Below are positions 1 to 64,000 of a stretch of 64,000 nucleotides of DNA, piece by piece (position 1 is the stretch's first letter; each line of letters opens with the position of its first letter). The notes under the pieces were generated by a model. That model worked only from the letters and a program-made list of their open reading frames with translations. It ran no database searches and was not told the DNA's origin. A program made the position numbers and the translations under genes. Source of the stretch: Alphaproteobacteria bacterium (GTDB lineage Bacteria > Pseudomonadota > Alphaproteobacteria > Rs-D84); NCBI GenBank assembly GCA_017524525.1, contig JAFXVM010000014.1:5680-69679 (forward strand). The letters are read 5' to 3'.

Positions 1-258
1 AAGAATACTTTTTCAAATAAAGTGTTTCCAGAAAATGCACCAGAATGTACAACAGTCAAACCAGAATTATCTGTCATGGACATTCTGCAAATGGGTATGA
101 AATCAGCATCAAAAACCGAACTGCGAAGATTGGTTTTACAAAATGCCGTCACAATAAATGATGAAAAAGCCACTGATGTGAATCAAGTATTAAAAACTAA
201 CGAACCATTATTTGTTCGTGTAGGTCGTAAAACGTTCTTCAAAGTTTTTAAAAAATAG
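1..258 (+). CDS. tyrS: 3' end of a gene ending in an S4 RNA-binding domain, most likely tyrosyl-tRNA synthetase (partial, continues upstream of the window)
   Basis: Frame 1 is open from nt 1. The C-terminal sequence ...KSASKTELRRLVLQNAVTINDEKATD...VRVGRKTFFKV fits the S4 domain that ends bacterial TyrRS. Confidence 0.5.
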   Translation, partial: KNTFSNKVFPENAPECTTVKPELSVMDILQMGMKSASKTELRRLVLQNAVTINDEKATDVNQVLKTNEPLFVRVGRKTFFKVFKK

Positions 259-267
259 GAGGCAAAA

Positions 268-1281
268 ATGGCTATATTGGAACGATTAAAAGAAATGCAA
301 GATAATAGTGGTAAAAACCGTTTGGTTATGATTCTGGACGGTATGGGGGTAGCAGTAATAAACAAATTGTTAGATAAAAATGGATTTTTTAGTCAACATT
401 TGGTAGACAAAGAAACTGCTATTATCCCGGCAACTACCGTTGCTGCTACAAATGCATACGTAACTGGTAAAATGCCATGGGAAACAGGTTTTATCGGTTG
501 GGCACAATATTTTTCAGAAACAGATGAAGTGGTAGAAGTTTTTACAAATAAAAATTTCTACACAGGTGAATTATCAAAATTATCGAAACAACCAAGAATT
601 TTACCATGTAAAACAGTTGTTGAAAAAATGAACGATACAGGAAGAACAGCATTCGAAATTATGCCAGGTTTTATACCTGGTGGTTGTGATACTTTTGATG
701 AATGGCTTGATAAAATTATAGAAACTTGCAATCGAGAAACAGATGCATACGTATATGCTTACTGGACGGAACCTGATTCAACTTTGCACGAGTTTGGCTC
801 AAAAGACCCAGCTGTTAAAGTATTGTTGCAAGATATGGAACAAAAGATAGAAAAAGCATTTCAAAAGATACATAACAAAACAGATGTTTTGATAACTGCA
901 GACCATGGTCATATAGATACCGATAATTTATTTTTGGAAGATTATCCGGACGTAGCAAGATGTTTGTCTATCCCAATATCCTTGGAAGCACGTTGTGTAT
1001 CATTTTTTGTAAAACCAGAATACATAAACAAATTTCCAGAAATATTTAATAAACATTTTGGCAAAGATTTCAAATTGGTTACCAAGACAGAATTTGAAAA
1101 AGAATATTTACATGCTGAAAAACCTGTTCGGTTTGTGGGTGATTTTATAGCATTGGCAACGGGTAAATATAACTTGTGGGAAAACCGAAGATGTGAAATC
1201 GTAAAAAGTCATCATGCAGGTATTACACCAGAAGAATTAGAAATCCCAATAATCCAACATGTGATAAATAAAGGTCGCTAA
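268..1281 (+). CDS. alkaline-phosphatase superfamily protein (nucleotide pyrophosphatase/PglZ-like metalloenzyme)
   Basis: SD AGGAGG lies 8 nt upstream. N-terminal metal-binding LVMILDGMG, nucleophile region PATTVAATNAYVTGKMP and C-terminal ITADHGH motif. Confidence 0.6.
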   Translation: MAILERLKEMQDNSGKNRLVMILDGMGVAVINKLLDKNGFFSQHLVDKETAIIPATTVAATNAYVTGKMPWETGFIGWAQYFSETDEVVEVFTNKNFYTGELSKLSKQPRILPCKTVVEKMNDTGRTAFEIMPGFIPGGCDTFDEWLDKIIETCNRETDAYVYAYWTEPDSTLHEFGSKDPAVKVLLQDMEQKIEKAFQKIHNKTDVLITADHGHIDTDNLFLEDYPDVARCLSIPISLEARCVSFFVKPEYINKFPEIFNKHFGKDFKLVTKTEFEKEYLHAEKPVRFVGDFIALATGKYNLWENRRCEIVKSHHAGITPEELEIPIIQHVINKGR

Positions 1282-1477
1282 TCCTTATATGAAGTATATC
1301 GTCCGAACGGGCGGTGTTTTTATTACTGGCTTGGGTAGTCGGATTCAACAGGGCATTTTGGAGTTCAAAGAACAAGGAAACATGTGTCCGTGGTCCAATT
1401 ATTTATTTTTACTGGCGATGTCGTATTGTTGTGGTTATAATTTTAGCAAAGAAAAAAATAACAGCATAGGTGTATAA

Positions 1478-2017
1478 ATGTTTGACGTGCAAATTGATAC
1501 TACCAAATTAAAAAATATGGAAACCAAGCTAAATTGCAAATTTGGTAACGATGGCACCTTTGTAGAAATGGCACTTGATTTAAATGAATACCAAGAAAAG
1601 TTGCCACCTATTAGCGATGTTTCCTTTGGTATTTATTCAGGAGATTTAGAAAAGATTAAACAACTTGTTGAAAAAGTTGACCCAAAGTGGTGTAAATATT
1701 TTACTGAAAAAACAACAATATTTTGCGGTTTTATAAATAAAGAGCCTGTGTCGTTTTGTATAATAACCACCACGGCTGATTCTATCTTGTCTGATGATAA
1801 TATAAAGATTGGTGGGGTTGCCTGTGTTGGAACAGTGCCAGAGTATAGGAAACGTGGCATCGGGCTTAAAATGGTAGACATGGCAACAATATATTTAAAA
1901 AGTCTAAGATGTGACATCGCATATATTCATTACACGCATCTAGAAAAATGGTATAAAAAGTTGGGGTATGAAACAGTTGCGCGTTTTTCTTTTGTACAAA
2001 ACCCGCAAAAAACCTAA
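1478..2017 (+). CDS. GNAT family N-acetyltransferase
   Basis: Acetyl-CoA binding motif VPEYRKRGIGLKMV (R-x-x-G-x-G). Size is typical of the family. Confidence 0.7.
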   Translation: MFDVQIDTTKLKNMETKLNCKFGNDGTFVEMALDLNEYQEKLPPISDVSFGIYSGDLEKIKQLVEKVDPKWCKYFTEKTTIFCGFINKEPVSFCIITTTADSILSDDNIKIGGVACVGTVPEYRKRGIGLKMVDMATIYLKSLRCDIAYIHYTHLEKWYKKLGYETVARFSFVQNPQKT

Positions 2018-2109
2018 TGTAATGCCAAGGAGAAATAACCATACCAGAAATAATAGATTTATATGATAATGCCAGACAGTTTGTTTGTTCTGTTGAACGT
2101 GGGGCTGAT

Positions 2110-2562
2110 ATGCCAGATAATTTAAACAAAATATCTGTGCATGTATGGTTTATAAACGATAACAACGAATTCTTATTACAACAACGTGTTGCGACCGCTA
2201 AAAAGTTTCCAAATATGTGGGGACAAACTGGGGGCGGCGCACAATCTGGCGAATCCAGTTGGGATGCTTGTGTTCGTGAATCTGTTGAAGAATTGGGTTT
2301 AAAACCAGATGTTAAAAAATCTGTATGGATTGGAACCATTAAACGTCCAAAAGATTTTGTAGACGTTTGGTTGGTGTACACAGATGCAAACATCAATGAT
2401 TTAAAATTACAACCAGAAGAAGTTCAAAACGCAAAATGGGCGTCTTTGTCAGATATAGAGCAAATGCAAAAAGACGGAACTTTTATTCCTTCTATATTAC
2501 CGGGCTTTCAAATGGTAAATTCGTATTTAAAAATGTTAAAATCATTTTGTAAAAAATCGTAA
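2110..2562 (+). CDS. NUDIX hydrolase
   Basis: Complete Nudix box GGAQSGESSWDACVRESVEELGL (G-x5-E-x7-R-E-x2-E-E-x-G). Confidence 0.8.
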   Translation: MPDNLNKISVHVWFINDNNEFLLQQRVATAKKFPNMWGQTGGGAQSGESSWDACVRESVEELGLKPDVKKSVWIGTIKRPKDFVDVWLVYTDANINDLKLQPEEVQNAKWASLSDIEQMQKDGTFIPSILPGFQMVNSYLKMLKSFCKKS

Positions 2563-2689
2563 TGTCATAGTTTTTTTCTTAATATCTAGGTTTGTGTTCT
2601 CATTATAGTAGAATCTATTGACTTTATTCTTGTATAATGATAATATGCCTAGATGAATCGGGAACAAAATGAAAAAAGGAGAAAGAACG

Positions 2690-2941
2690 ATGAACCATTA
2701 TCAAATCTGGCACGCTATTGATTTATTTGCACACGAACACGGACTGTCTTGTTCAGGTCTTGCAAAATGCAGCGGGCTTGATCCAACGACTTTCAACAAA
2801 AGCAAAAGATTTTCTAAATACGAACAACCTCGTTGGCCATCAACAGAAACAATTTCAAAAATATTAACAGCGACAGATTCTTCACCCCAAGATTTCTTTA
2901 AATTTATAACTGCCACCTGTGATAACGAAAAAGATAAGTAA
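2690..2941 (+). CDS. small HTH protein resembling the N-terminal DNA-binding domain of alphaproteobacterial S24/LexA-like phage repressors (no peptidase domain)
   Basis: IWHAIDLFAHEHGLSCSGLAKCSGLDPTTFNKSKR...RWPSTETISKIL matches the HTH part of the repressor family. GGAG lies 9 nt before the ATG at 2690. A hairpin terminator follows at 2983-3004. Confidence 0.55.
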   Translation: MNHYQIWHAIDLFAHEHGLSCSGLAKCSGLDPTTFNKSKRFSKYEQPRWPSTETISKILTATDSSPQDFFKFITATCDNEKDK

Positions 2942-3016
2942 GACAGATTAGATGCGATTTGTGTTTTGTTGTTAAAATTTACATCGAAAAGTGACCTTTT
3001 CGACATTTTCCATTGG

Positions 3017-3032
3017 TGGCGGATGGTGAGGG
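3017..3032. repeat. 16-nt direct repeat identical to the 3' end of tRNA-Ser (tggcggatggtgaggg, same as 4417-4432); att-like
   Basis: Exact match read in the sequence. It lies 1.4 kb downstream of the tRNA gene in tRNA orientation. Confidence 0.85.
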
Positions 3033-3126
3033 TGCCTTGATACACAATAACAAAAATCTATAAAAACTCGTGGGAAAAAAACTCCGTTTTTATGCTTTTT
3101 GTAAATGTGTATCTTCGTATTGGTCA

Positions 3127-3286
3127 TGCGCTACGCTCTGACCGCCCTTGGCTCATTCGCTGCGCGAACCGGCGTTATTCCGCCTTTCGCCTGCGGGTCG
3201 AACCCCCGTTTCGGGTGTTTTTCATCCCGACACATCTGTGACAAAAAATAAAACACCCGTCTGGGTGTTTGATTTTTTGTGGCGGA
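3127..3286. repeat. copy 1 of a ~160-nt duplicated element (paralogue of 4266-4423), ending in tggcgga (first 7 nt of the tRNA-Ser 3'-end repeat)
   Basis: Long near-identical stretch cctttcgcctgc[g/a]ggtcgaacccccgtttcgggtgtttttcatcccgacacatctgtgacaaaaaataaaacacccgtctgg[g/a]tgtttgattttttgtggcgga, plus a more diverged left part. Confidence 0.85.
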
Positions 3287-3332
3287 GTTCTAATAAATGA
3301 CTGTCTCAGATATTGCATTTACAAGGTATTTA

Positions 3333-3459
3333 CAGGGAAAGTTCACCATTTTTGACACATTTTGACCCAAATACGCAAAATTACATCCCTGTTTTCCACA
3401 GAAAAAACCATAAATTCCCTGCAATAAAAAACAGGGAATTATTTATAAATATCAGGGAA
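3333..3459. promoter_or_regulatory. cluster of five CAGGGAA motifs, iteron- or arm-site-like
   Basis: cagggaa at 3333, 3432 and 3453. Reverse copies at 3386-3391 (6-nt core tccctg) and 3415-3421 (ttccctg). 3413-3440 form a 9-bp perfect inverted repeat, aattccctg-N10-cagggaatt. Confidence 0.45.
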
Positions 3460-3500
3460 ATAAAAGCATAAAAAAGCGACATAATCGTGTCGCTTTATAC

Positions 3501-3528
3501 TTGACAATGTTATATTTTGTGTTATATT
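3501..3528 (+). promoter_or_regulatory. sigma70-type promoter of the islet ORF
   Basis: TTGACA (3501-3506), 16-nt spacer, TATATT (3523-3528) preceded by TGT. The track ORF start at 3501 is the -35 box itself. Confidence 0.5.
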
Positions 3529-3560
3529 TTTGGTATAGAAAAACAAAAAAGGGGCAAAAA

Positions 3561-4193
3561 TTGAAAACAAAAGAACAATTGCGATACACGGACGAATATT
3601 TAGTTTGTGAAGATATAGTGGAAAACATGTCGTTAGATGAATTATTGGAACAAAAACAATCAATAAAAAGTAAGGAAGAATTACAAAAAATGCCATTTGA
3701 TGAAGCTTTGAGGTATTTAAGCCAAAATCATTGGGCATACGATATGGGCAGTATAGCTGGCGCTGAGAACACCACTAGGTGGTATTATGTAGCACAGGTT
3801 GTGGTATATTGGACAGTTAATTTTGGTGATGGCAGGGAGACGTTAATAGTGGGAAGTAACAGAACAGGGCGCCGTATAGCCTTAAGTCCAACAGACAAAA
3901 GGTATAAAGAAGCATCTCTTTTATTTCATGATTTAGAGAATAGGTATTTTGAAAGAGATTTTGGGTTTACAAAGGCACTTCCTTATGAAGCGATAATTAA
4001 GAACAAAAAGAAGATGTTCCCAAAGTCATTGTTACTTGTGTTGTATTTGGCTGATAAGAAAGAAGCGAGAGAAAAGAAAAAAGCAGAAGCCGAAAAGAAA
4101 CTAGAAGAAGAAAACAAGAAAAAAGAAATTGCAAAAAATACTGCTGTGGAACAGGTATATTTCAATAAATATATGACACACATGGTACGTTAA
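3561..4193 (+). CDS. hypothetical protein with a Lys/Glu-rich C-terminal tail (islet cargo)
   Basis: Long ORF. TTG at 3561 is preceded by AAGGGG. Start is uncertain (ATG at 3630 is an alternative). A hairpin terminator follows at 4206-4226. No motif recognised. Confidence 0.5.
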   Translation: MKTKEQLRYTDEYLVCEDIVENMSLDELLEQKQSIKSKEELQKMPFDEALRYLSQNHWAYDMGSIAGAENTTRWYYVAQVVVYWTVNFGDGRETLIVGSNRTGRRIALSPTDKRYKEASLLFHDLENRYFERDFGFTKALPYEAIIKNKKKMFPKSLLLVLYLADKKEAREKKKAEAEKKLEEENKKKEIAKNTAVEQVYFNKYMTHMVR

Positions 4194-4265
4194 TCAATAA
4201 AAAAAACGCCACGATTGTGGCGTTTTAAAATTTTAATCTGGCGGCGGGTTCGGGATTGATTTCGC

Positions 4266-4423
4266 TGCGCTACATTCCCCTTGGCTCATTCGCATTGCTC
4301 ACCGGCATACTGCCGTCTGCCTTTCGCCTGCAGGTCGAACCCCCGTTTCGGGTGTTTTTCATCCCGACACATCTGTGACAAAAAATAAAACACCCGTCTG
4401 GATGTTTGATTTTTTGTGGCGGA
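4266..4423. repeat. copy 2 of the ~160-nt duplicated element, abutting the tRNA-Ser 3' end
   Basis: See 3127-3286. Includes the bidirectional hairpin aacaccc-gtct-ggatgtt flanked by A and T runs (tRNA-Ser terminator). Confidence 0.85.
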
Positions 4424-4506
4424 TGGTGAGGGATTCGAACCCCCGGACGAGTTGCCCCGTCAGCGGTTTTCAAGACCGTCGCATTCGACCGCTCTGCCAA
4501 CCATCC
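4417..4506 (-). tRNA. tRNA-Ser (anticodon UGA), CCA encoded
   Basis: Reverse complement is GGATGGTTGGCAGAGCGGTCGAATGCGACGGTCTTGAAAACCGCTGACGGGGCAACTCGTCCGGGGGTTCGAATCCCTCACCATCCGCCA. Acceptor GGATGGT/ACCATCC, anticodon loop CTTGAAA, long variable arm, GGTTCGAATCC T-arm. Confidence 0.95.
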
Positions 4507-4631
4507 TAAACTTTTGTCTTAAAAACAAACATAGTGTATATTTTGGCCTGACAAAAGTCAAATTATTTTTGTTGAAAAACTCGCTTTGCCGATTACACCG
4601 AAATATACTAAGTGCCGCATAAAAAAGGCTA

Positions 4632-4976
4632 TTATGCCACAACCACGAATTCATTTAATTCCAGTATATCAGTTGTTTTAAAATTTATTTTTTCGGTTTC
4701 GAAAAATTTTTGATGAACAATTTTCCAATATTCAAGCGATAAATCACCTTCGCCTTCTGTTTTTGCCCACTGTTCATCAATATCGCAAAAACGGCATTTG
4801 CGAACATTAATAATTTTAATTTTTATTTCTTCATTTTTAGAATTGTAAATTATATTTATATCGCCAACTTTGGACATATTGTTATCGTCGTGATAAAGAC
4901 AACAAGTCCCACGCTTGCGATTTGTTGCAACTAAATCGAATAGTTTATCATTATCAAAAGACCATTTTTTTATCAT
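4632..4976 (-). CDS. ASCH domain protein
   Basis: About 114 aa with the ...WAKTEGEGDLSLEYWKIVHQKFF... segment typical of ASCH/YqfB-like proteins. Confidence 0.55.
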   Translation of the reverse strand: MIKKWSFDNDKLFDLVATNRKRGTCCLYHDDNNMSKVGDINIIYNSKNEEIKIKIINVRKCRFCDIDEQWAKTEGEGDLSLEYWKIVHQKFFETEKINFKTTDILELNEFVVVA

Positions 4977-5747
4977 TTAAATATTTAATAAAATATCTTT
5001 GATATGCGTTCTGGCATCACGATATTTTTTGCGTGTTTCTTTGTCTTTGTCTATTAAATGTTGTCCAACAGACGAATTATCAGAAATAATCAGCACAGCA
5101 GATGCAGGCTTACCAATTAAATTCATAGCATTAAAAAATGTAGCAGATTCCATTTCTATGATACTTGCACCCATATCTTTAAATTCGTCAAGATGTTGAT
5201 ATTCGCAAAAAATGCTGTCCACAGAAATTGGCACGGCGTTCACAGTTTTAATATTTTGATGTTCACAAATGTGTTTGATTTCTTGGTTTAATGCGGAATT
5301 AGAATGAGCCTTTTTAAACATGTTCTTTGAATCTAATTTGTCGTATAAATATAACGATGCGCCATCGCCAGATATAGAATATTCAGGAATAATGATATCA
5401 CCCAATTTTATTTCTGGAATCAAAGCCCCAGCAGAACCAATAAACACAAATTTATCACAATTTAAATCAGCACACGACATACAAAAATCCAGGATATTTG
5501 GTGCACCAATTTTCAAATTGGCATATAAATATTTTTTGTCATTATGTACAATTTTGTGCGCGGTTATATCAACACTTTCAAATAAAAATTCAGTCTTTGT
5601 TGCAGACAAATCAAAAACTTTTTCTATGTTCCACGATGGCGCAACAAAAACACAGTCGAAATGTTCAGCAGATGGAATACCATATATCAGTTTTAATGCA
5701 TCATCTGTATTGGAATATTGTTTGAATAATTTTATTATGTTGTTCAT
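4977..5747 (-). CDS. nucleoside phosphorylase family protein (PNP/UDP-1 fold)
   Basis: FIGSAGAL, ISGDGAS and EMESATFF motifs. Start is set at the ATG preceded by AAGGA. The track start at 5768 is a TTG. Confidence 0.65.
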   Translation of the reverse strand: MNNIIKLFKQYSNTDDALKLIYGIPSAEHFDCVFVAPSWNIEKVFDLSATKTEFLFESVDITAHKIVHNDKKYLYANLKIGAPNILDFCMSCADLNCDKFVFIGSAGALIPEIKLGDIIIPEYSISGDGASLYLYDKLDSKNMFKKAHSNSALNQEIKHICEHQNIKTVNAVPISVDSIFCEYQHLDEFKDMGASIIEMESATFFNAMNLIGKPASAVLIISDNSSVGQHLIDKDKETRKKYRDARTHIKDILLNI

Positions 5748-5960
5748 GTGATTCATCCTTGCTTTCAAATTATGCTGAATTAAAACTAATATGGTGTTTT
5801 TCGCTTGTTAATTCATTATTCTTTTGGTATTTTATAATGTATGTTTACAGAAGTCAAAGATAAACGTTATGCAGCATATATTTTGCACAATATGTGTTGC
5901 CGATAATTCGGGAAATGTGATGATTTTTTGCAAGAATAACCAACCTAAGGAGAATCAAGT

Positions 5961-7031
5961 ATGAAGCAACTTATCAAACCACAAAAATTGCAACAAAATG
6001 ATTTGGTAGCGACAGTTTCTTTGTCTGGTTGTTCTGCTGGGAATTTCCCTGCACGTTATCAGCACGGCAAAAAGCAATTCGAAGAAACTTTTGGTGTGCG
6101 TATCGTTGAAATGCCAAATTCTTTGAGAACAGATTTGTATGACAATCCGCAGTTGCGTCTTGATGATATGATGATGGCTTTTAAGAATCCTGATATAAAG
6201 GCGATTTTAACAAATATTGGTGGGGATGAAACAATTCGACTTTTGCGATATATGACAGATGAACATTTTGAAATTATTCGCAACAATCCAAAAATATTTT
6301 TGGGAATGTCTGATACGACCGCTAATCATTTTATGTGTATGAAAGCGGGAATATCTTCGTTTTACAGTCCTTGTACTATGTTCGGGTTCGGTGAAAATTG
6401 TGGCATAGTTGATATTACTGCGCAAAGTGTTAGAAAAACTTTGTTCAGCACAGAACCAATCGGTCAATTGCCAGAATCCAAAGAATACATTGTCGAACGT
6501 GTTTATTGGGACGATAAAAACAATACTATGCGCAAACGTATCCCGACAGACGGCAACCATTTTATCCAAGGAAACAAAACAGTGCGCGGCCGTTTGATTG
6601 GTGGTTGTATGGAATTGTTGACTATGATGAATAACACTTCGATTTGGCCATCCAATGATGAATTTGAAGACGCAATTTTATTTGTTGAAACCAGTGAAGA
6701 AATGCCAACGCCAGAAACATTTTGTTATTTCTTGCGCAACCTTGGTGCAATGGGTGTTTTGGAAAGGATAAATGGAATTTTGTTTGGACGTCCAGGTGGT
6801 GAATTTACAGCTGATGACAAAGAAGCCAAAGAACAATGGTTGGCGCAATATCAAAAATTTGATGAAAAATTGTTAAAGGTATGCAAAGAATACGGACGCA
6901 ACGATATGCCAATTGTCACGAATATGGATTTTGGTCATACTGTACCACAAATAATATTACCGTATGGCGCATTAACAGAAATAGACCCAACAAATAAAAC
7001 AGTGTCAATATTAGAAAACGCAGTTATATAA
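5961..7031 (+). CDS. LD-carboxypeptidase (peptidase S66, MccF/LdcA-like)
   Basis: SD AAGGAG. Nucleophile motif GMSDTT, C-terminal FGH..P region, and family-typical length. Confidence 0.7.
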   Translation: MKQLIKPQKLQQNDLVATVSLSGCSAGNFPARYQHGKKQFEETFGVRIVEMPNSLRTDLYDNPQLRLDDMMMAFKNPDIKAILTNIGGDETIRLLRYMTDEHFEIIRNNPKIFLGMSDTTANHFMCMKAGISSFYSPCTMFGFGENCGIVDITAQSVRKTLFSTEPIGQLPESKEYIVERVYWDDKNNTMRKRIPTDGNHFIQGNKTVRGRLIGGCMELLTMMNNTSIWPSNDEFEDAILFVETSEEMPTPETFCYFLRNLGAMGVLERINGILFGRPGGEFTADDKEAKEQWLAQYQKFDEKLLKVCKEYGRNDMPIVTNMDFGHTVPQIILPYGALTEIDPTNKTVSILENAVI

Positions 7032-7068
7032 ATTGATTTTTATATCAATATTATTTATACTGTAATAT

Positions 7069-8019
7069 ATGAGGAAGTTGCTTTGCATAGTTTTATCGTT
7101 AACCAGCATATCTGCATTCGCAGATGATTTAAGCACCGCAATAAACAGCGCAGAACAAATTTGTGAGGCTACCCGCATAGTTTGTTCAGGAATCGCAGAC
7201 GAAATATCCAAAGTTGCAAATATATCCAAAGCAAATACAGCAGTCACAGCAGTTGGCACAGTTGCTGCGGGTGGGGCATTGATTGCTGGTATAAAAAAAT
7301 CTCAGGAAGAACAAGAAATAGAAAAATTAATAGATAAAATTTGTGCGTCTGGGGGTTGCACTGCCGCAGGTGTCAATGCTATGACCAGCAATCAATTCCT
7401 GACAAATGTTTTACAACCCATGGCACAAATAGCTGAATTAGAAAAGAAAATAGAACAATCTAAAAAATTGGGTAATTGGCGCACAGGATTAATGGCTGGT
7501 ACAATTGGAACTAATCTGGCATCTGCGATAATGTCTGGCATAAACATAAACCAATCAGATTTAATTCAGCATATTTCTGCGTGTAATGACATGATAAAAT
7601 CTGTTTCTGTTGTTGAACAAGAATTAAAGCGTGCGGGTGCAAACCCTGCTGAATATCCAGTGGTGAAAAAATTAGATAATATTAAAACTTGGTGCAGTGA
7701 AATCAACACAGCAGATGTTGATAAAATAGAAAAACGAATGAAAGGTGTTTTGGGAACATCTGTTGCTGGGACAGCCATAGGAATTGTTGGTGTTGGAACC
7801 AGTGCGGCTGCAAATTCTAATAAATATATGGATGTGCAAAACAAGATGAATTTAAGTGCGACAGAAAAAGACAAAGAACATGCATTAAATACAACTGCGA
7901 ATATAATGGCGGGGGCAAATGTTGCCACAGGTGCGGTTGAAACAGGATTGAATATTTCGCTTATAAAACTGACTAAAAAAATGATAGAATCTGCCCAACG
8001 CTGTGAAGAAATTTTTTAA
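7069..8019 (+). CDS. secreted hypothetical protein with coiled-coil and glycine-zipper segments
   Basis: Signal peptide MRKLLCIVLSLTSISAFA. Four Gly/Ala-rich hydrophobic segments (e.g. AVGTVAAGGALIAGI, VAGTAIGIVGVGTSAAA). Terminator at 8058-8092. Confidence 0.55.
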   Translation: MRKLLCIVLSLTSISAFADDLSTAINSAEQICEATRIVCSGIADEISKVANISKANTAVTAVGTVAAGGALIAGIKKSQEEQEIEKLIDKICASGGCTAAGVNAMTSNQFLTNVLQPMAQIAELEKKIEQSKKLGNWRTGLMAGTIGTNLASAIMSGININQSDLIQHISACNDMIKSVSVVEQELKRAGANPAEYPVVKKLDNIKTWCSEINTADVDKIEKRMKGVLGTSVAGTAIGIVGVGTSAAANSNKYMDVQNKMNLSATEKDKEHALNTTANIMAGANVATGAVETGLNISLIKLTKKMIESAQRCEEIF

Positions 8020-8057
8020 GAATGAATCGCGGTACCAAAAGGCACTGAAAAATTTAA

Positions 8058-8092
8058 AGCCCGCACTTTCTGGTGTGGGCTAATAATTTTTC
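8058..8092 (+). terminator. intrinsic terminator after 7069-8019
   Basis: agcccgcac-tttctg-gtgtgggct followed by aataattttt. Confidence 0.6.
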
Positions 8093-8168
8093 TGGTGCCG
8101 GTTGAGGGACTCGGACCCCCGACCCTCTGATTACAAATCAGATGCTCTACCAGCTGAGCTAAACCGGC
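8093..8168 (-). tRNA. tRNA-Thr (anticodon UGU), CCA encoded
   Basis: Reverse complement is GCCGGTTTAGCTCAGCTGGTAGAGCATCTGATTTGTAATCAGAGGGTCGGGGGTCCGAGTCCCTCAACCGGCACCA. Anticodon loop TTTGTAA. Confidence 0.95.
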
Positions 8169-8267
8169 AATGTGAGACTATCTTATATGTTTTGTTTCAT
8201 AAAATCAAGCAGTTTTTTTAAGAATTTTAATATGGAAATTAAAAAAATCGTTGCTAAGATATACGTT

Positions 8268-9512
8268 ATGAAAAAAATACCAGAACTTTTGGCACCAGCG
8301 GGAACGTTGGATGCTTTTAAAACTGCGATACTTTATGGCGCAGATGCCATTTATGCGGGATTGCCGGGCTTTTCAATGCGCGCGCGCGCTAAAATCACAG
8401 TAGAAGAAGTCAAGCAAGGCATAGATTTTGCTCACGAACACGGTAAAAAGGTTTATTTGGCTTTCAATCTGTTTGCGCATGACCGTGATTATGAAAATAT
8501 GGGCCGTGTCAGCGAAGTTTTGAATTATTTGCGCCCAGATGCGCTTATTATATCGGATGCAGGCGTTTTAATGTGGGTCAAGGAACATCATCCAGATATC
8601 CCAATTCATATATCAACCCAGGCGAATATTTGCAGTGCATCTACGGTTAAATTCTGGCAAAAAGCAGGTGCTGTTCAATGTGTTTTGGCACGCGAAGTTT
8701 CACACAGTGAATTTGAATCTATACGTAAACAATGCCCAGATATTGGATTGGAAATATTTATTCATGGCGCAATGTGTATGGCTTATTCGGGACGTTGCCT
8801 GTTGTCGAATTACATAACAGGGCGCCCATCTAATCGTGGTGCTTGCGCACAGTTATGCCGTTGGAAATACGATGTGATTTTGCGTGAACGGGAATCTGGG
8901 ATTGAAATGCCAATCGAAGAAGATGATCGTGGTGCTTATATTATGAACAGCAAAGATTTATGTTTAATGCCACGTTTAAAAGAAGTAATTGAATCACAAC
9001 CTGATACGCTTAAAATCGAAGGTCGTAATCGCAGTGAATATTACGTAGGCAGCGTCACACGTGCATATCGTAATGCGCTGGATGCTTATGCTGCTGACCC
9101 AGAACACTTTAATCCTGCGCCATTTATGGATGATTTAAACGTACTTGAAACGCGCGGGTATACCACAGCATTCTTTGACGGGCCTCTGCCAAGCGATGCA
9201 CATGATTACGAAACGACGCATTCTAATTCGGATTGGCACGCTGCAGGTGTGATTACAAATGTAGATAGTAAAAATATCACATTGGAATTGCGTAATGAAA
9301 TAAAGGCTGGCGATACAATTAATTTTATATTGCCATATACCACAGACAAAGTTTCAATTGTTTTGGATAAGATTATAAATGCCAAAGATGGCACAGAATT
9401 ACCGAAAATGTCTGCCGGGCAAAAAAACTCTTTGTTGGTACCGATTGAAAAGATTCCAGAACAATATCGTGACAAAATGGTGCCATTAATATTGGCTTAT
9501 AAACATAAGTAA
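8268..9512 (+). CDS. peptidase U32 family protein
   Basis: N-terminus MKKIPELLAPAGTLDAFKTAILYGADAIYAG and the conserved Cys-rich core (HGAMCMAYSGRCLLSNY) are typical of U32. Start is chosen at the ATG at 8268; the track extension overlaps the tRNA-Thr promoter region. Confidence 0.75.
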   Translation: MKKIPELLAPAGTLDAFKTAILYGADAIYAGLPGFSMRARAKITVEEVKQGIDFAHEHGKKVYLAFNLFAHDRDYENMGRVSEVLNYLRPDALIISDAGVLMWVKEHHPDIPIHISTQANICSASTVKFWQKAGAVQCVLAREVSHSEFESIRKQCPDIGLEIFIHGAMCMAYSGRCLLSNYITGRPSNRGACAQLCRWKYDVILRERESGIEMPIEEDDRGAYIMNSKDLCLMPRLKEVIESQPDTLKIEGRNRSEYYVGSVTRAYRNALDAYAADPEHFNPAPFMDDLNVLETRGYTTAFFDGPLPSDAHDYETTHSNSDWHAAGVITNVDSKNITLELRNEIKAGDTINFILPYTTDKVSIVLDKIINAKDGTELPKMSAGQKNSLLVPIEKIPEQYRDKMVPLILAYKHK

Positions 9513-9543
9513 ATTGAAAACCGCCGATTAAGGCGGTTTGTTA

Positions 9544-11259
9544 TTATTTATTAGATTGTTGCAAGGCTGGTATTATAGCATCGTCATTATATTGCGACAA
9601 GAATCTTTGACCTGTCACACATACGAAATTAGACAAAGAATCTTTGTATTCGCGCACAGCGGCAACCCAACGTTCGGAAACTTCTGTTTTTGCGCCTTCA
9701 TAGCCAGCAAAACCACCCAAAGCACCGCCCGCAGCAGTTCCAGCCAAAGTCCCTTTTAACCGAGCCTGGTTTGACAAATCGACCAATCCGCCATCAGATG
9801 CATTGCGAGAATTCGGGCTAAAGCGGATTTTTTCTTTGTCTTCTGTGATTTCAGAACCCACAGAACCATCTGAATTACGATAATAATATTTTGCTTGATT
9901 ACTTATCGTATCCCATTCGGAAACTTTATATCCGCCGAGCTTTTGCAAAGAACCACTTGAAAACACTGCGTATGCTAATATCGCGTTCCCAGAAGCCTTT
10001 TTGGCAGAAGCAACTTCGTAATATTGTTCATCAACATTCTCATCAGATACAGCTTTAAACAAATCTGCCCCAACGTCAGTTGCAGGTTGATAACGCTTAA
10101 GTTGACGCCTTTCAGTATCTTGCGTATTTCCAGATTTAAAGATATCATTAAACGAAACAGACCCACCTGATCCTTTTTTAAATTGTATATCAAGCAATCT
10201 CACTGAAGGTGTTTCACATTTAAAATAACCATCGCTCGATGCTTTACACTCTTTTACAACATTGTTTTTATTTACAATGAAAAAACCTTCGTCGTACTTA
10301 GATTTCAATTCATCATCAGTAACCGTATAAATTCTACCCTGCACACAATCATGTTCAACCTTAGTTGCGCCTTCGCCGACTTCACATTTTACAACCGCCA
10401 TGACGCTGTCGCTGCCACTGGCACCTGCCATCATATTACCGATAATCATACCCGAAGCAGCATTCACCGCAGTAGATTTAATAGTGTCCCCCGCAACTTT
10501 GCCGGAATAAGTACTGGCTGCCATAATGCCTGCCCCAGCAGTTGCGCCGATTGCGGTATCAAGTAATCTGGTTTTTCCTGTGCCAAAAAGTTTATTATCA
10601 CCAGCCGTCTTTGGTCCCAACATATTACCAGCAACCCCAGCAATAAGAGCTCCCGCGGCAATCTTTAGCCCGGCATTCTGCTTTTGTTCTTGGTTCATTG
10701 CTTGTTTAACTTCTTCTTCGGTTGGCGCTCTGTCTGCAGGCAACATAGTTTTTGAAAGCGCGGCAGCGTTCATACCAGATTCCGGAAAAGAATCAATGTT
10801 GCATTTTATAGAATCACCTGCTGCTACAGTAGTAGTTGCCAAAATTTCTTTGGAATTCGCATCACGTAATTCAACCACCGCCACACATTGAGGCGTTTGG
10901 TCTTTGCGATAACCTGATTCTGGGATTTCCCATTTAAAAACACCCGTAGGAATCAGCATCGCGCATGATTCTAAGTGTGCCATAGTCGTGGTAGATTTGT
11001 TGTTTAAAATTGCTTCTGCTAATTTTTTATCTTCGACTGCTACTGGTAAATTTTCAGTAGCACTAGCAGTTGTTGCCCCAGGGTTATTCGCAGCCATCGC
11101 ATCCATATATTCTTGTTGATAACTTAACATGCTAACTTGGTTATACGCGTCAGCACGGCTACGGGCAGCGTTTGGTCCAGCATAAACAACAACTGGCGAT
11201 GCAGAAACACACGCCAAAATCACTGAAAACAAAGATAATTTACAAATTCTCTCTCTCAT
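9544..11259 (-). CDS. secreted hypothetical protein with glycine-zipper segments (571 aa)
   Basis: Signal peptide ...SVILACVSASPVVVYA. Gly/Ala-rich hydrophobic runs (AAGALIAGVAGNMLG, AIGATAGAGIMAAS, GMIIGNMMAGASGS, LAGTAAGGALGGFAGY). Starts 11 nt after the OMP gene stop. Confidence 0.6.
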   Translation of the reverse strand: MRERICKLSLFSVILACVSASPVVVYAGPNAARSRADAYNQVSMLSYQQEYMDAMAANNPGATTASATENLPVAVEDKKLAEAILNNKSTTTMAHLESCAMLIPTGVFKWEIPESGYRKDQTPQCVAVVELRDANSKEILATTTVAAGDSIKCNIDSFPESGMNAAALSKTMLPADRAPTEEEVKQAMNQEQKQNAGLKIAAGALIAGVAGNMLGPKTAGDNKLFGTGKTRLLDTAIGATAGAGIMAASTYSGKVAGDTIKSTAVNAASGMIIGNMMAGASGSDSVMAVVKCEVGEGATKVEHDCVQGRIYTVTDDELKSKYDEGFFIVNKNNVVKECKASSDGYFKCETPSVRLLDIQFKKGSGGSVSFNDIFKSGNTQDTERRQLKRYQPATDVGADLFKAVSDENVDEQYYEVASAKKASGNAILAYAVFSSGSLQKLGGYKVSEWDTISNQAKYYYRNSDGSVGSEITEDKEKIRFSPNSRNASDGGLVDLSNQARLKGTLAGTAAGGALGGFAGYEGAKTEVSERWVAAVREYKDSLSNFVCVTGQRFLSQYNDDAIIPALQQSNK

Positions 11260-11270
11260 TTTTTTTTATA

Positions 11271-12407
11271 TTAAAATTCCAGTCTTAATCTAACACCCAC
11301 GTCTAAACTGCTTAATCTTCCGCTTTCGGTCCAATTAGTATAATGGAACACGCTATCATAAGGTGCTTCGTATTCATCACCCATACCATCGCTCAGCCAT
11401 TCTGTTTGAGATACAACAACAGAACCAGATGTTTTAACCTTACCTAAATTAGCGTATCTTACAAAGAAATCGAGTTTAAGGCCATCATTCATAGATGTCG
11501 TGACACCGCCTTCTAATTGAAAAGCCAACTGTTCCATTGTACCACCATTGTGGTATCCATAGATGTCAGAAATCGCTGTTAAACCGCCGGCTTGAATACT
11601 GCCTGGTCCCAAATCACCAGTTTCATCATAGAAAGTGTTATCAAAGACAACATAATCTGCGATTGTATTAAAAGCCAAACCAACACCCGCACCAACATAA
11701 GGACGTAATGAACCGCCTGCTACATATCCAGTAAACGAATCAATATTATAATACACGTTTAACATAGTGGAATTAGAAGTGATTGCGCCACCACTGACCG
11801 TTGCATCTGTGTATCCGTCACCTGTGGACGTTTGAACCCTTTCTGCATAAGAAATTCCCGAATAGCGTAAAAATGAAAAATCAACACGAATATCACTGTT
11901 GATTGCGGCACCAACCGAAATCTGCAAAGGTATCACACTGTCTGATTTAAAATCTGACAAGCGAAAAGACCCAGGTGCAAAATACGCATTGTCTTCATTT
12001 GCGTAATCTGCAGACATTTGTCCCTTTATCATAGTGCTGTATCCCGCAGATAATCCAATATACAAACCACTGTCGGCCAATCTATCATAATCAGCAGATT
12101 GATAATATTGGCGTCCTGCATTAGTTGCAGAAGAACCGACACGTGGCAAAGCACCGGTTATACGATTAGGACTGGTTGCGGCAACATTTGTCCCCATTGG
12201 ACGACCGTTTGCATTGGATGCCATAATTAACTGGCGAGATGTGATATTGGAATTACTGGTCACAGGCTGATTAGAATATTGTGGATTAATAACATAACCT
12301 TGACGTGCCAATTGTTCGGGGTTGTACACAGGATAAGCAGCATCCGCCGCAATCGGCAAAACAGACATTAAACCTGTTAAAACCGCAAGAAATTTGAACT
12401 TTTTCAT
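11271..12407 (-). CDS. outer-membrane beta-barrel protein (Omp25/31-like) with a ~100-aa low-complexity N-terminal region
   Basis: Signal peptide MKKFKFLAVLTGLMSVLPIAADA, alternating beta-strand pattern, C-terminal ...GVRLRLEF. Confidence 0.7.
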   Translation of the reverse strand: MKKFKFLAVLTGLMSVLPIAADAAYPVYNPEQLARQGYVINPQYSNQPVTSNSNITSRQLIMASNANGRPMGTNVAATSPNRITGALPRVGSSATNAGRQYYQSADYDRLADSGLYIGLSAGYSTMIKGQMSADYANEDNAYFAPGSFRLSDFKSDSVIPLQISVGAAINSDIRVDFSFLRYSGISYAERVQTSTGDGYTDATVSGGAITSNSTMLNVYYNIDSFTGYVAGGSLRPYVGAGVGLAFNTIADYVVFDNTFYDETGDLGPGSIQAGGLTAISDIYGYHNGGTMEQLAFQLEGGVTTSMNDGLKLDFFVRYANLGKVKTSGSVVVSQTEWLSDGMGDEYEAPYDSVFHYTNWTESGRLSSLDVGVRLRLEF

Positions 12408-12547
12408 CTTTTACTAAACTTCCTTTGCAAACATTATAACATAAAAAGGTTTTGAATGAAAGCGTAAAATAGATTGATTTTAACAAAAAAATGCACTCAA
12501 AAAATGAGTGCAAATTGTCCAATATAAGTTTATTTTTTTATATAATT

Positions 12548-13612
12548 TTAGAATCTAGCGTTAAATCTAACACCCGTTTCTAATTTTACATCTGTTCCAT
12601 TTTGAGAGCCAGAATGAGAATCGTCAAATGTATATTCTGTGAACAAAGTCAATTGCATGTTATCAGTCAATTGATTTGCAACATTGAATTTCAACACATA
12701 TTCATCCCAACCGTCTTTCATGTTTTTGGTTTTTGCCAGCAGACCATCAACTACTGCTTGTTGCAAAGTTGTCAATCCTGGAACAGCTGATACATCTTTC
12801 AGCTTAGTATGAATACTTTTGACGCCATTATCATGGTGTTCATAGTATTCAAAGCCTGCACCGATAGACCATCTGTCTGTTATTTGAAAGCCAGTGTCAA
12901 AACCAGCACCTGTTTCATGTTGAGATTTCAAATTTACAGAAATTTCATCTGGAAATCCTAATTGTGCCATCGTTAAAGATTGATACATCGTTGGAACCAT
13001 TGGGTTGCCCAACAATGGTTGCATAGATTGATCGATACCGATTTTATTGTTGTGGTTTCCAAATGTTTGTAAGTATTCAGCATGAAATGCCAAAGTGAAA
13101 AAATCCCAAGTTTTTCCAAATCTTGTTCCGGCAATTATACCATAACGACCATTTGAATAATTATCAAATTTGAACCCGCGAGCAGAATAAGAACCCTTCA
13201 TCGGTGAAACACCAGAAAGGAATATTTCGGAATACAAATCTAACACTATTGGTTGTGCGTCATCCAAAACACGATACATCAAACCAGCGCGTCCACGATG
13301 CATTCCCTTGCGGTCAATATCATCATCGTGAGTATAACCAAAATGACCAATCAAAGCCAAACGGTCGGTAATACCATAACCTAAATCTTCGGTAAAACGC
13401 CATATTGGAAATTCTTCTGTATGAGCCAAACCACGTTTTTGTAATGCAGGCGTGTTATCAGTTTTTTTGTACATCACAGCTGCACCTGTTTTTAAATACA
13501 CTTCACGATTTTGTGGCATGTAAAGTGGATTTTCCATATTTGATGCTGCAAAAGCCTGTGCTGAAACAACAGATGCTGTTGCTGCTATCAAACATTTCAA
13601 AGACTTTTTCAT
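12548..13612 (-). CDS. outer-membrane beta-barrel protein
   Basis: Start at the ATG at 13612 (SD AAAGGAG) gives signal peptide MKKSLKCLIAATASVVSAQAFA. C-terminal ...GVRFNARF. The 62-aa upstream extension in the track is rejected. Confidence 0.7.
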   Translation of the reverse strand: MKKSLKCLIAATASVVSAQAFAASNMENPLYMPQNREVYLKTGAAVMYKKTDNTPALQKRGLAHTEEFPIWRFTEDLGYGITDRLALIGHFGYTHDDDIDRKGMHRGRAGLMYRVLDDAQPIVLDLYSEIFLSGVSPMKGSYSARGFKFDNYSNGRYGIIAGTRFGKTWDFFTLAFHAEYLQTFGNHNNKIGIDQSMQPLLGNPMVPTMYQSLTMAQLGFPDEISVNLKSQHETGAGFDTGFQITDRWSIGAGFEYYEHHDNGVKSIHTKLKDVSAVPGLTTLQQAVVDGLLAKTKNMKDGWDEYVLKFNVANQLTDNMQLTLFTEYTFDDSHSGSQNGTDVKLETGVRFNARF

Positions 13613-13854
13613 CCATATCTCCTTTTTTATTTGATGAAATAACCAACCCCCATTATTGGCAAGATTGGCGCTATATCCATGCCACCCATTATTGGCAATA
13701 GCATGCTTTGCGATATAACTTTGCTCATTGTGATACATTCCTGACAATAAGTCAAAATATAAATTGTCTTGACAACGGACTTGAAATATGTCACGCAATT
13801 CCTATATATATTTTGGAGTGGGGTGGAGAGCCCGGAAAACCAAAGGAGTTCACC

Positions 13855-14442
13855 ATGACACAGATGTTTTTAAAGAATGTAAAAAATTTTGAATTTCAGC
13901 AAAAACAAATCATGATGTTGGGTGGTATTGTGGATGCAAAGCAAAAAAAATTATCACCAGAAGTAATCAAACAAATGCAAAAAGACTATCGCAGAATGTA
14001 TTTTGATTTGGTTTCAATAAATTGGGGTCAAGGCAAAACATTGGGTGTTTCTTGGCAGAAAGGATTGGAACAAATGGATGCCTTCGTTGCGTCAAAGGTA
14101 AAAATTGCCAACCATCCTGCAAATGATGAACTGTTAAAATTCCATACAGAATTTCGCAAAGATATGGCAAAGACAATAATGACTAACCCTTATGTCGAAG
14201 ACAAATTAGATGATAACTTGAAACAGAAATTTCTTGAAAACGGAATGAAAGATTTAAGCAAAGCCAAGGGCGCTTTGGACAATATGTATAAGCAGTATAT
14301 GCCGGAAAAAACTCAAGAAAAAGTCCAAGAAAAAACTTTGGGAAATTCACAAAAGGCGCAACAGTTGAATTTGGCAAATCACAAGACAGAACAAATCTTG
14401 CAGATATTAATGCAACAGCGTATGAACGAACGTGCCGCGTAA
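13855..14442 (+). CDS. hypothetical protein (helical, Lys/Gln-rich)
   Basis: ATG at 13855 is preceded by AAAGGAG. No recognisable motif. Confidence 0.5.
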   Translation: MTQMFLKNVKNFEFQQKQIMMLGGIVDAKQKKLSPEVIKQMQKDYRRMYFDLVSINWGQGKTLGVSWQKGLEQMDAFVASKVKIANHPANDELLKFHTEFRKDMAKTIMTNPYVEDKLDDNLKQKFLENGMKDLSKAKGALDNMYKQYMPEKTQEKVQEKTLGNSQKAQQLNLANHKTEQILQILMQQRMNERAA

Positions 14443-14461
14443 TCACAAAAGGAGAACACTG

Positions 14462-14980
14462 ATGGACGTGGATACAGCAAAATTATTAGCAAAAATTGCT
14501 GGTGAAAATGTTGAAAATTTTGCCAACTGTGTTGTCAGTGATTCTGCCAGAACACAGATTGATTTTGCTTTCAATCAAATGTTTCAAGGACTATCGCTGT
14601 TGCAATGGATGGAAAATATAACTTTGATGAATGCGTGGCAAAATACATTGGATGCCATGACAGAATTTGTATTTTCTTTGCCCGAGAAGAATTGTGTTGC
14701 AGAATATTTGCATGTTGCTGTTTTTGATTTTAAAAAGAATACGTTAAAAACAGTAAAAAACAGTATTCATGCAAATGAATATTTTAATTGTCCAAAGGAT
14801 AAACAGGACGAATTAAAACAATCTGCAAACGAAAAAATACAACAGGGCATAGATATTATAAAAAGTTTGGTTTCTGCCCCAGATAAAAGCATGACAGAAA
14901 AAACACAGCCAATGGAAAAAGTCCAAGCTCCTCAAAAAATAAAAATACGCGAATATGAACGAGAACGCGAAAGAAAATAA
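14462..14980 (+). CDS. hypothetical protein
   Basis: ATG at 14462 is preceded by AAAGGAGA. Probably co-transcribed with 13855-14442. A terminator follows (aaaaaccgccgatttggcggctttttt). Confidence 0.5.
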   Translation: MDVDTAKLLAKIAGENVENFANCVVSDSARTQIDFAFNQMFQGLSLLQWMENITLMNAWQNTLDAMTEFVFSLPEKNCVAEYLHVAVFDFKKNTLKTVKNSIHANEYFNCPKDKQDELKQSANEKIQQGIDIIKSLVSAPDKSMTEKTQPMEKVQAPQKIKIREYERERERK

Positions 14981-15005
14981 AAAAACCGCCGATTTGGCGG
15001 CTTTT

Positions 15006-16367
15006 TTATTGATTCACAATTTCAAGAACCTTTTTAACTATGTCATCTACTTTGATGCGTTCTTGTTCCATAGAATCACGATGACGCATTGTGACAGTAC
15101 CGTCTTCCAGAGTTTGGTGGTCAACTGTAATACACAATGGTGTTCCAATTTCATCGTGTCTGCGATAGTTTTTACCGATATTGCCTGAATTTTCCAATTC
15201 AATTTTACCAATACCGAGTTTGCGCAAATCATCGACAATCTTGTTCGACATATCTACAATTTCTGGAACATTACGAACAAGCGGGATTACCGCAGCTTTG
15301 ACCGGTGCCAACCAAGGTTTTAATTTCAAAACAGTGCGTGTTTTTCCGTCACCCAAATCTTCTTCTTCGTATGCTTCTAACATTACCGTTAACATAGCGC
15401 GATTTGTTCCCATTGCCGTTTCGATAACATACGGTATAAAGTTTTCGCCAGTCTGTGCATCACTATAAGACAATTTAGTTGTGGAATCTTTATTTTCCAT
15501 AACTTTTGCAGCCAATTTAAATTCGCTTTGACCCTTGGTATGAGAGCCAAGGTCAAAATCTTGACGATTGTGAATACCTTCGACTTCGTCAAAGCCGTCT
15601 GGGAATTTATATTCAATATCGCCAGCCGCTTTGGCATAATGTGCCAATTTTTCATGTGGTTGAAAGCGCAATTTTTCAGCAGGTATCCCGAGAACATTTA
15701 TCCACCAATCTATACGAGTCTTCTTCCAATATTCAAAATATTGTTCGTCTTCGTCTGGTTTAACAAAATATTGCATCTCAGCCTGTTCAAATTCGCGCAT
15801 ACGAAATACGAAACCGCGCGGGGAAATTTCATTACGGAAAGATTTTCCAATTTGAGCAATTCCAAAAGGCAACTTATGAGGCTTTGCATCCAATACATTT
15901 TTAAAATTAACATAAGTTGTTGTTGCTGTTTCAGGACGCAAATAAGCATTAATTTCACCATCAGCAGTTGCACCGATAGATAACCCCATCATTAATTGAT
16001 ATGCGCGTGGTTCTGTAATATCAGTACTGCCACAGTTATCGCATTTTGTAGGGTCTTTCATTTTGTCTTGGCGCATACGGGCACCACATTTTTTACATTC
16101 AACCAGCGGGTCGGAAAAACTTCCTTCGTGTCCAGAATACTTCCACATTAAACGGTTAGTGATAACAGATGCATCTAAACCTTCAATGTCGTTTCTGGAA
16201 TAAATCATCGCGTTCCACCAAGCGTTACGGATATTGCGCATCATTTCAATTCCGTATGGACCATAATCGTATGCACCACCAAGCCCCCCGTATATTTCGG
16301 AACCTGTGAAAATAAAACCTCGTCTTTTACAAAGTGCGACTATGTCATTAATTGATTTTGCTGGCAT
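15006..16367 (-). CDS. glyQS: glycine--tRNA ligase, single-chain alpha2 type
   Basis: 453 aa. N-terminus ...IVALCKRRGFIFTGSEIYGGLGGAYDYGPYG and class II motifs (FRNEISPRGFVFRMREFEQAEMQYF), with a C-terminal anticodon-binding domain. Confidence 0.9.
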   Translation of the reverse strand: MPAKSINDIVALCKRRGFIFTGSEIYGGLGGAYDYGPYGIEMMRNIRNAWWNAMIYSRNDIEGLDASVITNRLMWKYSGHEGSFSDPLVECKKCGARMRQDKMKDPTKCDNCGSTDITEPRAYQLMMGLSIGATADGEINAYLRPETATTTYVNFKNVLDAKPHKLPFGIAQIGKSFRNEISPRGFVFRMREFEQAEMQYFVKPDEDEQYFEYWKKTRIDWWINVLGIPAEKLRFQPHEKLAHYAKAAGDIEYKFPDGFDEVEGIHNRQDFDLGSHTKGQSEFKLAAKVMENKDSTTKLSYSDAQTGENFIPYVIETAMGTNRAMLTVMLEAYEEEDLGDGKTRTVLKLKPWLAPVKAAVIPLVRNVPEIVDMSNKIVDDLRKLGIGKIELENSGNIGKNYRRHDEIGTPLCITVDHQTLEDGTVTMRHRDSMEQERIKVDDIVKKVLEIVNQ

Positions 16368-16382
16368 TTCAAAAACCCTTTT

Positions 16383-16562
16383 TTATAAATCTGGTTCAAT
16401 AGCGTTAACTGGGCATACAGCAGCACAAGTTCCGCATCCCATACATTTCGTTTTATCTATTTTGCATTTGCCACCTTCGCCGTCCATGATAGCCATCGCA
16501 GGACAAACCCCCATGCAAGTATGACAACCGATACATTTATTTGAATCTATTTTATAAGCCAT
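16383..16562 (-). CDS. 2x[4Fe-4S] ferredoxin (59 aa, not in the supplied ORF track)
   Basis: Hand translation gives MAYKIDSNKCIGCHTCMGVCPAMAIMDGEGGKCKIDKTKCMGCGTCAAVCPVNAIEPDL*, with two CxxCxxCxxxCP motifs. Confidence 0.8.
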   Translation of the reverse strand: MAYKIDSNKCIGCHTCMGVCPAMAIMDGEGGKCKIDKTKCMGCGTCAAVCPVNAIEPDL

Positions 16563-16591
16563 TTTGTCTTCCTTTTGTTTTTTTGTAAAAA

Positions 16592-17293
16592 TTAATCTCT
16601 GCTGTTCAAAAATCCCAGTATGTATTCAAACATTGCTACGAACGAGATGTACATGTGTAATGCGCCAAGTACTGCCAATTGGTCTTTCTGTTCGCCATCC
16701 CCAATTGCATAGTATGCATTTTTCAAATTTTGCATATCATATGCTGCGAACAGAGCAAATACCAAGACGCCAATCAAACAAATGATTTGATTGAATACGA
16801 CACCAAATGGACCTGTGAATATAGATATAACACCAACCAAAATTAAGCCAATCATACCGATAAACAAGAACGCCCCTAAGAACGATAAATCTTTAACAGT
16901 TTTGTATCCGAAAAGTGCCATGCAACCAAACATGACCGCTGCTAAGACCAAGGCGATTATTATGGAAAGCCCGCTTGATACCAAAATCATAGGTGTTACC
17001 GCGATACCCATTAAAATTGAATACAAAAATAACAAAAGTTTAGCAGTTGATGGTTTCATAGAAAAAGCGCGTGCCTGGGCCCACAAAGACAATGCCAGAC
17101 CACCAAAAACAATGATGTAATATGTAATAGATAAACCACCGTTATGAATCAGGGCAGTAAACGCGCCTGTTATCAACATAATGAAAGTTGTCAATGCTGT
17201 GATGCCGACTGCGCCAGTCATAAGACCAAATATTTTTTTAAGATAAGATTCAATGCCACCTTTGACATTTGAAACAGATTTTTTTGCAATCAT
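16592..17293 (-). CDS. Bax inhibitor-1/YccA family membrane protein
   Basis: Seven hydrophobic segments, family-typical length, and a C-terminal ...AVLGALHMYISFVAMFEYILGFL segment. Confidence 0.7.
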   Translation of the reverse strand: MIAKKSVSNVKGGIESYLKKIFGLMTGAVGITALTTFIMLITGAFTALIHNGGLSITYYIIVFGGLALSLWAQARAFSMKPSTAKLLLFLYSILMGIAVTPMILVSSGLSIIIALVLAAVMFGCMALFGYKTVKDLSFLGAFLFIGMIGLILVGVISIFTGPFGVVFNQIICLIGVLVFALFAAYDMQNLKNAYYAIGDGEQKDQLAVLGALHMYISFVAMFEYILGFLNSRD

Positions 17294-17468
17294 AGTTTTC
17301 TCCTTAAAATAGATTTATGATTTATGTAACCTGAATATAATATAATATGGGGAATAATTCAAGAGATAACAAAAATATAATTTTTTAATTTTTTTGTTTA
17401 TGTGGCTTGACAAATCAAAAATTGTCAATATAATATACTTGTAAACAACAAACCCAAGGAGATTTACA

Positions 17469-17756
17469 ATGTACGAAAGAAAAGATATGTCAAAAAAGAT
17501 AAACACACAATTCTTGAACGAAAACCCAGATGTTTCAGGAGTTGCGAGTTCCAATGCTGCTAAACGCTCTTTCATTGCAAAATATCAACAAATGTTGGCA
17601 GCAAATAAAAGAGAAGCGGCAAGTTTGGAAAAAGAAATCAAAGCAGGTAAAGCGACACCAAGCGATGAAAAACGTTTGGCAAGATTATATGAAATAATCA
17701 AAAACCAAACAGAATCTATTGCTCGTGAAACAGATCGTTTGAACCAGGGCAGATAA
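17469..17756 (+). CDS. hypothetical small protein
   Basis: ORF preceded by AAGGAGA. Charged and helical. No motif. Confidence 0.4.
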   Translation: MYERKDMSKKINTQFLNENPDVSGVASSNAAKRSFIAKYQQMLAANKREAASLEKEIKAGKATPSDEKRLARLYEIIKNQTESIARETDRLNQGR

Positions 17757-17772
17757 TAAAGCGAGATATAAA

Positions 17773-17949
17773 ATGACAAAAACATATGAATCTAAATCTT
17801 TTGTTCCAAGTGGTCGTTTGCCTTATGAATGTATTGTTCGTTTGGTAGACAAGGCTTGCAAATCAGGAAATTTTCAATTGCAACAATTGATTGACGCGGG
17901 ACCGCGTATTTCATTAAAAGATGTTGCAAAATTCAGGGAATCTCGTTAA
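17773..17949 (+). CDS. hypothetical small protein (58 aa, not in the track)
   Basis: Hand translation gives MTKTYESKSFVPSGRLPYECIVRLVDKACKSGNFQLQQLIDAGPRISLKDVAKFRESR*. A terminator follows (aaagccgctattaagcggcttt). Confidence 0.3.
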   Translation: MTKTYESKSFVPSGRLPYECIVRLVDKACKSGNFQLQQLIDAGPRISLKDVAKFRESR

Positions 17950-18043
17950 AACAAACCAAATCAAAGCCGCTATTAAGCGGCTTTAATTTTTGGTTGAAAA
18001 TAATATATCTTTGATAATACAATGGTCAAAAAGGAAATTTATT

Positions 18044-18862
18044 ATGGCTATTGTTATTAATCCAATTAATCCGGTTGCTTTTTCTGTTTTGGGTTTGCCA
18101 ATTCGTTGGTATGCGTTGGCGTACATCGCGGGTTTTATCATCGGTTATTATTTGTTTAGATATTTGACCAGAAATAAAGATTCTGCGATTTGTGTTTCTA
18201 AAAAGCAACTAGACGATTTATTAACATATATCGTTTTGGGCGTAATCTTGGGTGGCAGATTAGGTTATGTATTATTTTATAATTTGCCATATTTCATAGA
18301 AAATCCATTGGAAATATTTATGCTTTGGCACGGCGGGATGAGTTTTCACGGTGGACTGTTGGGTGTAATAATAGCGACATTTTTATTTGCATCAAAACAA
18401 ACATTCCAAGACAAATCGGTTGTGCGAAATTCGTTTAGAATTTTGGATATATTATCAGTTGTGGTTCCGGTTGGATTGGGGTTGGGGCGTATAGCCAATT
18501 TTATAAATATGGAAATAATGGGGCGTATTACAAATTCACCGTTGGGCGTGGTGTTTAACGGTATATCAACCGAACCGCGTCATGCCAGCCCACTTTACGA
18601 AGCCACACTCGAAGGATTGGTTTTATTTATAATTATGTGGTTGCTTTATACCAAAACAAATCTTAAAAATAAACCGGGCGCAATAAGTGGTCTTCTTTGT
18701 GTGTTTTATGCGATATTCAGGATTTTTTGTGAACAATTTCGTCAACCAGATGCCCAGATTGGCTTTTTGACATCGTGGGGATTGACTATGGGTCAAACTT
18801 TGTCTGGTATAATGTTTGTGATTGGGTTAACTATTTTTGTTTGCGCATCACGTAGAAAATAA
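18044..18862 (+). CDS. lgt: prolipoprotein diacylglyceryl transferase
   Basis: LPIRWYALAYIAGF..., GGRLGYVLFYN, WHGGMSFHGGLLG and GRIANFINMEIMGR motifs. Confidence 0.9.
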   Translation: MAIVINPINPVAFSVLGLPIRWYALAYIAGFIIGYYLFRYLTRNKDSAICVSKKQLDDLLTYIVLGVILGGRLGYVLFYNLPYFIENPLEIFMLWHGGMSFHGGLLGVIIATFLFASKQTFQDKSVVRNSFRILDILSVVVPVGLGLGRIANFINMEIMGRITNSPLGVVFNGISTEPRHASPLYEATLEGLVLFIIMWLLYTKTNLKNKPGAISGLLCVFYAIFRIFCEQFRQPDAQIGFLTSWGLTMGQTLSGIMFVIGLTIFVCASRRK

Positions 18863-18881
18863 TTAATAAACGGAGAATGAA

Positions 18882-19445
18882 ATGAATATCATTTGTTGCC
18901 ATGGGGTTATGTCGCCAGAGCAAGATTGGAATACCAGAACTTACAATGAATTAAAGGGATGGAAAAATTGGCTGCAATTTTATGCAGAATTAAAACATGA
19001 TGTTTTGGTTCAATTACCCAGGTTCCCGCATGCTCACGCAGCATTAATGAAATATAGTGAGTGGGAAAAAATAATGGATAAACAAGATATAAACCCAGAT
19101 ACTGTTTTAATCGGTCATTCCGCGGGCGGTGGTTTCGTTTTGAAATATATGTCTCTGCATCCAGAAATCAAAGTTAAACAAATTGTATTAGTTGCGCCAT
19201 GGTTGGACATTGAAAATTTTCAGCCGTTTGGATTTTACAAGGGCACAGATTTAACAAAAGATATTGTATCGCAAACAAAATTGGGTGTCGATTTAATGTA
19301 TTCTGGTGATGATGATTCATATATTTTAAGCAGTTGTGATGCAATTATAAAAAATATGCCAGATGTCAAAGTTCATAAATTTGTTGGTTATGGACATTTT
19401 GTGACTCCTCAATTGCCAGAAATTATGCAAATTATAAAATTCTAA
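18882..19445 (+). CDS. alpha/beta hydrolase, YdeN/RBBP9-like serine hydrolase
   Basis: About 187 aa, nucleophile elbow IGHSAGG, C-terminal GYGHF. Confidence 0.55.
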   Translation: MNIICCHGVMSPEQDWNTRTYNELKGWKNWLQFYAELKHDVLVQLPRFPHAHAALMKYSEWEKIMDKQDINPDTVLIGHSAGGGFVLKYMSLHPEIKVKQIVLVAPWLDIENFQPFGFYKGTDLTKDIVSQTKLGVDLMYSGDDDSYILSSCDAIIKNMPDVKVHKFVGYGHFVTPQLPEIMQIIKF

Positions 19446-19470
19446 TAAAAACCGCCCAAACGGGCGTTTT

Positions 19471-20856
19471 TTATAATTGCAGAGTTTTATCTACTTTTAT
19501 ATTTTTTGCAAACATTTCATCGTGCGATACCAGCAATATAGCGCCTTGATATTGATTTAGGGCATCTTCAAGGATAGAGATACTTTTAATTTCCAAATTA
19601 TTTGTTGGTTCGTCCAAAATCAATAAATCTGGTTGTGTTTCGCTTCCAAGAACGGCTGCTAGTGTCGCTTTTAATAATTCGCCACCAGATAACACAGATA
19701 CTTTTTTTATTGATTTATCGCCACGAAAGCCAAAATTAGCAGCGATTACATGTGCTTCATGGTTAGACACTTTTGCGATATCTGTTATGTTTTCAACCAC
19801 AGTTTTATTTTTATCAAGAACGGACAAATCTTGGTTAAGATATGCGATTTTGCCAAATGTTTTTATCGTGCCAGATTGAGGTGTTAATTCTTTACAAATT
19901 AGTTTTAACAAAGTAGTTTTTCCAGAACCATTTTTTCCAATCAATCTTAATCTTGTTGCTCCGTACATATTAAAATCAAAATTGGTAAAAATAGTTTTAT
20001 TTTTGTATGCGAAATTCAAACCAGATATTTGTATCAATTCTTTGCTATAGAAAGGTTTATTAGGTAAAGGTATTTTGATTTTATCATCTCGCATTTGCAA
20101 AGATAAATATTGTTGCATTTCAAATTGTTGATTTAATTTTTTTTGAATTATCGCACGCTTTTTTGCTTCTGTTTCTTGGCTTTTTCCTTTCAAAGCATTG
20201 GCAGCCAATCTGCTGCGTTTGCCGTTTTGCATATCTTTTTTTTGTTTTGCTTCGTGATGTTGTCGTGTATTTTGTGCTATGTTAATTGTATCATTAAGGC
20301 GCGCTATGCGTTTTTGAGTATCGGTATATTGAGCGATAATATTTTCTTCTTCGGCTTTTTTCTGTGCGACATAGAAATCATAATTGCCACCATATACTTT
20401 GATATGCTGATTTTGAATCTCGATAATTTTATCTACTTTTTGTAGTAATTCTCTATCATGAGATACAATCACAGCACCAAAAGGATAAGATAGTAAATCA
20501 TTGAAAAATTTTTCTTTGGCGTCTTTGTCGAGATTATTAGTTGGTTCGTCTAATAATAAAATATCTGCATAACTATCAAAAGCGCGCGCTAATTCCAAAG
20601 ATTGCCTTTCGCCACCACTTCTAGAATCACTCGCATTTATTTGATTAAGCATATAAACACTCGCGCCAATCGCAACAGAACCACTTTCTGGCTTAATTTC
20701 TCCAGATAACAATTTTAATAATGTTGTTTTTCCTGTGCCGTTATCACCAACAATTGCTACTTTATCAATATTGTTGAAAGCAACAGAAACCCCATCAAAC
20801 AAAATATTGTTCGCATCATAAGAAAAAAATACATTAGACAAAGAAATAAAATTCAT
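19471..20856 (-). CDS. ABC-F family ATPase (two NBDs, no TMD)
   Basis: Walker A GDNGTGKTT and GKNGSGKTT, signatures SGGERQ and LSGGE, and a charged inter-domain linker. Confidence 0.8.
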   Translation of the reverse strand: MNFISLSNVFFSYDANNILFDGVSVAFNNIDKVAIVGDNGTGKTTLLKLLSGEIKPESGSVAIGASVYMLNQINASDSRSGGERQSLELARAFDSYADILLLDEPTNNLDKDAKEKFFNDLLSYPFGAVIVSHDRELLQKVDKIIEIQNQHIKVYGGNYDFYVAQKKAEEENIIAQYTDTQKRIARLNDTINIAQNTRQHHEAKQKKDMQNGKRSRLAANALKGKSQETEAKKRAIIQKKLNQQFEMQQYLSLQMRDDKIKIPLPNKPFYSKELIQISGLNFAYKNKTIFTNFDFNMYGATRLRLIGKNGSGKTTLLKLICKELTPQSGTIKTFGKIAYLNQDLSVLDKNKTVVENITDIAKVSNHEAHVIAANFGFRGDKSIKKVSVLSGGELLKATLAAVLGSETQPDLLILDEPTNNLEIKSISILEDALNQYQGAILLVSHDEMFAKNIKVDKTLQL

Positions 20857-21103
20857 AACAAAAACCTTTAATGTTGCAAATTAAAACACGTTCATAATTT
20901 TTATGAACAATTCATAGGAAAATACAACATTACATGCGCATCGGTTTTTGTCCTTTTGTTATGTTTTATGTGTCTATTATATTAGGAATATTGAAAAAAT
21001 CAAGTTGCAATTTTTTGTTTGCATATAAAACCTCTTGATTATTATACGCAACTTTTTTAAACTTTCTTGGCAGGTAACAAAAGAAGGGAAAAGAAGGGGA
21101 AAT

Positions 21104-22027
21104 ATGATTCTAAGTGTTTTATTGTTGATATCAGGTTTCATTTTATTGATTTATGGTGCGCATATTTTGGTTGATGGTGCAACTGCATTAGCGCGTAAAT
21201 TTGATATCCCAGAAATAGTCATTGGTTTAACAGTTGTTGCGTGTGGAACCAGTGCTCCTGAGGCAGCAGTATCTATTTCTTCTGTCATATCGGGAAATAG
21301 CGCGGTAGGTGTTGGTAATATTTTAGGTTCAAATATAGTTAACATTTTCGTAATCTTAGGCTTAAGTGCTTTGGTGGCAAATTTGCATGTCAAAAAGAAT
21401 ACAATTTTATACGATATACCTTTCCTTAGTTTTGTTTCGTTGTTGCTTTTATTTATGGGGTGGCGGTATGGTGTGATTTCGCGTGCAGGTTCTTTGTTGT
21501 TTTGTGGATTATTTGTTCTTTTTATGTTGTATTTATACAAAGTCAGTAAAAAACATAAAACCGAAATTCCAGAACCTGTGAATATGTCGATTTTCAAAAT
21601 GTTGCTGTTCATCGTTTTTGGAATCGCCACATTAATTATTGGTGCAAAGTTAATAGTAAACTCTGCGACGAATATAGCGCATTTTTTAAATATTCCGGAA
21701 CGCGTTATTGGATTAACAATTGTTGCTTTTGGAACCAGTTTGCCTGAATTGGTGACATGTGTTGTTGCTGCGTTTAAGCGTCGTTCAGGTATAGTAATTG
21801 GAAACATAGTTGGATCTAATTTGTTTAATATTTTGTTTGTATTGGGGGTAACAGGTTTAATTCAACCAATTCCTTTTGAACATGCGTTTATATTAGATGC
21901 TGCACTAGGTGTCATAGCTACGATATTACTTTGGATATTGGTTTTCAAAGATAAAAAGTTTAACAGAACAGATGGGATAATCTTTTTGTTAATATACATA
22001 ACTTATACAGTTTTGTTGGTAAGGTAA
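21104..22027 (+). CDS. Ca2+/Na+ antiporter (CaCA family, YrbG-like)
   Basis: Two alpha-repeats (GTSAPEAAVS, GTSLPELVT). Polytopic membrane protein. SD GAAGGGGA. Confidence 0.8.
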   Translation: MILSVLLLISGFILLIYGAHILVDGATALARKFDIPEIVIGLTVVACGTSAPEAAVSISSVISGNSAVGVGNILGSNIVNIFVILGLSALVANLHVKKNTILYDIPFLSFVSLLLLFMGWRYGVISRAGSLLFCGLFVLFMLYLYKVSKKHKTEIPEPVNMSIFKMLLFIVFGIATLIIGAKLIVNSATNIAHFLNIPERVIGLTIVAFGTSLPELVTCVVAAFKRRSGIVIGNIVGSNLFNILFVLGVTGLIQPIPFEHAFILDAALGVIATILLWILVFKDKKFNRTDGIIFLLIYITYTVLLVR

Positions 22028-22036
22028 GGAATAAAT

Positions 22037-24652
22037 ATGGTAATAGCGGGTTTAAACAGTAAGCAAGTAATTTTGAATCGTGAAAAATATGGCGCGAATA
22101 TTATGCCAGAACCTCGAAAAAAATCTGTGTGGGATTTTTTTGTAGATGTATTTCGTGACAAAATCAACACGATTTTGTTAATTATGACGATATTGTTTGG
22201 TGTTATGGCGACTTTTGGGTATGGTGAATTTGCGGAAGCAATCGGCATAGGCGCTGTGTTAGTGATTGTATCAATAGTTAATATAATTACTCAAATGCGC
22301 AGTCAATATGCAACAATTAAATTAAGACGTCAGGCATCAAAATTATCTTGTAATGTTTTGCGTAATGGCAAAGTCAGTAATATTGACAGTTCAGAAATAG
22401 TTGTTGATGATATTGTTCTTCTTCAAGCGGGTGAAACTATACCTGCAGATGGATATATTATTAATGGCGAAATAAGTGTGAACAATTCCATTTTAAACGG
22501 CGAAAGTGAAGAAGTTCATAAATATCCAGTTTCTAAATTTATATATAATCGTAATGCTGCTATAACGGCAGATACTTACGTAAACGCGAATCAAATTTTT
22601 GCAGGCACAACAGTCCAAGGTGGTATGGGGGTGATGCGTGTCACCTGTGTTGGTATGGATACAGAAAACGCAAAAATATTAAAAACACTAGGAACAGTAG
22701 CGGAAGTAAAAACAACATTACAATTACAACTTGATAAATTGGCAACGTCTATAAGTAAAATAGGGGGATTTTGTGCTGTTGCGATTGCGATGTTAATGAT
22801 GTCAGTACATTTAACTTCTGGGGAATTTAATACTTTTGGGGGCATTGTGTATGTTATTGTTTCTGCAATCACTTTGGCTTTAACTGTTTTTGTAGCAGCG
22901 GTCCCCGAAGGTTTGCCGTTTATAATTGGAATCATAACCAGTCAAAATGCTCGTAAAATGACAAAGGAAAATCTGTTGGCAAAAAACCCGCACAAGATAC
23001 CAGAGGCTGGCAATATACAACTTTTGTGTACTGACAAAACAGGAACAATTACTTACGGTCAAATGGTGCCGGTTGCAAATTATGCTGGAAACGGTGTAAA
23101 CCTAGGTTTCAATTTTGACAATGTTGGCACGATGAAAGAATTTGTGAACATAATCGTCCTTAACGGGCGTGCAATATTAGATGCAACAGGCAGAATAGTG
23201 GGGGGAACCAGTACAGAACGTGCTTTGTTGCGCGCATTACAAATTTCAGCATATAAAATATCCGCAATAAAACAATCACATAAAATTATAAATAAAATCC
23301 CTTTTGACAGCGCGAATAAATTCTCTATGACGACAGTTAGTTTTGGTAAAAAAATTCGAACTTATATTATGGCTGCGCCTGAAATTATCTTATCACACGC
23401 ATCGCATTATATTGATGAAAAAGGGAATGTGCGTATTTTACACAAATCTAGATTACAGAGTATAATGAATAAAAACACCAAAAATGCGATGCGTTCAATT
23501 GCTACGGCTTATTATGATGGGGATGTTACCGCCGAAAAAATCCCAAATAAATTAGTTTTTGTATCTTTGACTATTCTCAAAGACGAAGTTCGTTCAGGTG
23601 TTATCAAAGTGGTTGATTCTTTGTATAAATCTGGTGTCCAAGTTATGATGATAACAGGTGATAATTTGAATACTGCACAAATGATAGCAGAACAAAGTGG
23701 AATCATAACTGATAAAAATGATATCATCATAAACGCCAAAGAATTTGATGTTTTGCCAGATTATCGCGCTAGAAAAATGCTGCCTAAGATTCGTGTAATT
23801 GCGCGTGCTACGCCTTATACGAAATTGCGTGTTGTAGAATTGGCTCGTAAAAATGGTTTATGCATAGGAATGTGTGGTGATGGAACGAATGATGCACCTG
23901 CATTAAAAGCAGCAGACATAGGTTTTGCCATGGGCGACAGCACAGATGTTTGTAAAAGTGCCAGTGATATAATAATATTAGATAATAATTTTATATCTAT
24001 TGCCAACAGCATATTAATGGGTCGAACTTTTACGCATAATATTGTTAGTTTTTTGCGTTTTCAATTACCAGTGAATTTTATCTTGGTTGGAATATGCGTT
24101 TTCTTCCCGCTTTTTATGGGGTTTGAAGTTTTGAATCCTGTACACATTTTGATAATCAACATAGTAATGGACAGTTTGAATTCTTTGGCGTTTGGTGGTG
24201 AAGCGCCACGCAAAGAATATATGATTGAACCAGTGGTTGGCAAAAAAGCCCCGTTAATAACTTCTGCCACGATTAAATTTGTTTTGTATATAACGGTTTC
24301 AGGATTGTTTATATTTGCATTAACGACAACTTCTTGGTTTCAAAATATGTTTAACACCCAAGATTCGTATTCCAGCGCGCTTTTCGCTTTGTTGGTTATA
24401 ATGGCTATGTTAAATGGTTTTTGTGTTCGTGCGCCGAAATATAACATTTTTGCGGGGATTAAAAATAATCCAATGTTTATGCTGGTTGCGGCAATAGTGT
24501 TTTTTGGAACATACCTTTGTGTCACATTTGGACAAAATGCACTTCATCTTGTGCCGTTAAATGCGCATCAGTGGGGCGCAGTTATATTGTTTGGATTAAT
24601 GATTATCCCGTTGAATTTTTTATATCGTGCGATATTTTCACATCTAAAATAA
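22037..24652 (+). CDS. cation-transporting P-type ATPase (Ca2+-ATPase-like, type IIA/B)
   Basis: CTDKTGTITYG phosphorylation site, MITGDN and GDGTNDAPALK motifs. Confidence 0.9.
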   Translation: MVIAGLNSKQVILNREKYGANIMPEPRKKSVWDFFVDVFRDKINTILLIMTILFGVMATFGYGEFAEAIGIGAVLVIVSIVNIITQMRSQYATIKLRRQASKLSCNVLRNGKVSNIDSSEIVVDDIVLLQAGETIPADGYIINGEISVNNSILNGESEEVHKYPVSKFIYNRNAAITADTYVNANQIFAGTTVQGGMGVMRVTCVGMDTENAKILKTLGTVAEVKTTLQLQLDKLATSISKIGGFCAVAIAMLMMSVHLTSGEFNTFGGIVYVIVSAITLALTVFVAAVPEGLPFIIGIITSQNARKMTKENLLAKNPHKIPEAGNIQLLCTDKTGTITYGQMVPVANYAGNGVNLGFNFDNVGTMKEFVNIIVLNGRAILDATGRIVGGTSTERALLRALQISAYKISAIKQSHKIINKIPFDSANKFSMTTVSFGKKIRTYIMAAPEIILSHASHYIDEKGNVRILHKSRLQSIMNKNTKNAMRSIATAYYDGDVTAEKIPNKLVFVSLTILKDEVRSGVIKVVDSLYKSGVQVMMITGDNLNTAQMIAEQSGIITDKNDIIINAKEFDVLPDYRARKMLPKIRVIARATPYTKLRVVELARKNGLCIGMCGDGTNDAPALKAADIGFAMGDSTDVCKSASDIIILDNNFISIANSILMGRTFTHNIVSFLRFQLPVNFILVGICVFFPLFMGFEVLNPVHILIINIVMDSLNSLAFGGEAPRKEYMIEPVVGKKAPLITSATIKFVLYITVSGLFIFALTTTSWFQNMFNTQDSYSSALFALLVIMAMLNGFCVRAPKYNIFAGIKNNPMFMLVAAIVFFGTYLCVTFGQNALHLVPLNAHQWGAVILFGLMIIPLNFLYRAIFSHLK

Positions 24653-24690
24653 AACCGAAAAAAAACGACCCACTTGGGTCGTTTTTTTAT
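24653..24690. terminator. bidirectional intrinsic terminator between the ATPase and OMP genes
   Basis: A-run, cgaccc-actt-gggtcg, T7. Confidence 0.7.
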
Positions 24691-24701
24691 TAAATGCATA
24701 T

Positions 24702-25316
24702 TTAGAAAATGTATTTAACTGCGCCACCCACAATGTAAGACATATCCATTTCATAACCAGAACGAGTAGGAATAATTGCACGTGCTGTTGCAGACAATGT
24801 CACGTTATGAGTCAATTCGAAATCCATACCTGCTTTTAATTCGGGTGCAAAAGACCATTTTGTAGAAGAATCTGCACCAACAGGATCAATATGATAAGCC
24901 ATCATTCCCAAGCCTGCGCCTAAGACTAAATCAATACGGCTTGCTTTGTCGCCACTGATGCGAATATAGTTGTCATAAGATGCAGAAATATTGAACATAT
25001 CTGCGCTGGCAACTCTATCATCTGTGTATTTATCTTGCACTTTGGAATAAGTGGATTTTGTTGCACTCAAAGTTAAACCGCCGTTATAGATTTGATTATA
25101 TCCGCCTGCACGAACCCCAGATTCTATACCAAAAACAAAGAAATCTGTTGGCATATCAATATGCATTGCGCGTTCCATATCTTTTGCATCATTAGAATAA
25201 ACAGCCCCTTGCAATCCCATAGTTGCACCAACAAAAGGTCTGTATTCCATAGCATTTGCCCCTGCAACTGATACCAACAACGCAGCGACACTTGTTAACA
25301 TAATTTTTGACTTCAT
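24702..25316 (-). CDS. small outer-membrane beta-barrel protein (8-stranded OmpW/Omp25-like)
   Basis: Signal peptide MKSKIMLTSVAALLVSVAGANA. C-terminal ...GGAVKYIF. Confidence 0.7.
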   Translation of the reverse strand: MKSKIMLTSVAALLVSVAGANAMEYRPFVGATMGLQGAVYSNDAKDMERAMHIDMPTDFFVFGIESGVRAGGYNQIYNGGLTLSATKSTYSKVQDKYTDDRVASADMFNISASYDNYIRISGDKASRIDLVLGAGLGMMAYHIDPVGADSSTKWSFAPELKAGMDFELTHNVTLSATARAIIPTRSGYEMDMSYIVGGAVKYIF

Positions 25317-25446
25317 AATATTCTCCTTTGTGTAAAAGCCACGTCGTATATTATACTCTCAAAAGGTCATATAAACAAGAGTTTTATTTTGAATTGACTG
25401 AGAACGAAGATGGGGGTACAATTCAAAAAAACAAAAAGGAAATAAA

Positions 25447-25752
25447 ATGGCTATGATATATTGCCGCGAATGTGGCGCGCGTCATTCAGACAAAGCAAAG
25501 GCTTGCCCAAAATGCGGGTATGTTCAATATGATTTTTCTAAATCAATTGCAATTTATTTATTGTTGTGTTGGTTTTTAGGGATTTTTGGTGCGCATCGTT
25601 TTTATGCCGGCAAACCAGCGTCAGGCGTGGTTATGTTTGTATTATCATGCACAGTAGTTGGTATATTTGTGACTGCGATTTGGGCAATCATAGATTTTAT
25701 AATTGGCGTGTGTAATATAAATACTCCTGAAAAAGTTTTTACAAAAAAATAA
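25447..25752 (+). CDS. TM2 domain protein with an N-terminal zinc ribbon
   Basis: CRECG...CPKCG, then LLCWFLGIFGAHRFYAGK (TM2 signature). Confidence 0.7.
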   Translation: MAMIYCRECGARHSDKAKACPKCGYVQYDFSKSIAIYLLLCWFLGIFGAHRFYAGKPASGVVMFVLSCTVVGIFVTAIWAIIDFIIGVCNINTPEKVFTKK

Positions 25753-25801
25753 AGATTTAAATAATAAAAAAACTCGCGTTCTGCGAGTTTTTTTATTGCG
25801 T

Positions 25802-28630
25802 TTAAGGTGTTGTTCGCACTCTCCATCCTGTTGAATGGAACCCAGTTCTTGTAAATGTTCCGCTTGGGAATGCAACCGCACCATCATATGTACAAGAATT
25901 AGATTCAACCAAATTGTTTTGATTGTACCAGTTCAAAGTAATGGTTGTCGCATCACAGTATTGAACCGCGCCCAATGTTCCAAACAAATCTTTGCGGAAT
26001 GAAGAACTGTCGGTTATATTTGTGACACAAGTTTGTGCGCAATATGTTGAACATTGTGCTTGGTCGTTAAAAGTATTTTGAACTGGGGTTATATGTGCTG
26101 GTGTCACAGTCACATTGGAACCGCCCAACAACGAATACCCTGTTAAATTGCAAGAACAATCATAAGTATTGCTTGCGTTAATTGCACAGGTTGCATTACC
26201 GTTGATTTTGGTGTTATCGCTCCATTTAATTTCCCAATCACCCGGTGTCATACCCGTAGTTGCGCCTTGGTCGTTGCCAGAACTGCTGCCCGATGCGGAA
26301 CTGTCACCTGCAAGATATTTTATATTCTGGTTATAAACACCCAATATTGATTGCAACACATAATTCGACAAAGCCCCTGGGGTATTGGATGCATAACCAG
26401 TCGAACAATTCAAAGCCGTCACAGCGCAAGCGCCAATTGAATCAAGTATGCACCCAGCAACACTGCCACTGTATTCTTTACAGGTTGCGTTTGTATTCGC
26501 ATACGTTGCACCGCTTTCTTTGTTGGCATTTGTGACCCCAGTGCGTGGGTTAATAGTTGCACATACCACAGAACCAGTCTTATAACACTGTTTGTCACTT
26601 ATTGCACCTGCGGCAGAATATGGATAAGTTGTCGAACAAGCGTTAATTCCCTGATTAACGTTCTTATAGAAGAATGTTCCACCCGGACAATAAGAATTTG
26701 CAGTGCATGGTTGACATACCATCGTGTTTGCTGGCAGGTAAGTCCCCGGTTCACAAACATACTGTGCCTGGTCACACACAGGTTGTTTACCCAAAGAATC
26801 AAAAAGAAGCAAACGTGAATTTTGTTCGCGCGCTATTGCCTGTGCACAGGTCAGAGTACATTTGTCTTGACAAATTTGTTGTGTGTCGTATTCGAAAGCT
26901 TTAATCGTATTTGCAGGTGACACAGATACTGGGGTTGCGCCCAACAATGAATAGCTGTCCAAACTGCAGTTGCAATCATATTTGCCGTCGGCATTAATTG
27001 AACATGAAGCAAATCCATGAACATAGGTATTATCAGACCAAGTTAAGCGATATTCACCATTTGTCATTCCTGTTGTTGTACCTTGATTGTTAGCATAACT
27101 ACTTGGACCATTTGCACCAAGTGATAAAAAAGATATATTGGTGTTATAATCCCAAAACATATCTTGAATAACATAATTTGCAAGTGGTCCCGCGGTTGTC
27201 GCTGTATACCCCGCATCACAAGCCAACGTCATCGCACATGCACCAATCGGGTCGGTTCCGCCACCAACAGCATAAGAAGCCCCATTCCAGAACGTTATCA
27301 CAGATGCATTTGTGTTTGTATACGATGCAGTACCATGACCCGCCGTATACGGATTAAGGCTAGAGCAAGCCTTGGACCCAAGGATATAACACTGACTTTC
27401 GACTGTTGCGCCAGACAAAGAATAAACCGCAGAACCATTTACGTCGCTTGGACATGTTTTTATCCCTTGGGCATCAGAAAGTTGTGGGAATGTTCCCCCC
27501 GGGCAATAACTGCCACTTGGACAAGGTGAACAAGTTGTCGCATTAGCTGCCAAATATGTTCCCGGTTGACATGTATAGGTTATCTGTTCACATGCCATCT
27601 GTTGACCATATGTTCCCAATATCGCGAGTTCAAGACTAGGTTTGTCGTGAAATGATCTATAGCATTCATATACACAAGCATCTGCACAGTCTGTCGCATT
27701 TCCGAAAATATTCAGTGACACCCAATCAGTATCTGTTGTTGTCACTGTTGTGCCAGAATTTGTTGTATAACTGTCCATATTGCACCAACATTGTGTACCT
27801 GTGCTGGATGGGCTAAAAGTTGCATTCGGACGCGTTTCTCCATGTTCGCTGTTAGTATTATCGCATGATGTACGCATATGTATTTTTGCGCCATCATTCC
27901 AAGCATATTCCACGGTGCCATTTGTCATATTCGTCGAATCGCCAAAACCCAGTGCGACACTGCTGCTACCGTTGCCAGTTGTAGAACCACTGCGCGCGCG
28001 CCATTTCGTATTAGATTTTGATATCTTTGAAGATTGTGCAACATAATTTGCCATTGCACCATTTGTAGATGGATTTAAATTGTACCCATTGTTACAGGTT
28101 AAACTTACGATTGCACATGCACCAATTGTATTTGAAACAAGCGTTCTGTTAATCGCATATTCCCTGGCGGGTACCGAAGAACCAGAAGTTGCGTATGTCG
28201 CGGTCCCATTAACAACAGGATTAATGTTTGCACATGATGTCGTTTTGGCACTATAACACATGTTAGAATTGTCGTTTCCTGTATCAGAAAGATGGTAGAA
28301 AGACTCATGATAGTCTGAACAAGCCTTAATTCCCACATCCGATGTTTCATCAAATGTATATGTACCACCCGGACAAACATAATTTTGGGTACATGTCAAA
28401 CATGTCGCGGTTAAATGATCCAAAAATGTCCCAGGATTGCAAGTATATGTATTTGGCGTCCATCGTGCGATAAATTTTGTCGCAGCATCGGTTTCCAACG
28501 CGCTGTTTACGCTGCACATAGCGTTCACGCCATTTATTTTACCACTGGTATCAATAGTCACGGCCAAAGCAGGGCACGCAACGCAAATTGCGATAATAGA
28601 CGGAAAAAGAATTTTTTTTCTGTTATACAT
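25802..28630 (-). CDS. secreted cysteine-rich modular repeat protein with a C-terminal flg_new (Listeria-Bacteroides) repeat, family member 1 (942 aa from M19)
   Basis: Leader MYNRKKILFPSIIAICVACPALA, three ~270-290-aa Cys-rich modules, and terminal ITLNWY...SCTYDGAVAFP...TRTGFHSTGW. Confidence 0.8.
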   Translation of the reverse strand: MYNRKKILFPSIIAICVACPALAVTIDTSGKINGVNAMCSVNSALETDAATKFIARWTPNTYTCNPGTFLDHLTATCLTCTQNYVCPGGTYTFDETSDVGIKACSDYHESFYHLSDTGNDNSNMCYSAKTTSCANINPVVNGTATYATSGSSVPAREYAINRTLVSNTIGACAIVSLTCNNGYNLNPSTNGAMANYVAQSSKISKSNTKWRARSGSTTGNGSSSVALGFGDSTNMTNGTVEYAWNDGAKIHMRTSCDNTNSEHGETRPNATFSPSSTGTQCWCNMDSYTTNSGTTVTTTDTDWVSLNIFGNATDCADACVYECYRSFHDKPSLELAILGTYGQQMACEQITYTCQPGTYLAANATTCSPCPSGSYCPGGTFPQLSDAQGIKTCPSDVNGSAVYSLSGATVESQCYILGSKACSSLNPYTAGHGTASYTNTNASVITFWNGASYAVGGGTDPIGACAMTLACDAGYTATTAGPLANYVIQDMFWDYNTNISFLSLGANGPSSYANNQGTTTGMTNGEYRLTWSDNTYVHGFASCSINADGKYDCNCSLDSYSLLGATPVSVSPANTIKAFEYDTQQICQDKCTLTCAQAIAREQNSRLLLFDSLGKQPVCDQAQYVCEPGTYLPANTMVCQPCTANSYCPGGTFFYKNVNQGINACSTTYPYSAAGAISDKQCYKTGSVVCATINPRTGVTNANKESGATYANTNATCKEYSGSVAGCILDSIGACAVTALNCSTGYASNTPGALSNYVLQSILGVYNQNIKYLAGDSSASGSSSGNDQGATTGMTPGDWEIKWSDNTKINGNATCAINASNTYDCSCNLTGYSLLGGSNVTVTPAHITPVQNTFNDQAQCSTYCAQTCVTNITDSSSFRKDLFGTLGAVQYCDATTITLNWYNQNNLVESNSCTYDGAVAFPSGTFTRTGFHSTGWRVRTTP
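25949..28447 (-). repeat. three tandem Cys-rich coding modules (type A, B, B)
   Basis: Module heads Y-x-C-x-P-G-T-[FY]-L at aa 80, 370 and 642 of the track ORF. Module nt ranges are 27578-28447, 26762-27577 and 25949-26761. Confidence 0.75.
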
Positions 28631-28862
28631 ACTTTTTTTCTCTCTCGTGGTGCAATTTTTTCGGCACTGAACCTGATACAACATAAATTACACCATCTGC
28701 CCATTTTTTATAAAAATGCCAGATTTTTGCCCTTTCCAGTCCGTTTTTTTACACCAACAAGTACTATATATATGAACATCTTAATATAAATCAAAAATAA
28801 AGAAAAGAGAAAAAAAAGAAAAAAGTCGTCGAAACGACTTTTTATTTCTTGACTTGTTAACG

Positions 28863-30683
28863 TTATTTTTCTATTTTGTCTTTATCTTCATTTTTGTCAT
28901 CTTTTTCATTGGTCTTAAATTGCATATCATAAAGCATCTTGTATGCACCACATTCTATTTTTAACAAATCTTCGTGTGTCCCAGTTTCAACGATTTGCCC
29001 GTCATTGACAACAATAATCTTGCTGGCATTACGGATGGTTGAAAGTCTGTGCGCGATAACGAACACCGTTTTATCATGCATCAAATTTTCAATCGCTTTT
29101 TGAACAACGGCTTCTGATTTGTTGTCCAGTGCCGATGTTGCTTCGTCCAGTACCAATATCGGCGCATTCTTCAAAAATGCACGTGCGATTGCAACACGTT
29201 GTCTTTGACCCCCAGACAGTAAAATTCCGCGTTCACCAATTTGGGTGTCTATGCCATCTTTTAGTGTTGCTAAAAATTCGTCCAAATAAGCCAATTTGAC
29301 GGCTTTCTGTAATTGTGCTTCGCTTGCGTTTTCGTCGCCCAACATAATGTTTTCGCGAATTGTTCCTTCGAACAAGAAATTGTCTTGGAATACAACTGCA
29401 ATGTTTTGACGCAAAGATTTCAAAGTAAAATCACGAATATCGCGCCCATCAACAGTTATAGAACCAGATGTCACATCATAAAATCTGGGTAATAAATTAA
29501 CCAAAGTTGTTTTTCCACCACCAGAATTTCCAACAATAGCGACAGTTTCGCCCTTATTCACAACCAAATTAATATGTTTTAATACTGGCACATCAGGAAC
29601 ATAATTAAATGTGACATCATTAAAACTAATTTGATGTTGCATAGCAGGCATTTCTATTGCATCTTCTTTGTCTTTGATTTTTGGTTGTGCGTCCAATATA
29701 TCAAAACATGTCTCGATTGCCCAAAAAGACATAATCACAGAACTGTATGTGTTTCCAATACTTTTCATTGGCTGATAAAGCAAAATTAATGCAGTCAAAA
29801 ACGACACAAATCCGCCTGGCGTTAATTGTTTAGATAAAATTAAATACGACCCAAACCAAAGTGCCAAAGCAATACCAATCGATAAAATAACATGCATTAC
29901 AGGTGTTAGCCAACGTGTTCTTTGGAAAACTTTCATTTGTAGATTAAAGTTTTTGTGAAGTACATCTACATATCTGTTTTCTTGGTATTTTTCCAAATTA
30001 TAAGAAACGATAGTTTTGTTTCCAGAATAAGTTTCATTATATTTGGTTGTCAAACGCGACATAATAGCCATCGCATTATTTAATACGGGGGATACGCGCT
30101 TTTTAAGAGACGCCATTGGCAAAAACGCAAACAATAAAACCGCCACAGTCACAAAAGCCAATTGCCAAGAATTAATGAAAAGCACGACTATCAATGAAAG
30201 CGAAGTAAAGAATTTTTGAACAAAAGATTTAAGATTCGATAATAACCCAGCGCAAGCAGCATCTGCATTAGAATTAAATCTTATTAATATCTCTCCGGAA
30301 TTTTTAGTTGTGAAAAATTCTGTTTCAAACATTAATAATTTTCTAAATAAATCTGCCTTTAACGCGTTAGTGATTTTCCCACCAACCCATGTATTAAGAT
30401 AATTTAGTGTATACGTTAATCCACCCTGAACAGTGGTGAACGCAACAATCAGTACAGGAATATACCAACTTGACTGCATGGTTTGTTCGACCATAACTGC
30501 GTCAGTATATGGCTTTATCGCCCATGCAATAACCGCATCCATTGAACCAACTGGAATCGCCAACAACAAAGTCATTAATGCACGGAACCACACAGGCTTA
30601 ATATATGGCCACATGCGCTTATAGTTTTTAACAAACATATTTTCCAAAACACGCCGTTTCATCGCGGCAGATAATTTTTCCAT
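28863..30683 (-). CDS. ABC transporter, fused permease/ATPase (MsbA-like exporter)
   Basis: Six N-terminal TM segments, Walker A GNSGGGKTT, signature LSGGQRQRVAIARA, Walker B ILVLDEATSALD. Start is chosen at M22 (AGGA upstream). Confidence 0.85.
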   Translation of the reverse strand: MEKLSAAMKRRVLENMFVKNYKRMWPYIKPVWFRALMTLLLAIPVGSMDAVIAWAIKPYTDAVMVEQTMQSSWYIPVLIVAFTTVQGGLTYTLNYLNTWVGGKITNALKADLFRKLLMFETEFFTTKNSGEILIRFNSNADAACAGLLSNLKSFVQKFFTSLSLIVVLFINSWQLAFVTVAVLLFAFLPMASLKKRVSPVLNNAMAIMSRLTTKYNETYSGNKTIVSYNLEKYQENRYVDVLHKNFNLQMKVFQRTRWLTPVMHVILSIGIALALWFGSYLILSKQLTPGGFVSFLTALILLYQPMKSIGNTYSSVIMSFWAIETCFDILDAQPKIKDKEDAIEMPAMQHQISFNDVTFNYVPDVPVLKHINLVVNKGETVAIVGNSGGGKTTLVNLLPRFYDVTSGSITVDGRDIRDFTLKSLRQNIAVVFQDNFLFEGTIRENIMLGDENASEAQLQKAVKLAYLDEFLATLKDGIDTQIGERGILLSGGQRQRVAIARAFLKNAPILVLDEATSALDNKSEAVVQKAIENLMHDKTVFVIAHRLSTIRNASKIIVVNDGQIVETGTHEDLLKIECGAYKMLYDMQFKTNEKDDKNEDKDKIEK

Positions 30684-30863
30684 TTTGTATATCCTGTTTT
30701 TCAAACCAGATACCAGATTAGTAAATTTATAACCAAAAGTCAACATCTCATAAATTCCTAGGGTAAAGAATAAAAAATGTTTGTATATACCATTTTATCC
30801 TTGCTTTTATAGATATTTTCTATCAAAATACGCCCGGTTTAATCAACATACAAAGGAGATACC

Positions 30864-33524
30864 ATGGCAAATAAATGGGTTTATACATTTGGAAATGGCT
30901 CCGCCGAAGGTCGCGCAGACATGCGTAATCTCTTGGGGGGTAAAGGTGCAAATTTGGCAGAAATGAATTTGGTTGGATTGCCTGTGCCTGCTGGGTTCAC
31001 AGTCACAACCGAAGTTTGTACATACTATTATGAAAACGGTCAACAATATCCAGCAGATTTAATGGACCAAGTCAAAGCAGGTATTGCACATATTGAATCT
31101 ATTATGGGTAAAAAATTCGCAGATAATGAAAATCCATTATTGGTATCAGTTCGTTCTGGTGCGCGTGTTTCTATGCCTGGAATGATGGATACAGTTTTGA
31201 ATTTGGGTTTGAATGATGAAACTGTAAAAGCCTTGGCCAAAGCGGCAAATAATGAAAGATTTGCTTATGATTCTTATCGTCGTTTTATTATGATGTTCAG
31301 TGACGTTGTGTTGGGTGCTGATATTGATTTGTTTGAACACACTTTGGAACGTATGAAAGAAGACAAAGGCTATAAAGTCGATACAGAATTAACAGCTGAA
31401 GATTTAAAAGAATTGGTCGAAAAATTCAAAGAAATCGGTGTTAAAATCGGCAAAGTTTTCCCGCAAGATCCATGGGAACAATTGAAAATGGGTATCGGTG
31501 CTGTGTTTGGTTCTTGGATGTCTAAAAAGGCTATTACATATCGTAAGTTGAACAATATTCCGGGCGATTGGGGCACAGCAGTTAATGTTCAAGCAATGGT
31601 GTTTGGTAATTGTGGTGATGATTGTGCAACTGGTGTGTGCTTCTCTCGTGACCCTGCAACTGGCGAAAACAGATATTATGGTGAATACTTGATTAATGCC
31701 CAAGGTGAAGACGTTGTGGCTGGTATTCGTACTCCACAGCCTATGGCAAAAGATGATTCTGGTCGTACATCTTTGGAAGAAGCAATGCCAGAAGTTTACA
31801 AAGAATTGGTTGATGTTCGCAATAAATTGGAACACCACTACAAAGATATGCAAGATATGGAATTTACTATCGAACATAAAAAATTGTGGATGTTGCAATG
31901 CCGTAATGGTAAAAGAACAGCGGCTGCTGCGGTTCGTATGGCTGTAGAAATGGTAGAAGAAGGCTTGCTTACCAAAGAAGAAGCAATTTTGCGCGTTGGG
32001 GCAGACCAATTAAATCACTTGTTGCATCCAATGTTGGATCCAAAGGCAGAAAAGAAAGTTATCGCAACCGGTTTGCCTGCATCCCCTGGTGCTGCGGTTG
32101 GTCAGGCTGTATTTAACGCAGAAGATGCGGAAGCCTGGCACAAAGAAGGCAAAAAAGTTATGCTTATCCGCGTTGAAACATCCCCAGAAGATATCGCTGG
32201 TATGAACGCAGCCCAAGGTGTTATCACTGCGCGTGGCGGTATGACTTCACATGCAGCAGTGGTTGCTCGTGGTATGGGAACACCATGCGTATCAGGTTCA
32301 CCAGACATCAAAATTGATTATGAATCAAAAACTATGAAGACAACATCTGGCGTGGTTATCCACGAAGGTGATTGGGTTTCTATTGATGGTGCCAAAGGTC
32401 AAATTATCGAAGGTGCGGTTCCAACAGTATCTGTGGAATTAACTGGTAATTTTGGGACTTTGATGAAATGGGTTGATGAAATCAAATGTTTGAAAGTCAA
32501 AGCAAATGCAGAAACACCAAAAGATGCTAAACAAGCGCGTGATTTCGGTGCAGAAGGTATTGGTTTGGCTCGTACAGAACACATGTTCTTTGATCCATCC
32601 CGTATCCAAGATATGCGCGAAATGATTTTGGCAGATGACGAAGGTGGCAGACGTGCTGCTTTGGATAAATTATTGCCATATCAAAAGGCTGACTTTGTAG
32701 AACTGTTCAAAATTATGGACGGTCTTCCTGTGACGATTCGTTTGATTGATCCGCCTCTACATGAATTCTTGCCTCATACCGAAGCGGATATGGAAGAATT
32801 GGCAAAACACATTGGCAAAGATGTAGAATTTGTTAAAGCCAGAGCGGAAGCATTGAAAGAACAAAATCCTATGTTGGGACACCGTGGTTGCCGCCTTGCG
32901 ATTACATACCCAGAAATTTGCGAAATGCAAACACGCGCAATATTGTCTGCTGCACTGGAATGCAAGAAAGCAGGTGTTCATGTTTACCCAGAAATCGAAG
33001 TTCCACTTGTTGGTTCCAAGAAAGAAGTTGATATCGTTAAATCAGTTATCGATGCAACAGCAACTGCTTTGTTCGCAGAAACAGGGGATTCAATTGAATA
33101 TCATGTTGGTTCAATGATTGAATTGCCACGTGCTGCGGTTTTGGCAAATGAAATTGCAGAAAGTTGCGAATTCTTTGAATTTGGAACAAACGATTTGACA
33201 CAAACAACATTGGGAATGTCGCGTGACGATACAGGTAAAATTTTAGACGAATATCGTTCTCGCGGTGTTTATGTGGCTGACCCATTTGCATCCGTGGATA
33301 AATTGGGTGTTGGGTTATTAATTAAAGACGCTGTGAACAAAGCGCGCAGCACCAAAGGCGATAAAATCCATCTTGGTGTATGTGGTGAACATGGTGGCGA
33401 TCCAGAATCTGTTGAATTCTTCCATGAATTGGGATTTGATTCTGTGTCTTGTTCTCCGTTCCGTGTGCCAATTGCACGTCTTGCTGCGGCACAAGCGGCG
33501 GTCAAACACCCACGTAAAAAATAA
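30864..33524 (+). CDS. ppdK: pyruvate, phosphate dikinase
   Basis: GGKGANLAEM, phosphohistidine region GGMTSHAAVVARGMG, C-terminal GVCGEHGGDPESV. 886 aa. Confidence 0.95.
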   Translation: MANKWVYTFGNGSAEGRADMRNLLGGKGANLAEMNLVGLPVPAGFTVTTEVCTYYYENGQQYPADLMDQVKAGIAHIESIMGKKFADNENPLLVSVRSGARVSMPGMMDTVLNLGLNDETVKALAKAANNERFAYDSYRRFIMMFSDVVLGADIDLFEHTLERMKEDKGYKVDTELTAEDLKELVEKFKEIGVKIGKVFPQDPWEQLKMGIGAVFGSWMSKKAITYRKLNNIPGDWGTAVNVQAMVFGNCGDDCATGVCFSRDPATGENRYYGEYLINAQGEDVVAGIRTPQPMAKDDSGRTSLEEAMPEVYKELVDVRNKLEHHYKDMQDMEFTIEHKKLWMLQCRNGKRTAAAAVRMAVEMVEEGLLTKEEAILRVGADQLNHLLHPMLDPKAEKKVIATGLPASPGAAVGQAVFNAEDAEAWHKEGKKVMLIRVETSPEDIAGMNAAQGVITARGGMTSHAAVVARGMGTPCVSGSPDIKIDYESKTMKTTSGVVIHEGDWVSIDGAKGQIIEGAVPTVSVELTGNFGTLMKWVDEIKCLKVKANAETPKDAKQARDFGAEGIGLARTEHMFFDPSRIQDMREMILADDEGGRRAALDKLLPYQKADFVELFKIMDGLPVTIRLIDPPLHEFLPHTEADMEELAKHIGKDVEFVKARAEALKEQNPMLGHRGCRLAITYPEICEMQTRAILSAALECKKAGVHVYPEIEVPLVGSKKEVDIVKSVIDATATALFAETGDSIEYHVGSMIELPRAAVLANEIAESCEFFEFGTNDLTQTTLGMSRDDTGKILDEYRSRGVYVADPFASVDKLGVGLLIKDAVNKARSTKGDKIHLGVCGEHGGDPESVEFFHELGFDSVSCSPFRVPIARLAAAQAAVKHPRKK

Positions 33525-33540
33525 TTTTTACGATGCAATA

Positions 33541-33566
33541 AAAACCCCGATTCTTCGGGGTTTTTA
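33541..33566 (+). terminator. intrinsic terminator after ppdK
   Basis: aaaaccccga-ttct-tcggggttttt. Confidence 0.75.
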
Positions 33567-33659
33567 GTTTTTTTTGTTTTTTATGAAAATATATATTTTT
33601 TTTGTTTTTTTTAATTTTGATTTGTGTTATAATGCCACTATAAAAGGAAGGAGATTTTG

Positions 33660-35228
33660 ATGAAAAAACTATTTTTAACCTCTGGGGTTATTTTATGCAT
33701 GGCGTGCCCAGCGCTTGCAACAACCGACATTGATTATTCTAATGGCAGTTATACTGCTGGTGGTGCAACACCTACCTGTGTGGAAGATATTACTGGTCAA
33801 ACAGAACAACTTTCAACAGCTGAATTTGAAGCGCGTTGGACTCCAATACCATATACGATTGCTTTTGCAGCGGGAACAGCGGGAACACATACACCCAGTG
33901 GTTCAACAGCATCTGTGACGCCTGTCACGTTTGATAGTACCAATATCGCATTGACTGCAAATGGATTTACACAATCTGGTTATCACTTTACGGGTTGGGA
34001 ATCTCCTGTTGATTTGACGGATGGAACTGCTGCACCAGTAGATCCGGGTTATGTTTTGTATCGTGGGACCCAGGCAAATACTCCTAATGGTGATTACAGT
34101 AGTGGTACGGTGGCATCTTACGGTTATGTCCCGGCATCTGGTACAACTGTCACACTTACTGCACAATGGGCGCCAAATACATACGACGTAGTTTATAATC
34201 CTGGTACTGCAAAAAATGGTTCTACTACTCATGCGGTGTCAGGAACCGCTTATACAGATACTGCAACATATGAAGCGGCATACACTGTGTTGAATAACAC
34301 AAACAGCAATCTTGGTTTTTCGCAAACTGGTTATCATTTTACTGGTTGGCGTGCAGATAACGACATTGTGACTCCTACATCTACTGCTTTAAGTGATTCT
34401 AATACGGCGGGCGGAACGCAATTTAGTGCGGGCGCAACACCAACGTATAAAGTCCTTGGGGCTGTCAATATGTATGCTCAATGGGCACCGGATCAATATG
34501 ATATATCGTACAATAGTGGTTTACATGGCAGTGCTTCCACGGATCCGTATGAGGTCACAAATGGTTTGACATATGATTCAACATGGACACCTGCTGCTTT
34601 TGCATCAACGGGTATCACAGCTGATTCCGGATATACATTCAGTCACTGGAATACCAGTTCAGATGATACAGGAGCCACCTATGTAGCAGGTACAGAACAA
34701 GCTGCGTGGACTTCTGAACAGGGTTTAAGTTTATATGCTATATATACTGCGAATCCTTATACAATCTCGTATAATTGTGGTTCTGCTGTTTCTGGTTCTG
34801 CGTCTACTGCGGGTGGTTCTGTTCCAGGAACACAAAATGTCTCTATGGACGGTCCATATACATTGGCAGCGAATACCTGTACAATGTCCGGTTATACGTT
34901 TAACGGTTGGTCATGTCCAAACTTACCAGGAACACCGACCATGCCTGCGGACGCAGAAACAAAGACATACTTTGCAGGTGGTGCAACAGGTACATACAGT
35001 TACGCAGGCAGCATAACATGTACAGCACAATGGAAACCAAACGACATTACTTTGAACTGGTATAATGATACAGTGGCTAATGGTGGAACGGCAATTAATG
35101 TGTCTGGTACTGATGCGGAGTCTTGTACGTATGACGATACAATTGATTTGGCTCCACTGCCAACCAAGACTGGTTATCACTTTACAGGGTGGACACTCAG
35201 AACAACACCTGCGTCACAAAACCCATAA
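33660..35228 (+). CDS. secreted flg_new (Listeria-Bacteroides) repeat protein, family member 2
   Basis: SD AAGGAGA. Leader MKKLFLTSGVILCMACPALA. Five G-Y-x-F-x-[GH]-W units separated by ...AQW.P[ND].Y... junctions. Ends TKTGYHFTGWTLRTTPASQNP. Confidence 0.8.
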   Translation: MKKLFLTSGVILCMACPALATTDIDYSNGSYTAGGATPTCVEDITGQTEQLSTAEFEARWTPIPYTIAFAAGTAGTHTPSGSTASVTPVTFDSTNIALTANGFTQSGYHFTGWESPVDLTDGTAAPVDPGYVLYRGTQANTPNGDYSSGTVASYGYVPASGTTVTLTAQWAPNTYDVVYNPGTAKNGSTTHAVSGTAYTDTATYEAAYTVLNNTNSNLGFSQTGYHFTGWRADNDIVTPTSTALSDSNTAGGTQFSAGATPTYKVLGAVNMYAQWAPDQYDISYNSGLHGSASTDPYEVTNGLTYDSTWTPAAFASTGITADSGYTFSHWNTSSDDTGATYVAGTEQAAWTSEQGLSLYAIYTANPYTISYNCGSAVSGSASTAGGSVPGTQNVSMDGPYTLAANTCTMSGYTFNGWSCPNLPGTPTMPADAETKTYFAGGATGTYSYAGSITCTAQWKPNDITLNWYNDTVANGGTAINVSGTDAESCTYDDTIDLAPLPTKTGYHFTGWTLRTTPASQNP

Positions 35229-35263
35229 AACAGTCTTTGGGTATCAAAAACTTGTGTCTAAGA

Positions 35264-35293
35264 AAAACACCCCAGAACGGGGTGTTTTTTTTT
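35264..35293 (+). terminator. intrinsic terminator after 33660-35228
   Basis: aaaacacccc-agaa-cggggtgt followed by T9. Confidence 0.75.
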
Positions 35294-35506
35294 GCGTTAA
35301 AAAACTCTTGATTTTTTTTGAAAATTTTTTGTATATACGTTTTTGCGAATCGTTTTTTTGCAAAATGCCTGATTTTCTAAAAATAAAATCCCCCAGATTT
35401 CTGCGGGTTTGTCTATACATTTTTGGCAAAAATATTTTATTTTGTCAAAAATTTGGTTTATGAAATTTTTGTGATATAATTACTAGTGAAGAGAGAAGAG
35501 AGAAAA

Positions 35507-36472
35507 ATGAAAAAGATTTTCTTAACATCAACTATTGTTTTATGCATGGCGTGCCCAGCGTTTGCTGATGACCCTGTGCCACCTACGGGCATAGCAATTG
35601 TTAACGGCGTTGCGCAAAACAATGACTGCGATCACGCTACTTTGGGTGTTTATAGTGGCTCTGTTAGTTTGGAAGCACAATGGACTGCTAAACGTTACAC
35701 TGTGACATATGACAAAGGTGCACACGCTGCGAGCGGTGTTAATAATTATGTAGACTCTTATAATGAACAAACAGGAACAGGTGGTGCCAGATACGACAGT
35801 AATTATACGGCACTGACTGGTGGTGGTGCTAATGCTGCTGCATCACAAACTGGAATTTATGCTGCGCCAGGTTACAGTTTTGTTGGTTGGACCACAGATC
35901 CAACACCTACATTTACAGATAATAATTTGAATCATGCTTGGGGTGGGGCAACTCCGTGGCAGACTGATGGCAATATAACAGTTTATGCTGCGTATAGCGC
36001 GGAAGGTATTGCGATTAGATTTGATTGCAATTATCCTTCTGGTGCATCTACGACAGAAAGTGGCACAGGTCCAGCGCCACAAAGTATTTTGATACCTATG
36101 GATACTTCTGGAACGCTCAGCGCAACATGTACATTGCCGGGTTATACATTTAATGGCTGGAATTGTACGGTTGGTTTAAGCGATTCGACAAATACTGCAT
36201 ATACATTAACAGAAGGCAGAACTTCACTTATCTCGAATGGGACCACGGTGTATATTCATAATGCCGAAGGTGTCGATTGTTATGCGAATTGGACTGCGAA
36301 TACAATTACGCTTAATTGGACAGATCCTTCTGGTACCAACACATATCAGCCGGGTTCTTGTACATATGACGGCGACGTCACATTGCCTGCTAATCCTGTT
36401 AGAACGGGGTACAAATTTGTTGGATGGACCGTTGGATCAAACCAACAAGAACAACAACAAACAAATCCATAA
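35507..36472 (+). CDS. secreted flg_new repeat protein, family member 3
   Basis: Leader MKKIFLTSTIVLCMACPAFA. Three G-Y-x-F-x-G-W units. Ends ITLNWTDP...SCTYDGDVTLPANPVRTGYKFVGWTVGSNQQEQQQTNP. Confidence 0.8.
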   Translation: MKKIFLTSTIVLCMACPAFADDPVPPTGIAIVNGVAQNNDCDHATLGVYSGSVSLEAQWTAKRYTVTYDKGAHAASGVNNYVDSYNEQTGTGGARYDSNYTALTGGGANAAASQTGIYAAPGYSFVGWTTDPTPTFTDNNLNHAWGGATPWQTDGNITVYAAYSAEGIAIRFDCNYPSGASTTESGTGPAPQSILIPMDTSGTLSATCTLPGYTFNGWNCTVGLSDSTNTAYTLTEGRTSLISNGTTVYIHNAEGVDCYANWTANTITLNWTDPSGTNTYQPGSCTYDGDVTLPANPVRTGYKFVGWTVGSNQQEQQQTNP

Positions 36473-36492
36473 AAAATACATACATATTACCG

Positions 36493-36519
36493 AAACACCC
36501 CTGCAAAGGGGTGTTTTGT
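36493..36519 (+). terminator. intrinsic terminator after 35507-36472
   Basis: aaacacccct-gcaa-aggggtgtttt. Confidence 0.7.
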
Positions 36520-36610
36520 CATAGGGAAATTGTTCCTGCGGAAAAACAATCGCGATTCGTTTATAATGTATTTGTCTTAAAAAAAGACTTTTTAACCCAA
36601 GGAGAAATAA

Positions 36611-36832
36611 ATGTCTGGATTTACACAATATGTTTTAAAACCTTTGTCATTAATAGGGGCTTTGAACTGGGGGCTTGTCGGATTATTTAAATTCGATATT
36701 ATCGCTTGGATTTTTGGACCTATGACAATGTTTTCACGATTCTTTTATGTGCTTATCGGTTTGGCAGCATTGATTTGGTTAATCGTTTGGATTTTTGGCG
36801 ATAAACCGTCTTGCGAATACAGCCGCAGATAA
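36611..36832 (+). CDS. DUF378 family small membrane protein
   Basis: LIGALNWGLVGLFKFDIIAWIFG signature. 73 aa. SD AAGGAGA. Confidence 0.7.
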   Translation: MSGFTQYVLKPLSLIGALNWGLVGLFKFDIIAWIFGPMTMFSRFFYVLIGLAALIWLIVWIFGDKPSCEYSRR

Positions 36833-37302
36833 CATATATTTGCAATATGTTCTAAAATGCCCAAAATCAATGGGCATTTTTTAATTTTACAAATCCTTTT
36901 TTTATGATAGAATTGTATCAGCGAAAGCAGAGAAGAGAGAATATATGGGATGATGGCTTTCGCAGCGAATCTATTCTTTTTTTATCGTTTGGGTCCGTCC
37001 CATCATCCCATTTTTTTTAATGTTTTTTACAAAACAGCCTTTAATCAATACTATAGAAACAAAAAATCAATATCTTGATTCGAATCGGTATTTTTTTATC
37101 TATATTTTGATTTTTTGTATGATTCGAATCGTTTTTTTGGTGATTTTTTTTCAAAAATGGACACAAAAGGTCATTTGGTGTACAAAAACACACCGAATCG
37201 ATAAGAACAAAAGCCTTTCAAAGCCACGGCTGATGGGCGTTTCAAAAAAGCAAGTAAAAAAAACAAAAAAAATTTTTTTTTAATGCTGTGATTCGTTATT
37301 AA

Positions 37303-37318
37303 ATACTATATACTGTGT
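37303..37318. promoter_or_regulatory. candidate NrdR box 1 upstream of nrdD
   Basis: atactatatactgtgt compared with the NrdR consensus acaCwAtATaTwGtgt. Confidence 0.4.
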
Positions 37319-37335
37319 CCAAAGGGAAGCGAGAG

Positions 37336-37351
37336 ACACAATATATAGTAT
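37336..37351. promoter_or_regulatory. candidate NrdR box 2 upstream of nrdD
   Basis: acacaatatatagtat. Box centres are 33 bp apart. Ends 27 nt before the nrdD ATG. Confidence 0.45.
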
Positions 37352-37377
37352 TTTTTGTCAAAAAGAAGGGGAAAAAG

Positions 37378-39426
37378 ATGGCGGATAACGCAAACGAAGT
37401 TCAAATTCAAGTTATATCGACGCTGACATGCGGGTTGACTTCTATTAAAAAACGCTCTGGTGAAGTTGTGCCTTTCGATGCGAAAAAGATTTTTGATGCA
37501 ATCAAAAGCGCAGTGGCAGTGACACACGAAATATCTGATGCGGACATTGCAAAGATTACCCAAGATGTATTAACAAGATTGGATGCAAAATTTTCTGGTC
37601 AAACCCCAGATGTAGAAAGCATCCAAGATATTGTTATTCAAACTTTGATGGATGCGCGTGCGTACAAAACAGCGGAAAGTTATATTATTTATCGTCAAAA
37701 ACGTGCAGAAACACGCGGATCGCTGGTTGATGCGGTTTCTGTTATCGGTGATTATGTCAGTGAAGCGGATTGGCGTGTCAAAGAAAATGCGAACATTGGT
37801 TATTCTATCGGTGGACTTATATTGCGCAGCAGCGAACGTATGACTGCTGAATATTGGTTAAGCATTTATCCAAAAGAAGTTGCCGAAGCGCACAAAACAG
37901 CGGCTTTTCACATTCATGATTTGGGTTGGTTAACAGGATATTGTGCTGGCTGGTCTTTGCGTGAATTGTTATACGAAGGTTTTAACGGTGTTCCTGGCTA
38001 TTTACAATGTGAACCTGCGAAACATATGGCTACGGCTGTATCGCACATGGTGAATTTCCTTGGTACATTACAGAACGAATTTGCTGGTGCCCAGGCGTTC
38101 TCGTCTGTTGACACTTATCTTGCGCCGTACGTTCGTCTTGATAAATTATCCTATGCAGATGTAAAAAATTCTATGCAGACTTTGGTATTTAATTGTTCTG
38201 TACCTTGTCGTTGGGGAACACAAACTCCGTTTATTAATTTCACTTTCGATTGGACTTGTCCAAAAGATTTGCGTGAACAGCGTCCATTTGTTGGCAAAAA
38301 GATGGTTGATTTCACATATGGTGATTTGCAACCTGAAATGGACATGATTAACAAAGCCTTTATCGAAGTTATGACAGAAGGCGATGCTTTGGGACGTCCA
38401 TTTACATTCCCAATTCCAACATATAATATCACAGACGATTTTCCGTGGGAACATCCAAATGTAAAGCCTTTGTTTGATTTGGCTGCTAAATATGGTATTC
38501 CTAATTTCCAGAATTTCTTGAACAGCGATTTGAATCCAACAGATGTTCGTTCTATGTGTTGCAGATTGCGTCTTGATGTGCGTGAATTATTGAAACGCGG
38601 TGGCGGTTTGTTCGGCAGTGCGGAAAAGACAGGGTCTATTGGTGTTGTGACAATTAATTTGGCTCGCCTTGGTTATAAGCACAAGGGCGACCGCGAAGGT
38701 TTATTGCGTGAATTAAAAACATTGCTTGATTTAGCACGTGATTCTTTGGAAATCAAACGTAAAATTATTTCCAAGAATTTGGAAAGGGGATTATATCCAT
38801 TTACGAAACGTTATTTGGGCAATTGGAATCATCACTTTTCTACGATTGGGGTAAATGGTGCCAACGAAATGGTAATGAACTTTACAAATGGCAACGACAA
38901 TATCGCAACAGTATTTGGTAAAAACCTGGTATTGGAAGTGATGGATTTCATAAGAACTAATCTGGCAGACTTCCAAGAAAAGACAGGTAATTTGTATAAT
39001 TTGGAAGCAACCCCAGCCGAAGGCTGCGCATATCGCTTTGCGAAAACAGATAAAAAAGAATTCCCAGATATATTAACAGCGGGAACAGCGGATGCACCGT
39101 ATTATACAAATTCAACTCAATTGCCGGTGTATTTCACAGACGACCCATTTGTCGCCTTGGAACACCAAGAAGAATTGCAACGCAAATATACAGGTGGCAC
39201 AATGTTGCACCTTTATATGGGTGAACCTGTTTCATCTGGCGAAGCGGCGGAAAAAATCGTTCGCACAATCTTTGAAAATTACAAAGTGCCATATATGACA
39301 TTGACACCAACATTTTCAATTTGTCCAAAGCACGGCTATTTACCGGGACGGCATGATTTCTGTCCAAAGTGCGATGCAGAAATTGCGGCTAACGATTGCC
39401 AATGCAAATGCAAGAATCACGAATAA
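37378..39426 (+). CDS. nrdD: anaerobic ribonucleoside-triphosphate reductase large polypeptide (class III RNR) lacking the glycyl-radical C-terminus
   Basis: SD AAGGGGA. N-terminal ATP-cone (IKKRSGEVVPFDAKKIFDAIKSA), conserved core, and an end in the Cys cluster FCPKCDAEIAANDCQCKCKNHE*. No R-x-x-G-Y motif inside. Confidence 0.9.
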   Translation: MADNANEVQIQVISTLTCGLTSIKKRSGEVVPFDAKKIFDAIKSAVAVTHEISDADIAKITQDVLTRLDAKFSGQTPDVESIQDIVIQTLMDARAYKTAESYIIYRQKRAETRGSLVDAVSVIGDYVSEADWRVKENANIGYSIGGLILRSSERMTAEYWLSIYPKEVAEAHKTAAFHIHDLGWLTGYCAGWSLRELLYEGFNGVPGYLQCEPAKHMATAVSHMVNFLGTLQNEFAGAQAFSSVDTYLAPYVRLDKLSYADVKNSMQTLVFNCSVPCRWGTQTPFINFTFDWTCPKDLREQRPFVGKKMVDFTYGDLQPEMDMINKAFIEVMTEGDALGRPFTFPIPTYNITDDFPWEHPNVKPLFDLAAKYGIPNFQNFLNSDLNPTDVRSMCCRLRLDVRELLKRGGGLFGSAEKTGSIGVVTINLARLGYKHKGDREGLLRELKTLLDLARDSLEIKRKIISKNLERGLYPFTKRYLGNWNHHFSTIGVNGANEMVMNFTNGNDNIATVFGKNLVLEVMDFIRTNLADFQEKTGNLYNLEATPAEGCAYRFAKTDKKEFPDILTAGTADAPYYTNSTQLPVYFTDDPFVALEHQEELQRKYTGGTMLHLYMGEPVSSGEAAEKIVRTIFENYKVPYMTLTPTFSICPKHGYLPGRHDFCPKCDAEIAANDCQCKCKNHE

Positions 39427-39471
39427 CAAAAAACAAAAAAACAAAAAATAAAAAAGGAAAGGAGGAATACT

Positions 39472-39651
39472 ATGAACCCACAACAAAGAACACCATGCGA
39501 AACATTTTCACGTTCAATGGGATATATTAGACCAGTTAAAAATTTTAACATTGGTAAATATGCAGAATTTTGTGAAAGAAAAACCTTTACAGAGGCGAAC
39601 TCTTTGACAGCAGGTGCACGTCACAGCGAATTATTGAAAAAGGCTGCATAA
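39472..39651 (+). CDS. stand-alone NrdD glycyl-radical segment (59 aa, not in the track), in frame with nrdD behind a single TAA
   Basis: Hand translation gives MNPQQRTPCETFSRSMGYIRPVKNFNIGKYAEFCERKTFTEANSLTAGARHSELLKKAA*. SD AAAGGAGG at 39458-39465. Confidence 0.7.
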   Translation: MNPQQRTPCETFSRSMGYIRPVKNFNIGKYAEFCERKTFTEANSLTAGARHSELLKKAA

Positions 39652-39669
39652 TAATTTTGGGTTTTATTC

Positions 39670-40374
39670 ATGAAACAAATACAAATCGGCGGTTTGGTTT
39701 CCTTTACAACGATAGATTATCCTGGGAAATTGGCCGCTGTATTATTTTTAAAAGGGTGTCCGCTTAATTGCAAATACTGTTCTAATCCGCACCTTATCCC
39801 TTTGGGCGAAGGCGAATATGATCCAGAAAAAGTATTTGATTGGCTGCGCGCGCGTGTCGGCAAATTGGAAGGCGTTGTCTTTTCAGGGGGCGAAGCGTTA
39901 ATGCAAGCGGATGCGACAATTGAATATATGAAACGTGTGCATGATTTGGGTTTTGCGATTGGTCTGCATACTAATGGTTTTTATCCTGATTTGTTAAAGA
40001 AAGTTAATGACACAGTTGATTGGATTGGTCTTGATTTCAAAGCAACGCGTGAACATTATCATGATTTAACAGGTATAGATGTTGCATACGACCGCATGAT
40101 AGAATCTTTGAAATATTGGGTATCGACTGGTCATGGATTAGAAGTTCGCACAACATGCGACCCGCGCTTTGTAAGCAAAACAGATTTGTTGGAAATCGCA
40201 CAAACAGCGTCCTGTATGGGTGCAAAAAATTTTGCTGTGCAAAAATATACACCATATCACGAATGCGAATGTCATGAAACCAGCGCGGCTGATCGCGAAC
40301 AGTTTTTCAATGACGAAGAATTAAAAAAGAACATAGAAAGTTTGTTTAACACAGTTGTATGGCGTAACAATTAA
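39670..40374 (+). CDS. nrdG: anaerobic ribonucleoside-triphosphate reductase activating protein (radical SAM)
   Basis: CPLNCKYCSNP (CX3CX2C), GVVFSGGEAL, and position next to nrdD. Confidence 0.85.
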   Translation: MKQIQIGGLVSFTTIDYPGKLAAVLFLKGCPLNCKYCSNPHLIPLGEGEYDPEKVFDWLRARVGKLEGVVFSGGEALMQADATIEYMKRVHDLGFAIGLHTNGFYPDLLKKVNDTVDWIGLDFKATREHYHDLTGIDVAYDRMIESLKYWVSTGHGLEVRTTCDPRFVSKTDLLEIAQTASCMGAKNFAVQKYTPYHECECHETSAADREQFFNDEELKKNIESLFNTVVWRNN

Positions 40375-40400
40375 ATAATGGGTTCTGTTTTTTTTGCCTT

Positions 40401-40430
40401 GCCCCCGTTATCCGTGCGGGGGTATTTTTT
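40401..40430 (+). terminator. intrinsic terminator after nrdG
   Basis: gcccccg-ttatccgtg-cgggggt followed by atttttt. Confidence 0.7.
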
Positions 40431-40446
40431 ATCAATAGATTGTTTG

Positions 40447-40476
40447 TAAAAAACAGGTGGGGAAAATCCCCACCGT
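40447..40476 (-). terminator. intrinsic terminator after the 1978-aa gene
   Basis: Minus strand reads acggtgggg-atttt-ccccacct followed by gtttttt. Confidence 0.7.
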
Positions 40477-40487
40477 TTTATTGACTA

Positions 40488-43400
40488 TTATTGTATAACC
40501 TGATAACCCATAAAGTTATACCCGGTTCGTGTTTCTGCTGTGGGTAATGTAAAGTCATCATCATACGAACATTGATTCGTGGTCATTTGAGTGTTTCCAT
40601 CATACCACGTAATATTGTAAGTATTTGGATTACACGGTGCCACAGGGTTTTTGCCGTATGAACCAAACAGGACATTTTCAACCGGTTTGTCTAATAAGTA
40701 TTCCGATAGACTGCTGTTAAGGCATTCTTTGGAACAAGTGCTGGCATCGTCAAATCCTTTAATATACACCCAATTTGAATCATTTACATTTACTGTTGAT
40801 TGACTATTTAATTGATATCCGGTCATATTAATCCAACAATGTTTACCAGTGCTGGTTGAATTAAATGTAGCATAAGATTTTGTTTCGAAATCTGTACTGC
40901 CAGCGGTTGTGTTACACGATGCGCGTCCCATAATCTTGGTTCCATTATTATATACCAATTCAAATGTTCCCGCGGTCATACCGTTTGAAGAACCAGCATA
41001 TAATTCACTAGTGCCACTGCCAGTAGAACCGTCCAATTCCAGATATTTTGTAGAAGATAAATTCAAATTTCTGGATTGATTAATATAATTAACCAATGGG
41101 CCATCTGTCGTATTCATTGCGGCATAACCAGTGTTGCAACCACTGATAGATGATACAGCACATGCACCAATGGCGGTTATTTCTAGTTCGTCAGAGAAAT
41201 ATATTCTGGTTGCTGCGGTTTGATTAGCATAGGTCACACTTGATGCGCCACGTACTGGATTTACCACAGAGCATTGTTGTGTGCTGGGGTTTTTATAACA
41301 GAACCGCTTATCTTTTGCACCTGTATCAGAATATGAGTATCCGCTTTCGCATTGTTCTTTACCTTGGTCTTTGGTCGTACTAATGTCCCATGTTCCGCCA
41401 GGGCAATAATACCCATTGCCCGGACATATCGAACATGTTGTGTTGCCCATCGCCAAATATTCACCCGGCGCACAATTATATTGTGGAATACCACATTGTC
41501 TGGTATCACCCAAATCACCAAATTCAGGGGTCATGGCAGTTTGTTTTGCACAGTCATGTGCACATTCATACTGACAATCAGACAATGTTTTATCTTTCAT
41601 TGGCGTTAATATTGTCACAGCAGGATTAACAGATACTGTGCTGCCACTGCCGATTTTATAACTGGTTAAACTGCAATGACAATCATATTTGCCGTCCGCA
41701 TTTACATCACATGATGCGGTTCCGTTAACTTCTAGATCAGTACCATATACCAATCTAAATGTTCCGTTTTGCATACCAATATAATCACCTGTGCCTTCAG
41801 CCGCGCGACCGCTGTTTACACCACTATCACCATTTATTGCACGATAATGAACTTCTTTGTTGTTGTCAAAAGGCATACCAAACACAGGTGATTCATAATT
41901 TGATAATGGACCCGCAGAACCAACCAATGTTTCACCACTGTTTTGACATGTGGCATCTGTTATTGCACATGCCCCCACCGGAACAACAGAATTCACAACA
42001 GAATCAGTATAAGTGCGTCTTGTTGCTGTGGCATTAGCATAGGTTGCATCCGCATAATCAATTTTTAACAAGTCTTTGCAGTTTACTGTTTCTTCTTTGT
42101 AACAGAAACCAATATACGCTGTGCCTTGGGCTGAATTTGGATAATTACTTAAACATTTTTCTTTGCCTTGGTCATCTAAGCTACTGGCTTGGACGTTGTT
42201 GACACCTTTGCAGTAATAACCCGCCGGGCAAATTGCACAGGTTGTTTCGTTCTTTGGTAAATAATATCCAGGATTACAAGAATACGTTGGTATTTCACAT
42301 GCCATCTGTTGCCCGTATGTCCCCAACAAAGCAGACATCATTTTATTCACTATATTTGGATTTTCTGAGAAATTCACACACTTAGATGCGCAGTCGTTTG
42401 CACATCCTGAATTTGAATCGGCTTTTTTAACGAATGCCCAATCTGAATCATTTACATTTGTCGCACTGCCACCATTTAGTTGATACCCCGTCATATTGCA
42501 CCAACAATATTTACCAGTGCTGGATGAATTAAAGGTATTATTAGATCTGGTTTCGCCAACATTAACACCATCGGTTGAATTGCAAGATGCGCGAACATTT
42601 ATCTTTGTTCCGTCTGTCCATTGAATTATGCCCGTACCGTTCGTCATACCTGTTGAATCACCGTATCCATAGGATGCAGAACTGTTCTTTCCATCATCAC
42701 CATTTAACGCGCGGTATTTACAATTCGCCTTTGAAATATTGTGCGATTGATTGACATAATTCACAAGTACCCCATTTGTCGCAGGTGTCACAACATAACC
42801 GTTCGCTGTATCGCAAGTCAGTGCGGTTATTGCACATGCACCGATGTTTTCTGTTTCTGTGCCTGGCGTATAAGCGCCATAAGATGCGGTTGTGTTCGCA
42901 TACGTCACAGATGTAGAATTTGATACTTTGTTCAAAGTTGAACAGTTGTCGGTACCCGTTTCTTTATTACATTGTGTCTCAGCCCATGAACCGACCACAG
43001 ATTTGGTGAATCCGCTTGGACAATCGTATATTCCTTGTTCTTCTGTTGTGCTGTATGAAAAGAAACCGCCAGGACAGAAATGATTGATTGTACATTGTAC
43101 ACAAGCGGTTGCTTCTTTTGGTAAATAATATCCCGGCGCGCAAGTGTATTGGCTTATGCTGCACGCTTTCTGTTGTCCTAAATCATCAAATAAAATAACG
43201 CGGATGTCTCTATTACGGGCAATATCCATTGCGCACGTCTGGGCACATTTTGATTCAGCTGCTGACTGAAGTGGAAGTGCATCATAACTGCTGGTTGTAC
43301 CCTTAGCAGGATTAACCGTCACAGCAGAACCACCAGACAAAGTATAACTGTCCATACTGCAACTACAAGCATATTTCCCATCCTTGTAAAGGTAGGATGC

Positions 43401-46379
43401 ATATCCGTGTATTTTTGCACTGCCCAAATCAACTTCGTATTCACCGTTTAACATCCCCGTGTGTGAACCTTGGTTGTTATCACCACTGTTTTCACCATTA
43501 TCACCATTTATTGCACGATATCTGATATTTGGATTTGCTGTAAATGGTACAGATTGGATTATTGATGCCGACAAAGGACTATTTGATGCCGGTTCTATGC
43601 TATAACCTGTTGGACAGGTCAGGGTCGTTATCGCACATGCGCCCGGCGTTTCTAATGCGTCGCCACCACCCAGATAGTGTAAAACATTAGTTTTTGTATT
43701 TGCGTACCCCACAGACTGACCCTCTACAGGATTAATAGTGGCGCATGACACATCCGCATTTATTTTATAACAATATTCGCTGCTTCGTGCGCCCGCCGCA
43801 GACGTATAAGTGTCGTCTGCACCTTCTGCTTTTGTACAATTTTCGGCACCTTGGTCATCGTTTTCAGAATAAGTGAACGAACCCCCAGGGCAATAAAATC
43901 CAACCTTGCATCCAGAGCAAGTTGTGTCACCCGCTGCTAAATAATATCCAGGATTGCAAGTATATGTTCCAGCGCTGCATTCCATTTGTTGTCCCAATTC
44001 ACCCAATAATAATTCTATACCCGGTACTGTTGCTGAGCTTGTGCTTTTGCTCGAACCTGTGTCTTTATTGTCGTCGCTCTTTGAAACCGACACGGTTCTT
44101 TTGTTGATAAAGAAACTATATAAACAAGAATTAACACACTCGGCTGCACATATTTGATAATCGTGCTTTTTATCTTCGAACACCCAATCAGAATCGTTTA
44201 CACTTACTGCGGATGCATTATTTAATTGATATCCCGTCATATTGCACCAGCAATATTCACCTGTATCCGTTAAATCAACCTGGTCATTCGGCAGGGAAGA
44301 AACTGTTTTTTGTTTTGTATTTGCAGTACTTGGGTCTGTATAGGTAATCTTATTACTGGTTGCGCTGCAAACCGCACGACCAAATATTTGTGTTCCATTA
44401 TTATAAGCAACAGCAAATTGTCCGGTGGTCAAGCCAGTGGTTGAAGCACTGCTGTTATCTGTTGAACCGTCAATTGCATACCATTTTGTGTTTGCCCTTG
44501 ATATGCTGGATGATTGATTAATATACGCGGATAATGCGCCATTTGTACCAGATGAAGTATAACCCGTGTTACAAGTCAACGATTGTATCGCACATGCACC
44601 CACTGGGCTGATTTCTGTTCCAATATTGTAATAATCCCTGTAATTTGCAGATGTGTTTGCATAAGTAGCGGTTCCGTTTGTGACTTTATTAAATTCGGCA
44701 CAATTTTTTGTTCCGCTGTTCCCGTAACATTGGGATTCGTGTGTAGAATTCGCATCGGAATTTGGATATAATGGTGTGCCTATGTCATCCATTTTTAAAT
44801 CTGCACAACTTTTTATACCGCAATTTTTATCGTTGCTGTATGAACATGTTGCGCCAACACAATAAGAACCCGATGGACAGCCTGAACAACTGAAACCGCC
44901 CGCCGCCAAATATTGACCCGCTGGACATGTAATTGTGTCGCTGCAGGCGCTTTCACTTGTTGAACCAGTGGCAGAGAAAGTTTGATTGCCACTTGTGTCA
45001 AGTGGACATGCGGTTCTTCCTTGGTCTGCAACGGCGCTGTATTGATAAACGTTCGCCCTTGGACAATAAGAACCCGCTGGACATGTTGCGCATTGGGTTG
45101 TTGCCTTTGGTAAATATTGACCCGCCGGACATTCATATCCAACATAACAATCGCTTTGTTCATCAGAGCCCGCATCGGAATTAGGTGTCGCAACTGGACA
45201 GTTGTTTAATCCTTGGTCACTTCCGTTCGGTGTAAATGTTCCGCCCGCGCAATAATGGTCAGCAGGGCATATCACACATTGGTTTGTCGCGCCACTAAGA
45301 TATTGACCCGCACTGCAAGTCACAGAATCAGCAACACATTCCATTTGTTTAACAAGCGAACCCAAAAGTGCAAAGTTGACATCAAGTAACACTTCAAGAC
45401 AGCCTATAGAACAATAAGAAGCGCAACGTTCATTCGAAGTGCCGCCTTCCAAAAATTTCCAAGTTGGTGCAGATATTGTTTGTGTGGAACCATTGGCAAC
45501 AGCATAACTGTCTATTTTACACCAACAATTTGCCCCCGTGGTCCCAACGGTAAATGCGTTTGCGGGACGCGAAGCAACACCACCGTCCGCCCAAATTATG
45601 TTATATTTTTCTTCGTCGCTCAGTGAATCAAAACCCGACAAATCATGTTGTGAAACCGTTGTTGTATTACAAGTCGCAACACCACTTATTACCGTACCGT
45701 CAACCCAGCCAATTTGCCATTGACCATTGGTTAATCCCGTTGCATTAAAGCTAGTTTCGTTATCACCATTCAAAGCGCGCACCTTGGTGGTTGTTCCAGA
45801 CATATTGTGCGATTGATGGGTATAATTTGCCAATGGACCATTTGTTGATGGAATCTTTGAATACCCGCTGTCGCAAGTCAATGCAGTTAATGCACACGCG
45901 CCAATGTTATCTGTTTCTTGGCCACTTGGATATATCTTGTATGCCACAGATGTTTGGGTTGCATATGTTGGTGTTCCATTTAAAACCTTGTTTATTTTAT
46001 CACAAGTATCTGTCCCTGTTTCGCTGTAACATTGAGAATAACTCCATGAACCGGCAGCAGAATTTTTATATTGGTCATCATCACATGCTTTAATACCTTG
46101 GTCGGTGCCATCAAAAACAAATGTTCCGCCCCCGCAATAATTTTTTGTTGTACATTGAACACATGTCGCGGTTGTCGCGTCCAAATATGTTCCCGGATTG
46201 CAAGTGTAAGAATTTGCCTGGTACTTTGCGAAAAATTTCAGTGTGCCACCATCACTTCCCAAACCTGTATCACAGGTTTCTTGGCTGCTTGAAGTAATCA
46301 AAGTCGATTCGGCAACCCCAGAATATACAACGAATACAGCAAATACTGATGTCAGGAATATCTTGATTTTTGTGTTCAT
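40488..46379 (-). CDS. giant secreted cysteine-rich modular repeat protein with a C-terminal flg_new repeat, family member 4 (1963 aa from M16)
   Basis: Leader MNTKIKIFLTSVFAVFVVYSGVA, six Cys-rich modules plus two head-only units, and terminal YNITWYDGN...QCSYDDDFTLPTAETRTGYNFMGYQVIQ. Confidence 0.85.
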   Translation of the reverse strand: MNTKIKIFLTSVFAVFVVYSGVAESTLITSSSQETCDTGLGSDGGTLKFFAKYQANSYTCNPGTYLDATTATCVQCTTKNYCGGGTFVFDGTDQGIKACDDDQYKNSAAGSWSYSQCYSETGTDTCDKINKVLNGTPTYATQTSVAYKIYPSGQETDNIGACALTALTCDSGYSKIPSTNGPLANYTHQSHNMSGTTTKVRALNGDNETSFNATGLTNGQWQIGWVDGTVISGVATCNTTTVSQHDLSGFDSLSDEEKYNIIWADGGVASRPANAFTVGTTGANCWCKIDSYAVANGSTQTISAPTWKFLEGGTSNERCASYCSIGCLEVLLDVNFALLGSLVKQMECVADSVTCSAGQYLSGATNQCVICPADHYCAGGTFTPNGSDQGLNNCPVATPNSDAGSDEQSDCYVGYECPAGQYLPKATTQCATCPAGSYCPRANVYQYSAVADQGRTACPLDTSGNQTFSATGSTSESACSDTITCPAGQYLAAGGFSCSGCPSGSYCVGATCSYSNDKNCGIKSCADLKMDDIGTPLYPNSDANSTHESQCYGNSGTKNCAEFNKVTNGTATYANTSANYRDYYNIGTEISPVGACAIQSLTCNTGYTSSGTNGALSAYINQSSSISRANTKWYAIDGSTDNSSASTTGLTTGQFAVAYNNGTQIFGRAVCSATSNKITYTDPSTANTKQKTVSSLPNDQVDLTDTGEYCWCNMTGYQLNNASAVSVNDSDWVFEDKKHDYQICAAECVNSCLYSFFINKRTVSVSKSDDNKDTGSSKSTSSATVPGIELLLGELGQQMECSAGTYTCNPGYYLAAGDTTCSGCKVGFYCPGGSFTYSENDDQGAENCTKAEGADDTYTSAAGARSSEYCYKINADVSCATINPVEGQSVGYANTKTNVLHYLGGGDALETPGACAITTLTCPTGYSIEPASNSPLSASIIQSVPFTANPNIRYRAINGDNGENSGDNNQGSHTGMLNGEYEVDLGSAKIHGYASYLYKDGKYACSCSMDSYTLSGGSAVTVNPAKGTTSSYDALPLQSAAESKCAQTCAMDIARNRDIRVILFDDLGQQKACSISQYTCAPGYYLPKEATACVQCTINHFCPGGFFSYSTTEEQGIYDCPSGFTKSVVGSWAETQCNKETGTDNCSTLNKVSNSTSVTYANTTASYGAYTPGTETENIGACAITALTCDTANGYVVTPATNGVLVNYVNQSHNISKANCKYRALNGDDGKNSSASYGYGDSTGMTNGTGIIQWTDGTKINVRASCNSTDGVNVGETRSNNTFNSSSTGKYCWCNMTGYQLNGGSATNVNDSDWAFVKKADSNSGCANDCASKCVNFSENPNIVNKMMSALLGTYGQQMACEIPTYSCNPGYYLPKNETTCAICPAGYYCKGVNNVQASSLDDQGKEKCLSNYPNSAQGTAYIGFCYKEETVNCKDLLKIDYADATYANATATRRTYTDSVVNSVVPVGACAITDATCQNSGETLVGSAGPLSNYESPVFGMPFDNNKEVHYRAINGDSGVNSGRAAEGTGDYIGMQNGTFRLVYGTDLEVNGTASCDVNADGKYDCHCSLTSYKIGSGSTVSVNPAVTILTPMKDKTLSDCQYECAHDCAKQTAMTPEFGDLGDTRQCGIPQYNCAPGEYLAMGNTTCSICPGNGYYCPGGTWDISTTKDQGKEQCESGYSYSDTGAKDKRFCYKNPSTQQCSVVNPVRGASSVTYANQTAATRIYFSDELEITAIGACAVSSISGCNTGYAAMNTTDGPLVNYINQSRNLNLSSTKYLELDGSTGSGTSELYAGSSNGMTAGTFELVYNNGTKIMGRASCNTTAGSTDFETKSYATFNSTSTGKHCWINMTGYQLNSQSTVNVNDSNWVYIKGFDDASTCSKECLNSSLSEYLLDKPVENVLFGSYGKNPVAPCNPNTYNITWYDGNTQMTTNQCSYDDDFTLPTAETRTGYNFMGYQVIQ
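40635..46208 (-). repeat. six tandem ~270-320-aa Cys-rich coding modules (A, heads, A, B, A, B, A)
   Basis: Module nt ranges: 45324-46208, 43965-44933, 43149-43964, 42285-43148, 41481-42284 and 40635-41480. Head-only units lie at 44934-45323. Boundaries come from my residue count of the Y-x-C-x-P-G heads. Confidence 0.75.
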
Positions 46380-46557
46380 TTCTTTTTCTCTCTTGCAATA
46401 CTTTCTATGGGCATTGTTGCACAATAGAATAACCTTGTAAACAAAAAAATTTGATATTTTTGTATTTTGTTAAAAATATTAAAAAACCGCAGAAAACCGC
46501 CGTTTTTTGATATGGTTTGTATATACAAAAAATAACATGTTTTTGTGTAAAAAACAC

Positions 46558-46586
46558 TTGACGATTTGTTGTTTTTGTACTATATT
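46558..46586 (+). promoter_or_regulatory. sigma70-type promoter of 46618-47019
   Basis: TTGACG, 17-nt spacer, TATATT. Confidence 0.45.
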
Positions 46587-46617
46587 TTATGGTGTGAAAC
46601 AACAAAGGAGTGTCTTG

Positions 46618-47019
46618 ATGGCAGAACAAAATAAAAATTATAATCTTACTATCGTTCAAGATTATCTTGAAAGATTGGGTAAGAAAAATGACGAAGGAAC
46701 ACAATTTTACAGCGATGTGACAATTTTGTCTGGCCCTGGTATGAGCGAATATAATTATTTGCAAAATACACACAAAGATTTATTTGAACGCTGGAAAAAA
46801 GGCGAAGTGTCCATGTACAATGTGAAATGGGCGGGCGTAGCGTTCGTTTTGGAATATCAATATGGTGGCGAAAAAATATACGAATACAAGGGCGATAGAT
46901 GCAAAGCACCTGTGTGGAATCCATGGCGTGCTTTTGTTGTATACAAACATCAAATTACACCTGTGGGGCTGGATTTGGCTGTGGCTGTTAAAAACTTGTT
47001 CAAAGAACAAGTACGTTAA
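46618..47019 (+). CDS. hypothetical protein (133 aa)
   Basis: ATG preceded by AAAGGAG. A terminator follows (aaacaccatcaaacgatggtgttttttt). No motif. Confidence 0.5.
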   Translation: MAEQNKNYNLTIVQDYLERLGKKNDEGTQFYSDVTILSGPGMSEYNYLQNTHKDLFERWKKGEVSMYNVKWAGVAFVLEYQYGGEKIYEYKGDRCKAPVWNPWRAFVVYKHQITPVGLDLAVAVKNLFKEQVR

Positions 47020-47071
47020 AGACGCAAATAAAATAGAAAAAACACCATCAAACGATGGTGTTTTTTTGCCT

Positions 47072-47139
47072 TCGGTTCGCTTCCGTCACACCCAAACACA
47101 AATAAAAAAAATCATCCACAAGGGATGATTTCTTTATTT
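47072..47139. repeat. copy 1 of the 67-68-nt tRNA-Leu downstream flank (includes the terminator hairpin)
   Basis: tcggttcgcttccgtcacacccaaacacaaataaaaaaaatcatccacaagggatgatttctttattt. Differs from 47331-47397 by one A in the A-run and one a/g change. Confidence 0.85.
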
Positions 47140-47213
47140 CCCTCAGCATAAATGCTTGCGGGGAAACCGTAACAATTTTGGTGCACTATCGTTTCCAAAA
47201 TTTACTTGTTTTC

Positions 47214-47232
47214 TGGTGGCTCTGATCGGAAT
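47214..47232. repeat. 19-nt duplicate of the tRNA-Leu 3' end (tggtggctctgatcggaat, same as 47399-47417)
   Basis: Exact match read in the sequence. Confidence 0.85.
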
Positions 47233-47330
47233 GGAATTCCACCACGATTTCATCGTGGCGGACACCTTTCGCACACGTAAGGCTCAAACTGCGTTGACAC
47301 TTGTTTGCGCCAACTATCGTGCCGAACCGA

Positions 47331-47397
47331 TCGGTTCGCTTCCGTCACACCCAAACACAAATAAAAAAATCATCCGCAAGGGATGATTTCTTTATTT
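47331..47397. repeat. copy 2 of the tRNA-Leu downstream flank, functioning as the tRNA-Leu terminator
   Basis: Minus strand reads aaatcatcc-cttgc-ggatgattt followed by ttttattt, immediately after the tRNA 3' end. Confidence 0.85.
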
Positions 47398-47398
47398 T

Positions 47399-47483
47399 TG
47401 GTGGCTCTGATCGGAATCGAACCGATACTCCTTTCAGAACTTGATTTTGAGTCAAGCGCGTCTACCAGTTCCGCCACAGAGCC
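47399..47483 (-). tRNA. tRNA-Leu (anticodon CAA), CCA encoded
   Basis: Reverse complement is GGCTCTGTGGCGGAACTGGTAGACGCGCTTGACTCAAAATCAAGTTCTGAAAGGAGTATCGGTTCGATTCCGATCAGAGCCACCA. Anticodon loop CTCAAAA, long variable arm. Confidence 0.95.
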
Positions 47484-47503
47484 AGAACATTAAACAACCG
47501 TTG

Positions 47504-47884
47504 TTATTTTTTCTTGGCGGCTGCTTTCTTTGCATCTACCTTTTTTACAAGGCGTGCGCTGCGATTTGGTTTGTGAACCGGTTTTTTCGCAGGCTTTTCA
47601 GCTTTTCCGTTTTTCTTTTCAATGGCTTTTTTAATAGCTGCCATTTCTTCAGTCAAACGAGAAACAGGTTTTGCCATTACATAGGCATCCAAACCACCGT
47701 GCTTTGTCAAAGTGCGCAAACCAGCCGTAGAAATACGAAGGGTAAAATCGCGGTTCAAAGCATCGCTGTGGAATGTTAATTTTTGTAAGTTAGGCAAGAA
47801 TGTGCGTTTTGTATGGCGCATAGAATGCGATACATTCATTCCTACCATTGTTTTTTTTCCAGTTACTTTACATACACGTGGCAT
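47504..47884 (-). CDS. rpmB: 50S ribosomal protein L28 with a Lys/Ala-rich C-terminal extension
   Basis: MPRVCKVTGKKTMVGMNVSHSMRHTKRTFLPNLQ...LRISTAGLRTLTKHGGLDAYV. Start is at M17 of the track ORF. Confidence 0.9.
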   Translation of the reverse strand: MPRVCKVTGKKTMVGMNVSHSMRHTKRTFLPNLQKLTFHSDALNRDFTLRISTAGLRTLTKHGGLDAYVMAKPVSRLTEEMAAIKKAIEKKNGKAEKPAKKPVHKPNRSARLVKKVDAKKAAAKKK

Positions 47885-47990
47885 TTTTAATCCTTTAATT
47901 ACTGAGGCATAATTTATACTATAATTTGTCAAAAGTCAAGTAATGATTTTATTTTTTTATACGGGAACTAATAGGTCTTTTGTCCGATGG

Positions 47991-48018
47991 CTTGAATTTC
48001 AAAAATATGCGACTATAT
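47991..48018 (+). promoter_or_regulatory. candidate RpoH (sigma32)-type heat-shock promoter of clpB
   Basis: CTTGAA, 16-nt spacer, CTATAT, compared with the alphaproteobacterial RpoH consensus CTTG-N17-CYTAT-N-T. Lies about 40 nt upstream of the clpB ATG. Confidence 0.35.
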
Positions 48019-48057
48019 AAACATTAGAAATAAAAAATAAACAAAAGAGGTGAAATC

Positions 48058-50115
48058 ATGAATCCAGAAGAAGTTCAAGAAACGCCACAACAAGCGATTG
48101 AAAAATATACTACCGATTTTACTAAATTGGCGGCTGATGGTAAATTGGATCCTGTGATTGGACGCGAAGAAGAAGTTAGAAGAACTATCCAAGTATTGTC
48201 CCGCAGAACTAAAAATAACCCAGTCCTGATTGGTAATCCAGGGGTAGGTAAGACCGCTATTGTCGAAGGTTTGGCACAACGTATTATATCTGGTGATGTT
48301 CCAGAAAATTTATTAAAGAAAAAATTGTTGTCGTTGGATATGGGGGCTTTGATGGCGGGTGCTATGTTTCGCGGTCAATTCGAAGGACGACTTAAAGCAA
48401 TTTTGAAAGCAGTCAAAGAATCAAACGGTCAAATTATTTTGTTTATTGATGAATTGCACACTATGGTTGGCGCAGGCAAAGGCGAAGGTTCTATGGACGC
48501 TGGTAATTTATTAAAACCTATGCTGGCGCGCGGAGAATTGCATTGTATGGGTGCAACTACGTTGGATGAATACCGTCAATATATTGAAAAAGATGCTGCC
48601 CTGGCGCGTCGTTTTCAACCTGTTTATGTAGACGAACCAACAGTAGATGATACTATTTCGATTTTGCGTGGATTAAAAGATAAATACGAAGGTCATCATG
48701 GTGTTCGTATTTCGGACAGTGCTTTGGTTGCGGCTGTGAAATTGTCGAATCGTTATATCACAGACAGATTTTTACCTGACAAAGCGATTGATTTGATTGA
48801 TGAAGCGGCTGCGCGAGTCCGTATTGAAATTGCATCTAAACCAGAAAAATTGGATGAATTAGACAGACATTTAATGCAATTAAAAATTGAACAACAGGCA
48901 TTAAAGAAAGAAAAAGACGAAGAATCTAAAAAGCGTTTGAAAGATTTGGAAACTTTGATTGCAAAGATGGAAAAAGAATCTGCTGAAATGACAGCGGCTT
49001 GGAAAGATGAACAAAAGAAAATGAAAGGTTTGTCTGATGCGATGGCTGCGCTGGATGCTGCGCGTGCCGAAGTCACAATCGCTATGCGTAATGGTGATTA
49101 TGAAAAAGCGTCTGCTTTGCAATATGGTAAAATTCCAGAATTGGAAGAACAAATAAAAAAACAAAATACAGAATCTAAAGAATATAAAACTGTTCTGCCA
49201 GAACATATTGCTGCGGTTGTGTCTAAATGGACCGGTGTCCCAGCAGATAGATTATCTATGGAAGAACAAGCAAAATTGTTGAATATCGAAGACGAATTGC
49301 GCAAACGCGTTGTTGGTCAAGACCATGCATTAAGTGTTGTTGCGCGTGCTATCCGTCGTTCGCGTGCAGGGCTTTCTGACCCACGCAGACCATCTGGTTC
49401 ATTTATGTTCTTAGGCCCAACTGGGGTTGGTAAAACCGAAGTAGCAAAGGCTTTGGCAGAATATTTATTCAATGATGATACTGCTATGACGCGTATTGAT
49501 ATGAGTGAATATATGGAACCACATTCTGTGGCACGCTTAATCGGTGCACCTCCGGGATATGTTGGGTATGAACAGGGTGGTGAATTAACAGAATCTGTGC
49601 GTCGCAGACCTTATCAAGTGTTGTTGTTTGATGAAATTGAAAAGGCTAACCCAGATGTGTTCAATGTATTCTTGCAAATACTTGATGATGGCAGATTGAC
49701 AGACGGGCAGGGACGCATAGTTAATTTCACAAACACTATTATTATAATGACAAGTAATTTGCCAAGTATGGACGCGGTGAAAAAGCAGTTTAGACCTGAA
49801 TTTATCAACCGTATTGATGAAATAGTGTTCTTTAATCAACTTGGCAAAGATGTGATGGCTGATATCGTAAAAATCCAATTAAAGATTTTGGAAAAAAGAT
49901 TGGCTGAGCGTCAAATGTCTTTGCGTGTGACAGACAAAGCAATTCAATGGTTGGGTGACAATGGGTATGATGCTGTATTCGGGGCAAGACCTTTGAAACG
50001 TCTTATCACAACCGCGGTCGAAGATAAAATTGCAGATTTGATTTTGTCTGGTCATGTTGGCGAAGGTTCAACCATTAACGTCGATGTCCATGGCAAAGAA
50101 TTGCTGATACAATAA
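48058..50115 (+). CDS. clpB: ClpB-type AAA+ disaggregase lacking the N-terminal domain
   Basis: Two NBDs ([18 protein letters not shown]) and a coiled-coil middle domain. Begins directly at ...[45 protein letters not shown]. Confidence 0.9.
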
Positions 50116-50189
50116 AACAAACATATATAGCCCCTTGACAGCTGGTAAAGTTATGGTATAGTCAACCACGCTATAAAGGGGTTATTATT

Positions 50190-50570
50190 ATGGTTAAAAA
50201 ATTACAAAATATTGATAAACAAATTTTTCAAGAATCTCATCTTTTGCCGATTGTTAGAAACAAAAATGGTCGTCTTGAAGACATTTATGGTATCGAAGTT
50301 GCAGATCCGCTTCGCGATTCTAGAATTGTTCATGTAAACCCATATGTAATACCAAAAAATCATATTACAAAGACAGAAACAATGAATGGGATTATAAAAA
50401 AATTCAATGAAAACAAAGAAATCTTGAAAGCAGAACACGATGAAAACAAAATTGCGTGCATCAATGAAAGATTAAACAATTTGGCAAACTGTTTGTTGCG
50501 TGAAAAAAATTACATTGAAAAGCGTATGAAAATAAATGTTTCACAACTTGTCAAAGGATACGTAAAATAA
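50190..50570 (+). CDS. hypothetical protein
   Basis: ORF followed by a terminator (aaccgccgatttcggcggt followed by gtttttt). No motif. Confidence 0.45.
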   Translation: MVKKLQNIDKQIFQESHLLPIVRNKNGRLEDIYGIEVADPLRDSRIVHVNPYVIPKNHITKTETMNGIIKKFNENKEILKAEHDENKIACINERLNNLANCLLREKNYIEKRMKINVSQLVKGYVK

Positions 50571-50663
50571 AAAATAACCGCCGATTTCGGCGGTGTTTTT
50601 TGTTCTTGCTTTGTTCATAGTTTTTTTGCTAGATTTTGTCTGCAATAAAATAAAGGAAGTAAA

Positions 50664-51485
50664 ATGAATATGAGTCTTGATTCTTTAATCACAACTTTGG
50701 GACAAATTGTCGCGACTTTTGGAACTAAATTAATAGCCGCTGTTGCTATATGGGTTATTGGTTTTTGGATTGTGAAAAAGGTTGTTGCATCTATTTCTTT
50801 CACGATGCGCCAACACGAAGTGGAACCTTCGTTGGCTTCGTTTACACAATCGTTTTTAAGCATCACTTTGAAAGTATTGGTGGTAATAATCATACTGACA
50901 ACACTTGGTGTCCAAATGACTTCTATTGTAGCAGTTCTTGGTGCTGCATCATTGGCAATTGGTATGGCGTTATCTGGGACATTACAAAATGTAGCAGGTG
51001 GCATGATTATATTATTTTTTAAACCTTTTCGTGTTGGCGAAGCGATTGTGACAGCAGACGGCAAAGCAGGTATTGTCAAAAAGATAATGATATTTACAAC
51101 AGAATTGCATACTTTTGATAATCAAATTTTGTTTTTGCCAAATGGCGCACTGTCAAATGGTATAATAACTAATTTATCCCAGGGTAAAAATCGCAGAACA
51201 GATTTAACAGTTGGTATATCGTACGGTGATGATGTTGAAAAAGCGCGTGCGACTGCTTTGAAAATATTATCCAAAGATAAACGTGTTTTGAAAAATCCGG
51301 CACCAGAAATTATATTGTCTTCGCTGGATGACAGTGCGGTCACATTGATTGTTCGTTATTGGACTAAATACGAAGATTTGTTGTCGGCCCAGGCGGACAT
51401 TTTGGAAACAATTTATAAAGAATTTCCAAAGAATAAATTGCATTTTCCATTCCCCCAGATGGATGTTCATATGAAAAAGAATTAA
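50664..51485 (+). CDS. small-conductance mechanosensitive channel (MscS family)
   Basis: Three N-terminal TM helices, then LSGTLQNVAGGMIILFFKPFRVGEAI and a beta-domain. Confidence 0.85.
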   Translation: MNMSLDSLITTLGQIVATFGTKLIAAVAIWVIGFWIVKKVVASISFTMRQHEVEPSLASFTQSFLSITLKVLVVIIILTTLGVQMTSIVAVLGAASLAIGMALSGTLQNVAGGMIILFFKPFRVGEAIVTADGKAGIVKKIMIFTTELHTFDNQILFLPNGALSNGIITNLSQGKNRRTDLTVGISYGDDVEKARATALKILSKDKRVLKNPAPEIILSSLDDSAVTLIVRYWTKYEDLLSAQADILETIYKEFPKNKLHFPFPQMDVHMKKN

Positions 51486-51510
51486 AAAAAAACGCCCAAA
51501 CGGGCGTTTT

Positions 51511-51846
51511 TTATTTTGTTAAAAAACGTTGCTTTATACGATAAAATAAATTTGTTTTGTGTATATGATATGCTATCGTTTTTGGGGTGTTTAAATCTTT
51601 GCATAACGCAACACAAAATTCATCCAAAGTCATAAGTTTATTAAATGCTTTTTCGTTTTTTATATTTACACTTTTTCTGTATTCAATTTGTAAAACGAGT
51701 TCTTGCAAATCGTATTCATCAAACCCCAAGTCATATTTAAGGCTGGCACTTGGCACAATATCTTTTTCAGATATGTGTTTGAAAATATCTAAATGTAATA
51801 AGATGTTTTTCACGGTATCGAAAATTTCTTGTTTTGAATATGTCAT
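51511..51846 (-). CDS. ACP-like protein lacking the phosphopantetheine-attachment serine
   Basis: YDLGFDEYDLQELVLQIE aligns with the ACP helix II motif D-L-G-x-D-S-L-D-x-V-E-L-V, but has E where the Ser is expected. Confidence 0.5.
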   Translation of the reverse strand: MTYSKQEIFDTVKNILLHLDIFKHISEKDIVPSASLKYDLGFDEYDLQELVLQIEYRKSVNIKNEKAFNKLMTLDEFCVALCKDLNTPKTIAYHIHKTNLFYRIKQRFLTK

Positions 51847-51861
51847 ATTATTTCACCTTTT

Positions 51862-52152
51862 TTATCTTGTGCGCGGTGTGCCATTGGAAGCAACTTTGTG
51901 TGAAAACCATTTGTAAAAATCATTAACAGTTTGTAATTTAGAATAATTTTCATCCAAAATCGCAACATTATATTTTTGTTCTAATTCGTATGTAATTCCC
52001 ACTATGTCTAAACTGTCTAAGTTTAAATCTTCATGTAAATAAGTCTTTGGAGATATAACCATATTTGGTTTTACATCATAATCAGTAAGATTATACAAAG
52101 CCCTTTTGAAAGCAATGTAAAATTCAGATTCAGAAAGAATGTTTTTTCTCAT
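51862..52152 (-). CDS. acyl carrier protein (AcpXL-like, canonical DSL motif)
   Basis: HEDLNLDSLDIVGITYELEQKYNV, 96 aa. Confidence 0.65.
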   Translation of the reverse strand: MRKNILSESEFYIAFKRALYNLTDYDVKPNMVISPKTYLHEDLNLDSLDIVGITYELEQKYNVAILDENYSKLQTVNDFYKWFSHKVASNGTPRTR

Positions 52153-52170
52153 TTTTTATCCTTTATGATT

Positions 52171-53040
52171 TTATTTTTGCAAAGCATTAATAATAACACT
52201 TTGTAAAACATTTAATTCGACGGCTTGAATAGATTTTTCATTGAATTGTTTTGTTATTTCATCATGCGCGCTTTTAAGGTATTCAGGACACTTTGAAATG
52301 TTCACCACACATCCATCATAAACCATAAAAATTGGGCGATAAGGCACATTGTAAGAATTGTCTAAAACTATACCAAAATCAACCAAAGATAAAACAGTTG
52401 GCAAATTATTTAAACTGTTTTGATAACGTCGTATAATTGTATCAGCAGGAACATCATGTCCACCCATTTGAACACGCCGTTGAACGCGTGCAACACTTAA
52501 TTCAGGTCTATAAACATATGGATGAATACTGTAAATTTTATATCCATATTCATTTTTTGCGCGTTTTAAAAGTCTTTGTGGAAAATGTCCAGAACCAGTC
52601 GTTTCATATATAAAATTTTGGCCGTGTTCCAAAGAATAATTAATTTCACCAACTGTTTGTATACCTGCTTCTTGTTGCAAAGCAAATTCTATTAATTTTT
52701 GTTGATGTAATAATTCTTCTAACTCTTTTTCTGTTTTTTCTTTGTTTAAAAGCGTCAGTTTTTCTGCGATTTCTTTTTGTTTTGCAGATATATCATATTT
52801 TATATTTTGTAATCTTTGGACATTTGTTGGCTTGGACGCGATATTAGCAAATTTAATGTCTTGGTTAATAAATACAGCATCTTGGAATAAAGCACTTTCT
52901 CTTATGGAATAATTAAAGTTGATAAAAACAGCGTCTCTAAACAAAACATTACCTTTTATAATATGGTTATAAAAAGTAGTTTTACCGGCGCCATTTGGTC
53001 CGGAAATAAGCACAAGATAAGGTTGTTTGTTGTCTGTCAT
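52171..53040 (-). CDS. zeta-toxin-like P-loop kinase/ATPase (COG4185-like) with an internal duplication and a coiled-coil insertion
   Basis: Walker A LISGPNGAGKTTF, FIYETTGSG, and C-terminal RVQRRVQMGGHDVPADTIIRRYQNSLNNL, typical of the zeta/PezT-like family. Confidence 0.6.
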   Translation of the reverse strand: MTDNKQPYLVLISGPNGAGKTTFYNHIIKGNVLFRDAVFINFNYSIRESALFQDAVFINQDIKFANIASKPTNVQRLQNIKYDISAKQKEIAEKLTLLNKEKTEKELEELLHQQKLIEFALQQEAGIQTVGEINYSLEHGQNFIYETTGSGHFPQRLLKRAKNEYGYKIYSIHPYVYRPELSVARVQRRVQMGGHDVPADTIIRRYQNSLNNLPTVLSLVDFGIVLDNSYNVPYRPIFMVYDGCVVNISKCPEYLKSAHDEITKQFNEKSIQAVELNVLQSVIINALQK

Positions 53041-53072
53041 ATATACCTGCTGTTATTAATTTGTTGAAAGTC

Positions 53073-53100
53073 ATTATAGACTGTATTTTTCTTTTGTCAA
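53073..53100 (-). promoter_or_regulatory. sigma70-type promoter of the kinase-ACP operon
   Basis: Minus strand reads TTGACA, 16-nt spacer, TATAAT. Confidence 0.5.
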
Positions 53101-53170
53101 TATTTTTATTGTGTGGGCAGGTGTCTCTTAAGAAAAAGAAAAACGGCATCTCTCGATACCGTTGTTATTC

Positions 53171-53246
53171 TGGTGGAGCTGATCAGGCTCGAACTGACGA
53201 CCCCCTGCTTGCAAAGCAGGTGCTCTACCAACTGAGCTACAACCCC
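53171..53246 (-). tRNA. tRNA-Ala (anticodon UGC), CCA encoded
   Basis: Reverse complement is GGGGTTGTAGCTCAGTTGGTAGAGCACCTGCTTTGCAAGCAGGGGGTCGTCAGTTCGAGCCTGATCAGCTCCACCA. G3:U70 present, anticodon loop TTTGCAA. Confidence 0.95.
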
Positions 53247-53410
53247 AGAACTTTGCCACTTTCATTTGAAAGCGAAGTCATTTTATTAGTTTATCAAGAA
53301 AAAGTCAAGACTTTTAATAATTTTTTCTTGTTTTTTTGTTTTTTGTATTATAGAATCACAGTCAACATTAACAAACAAAATACAAATTCGCCAAAGGGGG
53401 TGAATACATA

Positions 53411-53617
53411 ATGGTTAAAGTTTTGGTCCGTGATAATAACGTTGAACAGGCTTTGCGCGTTGCAAAACGTAAATCTCAAAAAGAAGGCCTTTATCGCGAA
53501 ATGAAAGAACGTCAACGTTACGAAAAACCAACTACTAAACGTAAACGTTTAAAAGAAGAAGCGGTTCGTAACGAAAAGAAACGTCAATCTAAACAACGTA
53601 TGGTTTTCGGTTTCTAA
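53411..53617 (+). CDS. rpsU: 30S ribosomal protein S21
   Basis: [40 protein letters not shown]... Confidence 0.9.
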
Positions 53618-53647
53618 TAAATATTGAATTAAAAAAAGACCGCCGAT

Positions 53648-54025
53648 TTAGGCGGTTTTTTGTTTTTGATTATTTGCTGTGGCATAATTTCTTAGTCTGT
53701 TCATCAAATCCAGCATCTTTTTTTCGCTATCTTCATCAATTTGAATTTCAGAATTTTCATTTGCACCGATTCCCCCGTACATAACAACAGCGTAATCTAT
53801 ATTTGTTGCTCTTAAAATATCACGCAAACCAGCACCGGCGGCGGCCCCAGTATAAGAAAAGCCAACGGCTGTCCCGCCTTCGGGGCGACTAAGTTTTGTA
53901 GAAAAAGAAAATGTTTCTGTTTTTAATGATTTTTGTAAATCATTAAACATGCGCGCAACATCGGCAGTAGTTAATTTTTGTTGTCTCCTAAGTGCTTTGT
54001 TTTCAAATGTTTCTGGTTGGCTCAT
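53648..54025 (-). CDS. hypothetical protein
   Basis: ORF with a plausible context. No motif recognised. Confidence 0.4.
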   Translation of the reverse strand: MSQPETFENKALRRQQKLTTADVARMFNDLQKSLKTETFSFSTKLSRPEGGTAVGFSYTGAAAGAGLRDILRATNIDYAVVMYGGIGANENSEIQIDEDSEKKMLDLMNRLRNYATANNQKQKTA

Positions 54026-54132
54026 TTATTTTAATCCTTTTGTTTTGGGGTGATTGTAATATAAAAACTTGAAAAATAAAGGTTTTTTTCTTGTTTTATT
54101 TTTATAAATGTTTTATTCTTTGGCTGACAAAA

Positions 54133-56382
54133 ATGGAAAGAGTTATGAGAAAAGCAGAAAACGTAAAAGAAAACATATCTGGCCAACAATTATCAGAAGC
54201 ATTGTCTGAACGATACCTGTCTTACGCGGTCAGTACTATCGTAGCGCGTGCGTTGCCTGATGTCAGGGATGGTTTAAAACCTGTGCATCGTCGTATTTTA
54301 TATTCTATGTTGCGCCAAAAATTATCGCCAAATGCCGCTTTTCGTAAGTGTGCAACGGTTGTTGGTGATGTGTTGGGACACTATCATCCGCATGGGGATT
54401 CTTCGGTTTACGATGCAATGGTAAGATTGGCCCAAGATTTTTCTGTTCGTTATCCATTGATTGATGGCCAAGGAAACTTTGGAAATATTGATGGTGATCC
54501 CCAGGCTGCATATCGTTATACAGAATCTAAAATGACGGCTGCAGCAATGCTGATTATGGAAGGTATTGACGAAGACAGCGTTGATATGATGCCGAACTTT
54601 GATGGAACAACGGTTGAACCGACTGTGATGCCGGGTGCTTTTCCAAATTTGTTGGCAAATGGTGGTATGGGAATTGCTGTGGGTATGGCGACCAATATTC
54701 CAACGCATAATGTGTCAGAAATTATGGATGCGCTGAATTTGGTTGTTGATAAACCTGACGCCAGTACTGAACAAATCATGAAAAAATTGGTTGGGCCAGA
54801 TTTTCCAACAGGTGGTGTGCTGATTGATGATTTTGCGACAATATGTAAAAATTATGACAACGGTCGCGGTGCTTTCCGTATACGCGCCAAATGGGAAGTT
54901 GAAAAATTAGAACGTGGCGCAGAACAGGTTGTTATTACTGAAATTCCGTATGGCATAGTAAAATCTAAATTGGTTGAACAAATTGCGGATTTAATAGATT
55001 CTAAAAAATTACCATTGGTTGAAGATATTGCGGATGAATCTACAACTGATGTCCGTATTGTAATCACACCTAAAAGCCGTAATATTCCAATTGATAAAAT
55101 GATGGCACATCTGTTTGCGATGACAGATCTTGAATATAAATTCAATATGAATTTTAATGTCGTAGATTCGAACGGTGCGCCGCGTGTAATGCCAATTGGT
55201 GATGTGTTGCGTGAATTTATTGCGCACCAAAAAAACGTCTTGTTGCGTCGTACTAAATGGCGTTTGAACAATATTGAAAGACGATTGGAAATTTTGGGTG
55301 GATTATTAATAGTATATTTGAATTTGGACAGGGTTATTGAAATCATAAGAACTGAAGACGATCCAAAGGCTGTATTAATGGCTGAATTTCAATTAACAGA
55401 AATCCAAGTCGAAGCAATTTTGAATACACGCCTGCGCAGTCTTCGTAAATTGGAAGAAATGGAAATAAGACGCGAAGACAAAGAATTGCGCGCAGAGAAA
55501 GATAAATTACAGGCATTATTGGAAAGCGAAGAAATTCAAAACGCACAATTACATGCATGGTTTGACGATATTAAAAAACAATATGCGAAAACAACTGCGC
55601 TGGGGCGTCGTCGCACTCAATGGGCGCCAGTTGGCGAAGAAATCGCTGTTAATGCAGATGATTTTATTGAAAAAGAACCAATTACAATCGTGTTGTCCAC
55701 AATGGGGTGGATACGCGCAGCCAAGGGTCACTTGGATTTGAATAATCTGGATATGAAATTCAAAGAAGGTGATGAATTACAATATGCTTTCCACGCCCAA
55801 ACAACAGATAAAATCAATTTGTTTGGCAGTGGCGGAAAAATGTTCACATTGTCGGCGAATGATTTGCCGTCTGCGCGTGGTTTTGGTGAATCTGTGCGCA
55901 TGATGGCTGATATTGGTGCCGAAGAAACAATTGTAAAGGCGTTTGTATTGGATACATCTGCGAAATATCTGGTTGTTGGACGTCATGGTACAGGGTTTAT
56001 CGTGGCGGGTGAAAATTGTGTCGCCCAAACCAAAAGTGGTAAACAGATTATGAACGTTGACGACAGAAATCCAGCAGTATTATGCGTTCGCGTGGATGGT
56101 GATATGGTCGCACTTTCTGGTTCAAACGATAAATTGTTAATATTTGAATCAAATCAAATTCCAGAAATGTCGCGTGGCAAGGGGGTAATCTTGCAAAAAT
56201 ATAACGCAGAACGCACATATACAATCGATGCGATGTTCTTTAATCGTGCAGATGGTTTTGGTTGGACAACTGGACGCGGTACAACCAAATTGGACGATAT
56301 GACACCATGGCTGGCAAAAAGGGCAAGTCAAGGTCATACAATCCCCGTCGGTTTCCCCAGAAGTGGTAAATTTGGGAAATAA
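54133..56382 (+). CDS. parC: DNA topoisomerase IV subunit A
   Basis: [31 protein letters not shown], catalytic AAYRYTE, about 750 aa, and no GyrA box. Start is uncertain (54133 or 54145). Confidence 0.8.
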
Positions 56383-56463
56383 TGTTGTGAATTTTTGGAT
56401 TAAAAAGGAAAAATAAAAAAACACCCGCAATTGCGGGTGTTAAATCTTTGTAAAACAAAACCA

Positions 56464-56643
56464 TTAGTGAGGCATTTTTGCTTCTGTAAATGTTTCATGT
56501 TTACGAGTTTTTTTGTCGTATTTACGGAAAGACATTTTACCCTGAGTGTTTTCAGATTTTGTATTTTTTGTTGTTGTATAGTAAGTGCCGGTTGCTTTGT
56601 TAACCAGTTTAATTACTTCTTTGCTACCTTTTTTAGATGCCAT
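56464..56643 (-). CDS. rpmG: 50S ribosomal protein L33 (59 aa, not in the track)
   Basis: Hand translation gives MASKKGSKEVIKLVNKATGTYYTTTKNTKSENTQGKMSFRKYDKKTRKHETFTEAKMPH*. Confidence 0.85.
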   Translation of the reverse strand: MASKKGSKEVIKLVNKATGTYYTTTKNTKSENTQGKMSFRKYDKKTRKHETFTEAKMPH

Positions 56644-56766
56644 TTTTATCGCCTTTTGTTATTTACTGCGTCCATTTTATGTTATATTTTACTGAAAATC
56701 AAGTTTTTTTTATAAATAGAGTATTTTTTGTTTGGTTCAGTATGCTTTTTGTGATACAATACTGGC

Positions 56767-56832
56767 ATCGGTTGTGTGGGAAAGTTTCTTTCCTTCCTAT
56801 AAAAAGCCCCTGTGTGTGGGGCTTTTTGTATT
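56767..56832 (+). ncRNA. candidate small RNA (promoter plus hairpins plus terminator, no ORF)
   Basis: TTGGTT (56732), 17-nt spacer, TACAAT (56755) with an upstream TG. Then gggaaag-ttt-ctttcc and the terminator agcccc-tgtgtgt-ggggct followed by a T-run. Confidence 0.2.
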
Positions 56833-56834
56833 TT

Positions 56835-58133
56835 TTAGTTCTTTTTTAATATGTCTCCTGATTTTATGTATTCTGGGGAATCTTTCTTAGACTTTTTTTG
56901 TGCTAATTTTGCGTATTTTTTTGCGTTCTTGGCATCGTTATTCATATTATAAAATTCTGCCATCGCCCAATCTGCAACACCGCCATCACTTACGCGCGCC
57001 AATATCCAATAAGCAAGGGGGGCAGGGGCTTGTAAAATCACGCGTTTGCAAAGTTCAGTTGCACGTTCTGTATCGCCCGGCTTTTTGCGTTCGCTAAGGA
57101 CCAAAGCCAAAGCGGTTTCAATCTGTGGTGCATTTTTTGCGAGGTTCAAACTTTTTTCATAAGCATTTACACTGTCATCGTATGCGCCAAATTGATATTC
57201 TATGTCGCCCAAAAGTTCATAAAAATAAGGATTGTTTGGGTTGCTGTTAATCAGCGTTTGCGTCCCTGTCTTTGCAGTTTTTAAATCACCAGCCCGCATA
57301 TTCGCAATAGCCCGTGCATAAACTGCTGCATCAGATTTATTTGAATACGGATATTGTGTAATCACATTTTTGTCTGTATTTAAATAGCCAATTAACTTTG
57401 CACGCAGCATTTCATATTCGCTGTTTTCGCGTGCAACAACAGATGCCGGTTTCTTTGGAATTTTTTTTAATTTCCCGATTTTTGCCTTTGCGTTGTTTAT
57501 GCGTTCCCCAGTCAACGGGTGATTGATACGGCTAGGATTAACTTTTTTTTCAAATTCGCCAGTTATATCGCGCATCTGTTCAAAGACCTCTATTAAACCA
57601 TTGGGGTCTTGGTTCGCCTTTGTCATCAAATCAACAGCCATATCATCAGCCATCCTTTCTTCGTCCCTTGAAAAAGAAAGCAAAGATTGTTGTGCAATAC
57701 CGCTGGCGCCTGCCATCACACCCATTCCAGCGTTTGGATTGCCACCCGCAACCATTAAACCAACGCCCAGTGCTTGAATAATCATAGTGCGTACCATTTC
57801 ATCATGCATACGCGCTGATATTTGAACCATGTGTCCGCCGATAGTGTGTCCCAATTCGTGTGCCACCACCGCCCGCAAAGCATTAGGATTTTTAATTTGT
57901 TTAAGTAATCCTGTGTAAACAAAGACATCTTCGCCACCACGAACAAACGCGTTAAAATCATCATCATTTACAATGTAAACTTTCAACCTTTTTTCAGGAA
58001 TATCAGCAGCGCGCGCCACAGGCAAAATTATTTCAGTAATTTTGTTTTCTAATTCTGTATCGTTAATAAGGGTTGCTGCGTTCGCATTGAACGCCAAGAA
58101 AACAGAAAACAAAATTGCAAATATTTTTTTCAA
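56835..58133 (-). CDS. M48 family metalloprotease with C-terminal TPR repeats (BepA/YfgC-like)
   Basis: Signal peptide, HELGHTIGGH zinc motif, and TPR-like C-terminal half. Confidence 0.8.
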   Translation of the reverse strand: MKKIFAILFSVFLAFNANAATLINDTELENKITEIILPVARAADIPEKRLKVYIVNDDDFNAFVRGGEDVFVYTGLLKQIKNPNALRAVVAHELGHTIGGHMVQISARMHDEMVRTMIIQALGVGLMVAGGNPNAGMGVMAGASGIAQQSLLSFSRDEERMADDMAVDLMTKANQDPNGLIEVFEQMRDITGEFEKKVNPSRINHPLTGERINNAKAKIGKLKKIPKKPASVVARENSEYEMLRAKLIGYLNTDKNVITQYPYSNKSDAAVYARAIANMRAGDLKTAKTGTQTLINSNPNNPYFYELLGDIEYQFGAYDDSVNAYEKSLNLAKNAPQIETALALVLSERKKPGDTERATELCKRVILQAPAPLAYWILARVSDGGVADWAMAEFYNMNNDAKNAKKYAKLAQKKSKKDSPEYIKSGDILKKN

Positions 58134-60200
58134 CTATGCCCCCGCTATTGTAGAACAATCAAATATTGCACGCAGTTGTTTCGCCCAATTATTTTTTGCA
58201 ATATTATCATCCATCGAAGCACTTTGTGCCAATTTGAATAAATCCCTGTGTTCGCGATAGTTTACAAAATAATATTGTATCCAACCACTTTGCTTGGTAC
58301 CTAATAATTCGCCAACGCCACGCATCATTAAATCTTGTTCAGCGATAACAAAACCGTCTTCTGTTTCGCACAAAACATCCAATCTTTTTAACCCATCAGG
58401 CGAAATATTGTTTCCATAAAGTAAAATACAATAAGATTGTTTAGAACCGCGTCCCACGCGTCCGCGCAATTGATGCAGGGCAGCCAAACCAAATCGTTCA
58501 GCGTTTTCGATAACCATAATTGTTGCAGACGGAACATCAATACCAACCTCTATCACAGTAGTCGAAACCAGAACACGCATCTTTGAATTTTCATCTGCGA
58601 ATTCTTCCATAACTTTATCGCGCGCTTTTTTATCCATCTGTCCGTGGCAAAGACCAGAGCCAGGAAAATATTTATTTAATTCTTCAAATCGCGATTGAGC
58701 AGCAGTCATATCTATGTTTTCAGATTCTTCGACCAATGGACAGACCCAAAAAACCTTTGCTCCATTTTTAATCTGTGGTGCAATTCTTTCAATCAAAGCC
58801 TTGGCACGTTCCATTGGTAATTTAGTTGTTTTAATTGGCAATCTGCCCGCAGGTTTTTCATTTATTATCGAAACATCCATATCACCATACACAGTCATAG
58901 AAAGCGTTCGTGGTATCGGTGTCGCAGACAAAGCCAGCATATCAGGATTATTACCCTTGCTTCGCATAGCGGTTCTCTGTGCTACGCCAAATCTGTGTTG
59001 TTCGTCAATCACAACCAATCCTAAATCTTTGTAAATAACATCTTCGCTGAACAAAGCGTGTGTTCCAATTGCAATTTTTGTTCGCCCTGATTTCAAAGAA
59101 ATTAATTTTTCGCGGCGCGCCACACCTTTGTCGCGACCAGTTAAAACATCACATACCAAACCGAATTTATCGCACAATGGTTTTATTTTTGCAAAATGTT
59201 GCTGTGCCAAAGTGTCAGTTGGGGCCAGCAATACAGATTGTGCGCCAGTTTCCGCCATCTTTATCATCGCGCCACATGCAACCATAGTTTTTCCAGAACC
59301 AACATCACCTTGGACCAAACGCATCATCGGGACAGGGCGGGCAAAATCTGCAAATATTTCATCAATAGCCCTTTGTTGAGCACTTGTTAATTTAAACGGC
59401 AAAGATTCATAAAACTTATTGATTAAATCATATTTTTTTGCGCGCAACTGTCGCATATTAACTTGCGCTTTGCGTAAGTTTCGATTGATAGCAATCGCGC
59501 TTTGGTGGGCAAACAATTCGCAATACGCCAGTTTCGCAACGAAAGTAGAATTTGGTGCCAAATCATCATTGCTTTCTGGATAATGTACATGTTCCAACGC
59601 GTCTAGAAATTCCAGCAAATTTTCACTGGTGTTATTCGCATTTATGCGTTCATGAATTATCTTGAAAATTTGGTCGCGAACATTTGAAAAAGTTTTTTGC
59701 GTTAAACCTTCGCCAGATGGATAAATCGCCTGGTGTGCCGGAATCTTGGTGGCATTTTCAGGTGTTTCTATGAAGTCAGGATGATTAATAATCGCGCCAT
59801 CTCGATTTGAAAAATCGAGTTTTCCACTAACTATGCGCCAACTGCCAATTGGCAATTTTTCCATCCAATAATCAAGAAATTTCACATTAAAAAATTGTAT
59901 CGTCAACGGTGCAGATAATTTATCAGCACAAACAATTTGACTGGGGCGCCTGCGACCTTTGAATACACCGCCACGTTTATGAGATTTTACCATAACAGAA
60001 ATAGTAATCGTATCGCCAGCCTTGGCTTCCATCACAGAATCGAGTATTTCGCGTGGCCGCACATAAGACGGAATATGCAACAAAAAATCAAGCACGCGCC
60101 GTCCACCCAAAACATCATTAAACTTTGATGCCAATACGGGTCCCACGCCGTGAATAAATTGCAAATCAGTATTAAAAAAATCAAAAACTTCTTTGTCCAT
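58134..60200 (-). CDS. recG: ATP-dependent DNA helicase RecG
   Basis: Wedge domain, GDVGSGKT, DEQHRFG, and a C-terminal TRG region. Confidence 0.9.
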   Translation of the reverse strand: MDKEVFDFFNTDLQFIHGVGPVLASKFNDVLGGRRVLDFLLHIPSYVRPREILDSVMEAKAGDTITISVMVKSHKRGGVFKGRRRPSQIVCADKLSAPLTIQFFNVKFLDYWMEKLPIGSWRIVSGKLDFSNRDGAIINHPDFIETPENATKIPAHQAIYPSGEGLTQKTFSNVRDQIFKIIHERINANNTSENLLEFLDALEHVHYPESNDDLAPNSTFVAKLAYCELFAHQSAIAINRNLRKAQVNMRQLRAKKYDLINKFYESLPFKLTSAQQRAIDEIFADFARPVPMMRLVQGDVGSGKTMVACGAMIKMAETGAQSVLLAPTDTLAQQHFAKIKPLCDKFGLVCDVLTGRDKGVARREKLISLKSGRTKIAIGTHALFSEDVIYKDLGLVVIDEQHRFGVAQRTAMRSKGNNPDMLALSATPIPRTLSMTVYGDMDVSIINEKPAGRLPIKTTKLPMERAKALIERIAPQIKNGAKVFWVCPLVEESENIDMTAAQSRFEELNKYFPGSGLCHGQMDKKARDKVMEEFADENSKMRVLVSTTVIEVGIDVPSATIMVIENAERFGLAALHQLRGRVGRGSKQSYCILLYGNNISPDGLKRLDVLCETEDGFVIAEQDLMMRGVGELLGTKQSGWIQYYFVNYREHRDLFKLAQSASMDDNIAKNNWAKQLRAIFDCSTIAGA

Positions 60201-60281
60201 GCCATGAACATAGCAAATTTTTATAATTTATTCCAATAAAAAACTGACGCGGTTGCGTCAGTTTTTTCTATCAAATATTTT

Positions 60282-61526
60282 TTATTTATTTGCAAATGAA
60301 TAATCCATTTTCAAATGGTCGGCATCATAAGTGCCGTTCATGATTGCAATAGTATCTTCTACGATAACCAATTCTTCGTTTGTAGCAATCATAAATATTT
60401 TAACCTTGGAATCAGGTGTGCTGATAACCGCTTCATCAACACCTTTGCGTGCCAGGGCGTTTTTGTTGGCCTCTATATCTAATTTAACGCCCAATTCTTC
60501 CAAGCCACTGCAGAATTGTTCGCGCAAATAGTCGTCGTTTTCACCAACACCCGCTGTGAATACAATTGCATCAGTATGGCCCAATTCAGCCATAAATGCA
60601 CCAATGTATTTTTTGACTGTGTGAACTTCCATATCTATTGCCAATCTGCACAAAGGATTTTCGTCTTTGTTAGATTCAACATCACGACGGTCAGCAAAAC
60701 ATTGTGTCACGCCCATCAACCCAGAATCTTTGTTCAAATGTTTTGTCATTTGTGCTGGACTTAAATTCAATTTTTCCATTACATAGAACATTGCTGCGGC
60801 ATCAACATCGCCCGGACGCGTTCCCATAACCAACCCAGCAGTTGGTGTCATACCCAAAGTAGTATCTACTGCGCGACCATTTCTAATTGCAACCCCAGAC
60901 GCCCCAGAACCAATGTGCATAGTAATTAAATTGCATTTATCGGCTGGTTTGCCCAACATTGCCGCCGCACGTTTAGAAACATACAAATGAGAAGTTCCAT
61001 GGAAACCATAACGACGCACGCCTAAATTTTTATACCATGCTTCTGGAATCGCATAACGATAAGAACTTTCTGGCATAGTCTGCAAGAACGCAGTATCAAA
61101 AACCGCAACTTGTTTTGCGTTTGGCAACATTTGACGTGCGCTTTCAATTCCCATCAATGACGCGGGAATATGCAAAGGCATCAAATCTTTCCAATTAGCA
61201 ATTTCGTGCATAACTTCATCATCAATTTCCACAGATGAAGCAAATCTAGAACCACCCATAACAACACGATGTCCAACGCCGCCGATTTCGTTCATATCAA
61301 TAGACGCTTCGCGTAACATGTTCATAACGACACCCAATGCTTCGTTGTGGTTTTTCATTTCGACGGCTCTTTTGTCCTTTTTTCCGTCAGGATATTTTTG
61401 AGTAATGAAAGAATCAGGTAAACCGATTTTTTCAACATTTCCACCAACGATAACCTTTTTACTATCTGCATCAAACACCTGATATTTCAGGGAAGACGAA
61501 CCACAATTCAAAGCAAGTATGTACAT
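60282..61526 (-). CDS. ackA: acetate kinase
   Basis: MYILALNCGSSSLKYQVFD, FHGTSH and ITMHIGSGAS. Start is at M17 of the track ORF. Confidence 0.9.
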   Translation of the reverse strand: MYILALNCGSSSLKYQVFDADSKKVIVGGNVEKIGLPDSFITQKYPDGKKDKRAVEMKNHNEALGVVMNMLREASIDMNEIGGVGHRVVMGGSRFASSVEIDDEVMHEIANWKDLMPLHIPASLMGIESARQMLPNAKQVAVFDTAFLQTMPESSYRYAIPEAWYKNLGVRRYGFHGTSHLYVSKRAAAMLGKPADKCNLITMHIGSGASGVAIRNGRAVDTTLGMTPTAGLVMGTRPGDVDAAAMFYVMEKLNLSPAQMTKHLNKDSGLMGVTQCFADRRDVESNKDENPLCRLAIDMEVHTVKKYIGAFMAELGHTDAIVFTAGVGENDDYLREQFCSGLEELGVKLDIEANKNALARKGVDEAVISTPDSKVKIFMIATNEELVIVEDTIAIMNGTYDADHLKMDYSFANK

Positions 61527-61589
61527 ATTAAATCCTTTTTTCTTGGTTTCCTTTGACGTCAACCACGATAGCAAATAAATTTACAGGTT

Positions 61590-62147
61590 TCAATAGTAAA
61601 CTATAAATTTTAATTTCCAGTTGCTGTTGTTTATATTCACTGGATTTGCGTCAGTTTTATGGAATACCCAAATGTCTTGACCGCCAATAAAAAACCTGAC
61701 GTGCAAAGCACCGTTTTGAATATAAGTGTTAACCCCTGGATTTGCAAAAGTTCCCACACCAAAAGCGCGCACTTCGTCATCTATGCTGTATCCAGCTTCT
61801 GGCGATAAACATACCAATACGGCTTCGGCGCGCGCGGGCAAATACGCATAATCAAATTCATAATCAAGATATGCCGAATTAGATAAAATCAAAGCATCAC
61901 TTGTCAAAGAATTAACACTGTTTGGTTGGTATGTGGCAAACAATGTATTCCAAAAAGTATCTGGCACAGAACTTATGTCAAACTCAGGTATACTGTCTTG
62001 ACGCGACAGTGCAAAACCACCCAAAGTTTCACCGTCGTGTACGCGCAAAGTTTTATTAGTTGTATCAAAAGTTATTTCACCAGCCAATCCAGTAAAATTA
62101 TCATTTTGTGCGGCTGAACCGCGACGAATCTGCAGAATTCGTGTCAT
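61590..62147 (-). CDS. phage tail-fibre-like protein with an Mtd_N-type N-terminal domain (185 aa)
   Basis: MTRILQIRRGSAAQNDNFTGLAGEITFDTTNKTLRVHDGETLGGFALSR parallels the N-terminus of Bordetella phage BPP-1 Mtd (VQFRGGTTAQHATFTGAAREITVDTDKNTVVVHDGATAGGFPLAR). Confidence 0.6.
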   Translation of the reverse strand: MTRILQIRRGSAAQNDNFTGLAGEITFDTTNKTLRVHDGETLGGFALSRQDSIPEFDISSVPDTFWNTLFATYQPNSVNSLTSDALILSNSAYLDYEFDYAYLPARAEAVLVCLSPEAGYSIDDEVRAFGVGTFANPGVNTYIQNGALHVRFFIGGQDIWVFHKTDANPVNINNSNWKLKFIVYY

Positions 62148-62184
62148 ATTAAAATCCTTTTTGTTAAAAAATAAATGTTTGGAA

Positions 62185-62213
62185 AATAAAAAAAGACGGT
62201 AAATCACCGTCTT
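62185..62213 (-). terminator. intrinsic terminator between the large unknown ORF and the Mtd_N gene
   Basis: Minus strand reads aagacggt-gattt-accgtctt followed by T7. Confidence 0.65.
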
Positions 62214-62250
62214 AATCTGTGCAACATTATACCACAAATCAACGCAAAAA

Positions 62251-63999
62251 TCAAGCTGTTCGGAGTGAGCCAAAGTTTTTAATATAATTATCGGCTGTAA
62301 TTTGTGCTTCACTTGTTTTATCTTTCCAGTTTTCTAAAAAGTTTTCGCGTTTTACTTTCATGCTACCCAATGCGAAAGAGTGTGTTTTTCCATAGGATTC
62401 TAACATATCCCAATAAGCAATTAAGTCATGAATTGTGTCTGGATTGTCTTTTCTCCATTCATCAGGATCTGTTTCCAATTTATGACGTTTAGAAGCATCT
62501 TCATATAATTTAATATCTTTCTCTAAATCATCATGCGCTGGTCCTGCAGGCATAAGCCCCAAGTCTGTTTTAGCCACTTCTAAATCCGCATCATTAGCAA
62601 TCACACGCCCAGATAATCCGCCTCCAGCAGCCAATGTAGTTAATTTTAATGTGACATTACGTTTGACGTTTTCTGCCACAAGATTAGCCCGTTTATCGGC
62701 ATCGTTCTTTGCCCATTGTTCATATTCGCCCTTTAAGTGCTTATATTTGCCAATGTTGTTGCCAATTTTTGTTCTGCGATGTTGAATAAAATTATGCACG
62801 GTGGTCGCAGCCAATCCTGCACCACGTATCGCCAATCCCAAAGTTTTATCAATGGCACCAGTAACAAATTTAAGTCCTTCGTTTTTATTCCAAGATAACT
62901 GGTCATCAGAAAAGATTTTCATATCTTTGGTTGCTTCTTTCAAAGACTCGTATGTTCTGCTCATGGTTAAGCCATATTTTGCAACGGACAACACTTCAAG
63001 TGCTGTTTTTGCTTTGGCAGTTTCCCCTTCTTTGGCAGCAATAGTGATGATATACATTGCAACTTGTCTAAGTTGATGGCCGTTTCTGAGTGCACCTTCA
63101 TAAGCATCTGGTATTTGCTCTTTGATTGTTCCCATGGTTTTTACAAACCAATCGAAATGCTTTTTAGTCACTCTATCAGAATCTACAACCCCACGTAATT
63201 TTGAATCGTCTTTTTTATTTATGATTCCATCAAGTCCTTCGGTCGGTTTAACTCCCGCCTTGTCTAAACCTTTCATTATATTTTGGGAAAATGGCGAATA
63301 GAAAACCCTTGCACCACGGTTGTGGTCAAAAAAGCGTCTAAAATGGTTTTCATAAGTATCGTTTTTCCATTTTTTTATTTTTTGAGGAAAATTCTTTACA
63401 TCCACAGGATCTGGTGGAACATAATCATCTGATTCTTTGTTTTCATAATCTGTATCTGCAATAGCAGATTCCAACGCATCTTTGATAACAGAGTTATAAC
63501 CAGTTTTTTCTAAAAATTTGGTTCTTATGGTGGAACTAGTTAATAATTTATCAAAAATTTTTTTATAGGCATTAGTTTTAAACCAGCCTATGCGTTTAGT
63601 TTTATCCGGAATTTCATACCACTTTTTCGGATCATCTTTATCAAAAGGAGGGGTATATAAAGCGGTTAATTCAGCCGATGTCAAATGAACAGTTGGACCG
63701 CCACCTGGTCCTCCGGGACCAGCCATATTATATCCGACGGGCGTGCCACTGGGCCAGTATTCATCGTCAGGTGGTACTTCGGAACCAGGTTGTGGACCGT
63801 AATTGGTTATATAATTAACAACAGATTCAATTTTATCTCTGAATCCGTCTTTATCTTTATCAAAATCACCATCCTCTAACTTTTTACAAAAGGTGTCGTA
63901 TTTCATATTTTCATTAAATACAGACGGTAATTTGTTTTCAAAACGCGACTTAAGAACAGAACGGTTGTTCTTTAAAAAGGTACCAAGATTTTTAAAGAC
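62251..63999 (-). CDS. large hypothetical protein, probably N-terminally truncated by the window edge
   Basis: The track gives 551 aa from the ATG at 63906. The frame stays open to nt 63999 and no SD precedes that ATG. Contains a GPGGPGGGP tract. No catalytic motif recognised. Confidence 0.5.
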   Translation of the reverse strand, partial: VFKNLGTFLKNNRSVLKSRFENKLPSVFNENMKYDTFCKKLEDGDFDKDKDGFRDKIESVVNYITNYGPQPGSEVPPDDEYWPSGTPVGYNMAGPGGPGGGPTVHLTSAELTALYTPPFDKDDPKKWYEIPDKTKRIGWFKTNAYKKIFDKLLTSSTIRTKFLEKTGYNSVIKDALESAIADTDYENKESDDYVPPDPVDVKNFPQKIKKWKNDTYENHFRRFFDHNRGARVFYSPFSQNIMKGLDKAGVKPTEGLDGIINKKDDSKLRGVVDSDRVTKKHFDWFVKTMGTIKEQIPDAYEGALRNGHQLRQVAMYIITIAAKEGETAKAKTALEVLSVAKYGLTMSRTYESLKEATKDMKIFSDDQLSWNKNEGLKFVTGAIDKTLGLAIRGAGLAATTVHNFIQHRRTKIGNNIGKYKHLKGEYEQWAKNDADKRANLVAENVKRNVTLKLTTLAAGGGLSGRVIANDADLEVAKTDLGLMPAGPAHDDLEKDIKLYEDASKRHKLETDPDEWRKDNPDTIHDLIAYWDMLESYGKTHSFALGSMKVKRENFLENWKDKTSEAQITADNYIKNFGSLRTA

Positions 64000-64000
64000 A

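Follow-up and report, generated by a model that had tools for sequence, protein, structure and literature searches.

Bacterial fibrillar adhesins are giant proteins with a signal peptide and folded domains repeated in tandem; they are conserved at the end near the cell and variable at the far end, and their stalks are usually composed of domains such as Ig-like, Big or SdrD_B. Giardia VSPs and the Cys-rich antigens of ciliates are repetitive extracellular proteins of anaerobic gut habitats that are diverse between strains or alleles; Giardia VSPs carry dozens of CxxC motifs and diversify by switching many genes. At the level of single domains, Ephrin_rec_like repeats (PF07699) are 48 aa long and form long tandem arrays, and the Listeria-Bacteroides/InlB B-repeat (Flg_new, PF09479; TIGR02543) is also found in arrays.

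Metagenomes of the ruminant and human gut commonly contain uncultured Alphaproteobacteria, whose interactions with their surroundings are, to our knowledge, almost entirely undescribed. Here, we describe p1, a giant Cys-rich protein encoded in a window of 64 kb (the whole stretch of DNA that was analysed), together with p2, its paralogue in the same window (Table 1). The host would be an uncultured, diderm, anaerobic alphaproteobacterium of the ruminant gut; OMP-like ORFs ending in F and a BamA on the contig of a relative are indicators of the diderm state.

The open frame of p1 spans 40488..46424 (-). It is uninterrupted. An earlier sequence-only reading gave 1978 aa by counting from a TTG further upstream; translation probably begins at the ATG at 46379, which yields 1,963 aa, is followed by the signal-peptide-like sequence MNTKIKIFLTSVFAVFVVYSGVA and is shared by public gene calls; residue numbers in the earlier reading equal those used here plus 15. 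The mature form has a mass of ~205 kDa, a pI of 4.6 and 109 Cys. Kyte-Doolittle windows above 1.6 are confined to aa 4-25 and a single internal window at aa 325, with none at the C-terminus. Sigma-70-like matches are no more numerous in the p1 region than expected from shuffling, and the terminator-like hairpin downstream can be read on both strands and is common to the convergent nrdG. The locus lies between nrdDG and rpmB/clpB, a synteny conserved in all strains. A product identical to p1, with the same start, has been called in at least four independent assemblies, and an allele of 84% identity is present in three further ones. At the DNA level the repeat copies are 60-85% identical, and a long exact repeat is absent. 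Because the DNA copies are diverged and the identical protein recurs in independent assemblies, a collapsed-repeat or frameshift artefact is excluded, in agreement with the view taken from the sequence of the repeats at the outset.

Table 1. Features of the p1 locus and related genes in the 64-kb window (positions of the window).
Feature	Coordinates	Strand	Remarks
p1 coding sequence	40488..46379	(-)	1,963 aa plus stop at 40488-40490
Sigma-70-like promoter match upstream of p1 start codon	46413..46441	(-)	TTTACA-17-AACAAT, with TG; consensus match only
Signal-peptide-like N-terminus of p1, aa 1-24	46308..46379	(-)	Kyte-Doolittle; putative cleavage site
Post-signal leader of p1, aa 25-55	46215..46307	(-)	C..xLG...G...[FL].A.[WY]..N.Y; by-eye comparison
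Module 1, aa 56-350	45330..46214	(-)	head + A-type body; longest variable loop (47 aa)
Two head-only units, aa 351-412 and 413-480	44940..45329	(-)	six Cys each
Module 2, aa 481-803	43971..44939	(-)	head + A-type body; 38-aa loop
Module 3, aa 804-1075	43155..43970	(-)	head + B-type body; 8-aa loop; without Cys126/Cys175 pair
Module 4, aa 1076-1363	42291..43154	(-)	head + A-type body; modelled, pLDDT 94.5, pTM 0.88
Module 5, aa 1364-1631	41487..42290	(-)	head + B-type body; modelled, pLDDT ~90
Module 6, aa 1632-1912	40644..41486	(-)	head + A-type body (CWINMTGY); without Cys143/Cys183 pair
C-terminal unit, aa 1913-1963	40491..40643	(-)	...NITWYDG...C.YD...LP...TRTGYNFMGYQVIQ; resembles one Flg_new repeat
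Terminator-like hairpin	40456..40474	(-)	GGTGGGGA-TTT-TCCCCACC, then T run; 14 nt past p1 stop
Paralogue p2	25802..28630	(-)	942 aa from second Met; modules A, B, B plus p1-type C-terminal unit
Flg_new-repeat protein	33657..35228	(+)	p1-like signal, leader and C-terminal unit; 48-52% identical between strains
Second Flg_new-repeat protein	35486..36472	(+)	same leader and C-terminal unit as p1

Eight Cys-rich heads are present in p1, six of which are joined to a body to form a full module; along the chain the units run A, head, head, A, B, A, B, A. All eight heads claimed from the sequence are found, at aa 56, 352, 415, 482, 805, 1077, 1365 and 1633, as are the six bodies, their proposed order and the motifs held to mark them: CW[CI]NMTGYQLN and NDS[DN]W in type A, DGKYxCxCS[ML]xSY in type B, and [IV]GACA. 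The two head-only units are present too, with a position shifted from 44934-45323 to ~44940-45329. The motif L-[FL]-G-x-[LY]-G-x-[QN], said to end each module, is exact in modules 2, 4 and 6, whereas modules 1, 3 and 5 carry the variants LLGSLVKQ, LFDDLGQQ and EFGDLGDT; a Ser/Thr/Lys-rich insertion precedes the terminal LLGELGQQ of module 2. The internal repeats are statistically supported, with pairwise BLASTP values of E = 1e-16 to 1e-68 between full modules and 1e-4 to 1e-13 between the head-only units and any head. The repeating unit was originally described as a head, a body and one of two tails; instead, it comprises two independent domains, and 'body plus tail' folds as one. The predicted arrangement of modules relative to one another is uncertain (pTM 0.51). 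An enrichment of N-glycosylation sequons was considered and rejected as a feature: the 48 N-x-S/T of p1 exceed the 32.7 expected (z = 3.1), yet the reversed motif occurs 41 times, p2 has no excess and sequon positions differ between modules.

The body, at ~205-250 aa and ~75% of each module, is a previously undescribed protein domain. For this domain, Pfam, NCBIfam and PHROGs yield nothing, whether scanned with p1, with p2, with single modules or with ten wider relatives, a sequence-profile search of the PDB with the body profile gives 0 matches, and Foldseek finds no match at E <= 1e-3 (both models against the PDB, the first model also against BFVD). Two PDB matches of the wide-family profile to a PHD finger were judged to be due to chance, and fold matches to HasA, AlaRS and DDB1 (TM <0.26) were set aside as noise. 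The AF2 models of modules 4 and 5, one of each type, have the same order of strands and helices. The body is predicted to be a two-lobed alpha/beta domain, in which the C-terminal lobe would be a beta-sheet packed on a helical hairpin.

The proposed dichotomy between A and B is borne out by a neighbour-joining tree of 48 bodies, which separates the two with a bootstrap of 94/100, or of 71/100 when limited to columns upstream of the diagnostic tail. Both types are homologous over their full length and differ mainly in two Trp motifs and in one variable loop, which spans 24-47 aa in A and 8-9 aa in B, and their sequences indicate that they are two old subtypes of a single body domain. A profile of the wider family, built from unrelated short members alone, scores A modules at 1e-19 to 1e-23 and B modules at just 1e-5 to 1e-9; the A modules may have retained the long loop and Trp motifs of the wider family, and B may be a derived, short-loop form. 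Module shuffling, for which a module phylogeny had been suggested as a check, is not seen in that phylogeny. Modules instead cluster by position across orthologues, which also rules out concerted evolution of modules.

The family that shares the C-terminal half of the body amounts to 523 clusters at 50% identity (E <= 1e-3). It is a large paralogous family with several members per MAG, and all named members are from Alphaproteobacteria MAGs (yak reticulum, roe-deer rectum, rumen RUG791 and other gut MAGs). Its 'CWC' core, GEW.V.W…G.V.G.A.C…(variable loop)…CWC..T.Y…WVF…C...C...C…FR.A.FG, is present in p1. Several small members are labelled 'InlB B-repeat-containing protein' by NCBI. Searching GTDB genomes with p1 alone gave no relative, and relatives were recovered only with a seven-sequence A-type alignment. 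No homologue of known function was found for p1, nor any relevant literature on this family or on bacterial GCC2_GCC3 proteins in these organisms. A link between a faint 'rSAM_modified_put' Pfam flag on the relative P0004 and the adjoining radical-SAM gene was rejected, as this gene is nrdG, beside nrdD.

Across 313 domains, Cys columns 141 and 179 are invariant, and losses coincide at columns 126-175 (phi 0.46) and 143-183 (phi 0.54); these pairings rest on 4-5 joint losses per pair, and 143-175 also covary (phi 0.34). The predicted secondary structure of module 4 places the CxC in a strand and the CxxxCxxxC in the first long helix. The C-terminal lobe is probably stapled by three disulfides, linking the strand C-x-C to the helix C-x3-C-x3-C plus one more Cys. 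Formation of disulfides in p1 is suggested by these patterns, and metal binding by its Cys is an alternative in the strongly reducing gut. The loop that separates Cys126 from Cys141 varies from 7 to 89 aa (sd 14.8), compared with an sd of at most 5 in other segments. Between alleles of p1, this loop falls below the rest in conservation in modules 2 and 6 only, not in modules 3-5.

The head is small, at ~62 aa with six Cys or about a quarter of each module. Heads without bodies occur in arrays of 11-27 copies in the relatives P0004-P0010 and, because such arrays exist, the head is an independent domain. The sequence-only reading had likened it to Ephrin_rec_like/GCC2_GCC3 repeats, and a profile comparison upholds this kinship: aligned by hhalign with 34 PF07699-type repeats of P0012, a set of 213 heads reaches a probability of 96.5% and E = 8.4e-10, over 29 columns alone. 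P0012 is a giant bacterial protein and distant relative that scores 288 bits on PF07699. A protein related to it, P0014, is named as an Alphaproteobacteria MAG protein. The first ~30 head residues share C-x-[PA]-G-x-Y-x5-7-C-x2-C-x3-5-[YF]-C with PF07699 and with the TNFR-like ELAPOR1 domain (PF23091), and heads of the p1 type resemble PF07699 repeats in forming long tandem arrays, though they are longer. Head-type Cys/Gly/Tyr spacing, C-x2-G-x-Y…C-x2-C-P-x-G-x-Y, is matched eight times in p1 and three times in p2. Direct Pfam scans gave no such support: PF07699 matches neither p1 nor p2, even with E <= 1 allowed (gathering score 23.1 bits), and the TNFR and furin-like models, also invoked earlier, remain below threshold on p1, where the sole match is TNFR_ELAPOR1_6th over one stretch (16.2 bits against a cut-off of 33.2). 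In the AF2 model the head forms short beta-hairpins, and a weak Foldseek match of the model at rank 8 is to a viral Ephrin_rec_like protein (E = 1.4, probability 0.57). The description of the modules as 'eukaryote-like' is apt for the head alone and fails for the body, which has no eukaryotic or other known relative. More speculatively, Ephrin_rec_like heads may have been acquired from gut protists.

Leader and C-terminal unit are common to four proteins of the window, namely p1, p2 and the two Flg_new-repeat proteins. At their extreme C-termini, which in p1 means the last ~45 aa, all four carry the Flg_new signature …W..N.Y.[IV].[FWY]…G…C.Y…LP…[KR]TGY.F.GW. The Pfam and TIGR models (PF09479, TIGR02543) have no match on p1 itself; equivalent tails reach 29-31 bits on PF09479 in P0022 and P0029 and 23.7 bits in P0005 (cut-off 27), and the two Flg_new-repeat proteins of the window reach 45-60 bits. 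Model confidence for the p1 unit is <50. Whereas Flg_new is arrayed elsewhere, p1 has one terminal unit, which may act as an anchor or an export tag. No recognised anchor (LPXTG, autotransporter barrel, T1SS RTX signal) or known adhesive domain is found in p1 with Pfam and NCBIfam, and no secretion-system gene is evident beside it.

Comparison between strains sets p1 apart from its surroundings. NrdD, NrdG, ClpB and PPDK are 99-100% identical, but p1 matches its two alleles at only 84% and 79% identity. Its most divergent part is module 1 (61-66% aa identity between strains, dS 1-1.9); modules 3-6 are 86-96% identical between alleles, in a gradient toward the C-terminal unit, which is 100% identical, and the leader is 96% identical to that of allele P0001. 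With dN/dS at 0.32 overall and <1 almost everywhere, positive selection leaves no direct signal: p1 shows mosaic allelic divergence under purifying selection. Signal and leader are 98% identical between P0002 and P0003, which are otherwise 40-65% identical, and module 1, h2 and h3 of P0003 are 83-89% identical to those of P0001 and P0002; module 1 of the window is 62-63% identical to all three. The similarity of P0002 and P0003 in leader and module 1, against a diverged remainder, therefore points to recombination, and these alignments indicate that allelic replacement of the N-terminal part of p1 occurs. DNA repeat and promoter analyses revealed no silent-cassette archive and no invertible promoter for p1. 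Its alleles are stable types and not products of in-situ switching, because an identical allele recurs in several samples.

To accommodate these observations, we consider it somewhat probable that p1 is a Sec-exported, probably disulfide-braced surface fibril, either an adhesin or a coat, whose distal cassettes are exchanged by recombination. The chain would run from the signal peptide and short conserved leader through six modules, the first of them followed by two additional spacers, to the Flg_new-like unit, each body being paired with a head that would serve as a small six-Cys spacer of the Ephrin_rec_like type. Leader and C-terminal unit would serve export or attachment, and the N-terminal modules would point outward from the cell. 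The distal part would then be an allelic cassette that strains, and perhaps even more distant lineages, swap by homologous recombination, so as to provide the population with different binding or antigenic specificities. We infer the surface location, the orientation and a function in binding or evasion from the architecture of p1. An extension of this proposal, which we regard as possible though doubtful, is that the CWC lobe is a new fold, a disulfide-stapled scaffold bearing one hypervariable loop of 7-89 aa; it would be the lineage-specific, diversifiable binding module of gut Alphaproteobacteria, deployed on hundreds of surface proteins and renewed in specificity by swapping of distal cassettes. 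If true, the CWC lobe would be a bacterial counterpart to variable-loop binding scaffolds.

The recurrence of stable, strongly diverged alleles in an otherwise clonal background is also what a protective variant coat like those of Giardia VSPs or ciliate antigens might produce. Such a coat would cover the cell densely, resist proteases through its Cys network and evade host IgA, phage or protozoan grazers by allelic variation, without binding a ligand. p1 is suitably Cys-rich, acidic and repetitive, a second hypervariable surface gene lies nearby, and the paralogous family is large, with several members in each MAG. We nevertheless find this reading unlikely. The 64 kb hold just two full-module paralogues, with no silent-cassette archive or invertible promoter seen, and divergence is concentrated at one end and not spread over the whole exposed surface. 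The likeness to Giardia VSPs put forward from the sequence does not hold in detail either, as p1 has only eight CxxC motifs (one per head), lacks a C-terminal membrane segment and the CRGKA tail, and ends in …GYQVIQ.

A signal peptide combined with no recognisable anchor would also suit a released extracellular protein, which might for example act in a matrix or in aggregation, or might be a scaffold whose lectin-like bodies bind the carbohydrates of plant particles. The rumen or gut habitat and the Trp and Tyr residues conserved in the wide-family core (GEW, CWC, WVF) are in keeping with this. It is nonetheless improbable in our estimation: Pfam, PDB and Foldseek comparisons reveal nothing akin to a CBM or a lectin, in family or in fold, and the invariant C-terminal unit, carried by four proteins that are otherwise unlike, suggests that they are handled or attached in a shared step.

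Polymorphism between strains and the pattern of Cys pairing could also suggest a polymorphic toxin or bacteriocin-like effector, in which defensin-like, CxC/CxxxC-stapled domains are active. The putative staple, from strand C-x-C to helix C-x3-C (columns 141/143 with 179/183), does resemble that of the CS-alpha-beta fold of defensins and scorpion toxins. In that fold, however, the helix precedes the strand within 30-50 aa, whereas the order is reversed in the body domain, which is at least 120 aa long (~125-250 aa, 4-6 times larger), has an extra third Cys pair and lacks any sequence or fold match to it. Moreover, a variable N-terminus and invariant C-terminus are the reverse of what is found in polymorphic toxins, and genes for toxin, immunity or dedicated secretion are absent nearby, so that an effector role is highly improbable. 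The reading of p1 as a prophage or mobile-element protein (a tail fibre or receptor-binding protein), or as a spurious or chimeric ORF, is effectively refuted: an Mtd_N/tail-like ORF does lie 15 kb away and receptor-binding proteins are often mosaic, but the nrdDG-rpmB/clpB synteny holds in all strains with no phage genes adjoining, dN/dS is 0.32, the AF2 models are confident and there is no PHROG match of note. A DGR link to the Mtd_N ORF is not supported either, as the variable end of p1 is N-terminal and no reverse-transcriptase domain came up in the scanned ORFs.

Gut Alphaproteobacteria thus commit giant genes and a family of ~500 clusters to a Cys-rich domain that lies outside family databases and solved structures. 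As one of the most polymorphic genes in a near-clonal region, p1 is likely to be a point of contact with the host, phage or other microbes. With it come a new domain family open to definition and structure solution, a natural marker for strain typing and, for strict anaerobes, a case in which to study extracellular proteins that are rich in disulfides (or bind metal).

How does the preferred reading of p1 as a surface fibril compare with the systems outlined at the beginning? With Giardia VSPs and the Cys-rich antigens of ciliates, p1 has in common a Cys-rich and repetitive composition, an anaerobic gut habitat, diversity between strains or alleles and, presumably, an extracellular location. 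In contrast to the switching of many genes in Giardia, its diversity involves allelic recombination, and it has no sequence or profile match to VSPs. The usual stalk domains of fibrillar adhesins are absent from p1, in which the repeating unit is a large domain in its own right and of unassigned fold class. p1 shares with these adhesins its giant size, its signal peptide, its tandem folded repeats and, if oriented as we propose, a conserved end close to the cell and a variable end distal to it.

p1, the giant Cys-rich protein of this window, and its paralogue p2 are built from modules in which a head of ~62 aa with six cysteines is followed by a larger body of type A or B. All eight heads, six bodies and A and B motifs noticed in the earlier sequence-only reading are found in p1, in the order described there (A, head, head, A, B, A, B, A), and the internal repeats have firm statistical support. 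In non-circular, pairwise BLASTP of the full modules of p1 and p2, E-values range from 1e-16 to 1e-68, with A-A pairs at 1e-31 to 1e-68, B-B pairs at 1e-37 to 1e-63, and weaker A-B pairs at 1e-16 to 1e-36; for each of the two head-only units, matches to all other heads lie between 1e-4 and 1e-13. At the DNA level the copies are only 60-85% identical, in line with the clear divergence pointed out in that reading; its residue numbers run 15 higher for the same residues, being counted from an upstream TTG. Its division of the module into a head, a body and one of two tails did not stand, as 'body' and 'tail' form one domain of 205-250 aa. A module HMM built from the nine window modules and run on 18 database relatives finds one head before each body, and heads alone in 11 to 27 consecutive copies in P0004-P0010; these body-less arrays establish head and remainder as separate domains.

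No Pfam model reaches its cut-off on the p1 head (best TNFR_ELAPOR1_6th, 16 bits vs 33). A profile of 213 heads nevertheless aligns, over the first 29 columns, with the repeats of the distant relative P0012 (probability 96.5%, E = 8e-10), which are bona fide Ephrin_rec_like repeats (PF07699, 288 bits). This makes the head an extended variant of the repeat class, so that the proposed resemblance to PF07699 holds for the profile alignment, but not for Pfam's own models on p1.

The body is an undescribed domain, and a candidate for a new fold on the strength of comparisons with PDB and BFVD. Pfam and NCBIfam assign it to no family in p1, p2 or ten wider relatives, a PDB sequence search with two profiles gives no match, and Foldseek searches of PDB and BFVD with the module models return nothing at E <= 1e-3 (best TM-scores <0.26). 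The AlphaFold2 model of module 4, made from an alignment of 39 modules, has a mean pLDDT of 94.5 and a pTM of 0.88. It shows short hairpins in the head, five strands in the N-terminal lobe of the body, a long and mostly irregular connector, and a C-terminal lobe whose five strands precede a helical hairpin, with the LLGxYGQQ motif at the end of the hairpin. Modelling module 5, module 6 and the tail together gives the B module a pLDDT of ~90 and an unchanged succession of elements; for this second model the pTM is 0.51, module-to-module placement is of low confidence, and the C-terminal unit lies below pLDDT 50.

Searching 1.84 billion representative proteins with a profile of 26 bodies reveals a family of 523 clusters at E <= 1e-3, 126 of them at E <= 1e-10. 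Most matches span only profile positions ~75-204, the C-terminal lobe, which is present one to seven times per protein, the proteins being 116 to 6,218 aa long, and has the core GEW.V.W…G.V.G.A.C – variable loop – CWC..T.Y…WVF…C...C...C…FR.A.FG. Of 156 proteins, 72 end at most 8 residues after the last copy (…FRxAxFGxxQ); many others continue into a Flg_new unit (Listeria-Bacteroides repeat, PF09479). Members with a source name are all 'Alphaproteobacteria bacterium' MAGs, with several paralogues per MAG. Among GTDB genomes the full body is found in MAGs from yak reticulum and rumen (RUG791) and in one further proteobacterial MAG; a roe-deer rectum MAG has a partial match.

Within the C-terminal lobe, a strand carries C-x-C (columns 141 and 143), preceded by one cysteine at column 126, and the first long helix carries C-x3-C-x3-C (columns 175, 179 and 183). 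None of 313 domains varies at columns 141 and 179, and losses coincide for 126 with 175 (phi 0.46) and for 143 with 183 (phi 0.54), with 4-5 joint losses per pair and some covariation of 143 with 175 as well (phi 0.34). Module 3 has neither Cys126 nor Cys175, and module 6 neither Cys143 nor Cys183. These few joint losses and paired absences suggest a putative disulfide staple like that of cysteine-stabilised alpha/beta motifs, with one bond more; possibly, the cysteines bind metal instead.

In a neighbour-joining tree of 48 bodies, the A and B types proposed earlier separate at the midpoint root, with bootstrap support of 94/100 (196 well-occupied columns). The split persists at 71/100 with columns before the CWC motif only, so the dichotomy is more than a diagnostic tail. 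Modules group by position across proteins: each of the six modules of the alleles or orthologues P0001-P0003 pairs with the matching p1 module, p1 modules 4-5-6 find their partners in the A-B-A triads of P0004, P0008 and P0009, and p2 modules find theirs in P0011. The module duplications are old, and the tree gives no sign of the module shuffling that it had been suggested to check, nor evidence of concerted evolution. Against a profile of unrelated short family members only, scores are 1e-19 to 1e-23 for A modules and 1e-5 to 1e-9 for B modules; A is the canonical body form and B derived. The main structural difference is the Cys126-Cys141 loop (24-47 aa in A, 8-9 aa in B), which ranges from 7 to 89 aa across 308 domains (sd 14.8), all other inter-landmark segments having sd <= 5.

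The p1 frame is uninterrupted, a point that the earlier reading had wanted confirmed, and an identical 1,963-aa product is encoded in no fewer than four independent assemblies, drawn from ENA (two assemblies) and Logan (three runs); the allele P0001 (84% identical) is on three more contigs. The ATG at 46379, 15 codons downstream of the TTG and preceded by a purine-rich stretch, is also the start in public gene calls. The N-terminus that follows, MNTKIKIFLTSVFAVFVVYSGVA, is the sole strongly hydrophobic part of p1 besides one internal window at aa 325. Framed by a promoter-like match and a hairpin with T-run, p1 looks like a single-gene unit. It lies between housekeeping genes, with nrdD/nrdG to one side and, to the other, a small ORF, tRNA-Leu and clpB; more distant are PPDK, an ABC exporter and a P-type ATPase, and this gene order is kept in all related contigs. 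The radical-SAM gene adjoining p1 is nrdG; a faint rSAM_modified_put flag (PF27842) on P0004 (L013 10001-15985) is probably caused by the Cys-rich repeats.

Features of the window, and regions of p1 compared with its allele P0001
Feature	Coordinates	Strand	Details
571-aa ORF	9544-11259		no family; precedes 11271-12407
ORF with signal peptide	11271-12407	-	C-terminus …RLRLEF; no Pfam family
ORF with signal peptide	12548-13798	-	C-terminus …RFNARF; no Pfam family
p2 ORF	25802-28684	-	modules A, B, B
ABC exporter	28863-30746	-	627 aa; ABC_membrane + ABC_tran domains
Flg_new-repeat surface protein	33657-35228	+	48-52% identical between strains
Further shared-end protein	35486-36472		
Hairpin + T-run	40474-40456		14 nt past p1 stop codon; from sequence
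p1 ORF	40488-46424	-	
Promoter-like match	46441-46413		upstream of p1; sequence match
Small ORF adjoining p1	46507-47019	+	99% identical to L001, 82% to L012
MscS-like channel	50664-51485	+	88% identical to L001, 97% to L012
289-aa ORF	52171-53040	-	weak Zeta_toxin-type P-loop kinase match; synteny kept in related strains
240-aa ORF	61590-62312	-	Mtd_N domain (Major tropism determinant N-terminal, Pfam, E = 8.5e-14); matches PHROG tail protein
551-aa ORF	62251-63906	-	no family; overlaps 61590-62312
p1 signal + leader			96% aa identity
p1 module 1			61-66% aa identity; dS 1.0-1.9
p1 head-only units			76-78% aa identity
p1 module 2 body			75% aa identity
p1 modules 3-4			92-96% aa identity
p1 modules 5-6			86-91% aa identity
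p1 C-terminal 51 aa			100% aa identity

On the contigs of two related strains (L001 and L012), NrdD, NrdG, ClpB and PPDK are 99.1-100% identical to the window at the amino acid level, and the p1 orthologues are 84% and 79% identical. Divergence from P0001 is a mosaic by region (see table), with dN/dS of 0.32 overall and 0.12-0.76 per region, one short segment excepted, which indicates purifying selection on all modules. P0002 and P0003 are 98% identical in signal and leader; P0003 is 83-89% identical to P0001 and P0002 in module 1 and the head-only units, and only 40-65% identical to the other alleles in modules 2-6. Module 1 of the window shares 62-63% identity with each of the three. Such incongruence between regions must reflect recombination that exchanged the N-terminal ~480 residues between lineages. 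Between alleles, the loop of variable length shows lower conservation than the remainder of the body in modules 2 (45-61% vs 77-84%) and 6 (64-75% vs 86-93%), but not in modules 3-5. The small ORF and the MscS-like channel show opposite identity patterns, so that recombination tracts extend beyond p1. The gene of the Flg_new-repeat surface protein is a second surface gene nearby, hypervariable even beyond p1.

In four proteins of the window (p1, p2, and the products of 33657-35228 and 35486-36472) the signal peptides resemble one another, as do the leaders after them (C…LG…G…[FL].A.[WY]..N.Y), and all four carry a single terminal Flg_new-type unit ending within 5-20 residues of the stop codon. 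Constant ends around differing middles point to a shared route of export or attachment, none being identifiable from the 64-kb window. p2 lies directly downstream of the ABC exporter on the same strand, which may be its export partner or a coincidental MsbA-like gene.

On balance, we infer that p1 is a Sec-exported fibrillar surface protein, probably disulfide-braced, by which a gut alphaproteobacterium adheres or coats itself. The conserved C-terminal end would lie next to the cell, with the N-terminal modules farther out as a specificity cassette exchanged by recombination. The analysis demonstrates the module anatomy, the domain family, the confidence of the fold model, the lack of known relatives and the allelic mosaic; the location, orientation, disulfides and function of p1 are inferred. 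A VSP-like protective coat is a less likely reading of the same Cys-rich, allelically variable protein, and a released binding or matrix protein is more doubtful again. A toxin-like effector seems very improbable. A phage protein or artefact is the remotest reading, and the recurrence of the product in independent assemblies shows that the 5.9-kb frame is no assembly artefact.

The organism is a diderm: the two Phe-ended ORFs with signal peptides have typical outer-membrane beta-barrel endings and so indicate a diderm envelope, and BamA on a relative's contig is a second indicator. Gene content (NrdDG, PPDK) points to an anaerobe. N-x-S/T sequons are in moderate excess in p1 (48 vs 32.7 expected, z = 3.1); p2 has no such excess, and sequon positions are not conserved between modules. 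Beside acetate kinase, the Mtd_N ORF and its overlapping neighbour look like a phage-tail-fibre or DGR-target-like pair; no reverse-transcriptase domain occurs among the window ORFs scanned.

Giant bacterial surface proteins of repetitive build whose distal end varies are a familiar arrangement. What is unfamiliar is the repeated unit of p1: it belongs to a large domain family found in none of Pfam, NCBIfam and PDB and, judging by source names, restricted to uncultured gut Alphaproteobacteria, and it is combined with an Ephrin_rec_like-type spacer.
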